Part shown: positions 1-32,000 of the stretch, piece after piece
How positions within the stretch are numbered: the stretch's first letter is position 1
Layout: each line of letters opens with the position of its first letter
Assembly (NCBI RefSeq): GCF_000022265.1
Contig: NC_011979.1
Coordinates: 4,050,001 to 4,082,000, forward strand
Direction: 5' to 3'
Source: Geotalea daltonii FRC-32
GTDB lineage: Bacteria; Desulfobacterota; Desulfuromonadia; Geobacterales; Geobacteraceae
Length of the DNA: 32,000 bases
The notes under the pieces: generated by a model
Database searches by the model: none
What the model saw: the letters and a program-made list of their open reading frames with translations, nothing else
What the model was told of the DNA's origin: nothing
Position numbers and translations under genes: made by a program

Positions 1-332
<332 letters not shown>

Positions 333-413
333 TCAACAAAAAAGGACCGCTTTTACACGATCCCGATCGAAATTGCGATAAATATCAAGTTTCAGCTATG
401 ACTATGACAAGGT

Positions 414-1451
414 CTACTTCTGTAGTCGGATTGATGCTGCAGCCCCTCCGACAAAGGCTTCTGTCAATTCTCGTTCAAGACGGTAACCTTCGCCGTTGTA
501 CTTGGCGGAGAAATGAAACGGGGTCACCCTTGTCACGCCCGCCTGGCGGGCCAGGGAACCGGCCTGGGCTGCAGTCAGGTGGCATTTTACCCTGGCCCGG
601 TCAGCTTCCTCATTCAAGAAAGTGGATTCAATAAAAAGATAATCGGCATCATGGGCAAGAGTGACTATTTTCCCTGCATTGGCGGGGGAAAAGACCACGT
701 CTGTCACATAGGCAATCTTCTGTCCCGGCACCACCTGCAATACCTGGCCCTTCAGGTCGCCCAGCTTCATCTCACGCTCCTCGTAGCCTCCTGCCTTCTT
801 CCACGATGCCCGAATGATCGTATCATCCGGCTTTTCCTGCAGGACCGCCCGTTTCAAGTCGGCCAGCCACGGCCCCACTTCAAGGCCAAGATTTTCCAGG
901 CGATTTTTCATTACGTTTACGTGCTGCTTTTCCTCAAGACAGAAGGCGAGGCTGGTGGTCCTGTGATCGAGGCAGGCACAATGGATCGAGAAATTCTCCT
1001 CATCCAGCAACAGCCCATAGTCAACCATAAATGAGCGGCCGGCGCTCCTGTGGAAACCTTCACGGCAATGGAATTCGGCAGAGAGCGCAGAACCGTCCCC
1101 ATCCACTTCAACGGCAACAACGGTGAAATCAGTTGGATAATTCTCTACCAGGTTCCAGGTATATCCGGCCAGCCGATGTTCAATCTGCTCGACAAAGCCG
1201 GAGGGGCCATAAAGGCGGATTCTTTTGTCGCGCCCCAGACAGGTGCGGACCAGCTGATCAAAGCCGATAAAATGATCCACATGGGTGTGGGACACAAAGA
1301 TGTGGCTTACCCGCAGAAGCTTTCGCGCCGAGAGGTTTGACAGGTCGCCAAGGTCGAAGAGAATCGCTCGCCGCTCGAAGAGAAAATCAATGTAAAGTCC
1401 CGGATCATCAAATGGGTCATTAATGAGGAATGGATGAAACTGAGGGGTCAT
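414..1451 (-). CDS. MBL-fold metallo-hydrolase (RNase Z / ElaC-like family)
   Basis: A 345 aa ORF with the metallo-beta-lactamase metal motif HTHVDH (SHTHVDHFIGFDQL). GAGG lies about 8 nt upstream of the ATG. The specific substrate cannot be inferred. Confidence 0.75.
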   Translation of the reverse strand: MTPQFHPFLINDPFDDPGLYIDFLFERRAILFDLGDLSNLSARKLLRVSHIFVSHTHVDHFIGFDQLVRTCLGRDKRIRLYGPSGFVEQIEHRLAGYTWNLVENYPTDFTVVAVEVDGDGSALSAEFHCREGFHRSAGRSFMVDYGLLLDEENFSIHCACLDHRTTSLAFCLEEKQHVNVMKNRLENLGLEVGPWLADLKRAVLQEKPDDTIIRASWKKAGGYEEREMKLGDLKGQVLQVVPGQKIAYVTDVVFSPANAGKIVTLAHDADYLFIESTFLNEEADRARVKCHLTAAQAGSLARQAGVTRVTPFHFSAKYNGEGYRLERELTEAFVGGAAASIRLQK

Positions 1452-1555
1452 GTGGCGCCTCTGATGCAGTGATCTGTATTTATTCTACCGGCAAAGCAAT
1501 TACAGTCAAAATTGCCGGTTCCATCAATAGACACAGATGGCAAATGAGGTTGACG

Positions 1556-1584
1556 TTGACAGTGTACGATTGAACATTTAGAGT
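1556..1584 (+). promoter_or_regulatory. Candidate sigma70-type promoter for the MshEN-domain gene
   Basis: TTGACA (1556-1561), a 17 nt spacer, then TAGAGT (1579-1584), about 90 nt upstream of the ATG at 1674. This is a pattern match only. Confidence 0.3.
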
Positions 1585-1638
1585 AGTTTCCATCCGGAAA
1601 CCACTAGTTTCTCATCCGGAGTTTCCGGATGGAAACTA
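1584..1638. promoter_or_regulatory. 18-bp perfect inverted repeat (operator or cruciform candidate) in the divergent intergenic region
   Basis: TAGTTTCCATCCGGAAAC (1584-1601) is the exact reverse complement of GTTTCCGGATGGAAACTA (1621-1638). Each arm is itself a GTTTCC-N4-GGAAAC mini-hairpin. A third, degenerate copy (AGTTTCTCATCCGGAG) lies between the arms. The repeat sits immediately downstream of the candidate -10 box. Confidence 0.5.
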
Positions 1639-1673
1639 GAGTATGAAAAATTTGCAAGATGCTGGGGGATGTG

Positions 1674-2843
1674 ATGGCGCTTAAACTGGGTGAGATGCTG
1701 GTGGAATCGGGGATAATAACCCAGGCTGAACTTGATGAAACCCTGAAAAGCCAGGTTATTTTCGGCGGCAAGATCGGCACAAACCTCATCGAAATGGGTT
1801 ACATAGAGGAAGAGGAACTGGCCCAGTTTCTCAGCAAAAAGCTTGGCGTTCCCTGTGCCGGCAATGAGCAGTTGATCAACCTCCATCCCGGTGCATTAAA
1901 GCTCATTCCCAAAGAGATAGTAAGAAAATACCGGGTCGTACCCCTGGGGCTGGATAAGAAAAAGCTTTACGTGGCCATGGAGGATCCCTCCAATCTGGCC
2001 TCCATAGATGAAATCTCTTTTATGACAGGTTTTATCGTTATGCCTCTCATTGCAACGGAACTCAGCATTATTCTTGCCCTTGAGAAGCATTACGGGATCA
2101 AACGGGAAACGCGCTATATCACGGTTGCCAATGGTGGACGGCGACAAACAAGGGCTGCCAGGAGTGCAGGCGCCGACACAACAAACAAGGCCAAGGTGCC
2201 GGAGCCTCAAGCAGCAAAGCCTGCGGCCGTACTCCAGAAAGAAGAGGTTATCGAGCTACCCTTTCTTTCCGAGCTGAATGATTACGATTTCGCCCTTTCG
2301 CCATCCCCCACGCCTCCCGCTGTCTCCATAAGTATCGACAATGAGACCATCGAAAAATACACCATCGACACCTTTTCCATGGAACTAGCCGAGGCAGAGG
2401 ATCGGGATGCCATTGCCAATCTGATCGTCACCTTTGTCGGGCAGGAGTTTGACCGCGTAGCCCTTTTCATGGTCAAGGGCAACACAGCCAGCGGCTGGAA
2501 CACCCTTTCCCAAGGCAAGCCGATTGCCGGCTTCGAGGATTTCCAAATCCCCTTGAAAATGCAATCTGTGCTGCAGATCGTCGCCGAAGGGAAGAGCTTC
2601 TATCTCGGGCCTCTGGCAGACACTCCAGCCAACAGCACCATGCTGACAGCCATGGGTGGGGGAAAACCGGCCACCGCACTGCTGGTGCCGTTGGTGATGA
2701 TGGGCAGGGTCGTATCCATATTATATGTGGAAGGTGGAAAGGCCCCCCTGGGAGACCGGGTCGTCCACATGCAAAAAGTCATTGGCAAAGCCGCCATGGC
2801 CTTTGAGATTCTCATCCTCAAAAGCAAAATCCTCATGACCTGA
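1674..2843 (+). CDS. MshEN / T2SSE_N (GspE N-terminal) domain protein with a GAF-like C-terminal region and no ATPase domain
   Basis: The N-terminus, MALKLGEMLVESGIITQAELDETLKSQ, fits the published MshEN c-di-GMP-binding motif RLGxx(L/V/I)(L/V/I)xxG(L/V/I)(L/V/I)xxxxLxxxLxxQ, with R replaced by K. A second half-motif follows (KIGTNLIEMGYIEEEELAQFL). The start was moved from the track ATG at 1659 to the ATG at 1674, which has GGGGGA 4 nt upstream. Confidence 0.75.
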   Translation: MALKLGEMLVESGIITQAELDETLKSQVIFGGKIGTNLIEMGYIEEEELAQFLSKKLGVPCAGNEQLINLHPGALKLIPKEIVRKYRVVPLGLDKKKLYVAMEDPSNLASIDEISFMTGFIVMPLIATELSIILALEKHYGIKRETRYITVANGGRRQTRAARSAGADTTNKAKVPEPQAAKPAAVLQKEEVIELPFLSELNDYDFALSPSPTPPAVSISIDNETIEKYTIDTFSMELAEAEDRDAIANLIVTFVGQEFDRVALFMVKGNTASGWNTLSQGKPIAGFEDFQIPLKMQSVLQIVAEGKSFYLGPLADTPANSTMLTAMGGGKPATALLVPLVMMGRVVSILYVEGGKAPLGDRVVHMQKVIGKAAMAFEILILKSKILMT

Positions 2844-2892
2844 AAATGAAGAGAGTGATCCAGACTTTCACTTTTACTTGAAGCATACAAAA

Positions 2893-2935
2893 AAGGCCCA
2901 GCGCATTTAGAGCGAAGGGCCTTCTTTCTTTTTTT
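2893..2935. terminator. Bidirectional Rho-independent terminator between convergent genes
   Basis: The stem pairs AAGGCCC (2893-2899) with GGGCCTT (2917-2923). An A-run lies on the left and TTCTTTCTTTTTTT on the right. Confidence 0.6.
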
Positions 2936-2957
2936 AATTAACAGGGTCGATCAGCAG

Positions 2958-3257
2958 TCACTGCTCCTCTTCTTTGAACCACTTTTCGAACCAGCTCCGG
3001 TGGTCCTTCGACGCCAGTATCTGCAGGTCGTTGGGACCAAGCCATATGCCGCCGCAAGCCGGACATTTGTCGAGGGGTACACCGCGAAAAGTCATGGGTT
3101 CAATGGCCGCACTGCATTTTGGACAACGGTTTTTGCAATAGGTTCTTATGACCTCTTCGCGGGCTGTCTCCCTCATCTGCTCGATCTTCTTCTTTTCCTC
3201 ATTGTAAATATATTGATTTTCCAGTGCCTTTTCCCGCTCTTCCCATTTGCTGGTCAT
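2958..3257 (-). CDS. Small zinc-ribbon protein (TFIIB-type zinc-finger-like C-terminus)
   Basis: It has a CPKC...CPACGG four-Cys zinc ribbon followed by IWLGPNDL. The start was set at the internal ATG (MTSKWEE) because AAGGAGG lies 5 nt upstream. The track ORF extends to 3296. Confidence 0.65.
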   Translation of the reverse strand: MTSKWEEREKALENQYIYNEEKKKIEQMRETAREEVIRTYCKNRCPKCSAAIEPMTFRGVPLDKCPACGGIWLGPNDLQILASKDHRSWFEKWFKEEEQ

Positions 3258-3378
3258 AAAAACCTCCTTTGTCATTGCATTTGATGAACGGATCAATCGA
3301 TACCGTCAAACATTCCATATCCTCATTATAGCCCTGTTTATGCCTGCTGCAACTGTTGTAGCGGTGGAATCACAGGCC

Positions 3379-5004
3379 TCACAGAATGAAATCTGTGGAT
3401 AGAAAGTTCGATTTCCCTTCACGGACGATGTTACGGATGATCTCCTTGTTCTGATCTGAATCCCTTGCTGCAACCAGAGCTCGAATGGAAAAGGCGCGCA
3501 ACGCATCGGAAACGGAAAGGGTACCCACCGCCGAATCCTTGCGCCCGGTAAAGGGAAAGATGTCGGGTCCCCGTTGACACTGGCTGTTGATATTCACCCT
3601 TGAGACCTGGTTGACCAGCGGATCGATCAGGTTGGCCAATTCGGTTGTCTCATGGCCGAAAATACTCACCTGCTGTCCATATTCCGAAGCGGTTATGTAC
3701 TCAATGGGATCTGAGATATCGCTGAAAGGCAAAACTGGAATGACCGGACCAAACTGCTCCTCCGTGTAAATCCGCATTTGCGCAGTAACCGGATAGAGAA
3801 GGGCTGGATAAAAAAAAGTCTCTCTGACGCTTCCCCCTCCCTCGTTGGCAACACTGGCTCCATGGCGACGGGCATCGGCCACCAGCCCCGAAAGGTATTC
3901 CGGTTTGCCTGGCTCCGGCAATGGTGTTATTACCACCCCCGGCTCCCATGGCATGCCGTATGTTAATGCGGTTATGGCCTTGGCAAAACTGGTTACGAAC
4001 TTTTCGGCAATGGATTGATGAACAAAGATGATCTTTATGGCCGTACAGCGTTGGCCGTTAAAGGAAAGACTGCCCACCAGGCATTCCTCCACCGACATAT
4101 CCAGATCCGCGTCGGGTAGGATAATGGCAGGGTTCTTAGCCTCCAACCCCAGTACCGAGCGCAGCCGGTGCATTTTTGGATGTTCCTTCTGCAGGGCATC
4201 GGCAGCCTTGCTGGAACCGATAAAGGCCAGCACATCCACCTTGCCAGACGACATCAGCGGCGGAGTAATGGTCCTGCCGGCACCGAAGAGTGTGTTGACC
4301 ACCCCTGGAGGAAATGACTCGTGAAAAGCCCCGAGCAGCGGGGAAAACAACAGTATGCCGTGGCGCGGGGGTTTGAGCAGCACCGTATTACCCATGATCA
4401 GGGCCGGAATGAGGGTAGTGAACGTTTCGTTCAGGGGATAGTTGTAAGGTCCCATGCACAGGGTCACCCCCAAGGGCGAGCGACGGATCTGGCCGATGAT
4501 TCCCTGCTGCACGACGAATCGTGATGAAACCCGGTCCAGTTCCTTCAGGGCATCGATGGTATCGATAATGTAATCCACCGTCCGGTCGAATTCCTTTTCA
4601 GAATCCTTGAGAGATTTGCCGATCTCCCACATGAGCAGCCTGACCACCTCGCCCCTTTTTTCCTTCATGCGCCAGGCGAATTCCTGGATGCACTCGATTC
4701 GGGCGGCCACCGGCATGGTCGGCCATTTGCCCCGGCCGGAATCATAGGCCTCCACAGCTGCTGCAAGCGCGGCCAGTGCATCCCCCTCTGTCATGACCGG
4801 GAACCTGCCGATCATCTTGCGCGACAGATCAGTACCGTTCCGCACGCAGACCGGCGAAAAGACCTCCTGCATCGGCCCTTCCCACCTGCGGAGCTCACCG
4901 TTGAGCAGGAATCTGTTCATTTCCACCGGTTCAGACAGCCGGTAATTTACCGGGATTTCGGCCTCAGCAGGAAATAATCCAGTCATTCCCTCTTGCAAAC
5001 TCAT
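3379..5004 (-). CDS. Aldehyde dehydrogenase family protein (similar to GapN, non-phosphorylating GAPDH)
   Basis: The ALDH catalytic Cys lies in the context [10 protein letters not shown] and the catalytic Glu region is LGLEAKNP. The length is about 540 aa. The start was chosen at the ATG preceded by GGGAGG. The alternative ATG at 5031 has no RBS. Confidence 0.8.
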
Positions 5005-5061
5005 ATGACCTCCCAGACTCTGAATCACCATTTTTATGTAATCCGCGCCTTATCTTCAAAA

Positions 5062-7125
5062 TTATACCAGACCAAAACCTTTCTGGATCTCATCGTTTGC
5101 CACCTGGAAATGATCAAAATGCATGGTAAAACTCCCCACGCCCTTGGTGGCGCTACGCAACTCGGTCATGTAGCCGAACATCTCCGACAGGGGAACCCGG
5201 GCATGGATCACTTCGTTCTCCGACGCCCCCCCCAGTCCTTCGACCCGTCCACGCTTCTGCTGGATCTGCCCCAGAACTCGACCGGCATGTTCGGCAGGGG
5301 TAATGATCTCAAGGGCCATCACCGGCTCAAGGACAACAGGTGAAGCTTGTTGTGCCGCCAGAGTAAAACCGCGATGGGCAGCAGCCTTGATCCCCAGCTC
5401 GGTGGTGACACCCGGCTCGAAAGGAACCTCCATTACCTGAACTTCCAGATCGGCAAAGGGATATCCGGTTCGAACGCCTGATGCACAGACATGGCGCAGG
5501 CTTTCCTCAAGGGCAACACACATCTCTGGAGGTAATGGCAAGCCTTCCGGGGGCGAGATAATAATCCGCAGACCTTCTCCGCGCGGCAATGGGCGAAGGG
5601 ACAACAACACCTCCCCTTTCTGCAACCGCCCATTGATCTCCTGGCTGAATGTTTCCCGCCAAGTGACTGGCTGGCGAATGGTTTCCCGGTACATGACCCG
5701 CGGCGGGCCGGTCTTGACGGTGATGCCGTATTCCCGGTTCAGCCTGTCGGTGATTATCTCCAGATGGAGTTCTCCCATGCCGGTGAGAATGGTCTGACCG
5801 GTCTCCCCGTCCTCATGGACGCGAAAAGTGGGGTCTTCCCACTGAAGCTTCTCCAGTGCCCCGGGAAGCCGTTCCCGATCTTCGGCCCCTTTTGCCTCAA
5901 CCGCCACAGACACCACCGGCTCCGGGACGGCAAGACCATCGAGAATCAATCGATGGTTGAATTCGCAAAGGGTATCTCCGGTAAGTGTCTTTTTCATACC
6001 GGTTACGGCTACAATGTCGCCCGGAGCAGCCTCCGTGATCTGCTCCCGTTTGTGGGCGTGCATGTGAAAGAGACGATCAGCCCGCTCAAAAGCATCTCTG
6101 CTGCTATTGAAGATCGCTGAACCGTTACGCAGCGCGCCGGAATAAATACGTAGAAAGGTCAATCTGCGACCTTCTTCGGCAAGCACTTTAAAAGCAAAGG
6201 CAACCAGGGGAGACGCCGGGTCACAGGAAATGGTCACCGCATCCCCTCCCGCAGTCCGGCCTCTGACCGGCGGAACATCCGATGGAGAGGGAAGAAAATC
6301 GACCACTCCGTCAAGGAGAGGCTGAATGCCTTTGTTGCGCAAGGCAGCCCCACAAAATACCGGGCATATGCTGCAGGAGAGGGTCGCCGTTCTCAGGGCA
6401 GGAAGCAGTCGTTCTGCAGGAAGCTTTACCCCGGCGAGATAGTCGGCAAGAACAGCATCGTCAAAATCGGCAGCCGCTTCCACCAACAGATTACGGGCCG
6501 CTGTCGCCTCTTCCAAGGACTCCTGGGGAATCGGCAGCCGCTCCACAGTCATCCCCTGGTCAGCATCACTGAAAAGGACCAGTTCCTCTTTCAGGAGGTC
6601 TATCACCCCCAAGAAATCCGCTTCTTTGCCAACAGGAAGCTGCACCGGCACCACCCGAGCCTTGAGCCGGGATTCCATCGCCACAAGGACCGCCCTGAAG
6701 TCGGCACCGATGCGGTCCATCTTGTTGATGAAGCAGATGCGGGGAACCCGGTAGCGATCTGCCTGGCGCCATACGGATTCGGTCTGGGGCTGGACCCCTT
6801 CCACGGCGCTCAGGATGGCTATTCCCCCATCCAGCACGCGCATGCTTCGCTCCACCTCGATGGTAAAATCGATGTGCCCCGGCGTATCGATCAGGTTGAT
6901 GCGACAGTCCCGCCAGTAGCAGCTGCTGGCGGTGGCGGTGATGGTTATGCCTCGCTCCTGCTCCTGGGGCATCCAGTCCATGACCGCCTCGCCGTCGTGG
7001 ACCTCCCCCATCTTGTGAATCTCGCCGGTGTAATAGAGGATACGCTCGGAAACGGTGGTTTTTCCTGCATCGATATGGGAAATGATGCCGATGTTGCGGA
7101 TCAGGGCAAGTGGTGGGGTAGTCAT
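5062..7125 (-). CDS. fusA: Elongation factor G paralog (EF-G 2-type translational GTPase)
   Basis: A 687 aa ORF with the G1 motif [11 protein letters not shown]3 DTPGH, G4 NKMD and EF-G domains II-V. It is not next to rpsL, rpsG or tuf, so it is probably the second EF-G copy. Confidence 0.85.
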
Positions 7126-7257
7126 GACCAGTGCCTCGTGCGAAAGTTTCGTTGCGGTAGGAAAATAACCTGAAGATTATAACAGATATGCGGCAAAGGG
7201 CATGCAGGCAGGGTAACTTCTGGTCTTTATGGATGAGAGCTATAGGGGAGATTAAGG

Positions 7258-8421
7258 CTACCGGTCTTCTTCGATCCTGCCGCCAGGCAGGAGGCGAAAG
7301 AGGTGCCCACGCCAGCTGACCCGATTGCCGAGAAAGGAGAGTGCCCAGGTGGAAAAGGCGAAGAGATCCCGCAGGGGGAGTAGCCAGAGCCAGCGGGGAA
7401 AGATCCGGTCACCGACGAAGGAGCGGCTGTAGATGATGGCCACCAGGGAACGGCACCCGTACAGGATTGCGGCAGCTGCAAGGCCGGCGGCAGAAAAACC
7501 GGACAGGCAAAGGGCAATGAGTGCAGCGGGAAAAGGCTGGGTGATGCCGGAGGCAAAATAACCACCCGGGCGGCTGACCCGCATGGTGCGGGCCCAGCGC
7601 AGCTGGCGGGAGAGAATGTTCTTCATGGATTCACGGTGCAGGATGCTTTCGACGTAGTAGTCGGACAGCACCAGACGGTACCCGGCACGATGGATCTTGT
7701 TGCCCAGCTGGTAGTCGTCGGCCAGGTAATCCACCAGTGCTCGGAAACCGCCGATCTTTTCCAGCGCCTCACGTCTCACCGCCATGGAAGCGCCAAGGGC
7801 AAAGGAAAGCCCTTCCAGCCGGAGGGCCACCATCACATTCGGCACCATCTCGGAGGTAAAGCCCATGGCCTCGATGGCACTGGCAGCCCCCATAACGCCG
7901 GTCGTCCGGTACAGTGAGGTCACCAGTCCGACCTGCGGATCGCTGAATGAAGAGCATACTTCCTTGAGATAATTCTTTCCGACGCGAATGTCGCTGTCAC
8001 AGACAATGATGAGGTCATGCCTGGCTTTGGGAAAGGCATTGATCAGGTTGCAGACCTTGTAATTTGGGCCGTAGATCCGCTCGTCCACCACCAGCTCCAT
8101 GTCGACGGCAGGGAATTCGCTCATCAGCCTCTTGATCACCGGCACAACCGGGTCCGATGCTGAGGCAACTGCAAACACCATCTGAAAACAGGGGTAATCC
8201 TGGGTGCAAAAGGAGGCAAAAATGGCGAAACTCTCCGCATCCATCCCCTTGACAGGCTTGAGGATGGTCACCGACGGCAACGTTTTGGCAACCTCCTCCT
8301 TTTTCCGGTCAAAGTATGACCGGCCACACCAGAGGGAAAGCAGAACGTAAACCAGCGGTGGGGCGATGACAATAAATGGGAGAATGGCGAAAACCATCAG
8401 AAGCCCCTTAAGTAACAACAT
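7258..8421 (-). CDS. hpnI: Family-2 glycosyltransferase of the ceramide-glucosyltransferase / HpnI type
   Basis: It has an N-terminal TM segment, then TILKPVKGMD...FCTQDYP...CDSDIRV...LADDYQLG...QLRWARTMR. From memory, this is the pattern of HpnI-like glycosyltransferases. It sits in a hopanoid gene neighbourhood. The start is ambiguous: the ATG at 8397 has AAGGGG upstream. Confidence 0.55.
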   Translation of the reverse strand: MLLLKGLLMVFAILPFIVIAPPLVYVLLSLWCGRSYFDRKKEEVAKTLPSVTILKPVKGMDAESFAIFASFCTQDYPCFQMVFAVASASDPVVPVIKRLMSEFPAVDMELVVDERIYGPNYKVCNLINAFPKARHDLIIVCDSDIRVGKNYLKEVCSSFSDPQVGLVTSLYRTTGVMGAASAIEAMGFTSEMVPNVMVALRLEGLSFALGASMAVRREALEKIGGFRALVDYLADDYQLGNKIHRAGYRLVLSDYYVESILHRESMKNILSRQLRWARTMRVSRPGGYFASGITQPFPAALIALCLSGFSAAGLAAAAILYGCRSLVAIIYSRSFVGDRIFPRWLWLLPLRDLFAFSTWALSFLGNRVSWRGHLFRLLPGGRIEEDR

Positions 8422-8484
8422 TAGGGATAAATGAAATAATCGGCGACGGCACGGCCCATGGCATGACCGATGCCGGTAAGGTGC

Positions 8485-9039
8485 TCAAGAAACTTTTGCA
8501 GCCAGGACAACATAGGGTGCTGCCGATGAGCGGTTCACCTGCCTGCTGCACCAGGCACTGAAGGATCGCGGCAGGGATCTCGCCCAGTATTCTACGGCAG
8601 CCGCCTCTTCTCCGCCCCCGTCATGTCCCGGGTAGATAACCACGACAATGACCCCGCCGGATACAACTAGATACGAAGCCTGCTCAAGGGCGGCAAGAGT
8701 TGTGGCCGCTCTGGTGATGCAGCTTTTATCACTCCCGGGAAGGTATCCCAGGTTGAAGGCCACCGCCTGCACCGGGTCGGGCACATATGCCGCCAGCTCT
8801 TGATGGCCGGCATGAAACAGTTGAACCCGGTCAAGACACTTGTTTTCCTCCAGCAGCAGCCTGGTTTTCTCCAGCGCCTGCTCCTGAACGTCAAAGGCGA
8901 AGACAGCTCCCTCGGCCTCGACCAGTCCGGCGAGAAACAGCGTGTCGTGGCCATTGCCGCAGGTGGCATCCACCACCCGGTCGCCAGGTTTGACCCGCTC
9001 CCGCAAAAAGAGATGGCTCAGACCTACTGCATTTCCCAT
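8485..9039 (-). CDS. Class I SAM-dependent methyltransferase (YtqB/MnmM-like, 'putative rRNA methylase' family)
   Basis: The SAM-binding motif VVDATCGNGHDTLFLA is present, and the ORF is about 184 aa from the internal ATG (MGNAVGLSHLF). The 63 upstream codons of the track ORF (to 9228) do not look like coding sequence. Confidence 0.6.
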   Translation of the reverse strand: MGNAVGLSHLFLRERVKPGDRVVDATCGNGHDTLFLAGLVEAEGAVFAFDVQEQALEKTRLLLEENKCLDRVQLFHAGHQELAAYVPDPVQAVAFNLGYLPGSDKSCITRAATTLAALEQASYLVVSGGVIVVVIYPGHDGGGEEAAAVEYWARSLPRSFSAWCSRQVNRSSAAPYVVLAAKVS

Positions 9040-9280
9040 ATTATCGTTCAATCTAACCGCCTCTATCTGCCGCGGCTTCGTCCGTTCGGTCGGTCGCCAC
9101 AGCTGCGAACCGTGCAGGGTCTCTGCCTTCGAATCTAAAAAAAAAATTACCGGCTTCGAGAAAAGTTCCATATGCAAGGCTTGCGAGGACCGAGGCGGGA
9201 GGCGTACCGGAAGGTACGTTGAGCGCATCGGCCCGCAGCATAACGCAGCAGATGGACTTTTATCGGAGCCGTTATCCGCC

Positions 9281-11974
9281 TTACTTCTTACCCACTAGAG
9301 TGAGCACCGCCGGCAGCGTGATAATAAAAGCCAGCTGACAGGCAACCATCCCCAGGGACATGACCGCGCCGATACTGAAAACCCCCTGGTGGTGGGCCAC
9401 CATGAGTGCACCGAAGCTGGCCATGATGGTCAGGGTATTGAGGATGACGCCCACTCCAGTGCTGCTTGTAACAACTGCCGTTGCCGAGCCGTCCTCGCGG
9501 CGGAAGCGGTTGATGATGTATATGCCCGAATCGACGGCGATCCCCAGGACCAGCGGCATGACGATGATATTGGCCGAATTGAAGTTGATGCCGAACAGCC
9601 ACATGCCGCTAATCATGAAGAGGACTCCGACCACCAGCGGTACCAGCCCGATCAGTGCAAATTTGATGCTTCTGAAGGTAATGAGCAGGATAATGACGAT
9701 GGCGATGAAGGCGTAGACAAAGGCCTTCATGTAGGAGTCGCGCATGATCGTCATGGATTCGTAAACCATCACCGGTTCGCCGGTGGCATGAATATCCACC
9801 TTGCGCACGTCATCGAGGAATGCCTTGAGCGGCTCCCGGTTGAAGATGTCGTGCTTGGGCACCACCTGCAGCATGTAGCGGCCGGTTTTGCCGACAAAGC
9901 GGTCTCTCAGCTCCTGGGGTATTGCAGATGCGGTGACAAGCTCGGCGTTGAGACTCTCCTTCAGGAACTGGATCTTCTCGGGCAGCTCGGCAAACATCCC
10001 ACCCTGAAAATCCTTGAGCATACCCACCGCATTGCGATCCTTCTCCTTTTCCAGCTTGGCGAAAAAGGTATCCAACGTCGCCAGGAAGGCAGCCACCGGC
10101 TTTGCTTCCGGCTTGCCTTCCTGCTCAAGCTTTGCCTTCAGCCGTGCCACAGCATTGCGGAAGTTTTCAAAAACCTCCGGCAGTTCCATGAGGCTCAGGT
10201 CTTCCTCGTACTCGCCCGGCTTTATATCGGAGAGTTCGTTGCGCAGAGCTGTCAGATCAGCTACCTTCTGTTGCTGATCCTCGGGAACGAAAGAGTTGAA
10301 ACTGACCACGTGGTCGACGGTGGGCAAAGACTCCAGCGCCTTGGTCTTGGCCGCCGCATCTGCAGCCGAATCAGCCGTTACCACGGCAAAATAGCCGGAA
10401 TTTTCCGAGTTGCGCATCAGCTTGTAGGCGTACCTTACGGACTCCAGCCCCCGTGCCTGGAGGTTCATCAGGTTATAATCGAAGGTAATCTGCGACAGGG
10501 GATAGAGTGAGGCGAGACAAAGAATTGCCGAAATGGCCACCACTGCCTTGGGATGACCGAAAAGAAGCTGCTTGGCTGATTCAGTGAGGGATGAGGAGTG
10601 AGGGGTACGGTCTGAACCAGTCGATGGCGCCTTGATTTTGCGATATCTGGCCAGAACTACCAACATGGCCGGAAGCACGGTAAAGGTTATGATGACGCAG
10701 ATGGCCACGCCGCCGGCGGCAATGATACCCAGCTCGGCTATGCCCTTGAAGTCGGTGAAGATGAAGGTAAGGAAAGCGGCGGCAACGGTGGCCGCAGCCA
10801 TGATGATGGCCCAGACATTATTTCTCACCCCGGTCTCAATGGCAACGAGTGGCTCAGCCCCTCCCGTCAACTCCTCCTGGTAGCGGAGCACCAATTGGAT
10901 GCCGTATTCGATGCCGATGCCGATGAGCATGATGGCAAAGACCATGGAAAGAATATTGAGGTGCCCGATGGCCAGGGTGGCAAAGCCAAAGGAAAGACAG
11001 ATGGCCACCACCAGCGAAACCATGGCGGCAACGACATTGAGCACCCCGCGGAAGGCGACCAGAAGGAGGATCACCGTCAGGATAAGGGAAACGATAGTGG
11101 CCAGGGTGATATCGCTCTGGCTGGTGCTCATCTCCTCGTGTTCGAGAACCGGGTTGCCGGTCAGACCGGCAGAAACACCCTTGAATTGAGGCTGCTTGCG
11201 AAGTTCTGCCAGATGGGCACGGATGACCTTGATCGCCTCTTCTGCAGGGACAAAGCTTGCCTGGTTCTTCACCGGCAGAGCGGTAATGACCTGCATCTTC
11301 CCGGCCTTGCTGAAACTTGATTCCTGACCATCCTTCCCCTGAAAAAAGAACTCTTCCAATGAGGGAGGGGTAGCTGTGCTATCGCCAAAGCTCTTGAAAC
11401 CGATCCCGAGCTTTTCCAGCATGAAGGTCAGACTGCCCAGTTGCGCTTCAGCGCCTGGAGAACTGCTCCCTTTGGCCACATAGCCATCAATTTGTCCGGT
11501 AAGATAAGTAAAGAGGGTCTGTACCGATGGGGAGGCGGACAATTCCTTGAGCACCGGCTTCAGGGCGGTCAGGTTCTCCCGCAAGCCCTTGACGTCCGCC
11601 GCCGGCATGAAGAGCAGGCCGTTCTTCTTGAAGAACTCCAGACCAAAAGGATAGAAAACATCCTGGAAGTGCTGCTCGTCGGCAGCCAGTTTTTCATAGA
11701 GTGCGGTACCGAAACGGGCCGCCCGCTCCTGGTCGGCACTTTCGATGACGATGACGATATCGTCCATGTCGCCGAATTCCTGGCGCCAATTGCGGTAATC
11801 CTGATGATAGCCCGTGTTTTTTGGCATCAGATCATCGCGGCCGGTAAGAAATTCCATCTTCTTTGCCGTATAGACTACCGAGAACAGAGAACCGAGCAGG
11901 GCAACAACAAGAATGACACGGGGATATGCAGCAACAAAACCGAAAAGGCCTTTGAATCGTTTTTCCGTTTTCAT
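9281..11974 (-). CDS. hpnN: MMPL/RND-superfamily transporter, hopanoid transporter HpnN-type
   Basis: It is about 897 aa with two 6-TM MMPL-type hydrophobic bundles separated by large soluble domains. It is divergent from shc. The start was set at MKTEKRF, with AAGGAG 5 nt upstream. The track ORF extends to 12016. Confidence 0.7.
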   Translation of the reverse strand: MKTEKRFKGLFGFVAAYPRVILVVALLGSLFSVVYTAKKMEFLTGRDDLMPKNTGYHQDYRNWRQEFGDMDDIVIVIESADQERAARFGTALYEKLAADEQHFQDVFYPFGLEFFKKNGLLFMPAADVKGLRENLTALKPVLKELSASPSVQTLFTYLTGQIDGYVAKGSSSPGAEAQLGSLTFMLEKLGIGFKSFGDSTATPPSLEEFFFQGKDGQESSFSKAGKMQVITALPVKNQASFVPAEEAIKVIRAHLAELRKQPQFKGVSAGLTGNPVLEHEEMSTSQSDITLATIVSLILTVILLLVAFRGVLNVVAAMVSLVVAICLSFGFATLAIGHLNILSMVFAIMLIGIGIEYGIQLVLRYQEELTGGAEPLVAIETGVRNNVWAIIMAAATVAAAFLTFIFTDFKGIAELGIIAAGGVAICVIITFTVLPAMLVVLARYRKIKAPSTGSDRTPHSSSLTESAKQLLFGHPKAVVAISAILCLASLYPLSQITFDYNLMNLQARGLESVRYAYKLMRNSENSGYFAVVTADSAADAAAKTKALESLPTVDHVVSFNSFVPEDQQQKVADLTALRNELSDIKPGEYEEDLSLMELPEVFENFRNAVARLKAKLEQEGKPEAKPVAAFLATLDTFFAKLEKEKDRNAVGMLKDFQGGMFAELPEKIQFLKESLNAELVTASAIPQELRDRFVGKTGRYMLQVVPKHDIFNREPLKAFLDDVRKVDIHATGEPVMVYESMTIMRDSYMKAFVYAFIAIVIILLITFRSIKFALIGLVPLVVGVLFMISGMWLFGINFNSANIIVMPLVLGIAVDSGIYIINRFRREDGSATAVVTSSTGVGVILNTLTIMASFGALMVAHHQGVFSIGAVMSLGMVACQLAFIITLPAVLTLVGKK

Positions 11975-12191
11975 AAATCTCCTTGAAGATAAACAGCAAT
12001 CAAGCTTATGTAACACAGCCGCGTGGTGAAATCAACCACGGCCATCAAGGGTTGAGGCTCTTCGAATCATTGGATGGCGGGCAGAAACATGATTAAGGGT
12101 ATACCTTTTTACAAAATTGTGCTATTCGTACCGACTTGTATCTGAAGGACAATTTGCAAAAACTAACGAGAAAAAAGGAGCATGGTGTGTA

Positions 12192-14258
12192 ATGAGTCCT
12201 TGTAAACATCCCATATCACATGCACTAACATCCTTTAACGGCGAAACAGCCGATAGCGTACCTGTTCAGACTCCCAAAACAGGTGCCAAGATACACCACC
12301 TCCCCCCTTCCATCTGGAAAAAGAAAGAAGGGGAATTGAAGAGCCCCCTGGATATCGCCATCGAAAACAGTCGCGACTTCTTCTTCCGCGAGCAGCTTCC
12401 GGACGGTTATTGGTGGGCGGAGCTCGAATCAAACTGCACCATCACTGCCGAATATGTCATGCTCTACCATTTCATGGACCTTGTCGACCGTGAACGAGAG
12501 CGGAAAATGGCCAACTACCTCCTCAGCAAACAAACTGAAGAAGGATTCTGGACCATCTACTACGGCGGCCCCGGTGATCTTTCAACCACCGTCGAGGCCT
12601 ATTTTGCCCTGAAGCTGGCCGGATACCCGGCCGATCATCCGGCTATGGTCAAGGCGCGCGCCTTTATTCTCGACAATGGCGGCATCATCAAAACCCGCGT
12701 CTTTACCAAGATTTTCCTCGCCCTCTTCGGCGAGTTCGCCTGGTTCGGCGTTCCATCCATGCCAATAGAGCTCATTCTGCTGCCCAACTGGGCATATTTC
12801 AATATGTATGAGCTTTCCAGCTGGTCACGAGCCACCATCATCCCCCTGTCGATAGTCATGACACAGAGACCGGTGCGTAAATTGCCGCCGGCTTCCAGGG
12901 TTCAGGAATTGTACGTTCGTCCCCCCAGCCCCATCGATTATACCTTTACCAAGGAAGACGGCATTTTTACCTGGAAGAACTTCTTTATCGGCGTCGACCA
13001 CATCCTCAAGGTATATGAGAGCAACCCCATTCGCCCCTTCAAGAAAAAGGCGATGCTCGCGGCTGAAAATTGGGTGTTGGAGCATCAGGAAGCAACCGGC
13101 GACTGGGGCGGCATCCAACCGGCCATGCTCAACTCGGTGCTGGCCCTGCACTGTTTGGGTTATGCCAACAACCATCCAGCCGTTGCCAAGGGGCTGGAGG
13201 CGCTGGAAAACTTCTGCATCGAGAGCGAAGACAGCCTTGTACTGCAATCCTGCATTTCGCCCGTCTGGGATACGGCGCTGGCATTGAAGGCGCTGGTGGA
13301 TTCAGATGTACCCAACGACCACCCGGCGCTGGTCAAGGCGGCACAATGGCTTCTGGACAAGGAGATCCGCAAGGCCGGCGACTGGAAGGTCAAATCGCCG
13401 GAGCTTGAGCCGGGAGGGTGGGCTTTCGAGTTCCTCAACGACTGGTATCCCGATGTGGATGACTCCGGTTTTGTCATGATGGCCCTCAAGGATGTTGCCG
13501 TCAAGGACCGCAAGTCAATGGATACCGCCATCAAGCGCGGCATCAGCTGGTGCCTGGGCATGCAGAGCAAGAACGGCGGCTGGGGTGCCTTCGACAAGGA
13601 CAACACCAAGTACCTGTTGAACAAGATCCCCTTTGCCGACCTTGAAGCCCTTATCGACCCCCCCACTGTCGACCTTACCGGACGGATGATGGAGCTCATG
13701 GGAACATTCGGCTACGCCAAGGATTACCCACCTGCAGTCAGGGCACTGGATTTCATCAAGAGGAATCAGGAGCCGGACGGCAGCTGGTGGGGACGCTGGG
13801 GGGTAAACTACATTTACGGCACCTGGTCCGTTCTGTGCGGGCTTTCCGCCATGGGTGAAGACCTCAACCAACCGTACATAAGAAAAGCCATCAACTGGCT
13901 GAAATCCCGGCAGAATATAGACGGCGGCTGGGGCGAGACCTGCGAATCCTATCATGACTCGTCACTGGCGGGCATAGGCGCCAGCACCGCCTCACAGACC
14001 GGTTGGGCGCTACTGGCACTGATGGCTGTCGGCGAAGAAAATGCCAGCGCCGTCGCCCGGGGCGTACAGTATCTGCTTGCCACCCAGAAGAGCGACGGCA
14101 CCTGGGATGAGGACCTTTATACCGGCACCGGTTTTCCAAAGTTCTTCATGATCAAGTACCATATCTACCGCAACTGCTTCCCCCTCACTGCACTGGGCAC
14201 CTACCGCCGGAAAACGGGGGGAAGGGCCGAAATGCAAGTCAGTGAGCATAACAAATAA
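12192..14258 (+). CDS. shc: Squalene-hopene cyclase
   Basis: The catalytic DxDD motif is present (DVDDSGFV), together with multiple QW repeats (QSKNGGWGAF, QEPDGSWWGRWG, RQNIDGGWGE, QKSDGTW). The start was set at the ATG at 12192 (MSPCKHP), with GGAG 12 nt upstream. The track ORF starts at 12117. Confidence 0.93.
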   Translation: MSPCKHPISHALTSFNGETADSVPVQTPKTGAKIHHLPPSIWKKKEGELKSPLDIAIENSRDFFFREQLPDGYWWAELESNCTITAEYVMLYHFMDLVDRERERKMANYLLSKQTEEGFWTIYYGGPGDLSTTVEAYFALKLAGYPADHPAMVKARAFILDNGGIIKTRVFTKIFLALFGEFAWFGVPSMPIELILLPNWAYFNMYELSSWSRATIIPLSIVMTQRPVRKLPPASRVQELYVRPPSPIDYTFTKEDGIFTWKNFFIGVDHILKVYESNPIRPFKKKAMLAAENWVLEHQEATGDWGGIQPAMLNSVLALHCLGYANNHPAVAKGLEALENFCIESEDSLVLQSCISPVWDTALALKALVDSDVPNDHPALVKAAQWLLDKEIRKAGDWKVKSPELEPGGWAFEFLNDWYPDVDDSGFVMMALKDVAVKDRKSMDTAIKRGISWCLGMQSKNGGWGAFDKDNTKYLLNKIPFADLEALIDPPTVDLTGRMMELMGTFGYAKDYPPAVRALDFIKRNQEPDGSWWGRWGVNYIYGTWSVLCGLSAMGEDLNQPYIRKAINWLKSRQNIDGGWGETCESYHDSSLAGIGASTASQTGWALLALMAVGEENASAVARGVQYLLATQKSDGTWDEDLYTGTGFPKFFMIKYHIYRNCFPLTALGTYRRKTGGRAEMQVSEHNK

Positions 14259-14283
14259 CCAGGCCCCAGATCAGATTCGATCC

Positions 14284-15270
14284 ATGAAAGTTTTCATCAC
14301 CGGAGCAACCGGTTTCATAGGCGCAAGCATCGTCAGGGAACTATTGAAGGACGGAGCTACAGTCAAGGCCCTGGCCAGGGCAGGCTCCGACCGCAGCAAC
14401 ATCAATGGGCTCGACGTTGAAATATGCGAGGGGGATCTCTGTACCCCTGAGTCCCTGGAAAAGGGCATCAGGGGCTGCGATATGGTTTTCCATGCCGCAG
14501 CCGACTACCGGCTATGGACGAAAAAACCGTCGCAGATGTACGAAATCAACGTAAACGGCACCCGTAATGTCCTTGCTGCCGCACTCAAGGCCGAGGTTAG
14601 TAAGGTAGTTTACACCAGCAGCGTCGGCACCCTGGGCAATCCGGGCGATGGCAATCCGGGTAACGAGTCGACACCTGTAAGCCTTGTCGACATGGTCGGC
14701 CATTACAAGAAAAGCAAGTTTCTCGCCGAGCGGGAAGCGGAATCCTTCATCGCCAAGGGACTGCCGCTGGTCATCGTCAATCCGTCCACGCCGGTCGGCA
14801 GACTTGACATCAAACCGACCCCCACCGGCAAAATTATCGTCGATTTCCTCAACGGGAAAATGCCGGCATACCTGGATACCGGCCTCAACATTATTGACGT
14901 GGAAGATTGTGCCCGTGGCCATATCCTGGCTGCCCAAAAAGGGCGCATCGGCGAAAAATACGTCCTGGGCAACAAGAACCTGAGCCTGAAGCAAATATTC
15001 GCCTCGCTTGAGGAAATCACCAGGCTCCCGGCACCCAGGGTCAGACTCCCCTACTATCCCATTCTTTTTGCCGCGTACGCCAACGAGGCACTGGCGGCAT
15101 TGACCGGCAAGGAACCGCTTATACCTCTGGCCGGTGTGCAGATGGCACGCAAATTCATGTTCTTCGACTCTTCCAAGGCTGTAGAGGAACTGGGGCTGCC
15201 GCAGAATTCTGTAGCCGACGCCCTGGCAAAAGCAGTAGAATGGTTCCGGCTTGAAGGCTATGCCAGGTGA
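14284..15270 (+). CDS. hpnA: NAD-dependent epimerase/dehydratase, hopanoid-associated sugar epimerase HpnA-type
   Basis: A Rossmann motif sits at the N-terminus (MKVFITGATGFIGASIV), and the SDR catalytic YxxxK is present (YKKSK). It lies immediately downstream of shc. Confidence 0.75.
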   Translation: MKVFITGATGFIGASIVRELLKDGATVKALARAGSDRSNINGLDVEICEGDLCTPESLEKGIRGCDMVFHAAADYRLWTKKPSQMYEINVNGTRNVLAAALKAEVSKVVYTSSVGTLGNPGDGNPGNESTPVSLVDMVGHYKKSKFLAEREAESFIAKGLPLVIVNPSTPVGRLDIKPTPTGKIIVDFLNGKMPAYLDTGLNIIDVEDCARGHILAAQKGRIGEKYVLGNKNLSLKQIFASLEEITRLPAPRVRLPYYPILFAAYANEALAALTGKEPLIPLAGVQMARKFMFFDSSKAVEELGLPQNSVADALAKAVEWFRLEGYAR

Positions 15271-15275
15271 ACCCG

Positions 15276-15358
15276 GTTCGAAGTTCGAAGTTCTAAGTTC
15301 GAGATTGAAATTCGCCTTTAACATCGAACGCCGAACGTCGAACGTCGAACTTTCTTTT
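15276..15358 (+). terminator. Long imperfect hairpin built from heptad repeats, followed by a T-run (hpnA/dxs intergenic region)
   Basis: The left arm (15276-15302) is GTTCGAA GTTCGAA GTTCTAA GTTCGA. The right arm (15324-15350) is TCGAACG CCGAACG TCGAACG TCGAAC. The arms are complementary at 22 of 27 positions. The loop is about 21 nt, and TTTCTTTT follows. Confidence 0.45.
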
Positions 15359-15369
15359 AAGAGGTATGT

Positions 15370-17280
15370 ATGTCCAATATTCTCAACAGAATAAACAGCC
15401 CCGCAGACCTGAAAACGTTAAAAGAAGATGAACTGCTGCTGCTGGCCGGTGAAATCCGCCAGTTCCTTCTCGATACCGTTTCCAGGACCGGCGGGCATCT
15501 GGCTTCCAATCTGGGTTGCGTAGAACTGACCCTGGCACTGCATTACTGTTTCAACTCCCCAAGCGACAGCATCATCTGGGATGTAGGACATCAGGCCTAT
15601 ACCCATAAAATCCTCACCGGCCGCAGGGATGTTTTCCATACCCAGCGCCAATATCAGGGCATCAGCGGTTTTCCCAAGCGCTCCGAATCTGCTCACGATG
15701 CCTTCGGCGCCGGCCATTCGTCCACCTCCATTTCAGCCGGCCTTGGCATGGCAGTGGCCAACTGCCTGAAAGGCGATCCAAGCAAGGTCATTGCCGTTAT
15801 CGGTGACGGCAGCCTCACCGGCGGCATGGCCTTCGAAGCCCTCAACCAGGCAGGGCACCTGCGCAAGAACCTGGTGGTGGTCCTCAACGACAATGAGATG
15901 TCCATTTCGAAAAACGTCGGCGCCCTCTCCACCTTCATTTCGCGCAAGCTGACCGGCAATTACTATCGCGACCTGAAAAAGGAGATGCAGAGGCTGTTGC
16001 AGAATATCCCCGCCATCGGCGGCAACATCCTCCATTTTGCCCGCAAAGCGGAAAACTCCCTCAAAGGATTCCTCACCCCCGGCACCCTCTTTGAAGCCCT
16101 CGGCTTCGAATACATCGGACCGGTACACGGCCACGACCTGCCCCAGCTGATCGAAATCATGCAAAACGTGCGGTCACTGGAAGGGCCGGTCCTGGTCCAT
16201 GTGGTTACCACCAAGGGAAAAGGTTACCAGCCGGCTGAAGACACCCCCGATAAATTCCACGGCGTCGGCCCATTCGACATCAAGACCGGCAAGGTCACCG
16301 GAGGCAAACCGGGAGCTGCGTCTTACACCGGTATTTTCGGCGATACCCTCTGCAAGCTTGCCGAAGAGGATGAAAAGATCGTCGCCATCACCGCCGCCAT
16401 GCCTGACGGCACCGGTTTGACCAAATTTTCAAGGACTTTTCCCGACCGCTTTTTCGATGTGGGCATCGCTGAGCAGCATGCCCTCACCTTTGCCGCAGGG
16501 ATGGCCACGGAGGGGTTCCGCCCGGTGGCCGCCATCTATTCCACCTTTGCCCAGCGCGCCTACGACCAGATCTTTCACGATATCTGCCTGCAGAAGCTGC
16601 CAGTGACGCTGGCCCTGGACCGGGCAGGCCTGGTGGGAGACGATGGTCCGACCCATCACGGGGTCTTTGATCTTTCCTATCTGCGTCACCTGCCGGAGAT
16701 GACGGTAATGGCGCCAAAGGATGAGAATGAGCTGCAGCACATGCTGAAGACCGCCATTTATTCAGACCAGCCCATCGCCCTGCGCTACCCCCGTGGTGCC
16801 GGTTACGGCGTTGCCATGGACTCTATCCTCAAAACCATTCCCCTGGGGGTGGCGGAACAGCTGGCCAAAGGGGAGGATATCACCCTCATTGCCATCGGTA
16901 GCACTGTTTATCCGGCCATGGAAGCGGCTGAACAGCTGAAGGCAAAGGGAATCAAGGCCTGTGTCATCAACGCCCGCTTCGTCAAACCCCTTGACCGCAA
17001 CCTGATCCTCTCCGCTGCCGGTCGTAGCGGCTGCGTCGTCACCGTAGAAGAAAATGCCCTCCAGGGAGGCTTCGGCACAGCGATAATGGAGCTCTTGTCC
17101 GATGAAGGCGCCGGCATCAAGGTAAAAAGAATCGGCATCCCCGACCGCTTCATCGAACAGGGGAGCCAGGCCCAGCTAAGAAAAGATCTGGGACTCGATG
17201 CTGCCGGCATCGCCCAGGTTGCGGAAGATTTTCTCAAAACCGGCAATCAGATCCAGCCTGGCCTGGTCCGGGTAAAATAA
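15370..17280 (+). CDS. dxs: 1-deoxy-D-xylulose-5-phosphate synthase
   Basis: A 636 aa ORF with the typical Dxs N-terminus ([10 protein letters not shown]...LAGEIR), the GHLASNLG and [16 protein letters not shown] motifs, and the TPP-binding [21 protein letters not shown] lies upstream. Confidence 0.95.
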
Positions 17281-17323
17281 TCTCGTCAAGTTTTAAAACA
17301 GCATGTGCATGAAAGGATAGTTA

Positions 17324-18322
17324 ATGCGTTTTCCCCTGCGTCTCAATTACGATCTCACCAAATACATCGTTGCCAACAAAATGAATAAGGTTGACAAATA
17401 CCCGCTGGTGCTGATGCTTGAACCAACCCATCTCTGCAATCTGGCCTGCTCCGGCTGCGGCCGCATCCGCGAGTACGCCGACACCATCCAGGAGATGATG
17501 TCCCTGGAAGAATGCCTGAACTCGGTTGATGAATGCCCGGCCCCGGTTGTCACCGTCACCGGCGGCGAACCGTTCCTTTACCCGCATATCTTCGACCTTA
17601 TCGATGGGGTACTGAAGCGGGGCAAGCACATCTATCTCTGCACCAATGCCCTGCTGCTGGAAAAAGCCCTGGACAAGATGCGCCCCCACCCCAACTTCAC
17701 CCTCAACGTACACATGGACGGCATGGAAGAAACCCACGACCGCATCCTGGAGCGCAAAGGGACCTTCAAGACCGCCATCGAGGCCATCAAAAAGGCGAAG
17801 AAGCTCGGCTTCCGCGTCTGCACCAACACCACCATCTTCAAGGAAACTGACCTGGTGGAGATCGAAATGCTCTTCTCCAAACTGGAAGAGATCGGTGTCG
17901 ACGGTCTGCTGGTTGCACCGGGCTTCGGCTATGAGGCCGTTGGCGAGAAGCTCTTCCTGGAGCGGCGGGACATCGAAAAGAAATTCGAGCAGGTTTACGA
18001 AATGAGCAAGCGCTTCCGCTTCTTCTCAACCCCCATGTACCTGCGCTTCCTCAAGGGAGAAAAGAAGCTGGAATGCACCCCCTGGGGCAATCCTACCCGG
18101 AACACCCAGGGCTGGAAGGCCCCCTGCTATCTCATTACCGACGCCCACTACAAGAGTTTCAAAGAAATGATGGAAAAGACCGAATGGGAAAAATACGGCG
18201 TCGGCAAAGACCCCCGCTGCGCCCAATGCATGATGCACTGTGGCTTCGAACCGACGGTCGTTGGGGAGATTGGCAAAAGCTGGAAGGATATTTGGGAGAT
18301 GATTGTTTGGAACCTGACTTGA
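17324..18322 (+). CDS. hpnH: Radical SAM protein, adenosylhopane synthase HpnH-type
   Basis: It has the CxxxCxxC radical-SAM cluster motif (CNLACSGCGR), is about 330 aa, and sits in the shc-hpnA-dxs-hpnH context. Confidence 0.8.
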   Translation: MRFPLRLNYDLTKYIVANKMNKVDKYPLVLMLEPTHLCNLACSGCGRIREYADTIQEMMSLEECLNSVDECPAPVVTVTGGEPFLYPHIFDLIDGVLKRGKHIYLCTNALLLEKALDKMRPHPNFTLNVHMDGMEETHDRILERKGTFKTAIEAIKKAKKLGFRVCTNTTIFKETDLVEIEMLFSKLEEIGVDGLLVAPGFGYEAVGEKLFLERRDIEKKFEQVYEMSKRFRFFSTPMYLRFLKGEKKLECTPWGNPTRNTQGWKAPCYLITDAHYKSFKEMMEKTEWEKYGVGKDPRCAQCMMHCGFEPTVVGEIGKSWKDIWEMIVWNLT

Positions 18323-18341
18323 GAATCGGGTATATTTGAAT

Positions 18342-18377
18342 AAAAGGCCGCCTTTCTGAAGAGGGCGGCCTTTTTTG
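18342..18377 (+). terminator. Rho-independent terminator after hpnH
   Basis: AAAAGGCCGCC (18342-18352) pairs with GGCGGCCTTTT (18364-18374), followed by a T-run. This is the last backbone feature before the island. Confidence 0.75.
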
Positions 18378-18548
18378 CTTCGGATGGAGCGGTTTCAGAC
18401 CGCCCTGCTTGACATCTTTATTCAGAGTAAATGTTTTTCAGGCTCTTTATCCTTTAAAGAATTGATTATGTTAGTTAAACCAGAAATAGCCGTAAACAGG
18501 TCACCTCATGACGGTTGACTGACCACCTGAAATCATTTTGTCCAAAGG

Positions 18549-18935
18549 TTACTGCAACCCTAGATTTGCAGTATTTATGAGGTATTTTAAATCGCCAGCT
18601 TCATCTACCGTTACAACTTGTATTACAGCTGTTCCAGTTCCTTTAGTTGCCGGTGTCTGATATTTACCGGTAATCTGCCCTGCAACTGTGGTATAGACCT
18701 GAAGTTGACTGTTCGCCCCACTGGTCGTCCCATCAATAAAACTGCCACCAGCGGAGTTTTGTACGAAAAGCGCTGCAGCAGTCAAACCGACTCTTGTCCC
18801 GTCTGGCACCATAGCCCCATTCTTATCACGGATATTAACTGTTACCGTTGCAGTGTTAACTCCATTCGCAACGAGTGTAGACGGATTAGCTGAAATAGAG
18901 GCATTGCCGATGGCAAAAAGACTTACACTGCCTTG
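18549..18935 (-). pseudogene. C-terminal fragment of a bacterial Ig-like (Big_1/invasin-type) domain surface protein, 5'-truncated
   Basis: The hand translation is open upstream of the track ORF: ...SISANPSTLVANGVNTATVTVNIRDKNGAMVPDGTRVGLTAAALF...VIQVVTVDEAGDLKYL. It follows the Ig-like domain pattern (A-N-G-x-x-T-A-T-V-T-V). There is no start codon, and the frame runs into the tandem repeat at 18942. Confidence 0.5.
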
Positions 18936-18941
18936 CCCTAT

Positions 18942-18991
18942 TAAGTTCTGGGGTAAGTTCTGGGGTGTCAGGTAAGTTCTGGGGTGTCAGG
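18942..18991. repeat. Tandem repeat array at the left flank of RAYT element 1
   Basis: The array is TAAGTTCTGGGG (12 nt), then 2 x TAAGTTCTGGGGTGTCAGG (19 nt). The last GGTGTCAGG is also the outer 9 bp of the left terminal inverted repeat. Confidence 0.8.
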
Positions 18992-19214
18992 CTTGACTTT
19001 CGGACATTTCTTCCATCTCGCCCCGTAACTCCTCAAGGAGTTTTATCAGCCGAGCATCTGCCTGCCGGATCAAGCGCTGCGCTGCCTTGCCAAGGGCAGT
19101 GATATCACGTTGCAGCACCTTGCCTAGTTCTGTCAGGGTGAGATGCGGTGATTCCTGGACAAGAACTGCAGCAACTGCTCTTGCCTCGCTGAATGGCCTC
19201 TTCTTTCCAGGCGC
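18987..19214 (-). pseudogene. Detached DnaA_C-like HTH tail of RAYT 1 (75 codons in frame after the TAA)
   Basis: Reading on after the stop in the same frame gives APGKKRPFSEARAVAAVLVQESPHLTLTELGKVLQRDITALGKAAQRLIRQ... This aligns with CPGKERAVARAKAIFCYLAVREYGYTGTEAGKVVGIGSAGASIAARR of RAYT 3. The final TGA lies inside the left terminal repeat. Confidence 0.6.
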
Positions 19215-19937
19215 TTAGAGTTCTTTCGCTGCTATTCCATAACGACGGCAGATGGCATCGATGAGTTCGTCAAGTTGCCATTCACGCCGCCAATGCTGGT
19301 TCGCCCTTGTCAGCGCTTTATCTGCGAAACAATCATCACCAAGAATCCGTCCCTCGCATGTGCCACTATGGAATTCATTTCTTCTTCCCTCGGCAATGCC
19401 ATCTAAAAGAAACTGCCGATAATGCTGGATGGCCGCGTTGATTTCCCCCGAGAACAGGGCAAGTACCCATTCGGTCGTCAGCCACGGGAGCATCTCCTTG
19501 CCGAGATACGCATTATGACCGCTCCAGCGGTAGCCTTCAGGACATTCTGTCATTCCGGCCCGCACGGGGTTGAGATGGACATAACGGACGAGTTCGAGCA
19601 GGTAAGCGTCAGCATCCAACATGATTGCCTTGTAGCGTCCCTGGAAGAGATGCCCGGTGCGCCGGCGGGTGTAATTGATCCATCTGGTGTATTTAAGCGA
19701 CAGACTCTGCATGATACGCGAGAGGGGAATCTCTTCCACCTGCAAAATCAGATGGACATGGTTAGTCATACAGCAAAATCCGTGAATCCGGCAATGAAAT
19801 CGTTCTATTACTTCCTGCATGTGCAGATAGAAACGAAATCGGTCACGATCCTTGAAAAAGAGTGGTTCGCCGGCATTGCCACGCAGAATGACGTGGTAGA
19901 CAGCGCCGGGGTAATGTATGCGAGGTTTACGGGCCAT
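19215..19937 (-). CDS. HUH Y1 (REP-associated tyrosine / IS200-like) transposase, catalytic part, ending at a premature in-frame TAA
   Basis: The product starts MARKPRIHYPGAVYHVILRG. The HUH motif is TNHVHLIL and the catalytic Tyr context is GHLFQGRYKA. It aligns along its length with the 322 aa copy at 29789-30757. Confidence 0.75.
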   Translation of the reverse strand: MARKPRIHYPGAVYHVILRGNAGEPLFFKDRDRFRFYLHMQEVIERFHCRIHGFCCMTNHVHLILQVEEIPLSRIMQSLSLKYTRWINYTRRRTGHLFQGRYKAIMLDADAYLLELVRYVHLNPVRAGMTECPEGYRWSGHNAYLGKEMLPWLTTEWVLALFSGEINAAIQHYRQFLLDGIAEGRRNEFHSGTCEGRILGDDCFADKALTRANQHWRREWQLDELIDAICRRYGIAAKEL

Positions 19938-19972
19938 AAAGAAACAATATATCAAAATGTCCGAATGTCAAG

Positions 19973-20047
19973 CCTGACACCTACGGTTGGCCCTGACACC
20001 TACGGTTGGCCCTGACACCTACGGTTGGCCTGACACCTACGGTTGGC
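19973..20047. repeat. Tandem repeat array at the right flank of RAYT element 1 (4 copies)
   Basis: The array is 3 x CCTGACACCTACGGTTGGC (19 nt) plus one 18-nt copy. The CCTGACACC core is the outer 9 bp of the terminal repeat. The 10-nt spacer (TACGGTTGGC) differs from the spacer of the left array. Confidence 0.85.
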
Positions 20048-20369
20048 CGCAGAGTATGGACTTGTAGCGGTTCTGGAACAGATGGCCGCAGCGCTGATAT
20101 TTGCGATTAAAGTAAACGGCATAACCGGTCAGCAGACGGCGCATGGTTTCAGCAAGAGAAACTCTGGTCGGCATGAGAAGCAGATGTAAATGGTTTGACA
20201 TGAGCGCCCAAGCATAACACTTGGTGGCGCTTTTCGTGAGCAGGGCAGAAAGGCTTGCCACAAAACGTTCCTTGTCAGCATCTTCAGCGAAAATGTCACG
20301 GCGTTCGATCCCGCGAACAATGACGTGATGGAGGACGTCGGGTATGTCAAGACGTGGTTGGCGTGGCAT
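20048..20369 (-). pseudogene. RAYT copy 2, only the N-terminal ~107 codons (3'-truncated at the tandem array)
   Basis: The track ORF 20037-20369 gives MPRQPRLDIPDVLHHVIVRG...RYKSILC, identical to residues 1-107 of the 322 aa protein at 29789-30757. It then runs into array sequence (GQP, stop). Confidence 0.85.
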
Positions 20370-20404
20370 GAGCGCAAGCTAACATAAGTATTGCTCAGTG
20401 ACAA

Positions 20405-20443
20405 TAGTTAATTAGCAAGCAACGTCCCCCTAGCTCCCCCTAG
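20405..20443. repeat. Right terminal repeat of RAYT copy 2 plus a GTCCCC-box doublet
   Basis: TAGTTAATTAGCAAGCAACGTCCC (identical to 30793-30816) is followed by CCTAGCTCCCCCTAG. The box sequence is directly fused to Rhs-derived sequence at 20444. Confidence 0.7.
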
Positions 20444-20815
20444 AAGTAATCGATGCGGTTGCCCTGGGGAAAGATGATGTGGTCGATCTTGCTGATCGTC
20501 CCGCCGCAACTGGCACAGCCGACGGTGGTGTAGCCATACTCGGTGACTGCGGTGTCGCCGGGGGTCTTGATGGTGAGGACCCTGCCGACATTGTCGTAGG
20601 TGTAGGTTGTGGTATTGCCGTTGGGGTCGGTTATTCGGAGCAGCGCCGGGGCAGAAAGCTCCTCCACCTTCAAAAGTGGGTTTCGTGAGATCAATATTTC
20701 CATAAAAGTCCAATAAAGTGATTGGGTTAGACTCAACATAAATAAAGAGATTTACCCCTCCCATAAGCCCAATCGGGTCAGCTTGGATGTCCCCGTAGAG
20801 ATTTACGTCCCCGCC
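20440..20815 (-). pseudogene. Rhs scars: a core-end remnant joined out of frame to a ~200-bp YD-repeat fragment
   Basis: Frame A reads ...DPIGLMGGVNLFIYVESNPITLLDFYG (the Rhs core-end motif). Frame B reads ITDPNGNTTTYTYDNVGRVLTIKTPGDTAVTEYGYTTVGCASCGGTISKIDHIIFPQGNRIDYF, a near-copy of the large Rhs at about 27660-27860. There is no usable start, and the two frames differ. Confidence 0.7.
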
Positions 20816-20816
20816 C
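20787..20816. repeat. GTCCCC-box doublet (REP-like) directly after the CPBP stop codon
   Basis: ATGTCCCCGTAGAGATTTACGTCCCCGCCC. It has the same box and orientation as the copies at 20421, 24867, 25007 and 30809. Confidence 0.55.
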
Positions 20817-21467
20817 TTAAACCCAATTGGGGCCTTTTGTATGTAGGTATGTGATTAAAAACCACATGCAATTGTTGAAAATATGTGCTGCGATACTGCT
20901 CTTTATAGATTTCGATTTTTCAAAAGTGTAGGTATATACTATTCCCTGCAATGCGATATTACCTAAATTTGAATCTAGTGCATGAAATGCAACGAAAATG
21001 CTGTTTGAAATTATGAACGCAACACCTATTCCAAACTCATTTCTACTTATACTATACAAATAGTACCTAAATATAATTTCTTCTACCACTGGCGCAATAA
21101 TGCAACTAACCAACAAAAAAACAATTAGGCCAAACGTTGTATATTTCCTAAGATATGACAAATCATAACCAAAGCCAATCCAGTAATAGTTGATTGCATA
21201 CAGCACTATAAAAAATAATATAGCAGTAATTGCGTATTTGAACGATATTGGTTTGATTATAGTTTCTTTAAAACGTGTAGTATCTCTTTTATATATATAA
21301 AATATTACCGGTAAATATACCAAGATAACAGTAGATGAGTTATCAATATAGCCATTTGGAATCGACAACGTTAACAAAAAATAAACTACGAAGGACAGAA
21401 TTAGAATGACAATTATTCGTATAATTTCTGCCAAACTATTTGATTTTGTATACTTTGACATTTTCAT
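20817..21467 (-). CDS. CPBP family (CAAX protease / Abi) intramembrane metalloprotease in the immunity-gene position
   Basis: A 216 aa polytopic membrane protein with all three CPBP motifs: EEIIFR (EExxxR), FVAFH (FxxxH) and HIFNN (HxxxN). Its ATG overlaps the upstream Rhs stop as ATGA (21467-21464). It is strongly AT-rich compared with its neighbours. Confidence 0.85.
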   Translation of the reverse strand: MKMSKYTKSNSLAEIIRIIVILILSFVVYFLLTLSIPNGYIDNSSTVILVYLPVIFYIYKRDTTRFKETIIKPISFKYAITAILFFIVLYAINYYWIGFGYDLSYLRKYTTFGLIVFLLVSCIIAPVVEEIIFRYYLYSISRNEFGIGVAFIISNSIFVAFHALDSNLGNIALQGIVYTYTFEKSKSIKSSIAAHIFNNCMWFLITYLHTKGPNWV

Positions 21468-23623
21468 TGTAACATTTGCGGTTTTAATGGGTTTGGTGAC
21501 ATTGGGCTGTTGTATGGCGCTGGAGCCAAAGGGTTATATCCTTCCACAGGAGGAGAGGGCTTTTCCTTTTCTCGGCAAGCATTATCCTTCAGGTAATTGG
21601 AAACCTTTGCTGCTGTATCCAATGTTTTTCCTGGTTTAACTGTTGCGACCTTATATGCCGTAGCTTGGAGTGCTGGGAGGTATTGCAAGGTCGCCATAAG
21701 TCCTTCAGGATCAATAAAGTTAATAGGATTATTTTGAACGTAAGCGTATAGGTTTATCCCCCCTCTGAACCCGATGGGGTCCTTTTGGATATACCTCCCT
21801 ATACTCGGATTATAATCCCTGAAGTAATTGTAGTTCAGCCCTGATTCTTGGTCTGCATACTGGCCCGGAAACCTAAGGTTCAGAGTTCCTGCTCCCGTTA
21901 TTGCTGCGCTGTCCCCAAACGGCCTGCCTTCAATCTCCCATACCTTCGCTCCGCTTGCATCGGACATAATCAGTGGAGTGCCAAGATGGTCAGTATGGAT
22001 GTAGTTTGTGCCTGTTGCATTGATCTTCGCAACAGGCTCCCCGTTCAGATACACATACTCCGTCAATCCATCACTGGCATTTTCCACCAGCAGGCTGCCT
22101 GCCCGATCATAAATAAAATGGATTGTCGTGCCAACTGTTGTTTTCTTTACTCGTTCTCCACTGGCATTATAGACATAATCTCCTGTCTGAGTTGCCGCGG
22201 CTCGTATTAACCTCTGATTCTGGTTATAGGTGTAAGTGGTGGCATTATCAGCAATGCTGTTGCCGTTGGCATCGTAGTTGAGGCTGTTTGTGTTTGCGTC
22301 CGTTATGCCTGTTAGCCTATTGCTGCCGGGTTGATAGTTGTAGCTCGTCGTGGCGGTTCCATCCACCTGCGTTAAGCGATTCCCTACTCCGTCATATGTC
22401 CATGAAAGATTGCCCCAAGGCCCTGCTGCTGTTTTCAGCCTGTTTAGTGCATCGTAACTGTAGGTCTTGTTTTTGTTGTTGTCGAGGGTGTTGGTGATGC
22501 TGGTGATGTTGCTGTTGGCGTCAAAGCCGTATGTGAGGCTCTGCAAGGTTGCCGTAGCGATGCTCACAATCCTGTACTGGTTGTCGTAGCCGATAGTTCT
22601 GATGATGCCGTTACCATAGGTGACACTTGCGACCCCACCAAAGGGCTTGTAGGTGATGTTGCCGGCAAGGCTTGTGGTTACACCGCCAATGGTGCTGGTT
22701 ATACTGCTTACCAGGTCATTGGTGTAATTGTAGGTTATCACCCTGCCGCTCGGGTAGGTGATGGTTCTGGTGTTGCCGTTCATGTCGTAGGTGTACTGGG
22801 TGATGTAGGTAATGCCGTCTATGGTCTGGGTCTCTTTGGCGATCTGACCTTTTTTGGTGTATTCGTAGGTGGTGCTGCCGCTTTGATCGGTTACTACGCA
22901 CAGCCTCCCCTTGCCGTTTGGACAAGTGTCGTAGGTATAGGTGATGTCGGTATCTGTCGGATAGTCTGTTTTTGTAAGCCTGTTGGCTGCATCGTATTGG
23001 TAACCGATCGTCACGCCTTTTGCGTCGGTCCTGGTCCTGAGGTTGCCGGCAGGGTCGTAGGTGTAGGTGGTGGTGCCGGTATCGGGGGAGATGGTCTGGT
23101 AGAGCCTCCCTTTGTCGTCGTATTTGTAGACGGTGCTGTTGGTGTTGCCGTCGGTTACGGTGGTCAGGTTGTTGTTCGAGTTGTAATTGAAGGCGGTGGT
23201 GACAGTGCCCGGTTGAATGGTTGTGGTGAGCCGGCTCAGGGCATCGTATTGACTGGTGGTGATGTTTTGTTTCGGGTCTTTAAAGCTGGTCTGGTTGCCG
23301 AGGTTGTCGTAGGTGTACTGGCTGAAGGTGTTGTCTGGGTAGATGGTTTTTGTCATACGACTGAGGGCATCGTACTGGTAGCTGATGGTCTTTTGCAGGG
23401 TACCCGACGGATCTTTGGTCTCTTCCTTGAGTTGATTTCCTTCGCTGTCGTAGGTGTAGTTAATGCTGTTCCCCTGGTTGTCGGCAATTTTACTCAGGTT
23501 GCCCATATTGTCATAGAAGTAATCGATGCGGTTGCCCTGGGGGAAGATGATATGGTCGATCTTGCTGATCGTTCCGCCGCAACTGGCACAGCCGACGGTG
23601 GTGTAGCCATACTCGGTAGGCAA
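21464..23623 (-). CDS. 5'-truncated orphan Rhs/YD-repeat protein with the RHS core end and a 77-aa C-terminal tip
   Basis: It contains YD repeats (YxYDxxGN/R), the core end YIHTDHLGTP...DPIGFRGGINLYAYVQNNPINFIDPEGL, and then the tip MATLQYLPALQ...NPLKPQMLQ. There is no ATG; the track 'M' is a TTG. The sequence upstream is an out-of-frame junction. Confidence 0.8.
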   Translation of the reverse strand: MPTEYGYTTVGCASCGGTISKIDHIIFPQGNRIDYFYDNMGNLSKIADNQGNSINYTYDSEGNQLKEETKDPSGTLQKTISYQYDALSRMTKTIYPDNTFSQYTYDNLGNQTSFKDPKQNITTSQYDALSRLTTTIQPGTVTTAFNYNSNNNLTTVTDGNTNSTVYKYDDKGRLYQTISPDTGTTTYTYDPAGNLRTRTDAKGVTIGYQYDAANRLTKTDYPTDTDITYTYDTCPNGKGRLCVVTDQSGSTTYEYTKKGQIAKETQTIDGITYITQYTYDMNGNTRTITYPSGRVITYNYTNDLVSSITSTIGGVTTSLAGNITYKPFGGVASVTYGNGIIRTIGYDNQYRIVSIATATLQSLTYGFDANSNITSITNTLDNNKNKTYSYDALNRLKTAAGPWGNLSWTYDGVGNRLTQVDGTATTSYNYQPGSNRLTGITDANTNSLNYDANGNSIADNATTYTYNQNQRLIRAAATQTGDYVYNASGERVKKTTVGTTIHFIYDRAGSLLVENASDGLTEYVYLNGEPVAKINATGTNYIHTDHLGTPLIMSDASGAKVWEIEGRPFGDSAAITGAGTLNLRFPGQYADQESGLNYNYFRDYNPSIGRYIQKDPIGFRGGINLYAYVQNNPINFIDPEGLMATLQYLPALQATAYKVATVKPGKTLDTAAKVSNYLKDNACREKEKPSPPVEGYNPLAPAPYNSPMSPNPLKPQMLQ

Positions 23624-23653
23624 CGGTTCGTCCCAAATTGTCGGATATGCCAG

Positions 23654-24109
23654 TCAGTGTTTAAAGATCAGATTATTAATAGAATCTTCAAAGCCCTTGA
23701 AATCCTCTGCATTGCCTGTGAACAATATTGTCGTGCTTTCTTTTGGAATTGAAATGTGAAGCAGCATCAAACTGGACGATTTCATTATTGTTGAAAGCAT
23801 TAAAATTTCTCGGCCTTGTTTTTCAACAATTTTTTCCTCTTTTATAGTTTCGTTTTCCTCGATGAATTTTTTATATTTTGTAAAAAATTCTGACTTTGGC
23901 ACAACCCTTTTATTAAAAAAAATGTTTGTGCCATTGGTTGGCAATTTAAGTACTAACAAACTGTTATCTTTATCATTCTTACTATTGTTAAAGGCCACTT
24001 TCATTACGATATTGTTATAAGAAATGATCTTATTATAATGATTAAAAGCCACTGAAGCTATTAAAACAATTACAATAGTTGCTGCAATAATTTGAATTTT
24101 TTTGCCCAT
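23654..24109 (-). CDS. Putative immunity protein (N-terminal membrane anchor, AT-rich)
   Basis: A 151 aa ORF that starts 10 nt after the stop of the Rhs tip at 24120. It has one N-terminal hydrophobic helix (IIAATIVIVLIASVAF). I do not recognise a family. The call rests on position and composition. Confidence 0.55.
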   Translation of the reverse strand: MGKKIQIIAATIVIVLIASVAFNHYNKIISYNNIVMKVAFNNSKNDKDNSLLVLKLPTNGTNIFFNKRVVPKSEFFTKYKKFIEENETIKEEKIVEKQGREILMLSTIMKSSSLMLLHISIPKESTTILFTGNAEDFKGFEDSINNLIFKH

Positions 24110-24119
24110 GAAGCGCCCC

Positions 24120-24674
24120 CTATTTACGGTACTTGCCTGTTACTGGCCCAGTTATGCTTGTGTTTGTAGGTGAGTTTCTTATTATATCCATTGTCTCTGG
24201 ATGCATTATTAGTTCTATTTCTTTCGCTGCCCAATCATGAATGATAGCTTCTTCAATCTTGCCTTTATCAAAAGCTTCCTCTCTTTTCCGTAATTGATAT
24301 TGCAAAATGTCTCTTGTATCTTGGGATTGCATATATGACCTCATAAACTTCAACAATCCTGTGGGATCAAGATCTAAACAATCTAACAAACCTAATGAAT
24401 CCACCTTATTTATCGGATTATTTTGGACATACGAATATAGGTTTATCCCTCCGGCTATACCTATTGGATCTTTTTGGATGTAGCGCCCAACGCTCGGATT
24501 GTAATCCCTGAAATAGTTGTAATGGTTCCCTGTCTCTGTATCAAAGTACTGGCCCGGAAACCTAAGGTTCAGCATTCCCGCTCCAGTTATTGCCGCATTG
24601 TCGCCAAATGGTCTGGCCTCAATCGCCCATACCTTGGCACCGCTTGCATCCGTCATCATCTGCGGTGTGCCCAA
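24120..24674 (-). CDS. Orphan Rhs core-end fragment with an 88-aa C-terminal tip
   Basis: The sequence ...HLGTPQMMTDASGAKVW...DPIGIAGGINLYSYVQNNPIN is nucleotide-identical to 25874-26188. It then reads KVDSLGL plus a unique tail, LDCLDLDPTG...GKYRK. There is no ATG; the track start is the TTG of HLG. Confidence 0.7.
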   Translation of the reverse strand: MGTPQMMTDASGAKVWAIEARPFGDNAAITGAGMLNLRFPGQYFDTETGNHYNYFRDYNPSVGRYIQKDPIGIAGGINLYSYVQNNPINKVDSLGLLDCLDLDPTGLLKFMRSYMQSQDTRDILQYQLRKREEAFDKGKIEEAIIHDWAAKEIELIMHPETMDIIRNSPTNTSITGPVTGKYRK

Positions 24675-24726
24675 ATGATCGGTGTGAATGTAGCTTGTGC
24701 CTGTTGCATCTATCTTCGCAACAGGC

Positions 24727-24840
24727 CCAGGGCATCGTAATTGTCGTAGGTGGTGGTGCCAATGAGAGGCTCAGTTTTTGTCAGCATGTTGCCATTGGCG
24801 TCGTAGGTGAAGGTGGTGACATCCTGCGTCGGTGGCACCC
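24727..24840 (-). pseudogene. Short YD-repeat fragment fused out of frame to the orphan core end
   Basis: It translates as ...PTQDVTTFTYDANGNMLTKTEPLIGTTTYDNYDALG, homologous to ...DVEDVTTFTYDPVTSNRLTMTEPLIGTTTYANYDGLG of the large Rhs. It hits a stop just after the junction at 24726/24727. Confidence 0.6.
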
Positions 24841-24866
24841 GAAATGTTGGCTAATGCAATAAAGCA

Positions 24867-24908
24867 GGAACGTCCCCTTAGATTTTCGGAACGTCCCCTT
24901 AGATTTTC
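24867..24908. repeat. Perfect 2 x 21-nt tandem GTCCCC-box repeat (solo RAYT-end-like REP)
   Basis: GGAACGTCCCCTTAGATTTTC occurs twice. The preceding AAAGCAGGAACGTCCCCTTAG resembles the RAYT 2/3 right end, TAGCAAGCAACGTCCCCCTAG. Confidence 0.75.
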
Positions 24909-25098
24909 GTTACCAAAATGATGGGATAGGTGCGTCCAGAATCAGACAGCATCGCTAAATATTCGATTTAAAAGAGCAATATTTTCAGTTGACAGAGAGA
25001 CTATAGAATGTCCCCGCAGGTTTCTCCCGAAGTCTTGTTAAATCACGGCTTCACGGCGTTTTTGCCGGTGCGGTTTGTGAAAAATGTAAACGCTACCC

Positions 25099-25461
25099 CT
25101 ATGGGTTACCTCTAAATTTCCTTGTAATCCCTACTGAGGCCAAATACTTCTCATAAATATCTATTGCTTTTGAATCGCCATCAAACAAATCTTCATAAAA
25201 TCCAGGCTCGCTGAATTCAGGTGGATCTATATAATATTCATCAGCTTCATATTCTTTTCGAATCCATGATTGTGGAATTGATGAATCGATAATCTCAAAA
25301 AGATACTTAGGGTATAAAATTGGATCACCAACTTGATCAACTATTCTGAAACAATCATGATCAATTCCAATAACATCATAAGTTTCGTTTGGCTTAATGT
25401 TCTTATTGTCAAATTGATCTAATATATGGTTATGTACTTCTTGTTTTGCTTTGACTTTCAT
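25099..25461 (-). CDS. Putative cytoplasmic immunity protein (acidic, about 120 aa)
   Basis: It lies downstream of the large Rhs tip. The start was set at MKVKAKQE because AGGAG lies 11 nt upstream; the track ORF starts at 25512. It is AT-rich with no TM segment. I cannot assign a family. Confidence 0.55.
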   Translation of the reverse strand: MKVKAKQEVHNHILDQFDNKNIKPNETYDVIGIDHDCFRIVDQVGDPILYPKYLFEIIDSSIPQSWIRKEYEADEYYIDPPEFSEPGFYEDLFDGDSKAIDIYEKYLASVGITRKFRGNP

Positions 25462-25521
25462 AAAAATATATTCTCCTATGAAAAATAAAGACGCAAGGCA
25501 TAATAATAGCATACCATTTGT

Positions 25522-28500
25522 TTAAAATGGATCTGGTGATCCGGCTGGTTTTTTACCCACTTTGTTCCCATTATTCTCATACCAGTGCCATTCTTTACCA
25601 AATTCATCCCATCCTTTTTTCTTCAACCAATCTTTAGCTTTACCTCCAAATTTCTCAACAAGCTCATCGACCTTTCTGATATTTCTTCCTTTAGCTATTA
25701 TCTCAGATGAGCTCAGTATGCTTTTGGTAAATTTTTCAGTCATACCAATAGGCAGAAGGTTTTCTAAGACTTGTTGAAGTGTTTCTCTGTCCTTGTCATC
25801 GCAAGGCTTATACTCTCTTGCCCGCTTTAACAGATCGCTATACGGAGAAAGACCCTCCGGATCAACCCAGTTAATCGGATTATTTTGGACATACGAATAT
25901 AGGTTTATCCCTCCGGCTATACCTATTGGATCTTTTTGGATGTAGCGCCCAACGCTCGGATTGTAATCCCTGAAATAGTTGTAATGGTTCCCTGTCTCTG
26001 TATCAAAGTACTGGCCCGGAAACCTAAGGTTCAGCATTCCCGCTCCAGTTATTGCCGCATTGTCGCCAAATGGTCTGGCCTCAATCGCCCATACCTTGGC
26101 ACCGCTTGCATCCGTCATCATCTGCGGTGTGCCCAAATGATCGGTGTGAATGTAGCTTGTGCCTGTTGCATCTATCTTCGCAACAGGCTCCCCGTTCAGA
26201 TAGACATATTCCGTCAATCCATCACTGGCGTTTTCAATAAGCAGGCTGCCTGCCCGATCATAAACGAAATGGGTTGTCGTTCCAACCGTTGTTTTCTTTA
26301 CTCTTTCGCCACTGGCATTATAGGCGTAATCCCCGGTCTGGATCGCAGCGGCTCTTATCAGTCGTTGGTTCTGATTATAAGTGTAGGTGGTGGCGTTGTC
26401 GGTAACGGTGTTGCCGTTGGCGTCGTAAGCGAAACTGGAGGTGGTAGCTCCTGTGATGCCGGTAAGCTTGTTGCTCCCCGGCTGGTAAACATAGCTGCTT
26501 GTGCCCACACTATCCACCTGCGTCAGCCGATTCCCCACGGGGTCATAGGTCCATAGCATGTTCCCCCATGTGCCTGTGGCGCTGCTCAGCCTGTTCAGAG
26601 CATCGTAACTGTAGCTCTTGTTTTTCGTATTGTCGAGGGTGTTGGTTATGCTGGTGATGTTGCTGTTTGCGTCAAAGCCATACGATAAGCTCTGGATAGT
26701 TCCTGTGGTAGTGCTGGCAATCCTGTACTGATTGTCGTAGTTAATGGTTCTTGGTAAGGCGTTACCATAGGTCAGGCTTGCCAGTCCTCCAAAAGGTTTA
26801 TAGGCGATGTTGCCGGCAAGGGTTGTAGTAACGCCGCCAATGGTGCTGGTCATACTTGTTACCCGGTCATTGGTGTAGTTGTAGGTTATCACCCTGCCGC
26901 TCGGGTAGGTAATGGTTCTGGTGTTGCCGTTCATGTCGTAGGTGTACTGGGTGATGTAAGGGATGCCGTCTATGGTCTGGTTCTCTTTGGCAATCTGAAC
27001 TTTTTTGGTGTACTCATAGCTGGTTGTTCCGCTTTGATCGGCAACGGCACAGAGCCTTCCCTTACCGTTGACGCAGTTATCGTAGGTATAGGTGATGTCG
27101 GTATCTGTCGGATAGTCTGTTTTTGTAAGCCTGTTGGCGGCATCGTAGGTATAGGCTATGGTAATTCCCTTTGCATCGGTCTTGGTCTTGAGATTGCCGG
27201 CAGGGTCATAGGTATAGGTGGTGGCGCCGGTATCGGGGGAGATGGTCTGGTAGACCCTGCCCTTGTCGTCGTATTTGTAGACGGTGCTGTTGGTGTTGCC
27301 GTCGGTTACGGTGGTCAGGTTGTTGTTTGAGTTGTAATTGAAGCCGGTGGTGATATTGCCCGGTTGAATGGTGGCGGTGAGCCGGCTTAAGGAGTCGTAC
27401 TGGCTGGTGGTGATGTTTTGTTTCGGGTCTTTGAAACTGGTCTGGTTGCCGAGGTTGTCGTAGGTGTACTGGCTGAAGGTGTTATCGGGGTAGATGGTTT
27501 TTGTCAGGCGACTGAGGGCATCGTACTGGTAGCTGATGGTTTTTTGCAGGATGCCGGTTGGGTCTTTGATCTCTTCCTTGAGCTGATTTCCTTCGCTGTC
27601 GTAGGTGTAGTTGATGCTGTTCCCCTGGGTGTCGGCAATTTTACTCAGGTTGCCCATACTGTCATAGAAGTAATCGATGCGGTTGCCCTGGGGGAAGATG
27701 ATATGGTCGATCTTGCTGATCGTTCCGCCGCAACTGGCACAGCCGACGGTGGTGTAGCCGTATTCGGTGACTGCGGTATCGCCGGGGGCTTTTATGGTGA
27801 GGACCCTGCCCACATTGTCGTAGGTGTAGGTTGTGGTATTGCCGTTGGGGTCGGTTATGGTGCCGGGATTGCCGAGGCCGTCGTAGTTGGCATAGGTGGT
27901 TGTGCCGATCAGCGGCTCGGTCATGGTGAGCCGATTGCTGGTGACGGGATCGTAGGTGAAGGTGGTGACGTCTTCAACATCAGTGCGGGGGCCGTCGATT
28001 CTCGTGACGTGACCGTGGATGTCGTATTCATAGGAGGTAGTATAGGTGTAAGAGGTTCCATCCCCTGAAAGACCGGTCTCGGTACTGCTGCTGACATTGC
28101 CGGTCCCGTCATAGGCATAGGTAAGCACCGAGTCTTGCAATGGGTTCACCGCACTTTTCATGGTTTTGGTGACCAGCCTTCCGAAGGTTGGATGGTAGGT
28201 GTAACTGGCGGTCTTTGCCACGGCACTGCCAGAGCCCCTGGTCTCGGTGAGGATATTCCCTTTGTCATCGTAGGTGAAATCATTGGCGGTTTTGAGAACC
28301 AGATTGGGAGTGGCTGGTGTACCGGTGTTCTCCCAATATTCTTCCCTGAGAATCCAGGTTTTGTCATTTCGGGTATACCTGGTTTCGTTGCCGAAGGTAT
28401 CGGTTACTTTGCTGGGCTGGCCTTGATCGTCGAACTCGACGGTGCGGGTCTGGGTGTTGAGAACTGCGCCGGCCGGGTCTTTGATTGTGGTGGTTATCTG

Positions 28501-28737
28501 GGTCTTTTTGCCGGGGGTGATGTAGTTGAAATCAATGGTACCGTTGCCATGGGACTGCTTGGTCACTCTCCCCGCGGCGCTGCCGGTATTGACAAAGGCT
28601 CCTCCTCCTTCATCAACGCTGGTCATAAGGTGCTTGTTGTTTGGATCGGTATAGGAATAGGCAGCGCGTAGCAAAGGGGTAGTTACGGCTGTCAGGTTTC
28701 CGAATGCATCGTGATCGTAGGTAACGGTTCGTCCCAA
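25522..28737 (-). CDS. Large 5'-truncated Rhs/YD-repeat protein with the RHS core end and a 108-aa C-terminal tip
   Basis: It has more than 40 YD-type repeats and the core end YIHTDHLGTP...DPIGIAGGINLYSYVQNNPINWVDPEGL, followed by a basic tail. The frame is open to about 28854, with no ATG and only a TTG at 28737. It begins about 20 nt after the CPBP stop, so the N-terminal delivery region is missing. Confidence 0.85.
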   Translation of the reverse strand: MGRTVTYDHDAFGNLTAVTTPLLRAAYSYTDPNNKHLMTSVDEGGGAFVNTGSAAGRVTKQSHGNGTIDFNYITPGKKTQITTTIKDPAGAVLNTQTRTVEFDDQGQPSKVTDTFGNETRYTRNDKTWILREEYWENTGTPATPNLVLKTANDFTYDDKGNILTETRGSGSAVAKTASYTYHPTFGRLVTKTMKSAVNPLQDSVLTYAYDGTGNVSSSTETGLSGDGTSYTYTTSYEYDIHGHVTRIDGPRTDVEDVTTFTYDPVTSNRLTMTEPLIGTTTYANYDGLGNPGTITDPNGNTTTYTYDNVGRVLTIKAPGDTAVTEYGYTTVGCASCGGTISKIDHIIFPQGNRIDYFYDSMGNLSKIADTQGNSINYTYDSEGNQLKEEIKDPTGILQKTISYQYDALSRLTKTIYPDNTFSQYTYDNLGNQTSFKDPKQNITTSQYDSLSRLTATIQPGNITTGFNYNSNNNLTTVTDGNTNSTVYKYDDKGRVYQTISPDTGATTYTYDPAGNLKTKTDAKGITIAYTYDAANRLTKTDYPTDTDITYTYDNCVNGKGRLCAVADQSGTTSYEYTKKVQIAKENQTIDGIPYITQYTYDMNGNTRTITYPSGRVITYNYTNDRVTSMTSTIGGVTTTLAGNIAYKPFGGLASLTYGNALPRTINYDNQYRIASTTTGTIQSLSYGFDANSNITSITNTLDNTKNKSYSYDALNRLSSATGTWGNMLWTYDPVGNRLTQVDSVGTSSYVYQPGSNKLTGITGATTSSFAYDANGNTVTDNATTYTYNQNQRLIRAAAIQTGDYAYNASGERVKKTTVGTTTHFVYDRAGSLLIENASDGLTEYVYLNGEPVAKIDATGTSYIHTDHLGTPQMMTDASGAKVWAIEARPFGDNAAITGAGMLNLRFPGQYFDTETGNHYNYFRDYNPSVGRYIQKDPIGIAGGINLYSYVQNNPINWVDPEGLSPYSDLLKRAREYKPCDDKDRETLQQVLENLLPIGMTEKFTKSILSSSEIIAKGRNIRKVDELVEKFGGKAKDWLKKKGWDEFGKEWHWYENNGNKVGKKPAGSPDPF

Positions 28738-28874
28738 ATTGTCGGCAATACCCTTAAGCCTGCCGGTGGTCGGATCGTAGGTGAAGGTGACGCGTGTGCC
28801 GGTGAGCGAACCGGTGGCGTCTTTTTCCTCGATGCTGTGCAGGCGGAAAGGGCCTTATCAATAGGTACCAGATG

Positions 28875-29525
28875 TTAAGACCATAGAAATGTCAATAAAA
28901 ACCACAGGCTATTATTATACATATGCAGTATTATGCTGCATTTAATGGAATTAGATATTTCAAAAAATACAGTATATATAATCCCTTGAATCAATATATC
29001 TAACATGTTAGCCGATTGATATATATGCATTCCGGCAAATAATAAAACGGATACCAATATTCCAGGGACAAGACCGTATTTAGTTTTAATTATGCCATAA
29101 TAATAGCACCTGAATAATATTTCTTCTAGTAAAGGAATGATAAAACAAGCAATCAGTAAGTAAGCAAACTTTGATACTGTGTTCATTTCATATAATTTTA
29201 GAAATACTTCGGAAACATTATTATTTTTCAACCAGAAATAATAAGGAATAAAGAGGATAGTAATTATGATATTCCCAACTACTAGATATTTCAAATGAGT
29301 TCGCTTGCTTATTGCGGCAGTCAATGTGGTTGGTGCTTTTAAATGTAGATATAAAATTGCTGCAATGTACATTAGAACAATCATCAAATTGTGGATAATT
29401 GAGGTATCAGAAATATTCGTTACAAATATGACATAAAATAAAAATACTATGAACATTATAAAGCTTGATACAAAAATATCAGAAACCGTAATAATATTAT
29501 ATGCTTGAAGTGTTACTTTGTTCAT
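28875..29525 (-). CDS. CPBP family (CAAX protease / Abi) intramembrane metalloprotease, second paralog, in the immunity-gene position
   Basis: A 216 aa ORF with the motifs EEILFR, FAGMH and HMYNN. It shares blocks with the 20817-21467 protein (IQGI.YT..FE.S.SIK.SI..H..NN..WFL.T.L). Its ATG lies 1 nt after the TAA of the upstream tip remnant. It is very AT-rich. Confidence 0.85.
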   Translation of the reverse strand: MNKVTLQAYNIITVSDIFVSSFIMFIVFLFYVIFVTNISDTSIIHNLMIVLMYIAAILYLHLKAPTTLTAAISKRTHLKYLVVGNIIITILFIPYYFWLKNNNVSEVFLKLYEMNTVSKFAYLLIACFIIPLLEEILFRCYYYGIIKTKYGLVPGILVSVLLFAGMHIYQSANMLDILIQGIIYTVFFEISNSIKCSIILHMYNNSLWFLLTFLWS

Positions 29526-29526
29526 A

Positions 29527-29749
29527 TTATTGGTTATCCACCTTAATTGTTATGGGAGGAGCTACTGGCTCACCTGTCAATGGGTTTACTGTCATTGTGC
29601 AAAAAAACTTTACTTTGTCTTTTAACTGCTCAAGAGTTTTTTTAGCTTGCTTGGCTGCTTCGTCTTTGACAGGCATGCCAGGACTTTTATTTCCGAGATC
29701 ATATAGTTTCGGGTCCTTGGGAGGGTCCTTGGGAGGGTCCTTGGGAGGG
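29527..29749 (-). pseudogene. Remnant of an Rhs C-terminal tip (Pro-rich linker plus about 60 aa), 5'-truncated by RAYT element 3
   Basis: Hand translation gives (NNV)PPKDPPKDPPKDPKLYDLGNKSPGMPVKDEAAKQAKKTLEQLKDKVKFFCTMTVNPLTGEPVAPPITIKVDNQ, then a stop. The 3 x 12-nt repeat GGGTCCTTGGGA (29711-29746) is the in-frame PPKD linker. There is no start codon. Confidence 0.6.
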
Positions 29750-30816
29750 ACGTTGTTAGCTAATCAACTAACTGCCTCCCCTTCAATTTTATATCCCCAG
29801 CTCCGGGTAACTCTTCAATAACTCCGCTCCCCGTCTGGCCGCTATAGACGCGCCTGCCGAGCCGATCCCTACGACCTTCCCGGCCTCTGTGCCCGTATAG
29901 CCATACTCACGTACTGCCAAGTAGCAGAAGATAGCTTTTGCCCGTGCTACGGCGCGCTCTTTGCCGGGACACTGCATTCGGTCTGCAACCACTCCGGTCA
30001 CGGCACAGACTCTGTCTAGCAATTCAACCAAGGCAAGACGTGGTTTATTCTTCTCCACCACGCTGGCCCCCTGGGTCAACTTTTCCACAAACCCGCCACT
30101 GCCAAGGATTCGCTCATCAAAGGCGGCTATTTCTTTGATCTCCATGCAATCGGGCTGGCTGCGCTTAAGTCCGCCCCCGACCAGATCCTGGCGATGTCCT
30201 GTGGTAATTCCATCGGCGACGAACTGCCAATAGCCACGAACTGCGCGTGCCCTGGTATTTCCAAAACGTGTCAGTACCTCGTCCGTCTCCTGACCTTCCA
30301 TGGCCCGCTTACCGAGTAATACTGCATGGCCACTCCACGGGTAGCTTCCCAGTTCATTCATATCGGAAACCATGCCCGCTCGTAGCGGGTTCAAATGGAT
30401 ATAGCGCACAAGTTCGAGAAAGTAAGGATCCTCCTCGCAGAGTATGGACTTGTAGCGGTTCTGGAACAGATGGCCGCAGCGCTGATATTTGCGATTAAAG
30501 TAAACGGCATAACCGGTCAGCAGACGGCGCATGGTTTCAGCAAGAGAAACTCTGGTCGGCATGAGAAGCAGATGTAAATGGTTTGACATGAGCGCCCAAG
30601 CATAACACTTGGTGGCGCTTTTCGTGAGCAGGGCAGAAAGGCTTGCCACAAAACGTTCCTTGTCAGCATCTTCAGCGAAAATGTCACGGCGTTCGATCCC
30701 GCGAACAATGACGTGATGGAGGACGTCGGGTATGTCAAGACGTGGTTGGCGTGGCATGAGCGCAAGCTAACATAAGTATTGCTCAGTGACAATAGTTAAT
30801 TAGCAAGCAACGTCCC
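29747..30816 (-). mobile_element. RAYT / IS200-like Y1 transposase element 3 with 24-bp imperfect terminal inverted repeats
   Basis: The left end, GGGACGTTGTTAGCTAATCAACTA (29747-29770), matches the right end, TAGTTAATTAGCAAGCAACGTCCC (30793-30816), at 21 of 24 positions in inverted orientation. Confidence 0.7.
29789..30757 (-). CDS. HUH Y1 (REP-associated tyrosine / IS200-like) transposase with a C-terminal DnaA_C-like HTH domain, intact
   Basis: A 322 aa ORF starting MPRQPRLDIPDVLHHVIVRG. The HUH motif is SNHLHLLL and the Tyr context is GHLFQNRYKS. The C-terminal RAVARAKAIFCYLAVREYGYTGTEAGKVVGIGSAGASIAARRG resembles the DnaA C-terminal HTH. Confidence 0.85.
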   Translation of the reverse strand: MPRQPRLDIPDVLHHVIVRGIERRDIFAEDADKERFVASLSALLTKSATKCYAWALMSNHLHLLLMPTRVSLAETMRRLLTGYAVYFNRKYQRCGHLFQNRYKSILCEEDPYFLELVRYIHLNPLRAGMVSDMNELGSYPWSGHAVLLGKRAMEGQETDEVLTRFGNTRARAVRGYWQFVADGITTGHRQDLVGGGLKRSQPDCMEIKEIAAFDERILGSGGFVEKLTQGASVVEKNKPRLALVELLDRVCAVTGVVADRMQCPGKERAVARAKAIFCYLAVREYGYTGTEAGKVVGIGSAGASIAARRGAELLKSYPELGI

Positions 30817-30844
30817 CCTAGCCGCCCCGTCCCCCTAGCCGCCC
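30811..30844. repeat. Perfect 2 x 17-nt tandem GTCCCC-box repeat at the right flank of RAYT 3
   Basis: CGTCCCCCTAGCCGCCC occurs twice. The first copy overlaps the outer end of the terminal inverted repeat. Confidence 0.8.
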
Positions 30845-30845
30845 G

Positions 30846-31028
30846 GGTGATGCGCTTCTTTTTGATGAAGAAGAGCGAAAGCCGCCGGTTGATTTCCTTT
30901 TGCAGTTTGACGCGCTGTTGGAGTTAAACGAGGAAGAGAAAAAAGTGGTGAGGGCGGTGCTTGACGGCCTGGTTCTGCGGCATCAGGCTAAAAAGTTCAT
31001 GGACAGGCAACATGCAGAAACGCCGTGA
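30846..31028 (+). pseudogene. 3' fragment of a small regulator gene (tail resembles those of XRE/HTH-family proteins), 5'-truncated at the REP
   Basis: It is open for 60 codons without a start: GDALLFDEEERKPPVDFLLQFDALLELNEEEKKVVRAVLDGLVLRHQAKKFMDRQHAETP. The family assignment is weak and from memory of similar C-terminal tails. Confidence 0.3.
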
Positions 31029-31066
31029 AACCCTGTAGTCTAAGGCTTCACGGCGTTTTGTTTGGT
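31018..31066. terminator. Hairpin terminator between the regulator fragment and the convergent immunity gene
   Basis: CGCCGTGAA (31021-31029) pairs with TTCACGGCG (31047-31055), followed by TTTTGTTT. The 3' half (GGCTTCACGGCGTTTT) recurs at 25047-25062, downstream of the other immunity gene. Confidence 0.6.
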
Positions 31067-31097
31067 CAGGTTGTCTCATGTCTGGGGCTGACCCTGC

Positions 31098-31436
31098 CTA
31101 TTTACCCCTAAATTCCAACACAACAGAATCGTTACTGGAATTTTTCAAGCGAATTCCTCTGTTATTTGCGACAGCTAGCCAGAATATAGCCATGAATGAT
31201 GAGAGAGGCATTAAGACGGCAAACCGGGACAACGTATAAAATGTACCCAACTTGTTACCTTGCTTTTTCCTTTCGCCTTCTTGCATGTGCATTAACAATT
31301 GCAATGATGAAAGGATGACCCTAGCTCGCCAACCGCATATTGAGACGTCAAAGTCCTTGTTTTCATTCAACAACCTTTTTGCCTTCGCACCAAAGCCACG
31401 TTCACTATACTCTAGCACTTCCGCCTGATTTCCCAT
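31098..31436 (-). CDS. Putative immunity protein with one hydrophobic segment
   Basis: A 112 aa ORF whose ATG lies 1 nt after the TAA of the Rhs gene (TAA-A-ATG). It has a hydrophobic stretch, FAVLMPLSSFMAIFWLAVA. I do not recognise a family. Confidence 0.55.
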   Translation of the reverse strand: MGNQAEVLEYSERGFGAKAKRLLNENKDFDVSICGWRARVILSSLQLLMHMQEGERKKQGNKLGTFYTLSRFAVLMPLSSFMAIFWLAVANNRGIRLKNSSNDSVVLEFRGK

Positions 31437-31437
31437 T

Positions 31438-32000
31438 TTAATTCCCCATCGTTACACAGCTAATCCATGCTGCCGTACACGCAGCAAGACAGACTCCCTT
31501 ACCCACAACACCTCCCGGACAGCGGGTGGTGCAAAAAGCCGTACACACTCTGAACATTGCACTACATCCGGTTCCAGGTGGCTTCGGTGGCTTTATCGGT
31601 GGTCTTGGCGGTGGTGGTATTGTTGGAATTGTGGGTGGTGGTTTTGGCAGTGGTCCTACAGCAGCTTCTCCAGTGGGATCGGTCCAATTCACAGGGTTGT
31701 TGTCGACGTAAGCATAGAGATTTATCCCCCCAGCGAACCCTATCGGATCTTTTTGAATATACCGCCCGATTGCCGGATTATAATCCCTAAAATAATTGTA
31801 GTTGTTCCCCGTCTCGCCGTCTGCATACTGGCCCGGAAATCTGAAATTGAGACTGGCCAAGCCAGTGATAGTTGCATTATCCCCAAATGGCCTTGCCTCT
31901 ACCTCCCACGCTTTAGCCCCGGTTCCGTCAGTCATGAAGGTAGGAGTGCCTAAATGATCGGTATGGATGTAGCTTATGCCGGTTGCGTCGATCTTGGCCA
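31438..32000 (-). CDS. 3' end of a large Rhs protein (the gene continues beyond the right edge) with a Pro-rich linker and a Cys-rich mini-tip
   Basis: The frame is open to the window edge (AKIDATGISYIHTDHLGTPTFMTDG...). The core end is DPIGFAGGINLYAYVDNNPVNWTDPTGE. The linker is PLPKPPPTIPTIPPPPRPPIKPPKPPG, followed by CSAMFRVCTAFCTTRCPGGVVGKGVCLAACTAAWISCVTMGN. Confidence 0.85.
   Translation of the reverse strand, partial: AKIDATGISYIHTDHLGTPTFMTDGTGAKAWEVEARPFGDNATITGLASLNFRFPGQYADGETGNNYNYFRDYNPAIGRYIQKDPIGFAGGINLYAYVDNNPVNWTDPTGEAAVGPLPKPPPTIPTIPPPPRPPIKPPKPPGTGCSAMFRVCTAFCTTRCPGGVVGKGVCLAACTAAWISCVTMGN

What the first reader, a model, noticed from the sequence alone, without database searches (positions are those of the whole stretch)
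20405..30844. GTCCCC-box REP-like doublets related to the RAYT 2/3 right end sit at cassette junctions
The same short box, (A/C)(C/T)GTCCCC(N)TAG-like, occurs as a direct doublet in the same orientation at five sites:
- 20421-20443, fused directly to Rhs sequence;
- 20787-20816, immediately after a CPBP stop;
- 24867-24908, a perfect 2 x 21 nt repeat between two orphan cassettes;
- 25007-25026, a degenerate copy;
- 30811-30844, a perfect 2 x 17 nt repeat.

An inverted copy lies in the left end of RAYT 3 (29747-29755). The box is the outer part of the RAYT 2/3 terminal repeat.

All five sites lie in the gaps between cassettes, and four of them directly abut a cassette boundary or a truncation point; 25007-25026 sits about 70 bp from the nearest cassette boundary (the immunity-gene stop at 25099). 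This suggests that RAYT/REP activity, or recombination between REP copies, has been cutting and reshuffling the toxin cassettes. I do not know of a described link between REP/RAYT systems and polymorphic-toxin cassette turnover.
Basis: seen in the sequence. Interest (0 to 1): 0.7.

Follow-up and report, generated by a model that had tools for sequence, protein, structure and literature searches.

The report
Transposon end relics in toxin array
The repeated GTCCCC boxes are the outermost bases of the inverted-repeat ends of small insertion-sequence-like elements (a known class called TIRtrons) that have landed in a decaying Rhs toxin gene array, and there is no evidence that they shuffle the toxin cassettes.

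Summary
Three of the five sites are real and related: 20421-20443, 24867-24908 and 30811-30844. Each is the outer tip (…AACGTCCCC) of a 24-29 nt terminal inverted repeat (TIR), followed by a short tandem duplication of tip plus flank.

- Sites 1 and 5 are the same end of two copies of one ~1.1 kb element. One copy is intact and one is truncated. The element encodes a 322-aa Y1 (HUH) transposase.
- Site 3 is a solo TIR of a different subfamily.
- Site 2 is degenerate Rhs core-end coding sequence, where GGG GAC encodes Gly-Asp.
- Site 4 is at chance level.

None of the boxes can form a hairpin, so they are not REPs. The elements match the described TIRtron/TIRYT class (TnpA_REP subclass 2.1).

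Relatives in about 100 public loci share the GGGGACG tip. About 25% of their ends carry the same tip-abutting tandem duplications, against 0-3% in control windows. I did not find this hallmark described in the papers I read.

The elements are probably multi-copy in the source genome. Two of the three in the array are truncated, which is typical of insertion-sequence pile-up and decay in a dispensable orphan array.

Relatives sit in or next to rhs genes in 5 of about 92 other loci. This is suggestive, but I had no control set. Cassette reshuffling by these boxes is not supported.

The parts
29711..29749 (.). Left-end tandem array of the intact element (TIRtron-B, 'RAYT 3'): 12 nt x3.2 (GGGTCCTTGGGA), running into the TIR tip GGGACG.
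   Evidence: TRF. A Logan contig that is 100% identical to the window ends at 29740, inside the array. This fits another genomic copy sharing the array.
29747..29770 (.). Left TIR of TIRtron-B (GGGACGTTGTTAGCTAATCAACTA).
   Evidence: Inverted repeat I9, 24 nt, 88% complementary. The TIR is conserved in relatives.
29789..30757 (-). 322-aa TIR-associated Y1 (HUH) tyrosine transposase ('RAYT 3').
   Evidence: Pfam Y1_Tnp, E 3.7e-12. NCBIfam REP_Tyr_transpos scores 62 bits, below the 80-bit cut-off. The HUH and catalytic Tyr columns are invariant. The C-terminus gives a weak Bac_DnaA_C match (E 0.016). More than 8000 homologs exist, and some carry PF08299.
30793..30816 (.). Right TIR of TIRtron-B (gene 5' side), ending ...GCAAGCAACGTCCC(CC).
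   Evidence: I9. 22/24 match to a family TIR.
30811..30844 (+). Finding site 5: perfect 17 nt x2 duplication of TIR tip (CGTCCCC) plus 10 nt of flank (CTAGCCGCCC).
   Evidence: TRF. The second copy has no inner TIR beside it.
20048..20434 (-). Truncated second copy of TIRtron-B ('RAYT 2'). It keeps the first ~107 codons plus the right TIR and is 100% identical to 30436-30822. It is cut at 20048 by the right-end array of TIRtron-A.
   Evidence: (D6).
20421..20443 (+). Finding site 1: TIR tip plus a 10-nt partial duplication (TCCCCCTAGC TCCCCC), fused to an Rhs repeat fragment. The last TAG (20441-20443) is Rhs sequence.
   Evidence: alignment with paralogs at 23498 and 27649; D4: 20441-20634 is 95% identical to 27665-27858.
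24849..24877 (+). Solo TIR of a third TIRtron subfamily (reverse complement GGGGACGTTCCTGCTTTATTGCATTAGCC). The element body that should lie to its left is replaced by an Rhs fragment.
   Evidence: 25 of the 26 aligned TIR positions match the L046 upstream TIR. It also aligns with L051, L037 and L038. 18/24, p<0.003.
24867..24909 (+). Finding site 3: perfect 21 nt x2 duplication of 11 nt of TIR tip (GGAACGTCCCC) plus 10 nt of flank (TTAGATTTTC).
   Evidence: TRF. The arrangement is identical in three independent Logan assemblies.
20690..20852 (-). Degenerate, partly duplicated Rhs core-end coding sequence. It contains finding site 2 (20787-20816), where the two GTCCCC boxes are GGG-GAC (Gly-Asp) codons.
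   Evidence: Alignment with four other Rhs core ends. Reading-frame inspection of the region. No TIR beside either box.
25007..25026 (+). Finding site 4: an isolated GTCCCC, not distinguishable from chance.
   Evidence: 13/24, p=0.25. No hairpin.
18942..20048 (-). TIRtron-A ('RAYT 1'), a different subfamily. Left array 18942-18991 (19 nt x2.1); TIRs 18983-19009 and 19955-19981 (27 nt, 96%); 246-aa Y1 transposase 19215-19955; right array 19973-20048 (19 nt x4.1). It shows the same tip-plus-flank duplication at both ends.
   Evidence: I2. Three 100%-identical Logan contigs all stop at 19009, as expected at the edge of a multi-copy repeat.

Best explanation
**What the boxes are.** The GTCCCC boxes are the outermost bases of the terminal inverted repeats of TIRtrons. 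TIRtrons are ~1.05-1.15 kb insertion-sequence-like elements. Each encodes one TIR-associated Y1 (HUH) tyrosine transposase (TIRYT, TnpA_REP subclass 2.1): an N-terminal HUH/Tyr nuclease domain plus a C-terminal DnaA-C-like helix-turn-helix.

**What the array holds.** Four element relics lie in the rhs orphan array, all in one orientation:
- an intact copy of type B (29711-30844);
- a 5' fragment of a second type-B copy (20048-20443);
- an intact type-A element abutting the truncated end of that fragment (18942-20048);
- a solo end of a third type (24849-24909).

**What the doublets are.** They are short tandem duplications of [TIR tip + 5-10 nt of adjacent flank].

**Shown.**
- The tip GGGGACG is conserved across the whole protein family, while the inner TIR varies.
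- Duplications abutting the tip occur at all six element ends in the window and at about 25% of ends in relatives. They are almost absent 100 nt away or inside the elements.

**Inferred.**
- The conserved tip is the site where the Y1 enzyme cuts and rejoins DNA.
- The duplications are by-products of that chemistry, from nicking followed by slipped or aberrant rejoining or repair. Ordinary slippage can then expand them.
- Outer copies can serve as the end in a later transposition, which would explain why GCTAG travels with type-B copies.

**Why they sit at cassette junctions.** The most economical reading is passive. The orphan array is dispensable DNA where insertions and the deletions that follow are tolerated. 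So the elements accumulate and decay there, leaving ends that abut truncated Rhs fragments.
For: **Protein family.**

**TIRs in the window.**

**The same TIR with a GGGGACG tip occurs in relatives.** 13 genome loci and 80 metagenome loci.

**Formal TIR test of every GTCCCC in the window.**

**Solo TIR identity.**

**Tip-abutting tandem duplications are specific to the ends.**
- 22/88 ends, against 3/88 control windows 100 nt further out and 0/88 inside the element.
- 19 of the 22 arrays end within 7 nt of the tip.
- An extra GGAC[GC] lies within 60 nt in the same orientation at 21/100 ends, against 3/100 in the reverse orientation.

**The closest relatives show the same thing.** L110 (98% identical protein), L111 (91%) and L112 (86%) have tip duplications with different flank-derived units. 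L110 keeps GCTAGGGGGACG but has a different outer flank.

**Multi-copy behaviour.**
- Many homologs sit on ~1.1-1.4 kb contigs.
- 100%-identical Logan contigs break at element edges, at 19009 and 29740.

**Literature.** TIRtron/TIRYT with G-rich TIR motif GGGGWSAS (PMC3733652). Subclass 2.1 with Bac_DnaA_C/HTH equated with TIRYT (PMC6006769).
Against: - The source genome is not available. Genome-wide copy number and distribution of the three TIR types could not be counted, so a specific affinity for rhs loci is not excluded.
- The TIR tips (GGGGACGT and GGGGTGTC) fit the published GGGG[AT][CG]A[CG] motif only in 6-7 of 8 positions.
- The Bac_DnaA_C match of the window protein is below threshold (15.6 bits against 31.5).
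- No cleavage site has been mapped for any TIRYT. The link between the duplications and transposase chemistry is inference only.
- In some relatives the repeat unit ends after GGGG or GGGAC rather than after ACG, so there is no single clean junction.
- Rhs adjacency in 5 of about 92 other loci looks higher than I would expect for random insertion. All are co-oriented with the rhs gene.
Confidence: 0.75

Rival explanations
1. The boxes are REP-like sequences. RAYT cleavage at them, or homologous recombination between them, cuts and reshuffles Rhs toxin/immunity cassettes.
For: - Real TIR ends abut truncated Rhs fragments at 20441 and 24849.
- Two of the three elements in the array are themselves truncated, so deletions have occurred next to them.
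- Relatives lie in or beside rhs genes in L008, L024-L030, L032, L034 and L109.
Against: - The boxes have no palindrome or hairpin.
- They occur only as element ends or one solo end.
- Two of the five sites are not related to the element.
- All copies are direct repeats, so recombination between them would delete cassettes rather than shuffle them.
- Sequences flanking the different boxes are unrelated apart from the element itself.
- The other cassette junctions in the window carry no box. By inspection they look like Rhs-Rhs joints (for example at ~23620 and ~24730); I did not map these breakpoints formally.
Confidence: 0.1
2. Tip-mimic targeting. These elements insert preferentially next to sequences that resemble their own tip ((T/A)A-GGGGACG). 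Some Rhs core ends encode exactly this (GGDVNLY = GGG GGG GAC GTA...). That would give a real, sequence-driven affinity for rhs loci and, through insertion and adjacent deletion, a role in orphan-cassette decay.
For: - In L032 the element sits 20 nt after GGGGACGTAAATCTA, which encodes GGDVNL of an Rhs core end, on the same strand.
- The window's site 2 carries the same Rhs-encoded GGGGACGTAAATCT.
- The base before the G-run is A in 60% of ends, and the one before that is T in 42%.
- All six rhs-associated cases, including the window, have the transposase gene co-oriented with rhs.
- 5 of about 92 loci are rhs-adjacent.
Against: - Only one clear case exists (L032).
- In L109, and at RAYT 2 in the window, the Rhs target has no tip-like motif.
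- There is no control set for the adjacency rate.
- Most outer tip copies are perfect duplications that include flank, so they are not pre-existing target motifs.
Confidence: 0.1
3. The boxes are chance or compositional matches, with no common origin.
For: GTCCCC alone is not enriched in the window. Sites 2 and 4 behave as chance matches.
Against: The 11-mer is far above expectation. The perfect 17- and 21-nt tandem repeats, and the 18-22/24 matches of the adjoining sequence to family TIRs, exclude chance for sites 1, 3 and 5.
Confidence: 0.02

Closest known systems
TIRtrons / TIRYT (TIR-associated tyrosine transposases; Di Nocera et al. 2013, PMC3733652), equated with TnpA_REP subclass 2.1 (Quentin et al. 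2018, PMC6006769)
   Same: - A single RAYT-like Y1 (HUH) gene is flanked by terminal inverted repeats instead of REP hairpins.
- The TIR tip is G-rich (published motif GGGG[AT][CG]A[CG]; here GGGGACGT and GGGGTGTC).
- The C-terminus carries a DnaA-C-like or HTH extension.
- TIR copies can occur singly, as dimers or in groups.
   Different: - The tips here match the published motif at 6-7 of 8 positions.
- I found no mention in either paper of tandem duplication of [tip + flank] abutting the ends, which is quantified here.
- No association with rhs loci has been described.
REP / REPIN-RAYT systems (Nunvar 2010; Bertels & Rainey 2011; Ton-Hoang 2012)
   Same: The transposase is homologous: Y1 HUH, with NCBIfam REP_Tyr_transpos as best hit. 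Short conserved repeats flank the gene in inverted orientation, and a conserved short 'head' lies next to the presumed cleavage site.
   Different: - The repeats have no palindromic hairpin.
- The doublets are direct tandem copies, not inverted REPINs.
- The gene appears multi-copy and behaves like an insertion sequence, rather than single-copy and vertically inherited.
- The NCBIfam score is below the equivalog cut-off.
IS200/IS605 family (IS608, ISDra2)
   Same: Y1 HUH transposase fold. All four relics in the window share one orientation, which would fit the strand-specific (lagging-strand) insertion known for this family.
   Different: IS200/IS605 elements have subterminal hairpins, no TIRs and a ~130-150 aa TnpA. 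Here the TIRs are 24-29 nt and the proteins are 246-322 aa with an extra DNA-binding domain. The IS200 model matches only weakly (E 0.0013, 19 bits).
Insertion-sequence-like elements embedded in Rhs loci (H-rpt / ISAs1-type elements in E. coli Rhs elements; own knowledge, not checked here)
   Same: Insertion sequences accumulate in the dispensable part of rhs loci downstream of the core.
   Different: The transposase family is different (DDE versus Y1 HUH). No tip duplications are described for those elements.

Membership tests
REP (repetitive extragenic palindrome) | 20-40 nt imperfect palindrome able to form a stem-loop in single-stranded DNA | tested here: not met
   DNA folding of all five sites and of the RAYT 3 left end gives minimum free energies of -0.4 to -6.9 kcal/mol and z-scores of -0.71 to +1.34 against shuffles.
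REP (repetitive extragenic palindrome) | High copy number, dispersed in extragenic DNA independently of the transposase gene | not testable with these tools
   The source genome is not in the collections. Within the 32 kb window, real copies occur only at element ends plus one solo end.
REPIN | Two REPs in inverted orientation separated by a short spacer | tested here: not met
   All doublets are direct tandem repeats. The only inverted pairs are the two ends of a 1.1 kb element.
RAYT (REP-associated tyrosine transposase, NCBIfam NF047646 equivalog) | Score at or above the curated cut-off (80 bits) | tested here: not met
   62.4 bits (322 aa) and 70 bits (246 aa). It is the best-hitting family but falls below the cut-off.
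TIRtron / TIRYT (TnpA_REP subclass 2.1) | Y1 transposase with HUH motif and catalytic tyrosine | tested here: met
   Pfam Y1_Tnp, E 3.7e-12 and 4.2e-15. H14/H15 and Y119 are invariant in the family alignment.
TIRtron / TIRYT (TnpA_REP subclass 2.1) | Gene flanked by terminal inverted repeats rather than REP hairpins | tested here: met
   24-nt (88%) and 27-nt (96%) TIRs in the window. 25-38 nt TIRs in about 60 related loci.
TIRtron / TIRYT (TnpA_REP subclass 2.1) | TIR carries the motif GGGG[AT][CG]A[CG] | tested here: inconclusive
   GGGGACGT matches 6/8 and GGGGTGTC matches 7/8. The G-run, W and S positions fit, but the A at position 7 does not (motif from PMC3733652 and PMC6006769).
TIRtron / TIRYT (TnpA_REP subclass 2.1) | C-terminal Bac_DnaA_C / HTH domain | tested here: inconclusive
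   The window protein scores E 0.016, 15.6 bits (cut-off 31.5) over residues ~247-296. Homologs at 57-72% identity carry a precomputed PF08299 hit, and P0117 (57%) aligns with the window protein throughout its C-terminus.
IS200/IS605 | No TIRs, subterminal hairpins, small TnpA matching the IS200 model | tested here: not met
   TIRs are present. NF033573 scores 19 bits against a cut-off of 55, and only for the 246-aa protein.

The most novel reading that the evidence does not exclude
This reading has two linked parts.
1. The tip-abutting tandem duplications are a molecular footprint of TIRYT catalysis: cleavage at GGGGACG followed by aberrant rejoining. That would make them the first handle on where and how these unstudied Y1 transposases cut.
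2. The elements have a real affinity for rhs loci, through tip-like motifs on the Rhs coding strand or through strand-specific insertion. They would then be an unrecognised driver of truncation and loss of orphan toxin/immunity cassettes.
Probability: 0.15. Interest if true: 0.6.

Novelty: new member of a known kind. Interest (0 to 1): 0.3.

Why it matters
As posed, the finding would have linked REP/RAYT systems to polymorphic-toxin diversification. The evidence instead shows ordinary insertion-sequence biology: members of a described but experimentally unstudied element class (TIRtrons) sit and decay in a dispensable orphan array.

Two by-products may be useful.
- The family-wide conservation of the GGGGACG tip, together with the tip-abutting duplications at about a quarter of ends, points to the likely cleavage site. 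It also gives a testable footprint for an enzyme class whose mechanism is unknown.
- The repeated, co-oriented occurrence of these elements in or beside rhs genes in unrelated metagenomes is worth a controlled test.

Tried and rejected
- **Exact-protein look-ups.** Both transposases and the 112-aa immunity protein found nothing. The source genome is not in the GTDB representative set; the best genome hit has 78% protein identity.
- **Hexamer enrichment.** GTCCCC in the window: rejected, 13 against 20 expected.
- **Hairpin/REP structure of the boxes.** Rejected.
- **Known RNA families over 18300-32000.** None.
- **Site 2 as a REP doublet.** Rejected; it is Rhs core-end coding sequence.
- **Site 4 as a degenerate TIR.** Not supported.
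- **Target-site duplication flanking RAYT 3.** None is visible; the flanks at the two ends are unrelated (inspection).
- **The palindrome GGGGACGTCCCC as the insertion target.** I considered this because site 3 reads GGAACGTCCCC. I dropped it because the adjoining 29 nt are a full TIR of another subfamily.
- **An intact partner (inverted copy) for the solo TIR.** None in the window at up to 3 mismatches.
- **Inferring copy number of the solo TIR from assembly breaks.** Not possible, because the TIR is shorter than the assembler's presumed k-mer.
- **A proper background rate for Rhs adjacency.** None could be built with the available tools.
Full report
**Setting.** From about 18.4 kb to the right edge, the window is an rhs locus on the minus strand. 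It holds:
- an Rhs C-terminus with a 112-aa putative immunity gene (31098-31935);
- two large orphan Rhs fragments (25522-28737 and 21464-23623);
- smaller Rhs fragments (24120-24862 and 20441-20852);
- small putative immunity genes (25099-25512 and 23654-24109);
- two Rce1-like/CPBP membrane proteins (28875-29525 and 20817-21467).

Three Y1_Tnp genes lie among them: 19215-19955 (246 aa), 20037-20369 (a fragment) and 29789-30757 (322 aa). Upstream is a hopanoid gene cluster that ends with a radical-SAM gene at 17324-18322.

**Checking the observation.**
- The 11-mer CGTCCCCNTAG occurs exactly five times, all on the + strand.
- With one mismatch allowed there are 8 hits against 1.7 expected.
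- GTCCCC alone is not enriched: 13 against 20 expected.
- The right-hand sequence of RAYT 2 and RAYT 3 is one 387-bp block of 100% identity (20048-20434 = 30436-30822). Sites 1 and 5 are therefore the same end of two copies of one element.
- That end pairs with 29747-29770 as a 24-nt inverted repeat.
- The 246-aa gene has its own 27-nt inverted repeats at 18983-19009 and 19955-19981.

**What the elements are.** The 322-aa protein's best NCBIfam hit is REP_Tyr_transpos, but below the cut-off. Its HUH and Tyr motifs are intact and its C-terminus matches Bac_DnaA_C weakly.

It has more than 8000 homologs. Many sit on contigs of only 1.1-1.4 kb, which is typical of multi-copy repeats, and some carry a PF08299 annotation.

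I examined thirteen genome loci from Geobacteraceae and related MAGs (32-78% identity, plus one short fragment) and eighty metagenome loci (42-74% identity). About 60 of the metagenome loci, and eight genome loci read by eye, show the same anatomy:
- an element of about 1.05-1.15 kb;
- 25-38 nt terminal inverted repeats;
- an outer tip GGGGACG(T/C) conserved across the family;
- an inner part that varies by subfamily and often holds two 8-9 nt subrepeats.

This is the TIRtron/TIRYT class of Di Nocera et al. 2013. Quentin et al. 2018 equate it with TnpA_REP subclass 2.1, which carries Bac_DnaA_C/HTH C-termini.

**Which sites are real.** I compared the 24 nt beside every + strand GTCCCC with 112 family TIRs.
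- Only 20424, 30812 (both 22/24) and 24872 (18/24) exceed shuffled controls.
- Site 3 is a complete TIR of another subfamily. Its reverse complement, GGGGACGTTCCTGCTTTATTGCATTAGCC, matches 25 of the 26 aligned TIR positions of L046. Where the transposase gene should be, there is an Rhs fragment instead, so this is a solo end.
- Site 2 aligns with the other Rhs core ends. On the minus strand it reads in frame as ...YIQKAPIGFKGGDVNLYGDIQADPIGLMGGVNLF... (region). Its two boxes are Gly-Asp codons.
- Site 4 is at chance level.
- None of the sites folds better than shuffled sequence, and no Rfam family matches. A defining REP feature is therefore not met.

**The doublets.** All six element ends in the window carry a tandem duplication that runs into the TIR tip.

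| End | Repeat |
|---|---|
| RAYT 1 left | 19 nt x2.1 |
| RAYT 1 right | 19 nt x4.1 |
| RAYT 2 right | 10 nt x1.9 |
| RAYT 3 left | 12 nt x3.2 |
| RAYT 3 right | 17 nt x2 |
| Solo TIR | 21 nt x2 |

Each unit holds 4-11 nt of TIR tip plus 5-10 nt that differ from end to end, so that part is derived from the flank.

The same is seen in relatives:
- 22 of 88 ends have a tandem repeat of at least two copies (period 8-18 nt) in the 80 nt ending at the tip.
- Only 3 of 88 control windows 100 nt further out have one, and 0 of 88 inside the element.
- 19 of the 22 arrays end within 7 nt of the tip.
- An extra GGAC[GC] lies within 60 nt in the same orientation at 21 of 100 ends, against 3 of 100 in the reverse orientation.
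- The closest relatives of RAYT 3 (98%, 91% and 86% identity) also have tip duplications, each with a different unit. The 98% relative keeps GCTAGGGGGACG but has a different outer flank.
- The base before the G-run is A in 60% of ends, and the one before that is T in 42%.
- At site 1 the second TAG is Rhs sequence.

I infer that the tip is where the Y1 enzyme cuts and rejoins. I also infer that the duplications are by-products of that reaction, later expanded by slippage. This has not been shown. I found no mention of the feature in the two papers that describe the class.

**Copy number in the source genome.** Logan assemblies from three runs contain contigs 100% identical to the window.
- Three contigs end exactly at 19009, the inner edge of the RAYT 1 left TIR.
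- One ends at 29740, inside the RAYT 3 left array.
- Three span site 3 unchanged.

Breaks at element edges are what multi-copy elements produce in a de Bruijn graph assembly. This is an inference, and the k-mer size is assumed.

**Do the boxes reshuffle cassettes?** The three real boxes mark two insertions of one element and one solo end.
- Two of the three elements in the array are truncated. RAYT 2 lost everything beyond codon ~107 at the junction with RAYT 1's right-end array, and the site 3 element lost its body. Deletions have therefore occurred beside them.
- No cassette is bracketed by boxes.
- All copies are direct repeats.
- The other junctions in the array (for example at ~23620 and ~24730) carry no box. 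By eye they look like Rhs-Rhs joints; I did not map them formally.

The simplest reading is accumulation and decay of insertion-sequence-like elements in dispensable DNA.

**A residual signal.** Relatives lie in or beside rhs genes in five other independent loci out of about 92:
- L008;
- L024-L030, directly after an Rhs/immunity pair;
- L032, inside the core end, 20 nt after codons GGDVNL, which spell GGGGACGTAAATCT;
- L034;
- L109, inside the core at ETG|LYY.

In all six cases, counting the window, the transposase gene is co-oriented with rhs. I could not build a control, so enrichment is unproven. Passive accumulation in accessory regions, strand-specific insertion and tip-mimic targeting all remain possible.

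**Verdict.** The boxes are real relatives of the RAYT end at three of five sites. They are TIR tips of a known class of Y1-transposase elements, not REPs, and there is no evidence that they drive cassette turnover.

Noticed in passing
window 18942-18991 and 19973-20048: Both ends of the RAYT 1 element carry 19-nt tandem arrays (x2.1 and x4.1). Each unit has 9 nt of TIR tip (GGTGTCAGG / CCTGACACC) plus 10 nt that differ between the two ends. This is the same phenomenon as the GTCCCC doublets, but in a different TIR subfamily.
   Followed up: partly
window 31018-31060, 25044-25065; L030 ~5897-5940: A terminator-like palindrome (AAACGCCGTGAA...CTTCACGGCGTTT) follows the 112-aa immunity gene. Half of it recurs about 35 nt after the 137-aa immunity gene. 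A related copy lies directly upstream of the TIRtron in L030, also after an Rhs/immunity pair in another organism.
   Followed up: no
window 30846-31028 (+): A 60-codon open frame (GDALLFDEEERKPP...HAETP*) starts directly at the end of the RAYT 3 right array and converges on the immunity gene. It looks like the C-terminus of a small regulator truncated by the insertion. It has no Pfam hit.
   Followed up: partly
window 18549-18944 (-): The C-terminal part of an Ig-like (Invasin_D3 / Big_1, weak hits) protein gene is truncated at its 5' side by the RAYT 1 left end. The DNA that once joined it to the rhs array is missing.
   Followed up: partly
window 20817-21467 and 28875-29525 (-): Two Rce1-like/CPBP membrane proteins (216 aa each) follow Rhs C-termini in the position of immunity genes. 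The first overlaps the stop of the 719-aa Rhs ORF. The 3' end of the 20817-21467 gene is read from Rhs core-end-like sequence in another frame.
   Followed up: no
window ~24728-24740 and ~23619-23652 / 28718-28750: Rhs-Rhs joints inside the orphan array. One is an out-of-frame fusion of two Rhs repeat fragments near 24730. The other is a shared AACGGTTCGTCCCAAATTGTCGG segment at the 5' edges of both large orphan ORFs.
   Followed up: no
L109 ~895-960: A related element is inserted inside an Rhs core (after ...FTDQEKD, at ETG|LYY). Its whole ~40-nt upstream TIR is tandemly duplicated (ATGGGGTTGGGGACGTACATTAGTTTATAAGTTGAC x2).
   Followed up: partly
L014-L023 (protein P0098): One family member (62% identical, 315 aa) sits in an identical context (HATPase_c_3 gene - Vsr - transposase - deaminase) in ten assemblies from different samples. 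It still has both TIRs. It may be a fixed or domesticated copy, or a single widespread strain.
   Followed up: no
L006 1722-2815: A second, shorter TIR-bounded unit with tip GGGGACGTTGTTTAATTGT lies next to the main element. A 31-nt tandem duplication covers its entire downstream TIR plus flank.
   Followed up: no
window 7324-19009, 24798-25903, 27829-29740: Logan contigs from SRR29904085, SRR9436587 and SRR9436588 are 100% identical to these stretches. The source organism is therefore present in those public runs and could be reassembled.
   Followed up: partly

Follow-up and report, generated by a model that had tools for sequence, protein, structure and literature searches.

Module 1 of the Rhs array in Geotalea daltonii FRC-32 is, on balance, probably a polymorphic Rhs toxin cassette whose non-enzymatic peptide cargo is countered by CPBP1, an intramembrane protease. 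The cassette lies on the minus strand of the window, the 32,000-nucleotide stretch of contig NC_011979.1 that was analysed (Table 1). Rhs proteins free their own tip by aspartyl autoproteolysis in the RHS-associated core domain, and the Rhs shell would here self-cleave after the DPEGL motif to release a 77-residue tip (tip 1) as its cargo. With two short helices followed by a Pro/Tyr-rich, disordered tail conserved to the last residue, tip 1 would represent a new, non-enzymatic type of cargo, and may harm the recipient by binding and blocking some target rather than by catalysis. CPBP1 is proposed as the cognate immunity protein, located in the inner membrane, and in G. daltonii it could guard against relatives that deploy the tip, for example through the Rhs protein of a Geobacter MAG. 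Toxicity, immunity, proteolysis and cellular compartment are all points that we infer. A broader account, in which Rhs shells deliver Pro-rich inhibitory peptides that recipients or producers disarm catalytically by means of a dedicated intramembrane CPBP, is possible but rather doubtful.

Table 1. Features of the Rhs array in the window.
Feature	Position	Strand	Description
Second IS200-like copy	20037-20369		Truncated; downstream of module 1
Degenerate Rhs core-end scar	20700..20835	-	Translation DPIGFKGGDVNLYGDIQADPIGLMGGVNLFIYVESNPITLLDFYG; overlaps last CPBP1 codons
CPBP1, candidate immunity gene	20817..21467	-	216 aa; PF02517, Rce1-like intramembrane glutamic protease family
Tip 1	21464..21697	-	77 codons (21697-21467) and TGA (21466-21464)
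Orphan Rhs core fragment	21698..23623	-	642 aa; YD repeats and RHS-associated core domain, DPEGL end
Conventional orphan module	Rhs stub 24387-24674; tip 24120-24386; downstream gene 23654-24109	-	Downstream gene of 151 aa
Conventional orphan module	Rhs 25849-28737; tip 25522-25848; downstream gene 25099-25512	-	Downstream gene of 137 aa
CPBP2 (module 2)	28875..29525	-	216 aa; PF02517, E 2.3e-17, 63.5 bits
Second small tip remnant (module 2)	29527..29763	-	In frame; translation ends ...PPKDPPKDPPKDPKLYDLGNKSPGMPVKDEAAKQAKKTLEQLKDKVKFFCTMTVNPLTGEPVAPPITIKVDNQ and a stop codon
IS200-like Y1 transposase, upstream of module 2	29789..30757	-	PF01797, E 3.7e-12

Rhs Fragment and Tip Boundary

The Rhs open reading frame of module 1 (21464..23623, minus strand) encodes 719 aa with RHS_repeat (PF05593, E 4e-48) and RHS (PF03527) domains in Pfam, and with the NCBIfam model TIGR03696 (Rhs_assc_core) at residues 568-642 (E 5.8e-28). 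Its core end reads ...NNPINFIDPEGL, closing with DPEGL. The 642-aa core fragment carries no N-terminal secretion or delivery domain and the start of the reading frame falls within the repeats; in G. daltonii, module 1 is an orphan cassette that has been displaced and follows a piece of Rhs lacking its N-terminal part, and tip 1 in this genome is probably a stored, undeployed variant rather than a deployed toxin. The core is 83% identical to that of the neighbouring 1071-aa Rhs reading frame, with no similarity directly past DPEGL, and the likeness among the four Rhs core ends of the window (repeat family D1, beginning at 21698) stops exactly at the tip boundary. The position of tip 1, beginning right at the point where the array's Rhs cores diverge, speaks for a toxin cassette.

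Coordinates and translation reproduce exactly the 77-aa sequence that the initial annotation quoted after DPEGL, and its first codon is an ATG at 21697-21695. The tip was also rightly described as Pro-rich, with proline accounting for 16% of its residues and 10 of the 12 prolines located in residues 46-77. The C-terminus, ...KPQMLQ, follows the conserved family consensus (K/R)PQ(M/L)x(Q/R). AF2 places helices at residues 7-18 and 28-40 and a disordered tail after them, with low confidence (pLDDT 53.6). Tip 1 contains no transmembrane segment (maximum 19-residue KD 0.61). None of its helices is significantly amphipathic, since 7-35% of shuffles reach the observed maximum hydrophobic moment; this speaks against a soluble peptide of this kind meeting an intramembrane active site. 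Nor does the tip hold a recognisable enzymatic toxin motif, as had been noted from the sequence: there is no known toxin domain by Pfam (E<=1) or PADLOC, no sequence relative in the PDB (best E 0.034), and no His/Cys/Asp catalytic set.

When 5.8e9 and 1.84e9 proteins were searched, along with contigs from genomes and metagenomes, six distinct tip-1 sequences were recovered (the window, P0001/L001, L014, L002, L004, which is the same as L007, and L006), all from Geobacter-type genomes or unassigned metagenomic contigs. HMMER matches among the 1.84e9 representatives were to family members only and, by these searches, tip 1 is a new and extremely rare protein family. Positions 26-65 marginally match a YD-repeat protein (E 5e-4). 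Across the family 32 of 77 columns are invariant, no copy has a frame disruption and the stop position is common to all, while dN/dS is 0.15-0.23 in every pair with estimable dS (9 of 10), including unsaturated pairs (dS 0.38-0.61). By these sequence measures, tip 1 represents a genuine protein family on which purifying selection acts.

Linkage of Tip and CPBP Genes

All six tips sit after an Rhs core end of the form ..NNPxNxxDP(E/T)GL and are followed by a CPBP orthologue at most 35 nt downstream; conversely, such a tip lies upstream of every close CPBP1 relative found. The overlap between the tip TGA and the CPBP1 start codon (ATG 21467-21465), annotated as ATGA at 21467-21464, is correct to the base. 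The translational coupling read from it holds only in part, as the overlap is real in the G. daltonii copy but is not conserved elsewhere: the 4-nt overlap is specific to this genome and the other copies have gaps of 7, 8, 19-20 and 35 nt. Pairwise identities of tips and CPBPs are correlated (r = 0.90 over 10 non-independent pairs), with CPBP divergence somewhat faster than that of the tips, and the six sequences of the family are too few for residue-by-residue co-variation. The loci examined contain no second conserved gene beside the pair that might serve as a candidate immunity gene, and no ABC exporter occurs at the tip-CPBP loci.

The deployed form of tip 1 is probably the full-length Rhs protein of a Geobacter MAG (L004/L007), which is 1539-1575 aa in length, has DUF6531, YD repeats and a signal-like N-terminus (MLLLLAIIFVACPNSFA), and ends in tip 1 with a CPBP gene following. 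Two further loci, L006 and L014, have upstream flanks that are 88% identical, yet carry tips of different clades, which argues for cassette behaviour. These sequence comparisons support tip 1 and its CPBP as a genuine co-inherited unit.

It is highly improbable that tip 1 is instead the decayed remnant or linker of a truncated larger toxin domain, with the CPBP gene a passenger neighbour. Decay would accord with the small size of the tip, the predicted disorder of its second half, the lack of a domain match, the marginal similarity to a YD-repeat protein and, for the G. daltonii copy, surroundings of orphan fragments riddled with ISs; however, the six independent copies share length and stop in addition to the invariant columns and low dN/dS given above, one of them ends a full-length Rhs protein, and the CPBP partner is present in six of six, diverging in step with the tip. 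The occurrence of two CPBPs at the five post-tip positions of the array also argues against a passenger gene, having a chance P <1e-4 when PF02517 is assumed to make up about 0.1-0.3% of the genes of a genome.

Other Modules of the Array and Further Pairings

CPBP1 fills the slot that is taken behind two other tips of the array by small AT-rich genes, which are read as immunity genes from position alone. The GC content of CPBP1 (30%) is like that of these other putative immunity genes: CPBPs have 28-30% (CPBP2 28%) and the small genes downstream of the two other tips 29-31%, against 51-52% in the Rhs core. The degenerate core-end scar directly follows CPBP1 and marks the start of the next orphan fragment, which is truncated by an IS.

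CPBP2 is a paralogue of CPBP1 (30-32% identical, BLASTP E 2e-30) with intact motifs (EEILFR, FAGMH and HMYNN). The tip remnant of module 2 stops 1 nt before the CPBP2 ATG and is cut off on its 5′ side by the IS200-like element; homology to tip 1 was not detectable by hhalign against the tip-1 profile (E 0.25). In a Chitinophaga MAG (L008), an orphan Rhs core end (TIGR03696, E 4.8e-14) leads into an unrelated tip of ~225 aa, with a CPBP gene 84 nt downstream (PF02517, E 4e-20). Recurrence of the CPBP pairing with tips unrelated to tip 1 is supported by the sequences of module 2 and of the Chitinophaga locus. The two IS copies of the window are 100% identical between 20048-20347 (300 nt) and 30436-30735. 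A 12-nt tandem repeat (3.2 copies) is present at 29711-29749 within the module-2 tip remnant.

The CPBP1 Protein

PF02517 matches CPBP1 with an E-value of 1.9e-18 and 66.9 bits (cutoff 22.4), and the match spans positions 3-93 of a profile 93 positions long. At 100% identity, the protein corresponds to the entry 'protease, Abi superfamily, putative [Geotalea daltonii FRC-32]'. Its C-terminus is 5-6 residues longer than in the orthologues. Neither a promoter nor a Shine-Dalgarno sequence is evident for CPBP1 in the G. daltonii cassette, an orphan cassette without an evident start. All three active-site motifs are retained, as the initial annotation had it: EEIIFR (129-134), FVAFH (158-162) and HIFNN (195-199) correspond to EExxxR, FxxxH and HxxxN, and residues E129, E130, R134, H162, H195 and N199 are invariant across seven sequences, CPBP2 and the Chitinophaga CPBP among them; the motifs do not vary in six relatives. 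Proteolytic activity is presumed from these intact motifs and, since they stay unchanged while identity falls from 79% to 26%, CPBP1 would most likely neutralise the tip by cleavage at the membrane. By the positive-inside rule and by analogy with the Rce1 structure, together a crude guide, the active site would lie on the cytoplasmic side.

The AF2 model of CPBP1 is all-helical with nine helices (pLDDT 75, pTM 0.77), and its best fold match in the PDB is 6u0o_A of the SagB-SpdC complex (probability 0.97; weak E-value of 0.17, TM 0.46), which we take to be the CPBP subunit SpdC of that entry. To our knowledge no bacterial CPBP other than SpdC, with SagB, has had its complex solved; SpdC works through partner binding and is not known to be an active protease. 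Such a match would suit immunity without proteolysis, in which the CPBP sequesters the tip at the membrane, blocks its uptake or inner-membrane translocation, or shields its membrane target, and keeps its catalytic residues for another reason. All of the tip-CPBP linkage evidence fits this alternative equally well, however we consider it unlikely: the motifs do not vary even where identity is as low as 26-30%, nor in the unrelated pairings of CPBP2 and Chitinophaga, which points to selection on catalysis, and non-catalytic CPBPs such as SpdC have lost catalytic-motif residues.

The best NCBIfam similarity of CPBP1 is to an ABC-permease/CPBP fusion model, followed by the MrtJ, MrtS and PEP-CTERM CAAX proteases, with scores below the cutoffs, those of MrtJ, MrtS and Mrt_core included (31.1 bits vs 75 for MrtJ; 28.6 vs 130 for MrtS). 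The presence of these proteases among its nearest models is consistent with a role for the CPBP in the producer as a processing, maturation or sorting protease that trims the conserved C-terminal tail or releases the active peptide, as modelled by myxosortase-type C-terminal sorting CPBPs, 'bacteriocin-processing' CPBPs and PrsW fused to polymorphic toxins. Conservation of the extreme C-terminus of tip 1 also fits, and Rce1-type enzymes cleave close to C-termini. Myxosortase is itself a CPBP that cuts off a C-terminal tag (PMC11980579), and PrsW has been proposed to process polymorphic toxins, one of them with RHS repeats (PMC3482391). A processing role is nevertheless quite improbable for CPBP1, as tip 1 has neither the TM helix nor the basic C-terminal cluster that define sorting signals (PMC11980579), the NCBIfam scores fall far under the cutoffs, tip release is achieved by the autoproteolysis of Rhs itself, and the pair has no other conserved neighbour able to serve as immunity gene. 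Maintenance of an intact CPBP reading frame in orphan cassettes, and in module 2 beside an IS-disrupted tip, favours immunity over processing, but weakly, given that 100% identity between the IS copies points to insertion not long ago.

Comparison with Known Systems

Rhs/YD-repeat toxin systems with orphan C-terminal toxin-immunity cassettes have reportedly been described by Jackson in 2009 and Koskiniemi in 2013. Module 1 resembles Rhs polymorphic toxin systems in its YD repeats, its DPxGL core end with a variable tip starting exactly there, and its place among arrayed, displaced orphan cassettes whose core ends are homologous, with evidence of cassette exchange and a full-length version in a relative, as well as in the small AT-rich gene directly downstream of the tip (Zhang et al. 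2012, PMC3482391). Unlike in the usual Rhs systems, however, the tip has only 77 aa, lacks an enzymatic signature and is half disordered, and the downstream gene encodes a 7-8-helix membrane enzyme. Typical immunity proteins of polymorphic toxins are small, cytoplasmic, globular and non-enzymatic (Zhang et al. 2012, PMC3482391), and a membrane-embedded enzyme such as CPBP1 would be an atypical one. The sections consulted of that 2012 catalogue list no CPBP among the immunity families (PMC3482391), in agreement with the earlier remark that CPBPs are not a standard catalogued partner of Rhs tips. No proposal of a CPBP as an Rhs immunity protein was found in the literature searched. We know of no earlier enzymatic, membrane-embedded immunity class for polymorphic toxins; catalytic disarming of the tip by CPBP1, if true, would be the first, and would give the field both this immunity type and a cargo without an enzymatic fold.

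Class IIb and related bacteriocins bear double-glycine leaders, leave the cell through ABC transporters and attack the membrane from its outer side. Tip 1 differs from such partners of Abi proteins in that it carries no leader, and none of its segments is hydrophobic or significantly amphipathic. The Abi-family proteins SkkI, PlnI and PlnL confer immunity to sakacin 23K and to plantaricins EF and JK, by a mechanism that is only suggested to be degradation of the bacteriocin (PMC8538875, which cites Kjos et al. 2010 for Abi immunity to class IIb and related bacteriocins). CPBP1 likewise belongs to PF02517, has the same three motifs and is encoded beside a small ribosomally synthesised peptide, the toxicity of which we infer. 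The bacteriocins, however, are free peptides of 25-60 aa, whereas tip 1 is the C-terminal cargo of a ~1500-aa Rhs shell in Gram-negative Geobacter, and no sequence relationship between the systems is detectable beyond the family level; by analogy, the tip-CPBP pair would resemble Abi immunity in its working but is not a member of it. If true, the disarming of the tip by CPBP1 would tie, in mechanism, the Abi immunity known from Gram-positive bacteriocins to the contact-dependent or secreted Rhs weapons of Gram-negatives and Bacteroidota. It would also give a bacterial CPBP a defined peptide to act on, where few have a known substrate (PMC11980579), and with it an in vitro route to the mechanism of Abi immunity. 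The impact is limited by the extreme rarity of the family and by a function deduced from sequence; nonetheless, a 77-residue soluble peptide and a catalytically intact CPBP, paired one-to-one and co-diverging, make a compact and tractable experimental system.

CPBP sorting proteases (MrtX/MYXO-CTERM, PMC11980579; MrtJ, MrtS and PEP-CTERM CAAX) likewise have as their partner a conserved sequence at the C-terminus of a secreted protein. Each of them serves many substrates, whereas the tip-CPBP pairing is one-to-one and moves as a cassette. The tag recognised by such proteases comprises a signature motif, a TM helix and an Arg-rich or basic C-terminal cluster (PMC11980579). Tip 1 was considered as a sorting signal of this kind (MYXO-CTERM, JDVT-CTERM, Synerg-CTERM) and rejected, as it lacks this three-part tag, with no TM helix (by the KD maximum of 0.61) and no basic end. 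The PrsW-fused polymorphic toxins also combine a toxin with a membrane-embedded peptidase, a distant relative of CPBP, once via RHS repeats (Zhang et al. 2012); PrsW is fused N-terminally, mostly in Gram-positives, with a proposed role in toxin release, while CPBP1 has a gene of its own at the site expected for immunity. Where CPBP genes occur in effector regions of T6SS/Rhs, they have been filed as 'miscellaneous' (PMC13129497), and these may be overlooked immunity genes.

Organization of module 1 and the surrounding Rhs array

Module 1 belongs to the Rhs polymorphic-toxin kind by all architectural criteria that could be tested. The core of its 719 aa Rhs ORF ends in ...YVQNNPINFIDPEGL, and the codon directly after this end is the ATG of a 77-residue tip, whose sequence agrees with that quoted after DPEGL in the initial annotation. 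The partner of the tip is a bona fide CPBP, as stated there; the 216 aa CPBP1 covers the whole PF02517 profile (66.9 bits, cutoff 22.4), contains EEIIFR, FVAFH and HIFNN, and is 100% identical to a G. daltonii protein named "protease, Abi superfamily, putative". The proposed translational coupling of the two genes is borne out in the window copy by a real ATGA overlap of the tip TGA with the CPBP1 ATG, however this overlap is unique to that copy, with gaps of 7-35 nt elsewhere. A degenerate, doubled Rhs core end adjoins CPBP1 on its 3′ side and supplies the last 5-6 codons of CPBP1 (KGPNWV); it is a recombination scar, the beginning of the next orphan fragment.

Positions in the window of the features discussed in the text
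Feature	Position	Strand	Description
Gene group	12117-18322	plus	squalene-hopene cyclase, NAD-dependent epimerase-family protein, DXP synthase, radical-SAM/DUF3463 protein
IS200-like Y1 transposase, third gene	19215-19955	minus	
IS200-like Y1 transposase, truncated copy	20037-20369	minus	110 aa ORF; terminates the array below module 1
Rhs fragment	20440-20739		truncated by IS insertion
Degenerate double Rhs core end	20700-20835	minus	DPIGFKGGDVNLYGDIQADPIGLMGGVNLFIYVESNPITLLDFYG
CPBP1	20817..21467	minus	ATG 21467-21465
Tip 1	21697-21467	minus	ATG 21697-21695; TGA 21466-21464
Rhs ORF of module 1, 719 aa	21464..23623	minus	eight RHS_repeat matches, RHS domain, TIGR03696 at residues 568-642
Rhs ORF, 1071 aa	25522..28737		
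CPBP2	28875..29525	minus	
Tip remnant of module 2	29527..29763	minus	
Tandem repeat, 12 nt, perfect	29711-29749	plus	3.2 copies of GGGTCCTTGGGA; encodes PPKD repeats
IS200-like Y1 transposase, intact, 322 aa	29789-30757	minus	
ORF, 112 aa	31098-31436	minus	one hydrophobic stretch; behind the tip at 31438-31665
Another Rhs tip	31438-31665	minus	long polyproline linker PLPKPPPTIPTIPPPPRPPIKPPKPP, then a hydrophobic, Cys-rich C-terminus of 45 residues (7 Cys; KD up to 1.72)

Rhs C-terminal modules are arrayed on the minus strand across 18.4-32 kb, and the remainder of the window contains housekeeping genes, including those for squalene-hopene cyclase, DXP synthase, a radical-SAM protein with DUF3463 and EF-G. 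Four of the Rhs core ends align with one another (repeat family D1), their similarity stopping exactly at the tip boundaries 21698, 24387, 25849 and 31666; likewise, the 719 aa and 1071 aa Rhs ORFs are 83% identical up to DPEGL and unrelated beyond it. No Rhs ORF within the window carries an N-terminal domain (the copy at 31438.. continues past the window end), marking module 1 as a displaced "orphan" cassette. The genes behind two other tips encode products of 137 and 151 aa and have a GC content of 29-31%, and that behind a third encodes 112 aa at 42.5% GC; none has a Pfam match. CPBP1 (30% GC) and CPBP2 (28%) share the foreign composition of the 137 and 151 aa post-tip genes, against 51-52% in the Rhs cores and 55% in the housekeeping part. 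The gene group on the plus strand resembles a hopanoid or isoprenoid cluster, and its junction with the low-GC Rhs array places the array boundary near 18.4-19.2 kb.

CPBP2 of module 2 shares 30-32% identity with CPBP1 (E 2e-30) and its motifs are intact. One nucleotide upstream, another small, Pro-containing tip survives as a 3′ remnant, cut off on its 5′ side by the intact IS200-like transposase gene; the PPKD-encoding tandem repeat sits at the junction of this IS end and the tip remnant. Two of the IS copies are 100% identical over 300 nt (20048-20347 and 30436-30735), and the IS insertions truncating the module 2 tip and an Rhs fragment suggest recent IS activity remodelling the array. The Logan assemblies of SRR9436587, SRR9436588 and SRR29904083 (L011, L012 and L013) contain short contigs that match modules 1 and 2 exactly and break at repeats or IS; if any of these runs is RNA-seq, the orphan modules would be transcribed. 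The tip at 31438-31665 and the ORF behind it have no Pfam match, and from its sequence this tip resembles a small peptide cargo that inserts into membranes or is disulfide-rich; the array may accordingly specialize in peptide-like tips.

Distribution of the tip family and its linkage to CPBP genes

The tip is a real protein family and an extremely rare one. A word-index search of 5.8e9 proteins returned a single relative (P0001, 71% identity), HMMER against 1.84e9 cluster representatives returned only P0001, P0008 and one marginal YD-repeat protein (P0009), and among 241 million metagenome records scanned, one contig with the tip family was found. P0009 (224 aa) aligns with tip residues 26-65 at E 5e-4 (NYLKDNACRE..PPVEG in the tip, TYLYDNAGRE..PPVET in P0009), and no further Rhs protein was matched by the tip among the same representatives. 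This match is probably due to chance; the tip might have descended from a degenerate YD repeat.

Searches from the CPBP side matched P0003, P0005, P0006, P0007/P0013 and the two CPBPs of the window, with nothing further at E ≤ 1e-8, and no CPBP1 match was found on plasmids by tblastn. Reading of the contigs revealed that each CPBP from this search has a tip homologue upstream, itself behind an Rhs core end. Tip stop and CPBP start are separated by 19 nt at loci L001 and L014, where the upstream Rhs is a stub (..FYVYVQNNPINFIDPTGL and VIVQNNPVNFVDPEGL, respectively), by 7 nt at L002 (core end), by 8 nt at L006 (stub) and by 35 nt at L003, L004, L005, L007 and L010. The latter five represent one lineage, the MAG "Geobacter sp." isolate H2geo and GCA_003575145.1, in which the tip terminates a full-length Rhs protein of 1539-1575 aa that has an N-terminus like a signal peptide and also contains DUF6531 and 14 matches to the YD repeat. 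Downstream of the Rhs-tip-CPBP genes in this lineage (L004:10795-12090) are a transposase HTH fragment and a gene for a Tle1-like phospholipase (PF09994, E 1.4e-79), which suggests an effector island at this locus, perhaps T6SS-linked.

The six distinct tip-CPBP pairs fall into two tip clades, the first comprising the window, L001 and L014 and the second L002, L004 and L006. Invariant residues occupy 32 of the 77 tip positions, including YLPA, AT..PG.T, NY.K.NA.R, EGYNP and the C-terminal PQ. All copies share the same stop position and are 75 or 77 residues long, the sole difference being a two-residue indel after residue 1, beside the cleavage site. The tip dN/dS is 0.15-0.23 in all pairs with estimable dS (nine of ten), including pairs far below saturation. 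Pairwise identities of tips and CPBPs correlate (r = 0.90, over ten non-independent pairs), with the CPBPs diverging somewhat faster (53% identity between the window and L014, compared with 73% for the tips). These selection and linkage data contradict the reading of the tip as a non-functional remnant, which we regard as very improbable.

Over 320 nt upstream of a 15-residue Rhs stub, L006 (300-640) and L014 (7400-7750) are 88% identical, and their tips, of different clades, share 51% and their CPBPs 49% amino acid identity. Such alike flanks around tips of different clades are consistent with an exchange of cassettes at the conserved core end, VQNNPxN. An IS or REP element at the two cassette junctions was considered and rejected, the only similarity to the window being Rhs core-end DNA.

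Properties of the tip

The initial annotation recognized no nuclease, deaminase or ADP-ribosyltransferase motif in the tip, and searches of Pfam (E ≤ 1), PADLOC and PDB sequence profiles likewise gave no meaningful relative. An AF2 model from a shallow alignment is of low confidence (pLDDT 53.6), with two predicted helices (residues 7-18 and 28-40) and disorder in the tail, which starts at residue 44. No transmembrane segment was found (maximum 19-residue hydropathy of 0.61); the net charge is +2 to +4, and proline accounts for 16-17% of residues, concentrated in the tail. Tyr, Pro, Asn, Thr, Lys and Gly account for most invariant positions, and no His, Cys or Asp is conserved in the family, the only Cys in the window copy being Asn in clade 2; this favors a binding peptide over an enzymatic toxin.

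Several other identities were considered. A membrane-active amphipathic peptide is not supported, the maximum hydrophobic moment being no higher than in shuffled controls (reached in 69-350 of 1000 shuffles) and a transmembrane segment being missing. A cationic proline-rich antimicrobial peptide of the apidaecin or oncocin type was considered unlikely, the Pro-rich tail being nearly neutral and not Arg-rich, and a phage-defense "Abi" reading received no PADLOC match. The tip also fails the TM-helix criterion for a C-terminal sorting tag.

CPBP partners and unrelated tips

CPBP1 is predicted by AF2 to be an all-helical membrane protein (pTM 0.77). It has no sequence match in the PDB, and the fold that it matches best there, 6u0o_A of the SagB-SpdC complex entry (probability 0.97, but E 0.17 and TM 0.46), is in our reading the CPBP protein SpdC. 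No curated NCBIfam equivalog fits CPBP1; even the closest models, the ABC-permease/CPBP fusion, MrtJ, MrtS, PEP-CTERM CAAX and MroQ, all score far below their cutoffs.

Homology between tip 1 and the module 2 tip appeared plausible by eye, with 22% identity by MAFFT, but was rejected at an hhalign E-value of 0.25 over 9 columns. A genome scan with the CPBP profile identified a further pairing in a Chitinophaga MAG (L008), where an orphan Rhs core end (...YQFASNTPIMAIDLDGL, TIGR03696 E 4.8e-14) precedes an unrelated tip of ~225 aa, rich in coiled coil and followed 84 nt behind by a CPBP gene (PF02517 E 4e-20) whose product keeps the invariant residues; a Neobacillus match of the same scan is an ordinary CPBP without toxin context. 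Within the G. daltonii array, the occurrence of two CPBPs among five post-tip positions has a chance p < 1e-4, assuming that PF02517 genes account for about 0.1-0.3% of a genome. Glycine-zipper-like stretches occur in other Rhs tips, namely KWAVPAAIIGGAAAGGWYLY in L014 (243-1070) and FAGAGVIGATIY in L008 (8499-9515), and recall membrane-permeabilizing glycine-zipper toxins; only the L008 tip has a CPBP partner.

Proposed function of the tip-CPBP pair

We lean toward reading module 1 as a toxin-immunity cassette in which the CPBP neutralizes the tip by proteolysis. Autoproteolysis at the core end is established for the RHS core, and at DPEGL it would free the 77-residue tip as delivered cargo; CPBP1 would be the cognate immunity protein and would neutralize the tip through cleavage. 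E129, E130, R134, H162, H195 and N199 are strictly conserved down to 26-30% identity and across three unrelated tip types, favoring neutralization by cleavage. Conserved Abi motifs were reportedly found by Kjos et al. in 2010 to be needed for immunity. The Abi immunity proteins SkkI, PlnI and PlnL have been suggested to cleave sakacin 23K and plantaricins EF and JK (PMC8538875). Immunity by binding or exclusion, without catalysis, seems unlikely to us; by analogy, SpdC would offer a precedent for a CPBP acting in this way, and PMC3482391 makes a parallel suggestion for 2-TM Imm-CdiI and Imm17.

A role of the CPBP as a processing or sorting protease of the tip is doubtful as well. Myxosortase, a CPBP, cleaves a C-terminal tag (PMC11980579), and PrsW peptidases fused to polymorphic toxins are described in PMC3482391. 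However, such tags are defined by a TM helix and a basic end, both of which are missing from the tip. Rhs proteins also carry out tip release by themselves, no other conserved neighbor is present to serve as an immunity gene, and CPBP2 stays intact though its tip is disrupted. The pair falls outside the CPBP sorting systems. It also falls outside the class IIb bacteriocin/Abi systems, lacking a leader peptide, an exporter and a membrane-active peptide, however by analogy it may work like them.

The initial annotation weighed proteolytic inactivation or processing of the tip against simple binding; its observation is borne out in full and strengthened, its interpretation in part. The pairing is real, conserved and recurrent, and beyond the observed anatomy, linkage, selection and motif conservation we infer its function, namely toxicity, protection, cleavage, compartment and target; the tiny family, the orphan state of the G. 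daltonii copy and this inferred function limit the impact. Under cleavage-based immunity, it would be unexpected, and experimentally attractive to the specialist, that immunity to an Rhs tip comes from a membrane protease and that the cargo is a non-enzymatic peptide of 77 residues. The delivery scaffold and the immunity-protein family are both known; in the literature covered, their combination and the cargo type are undescribed. In line with the initial annotation, which did not count CPBPs among catalogued Rhs partners, the full-text literature searched proposes none as Rhs, T6SS or polymorphic-toxin immunity, a coverage that leaves out most subscription journals, so that absence is not proof. 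In the available portion of Zhang et al. (PMC3482391), CPBP is named only as a distant PrsW relative, and a 2026 survey lists four CPBP genes, uninterpreted, among the "miscellaneous" proteins of Morganella T6SS effector regions (PMC13129497).
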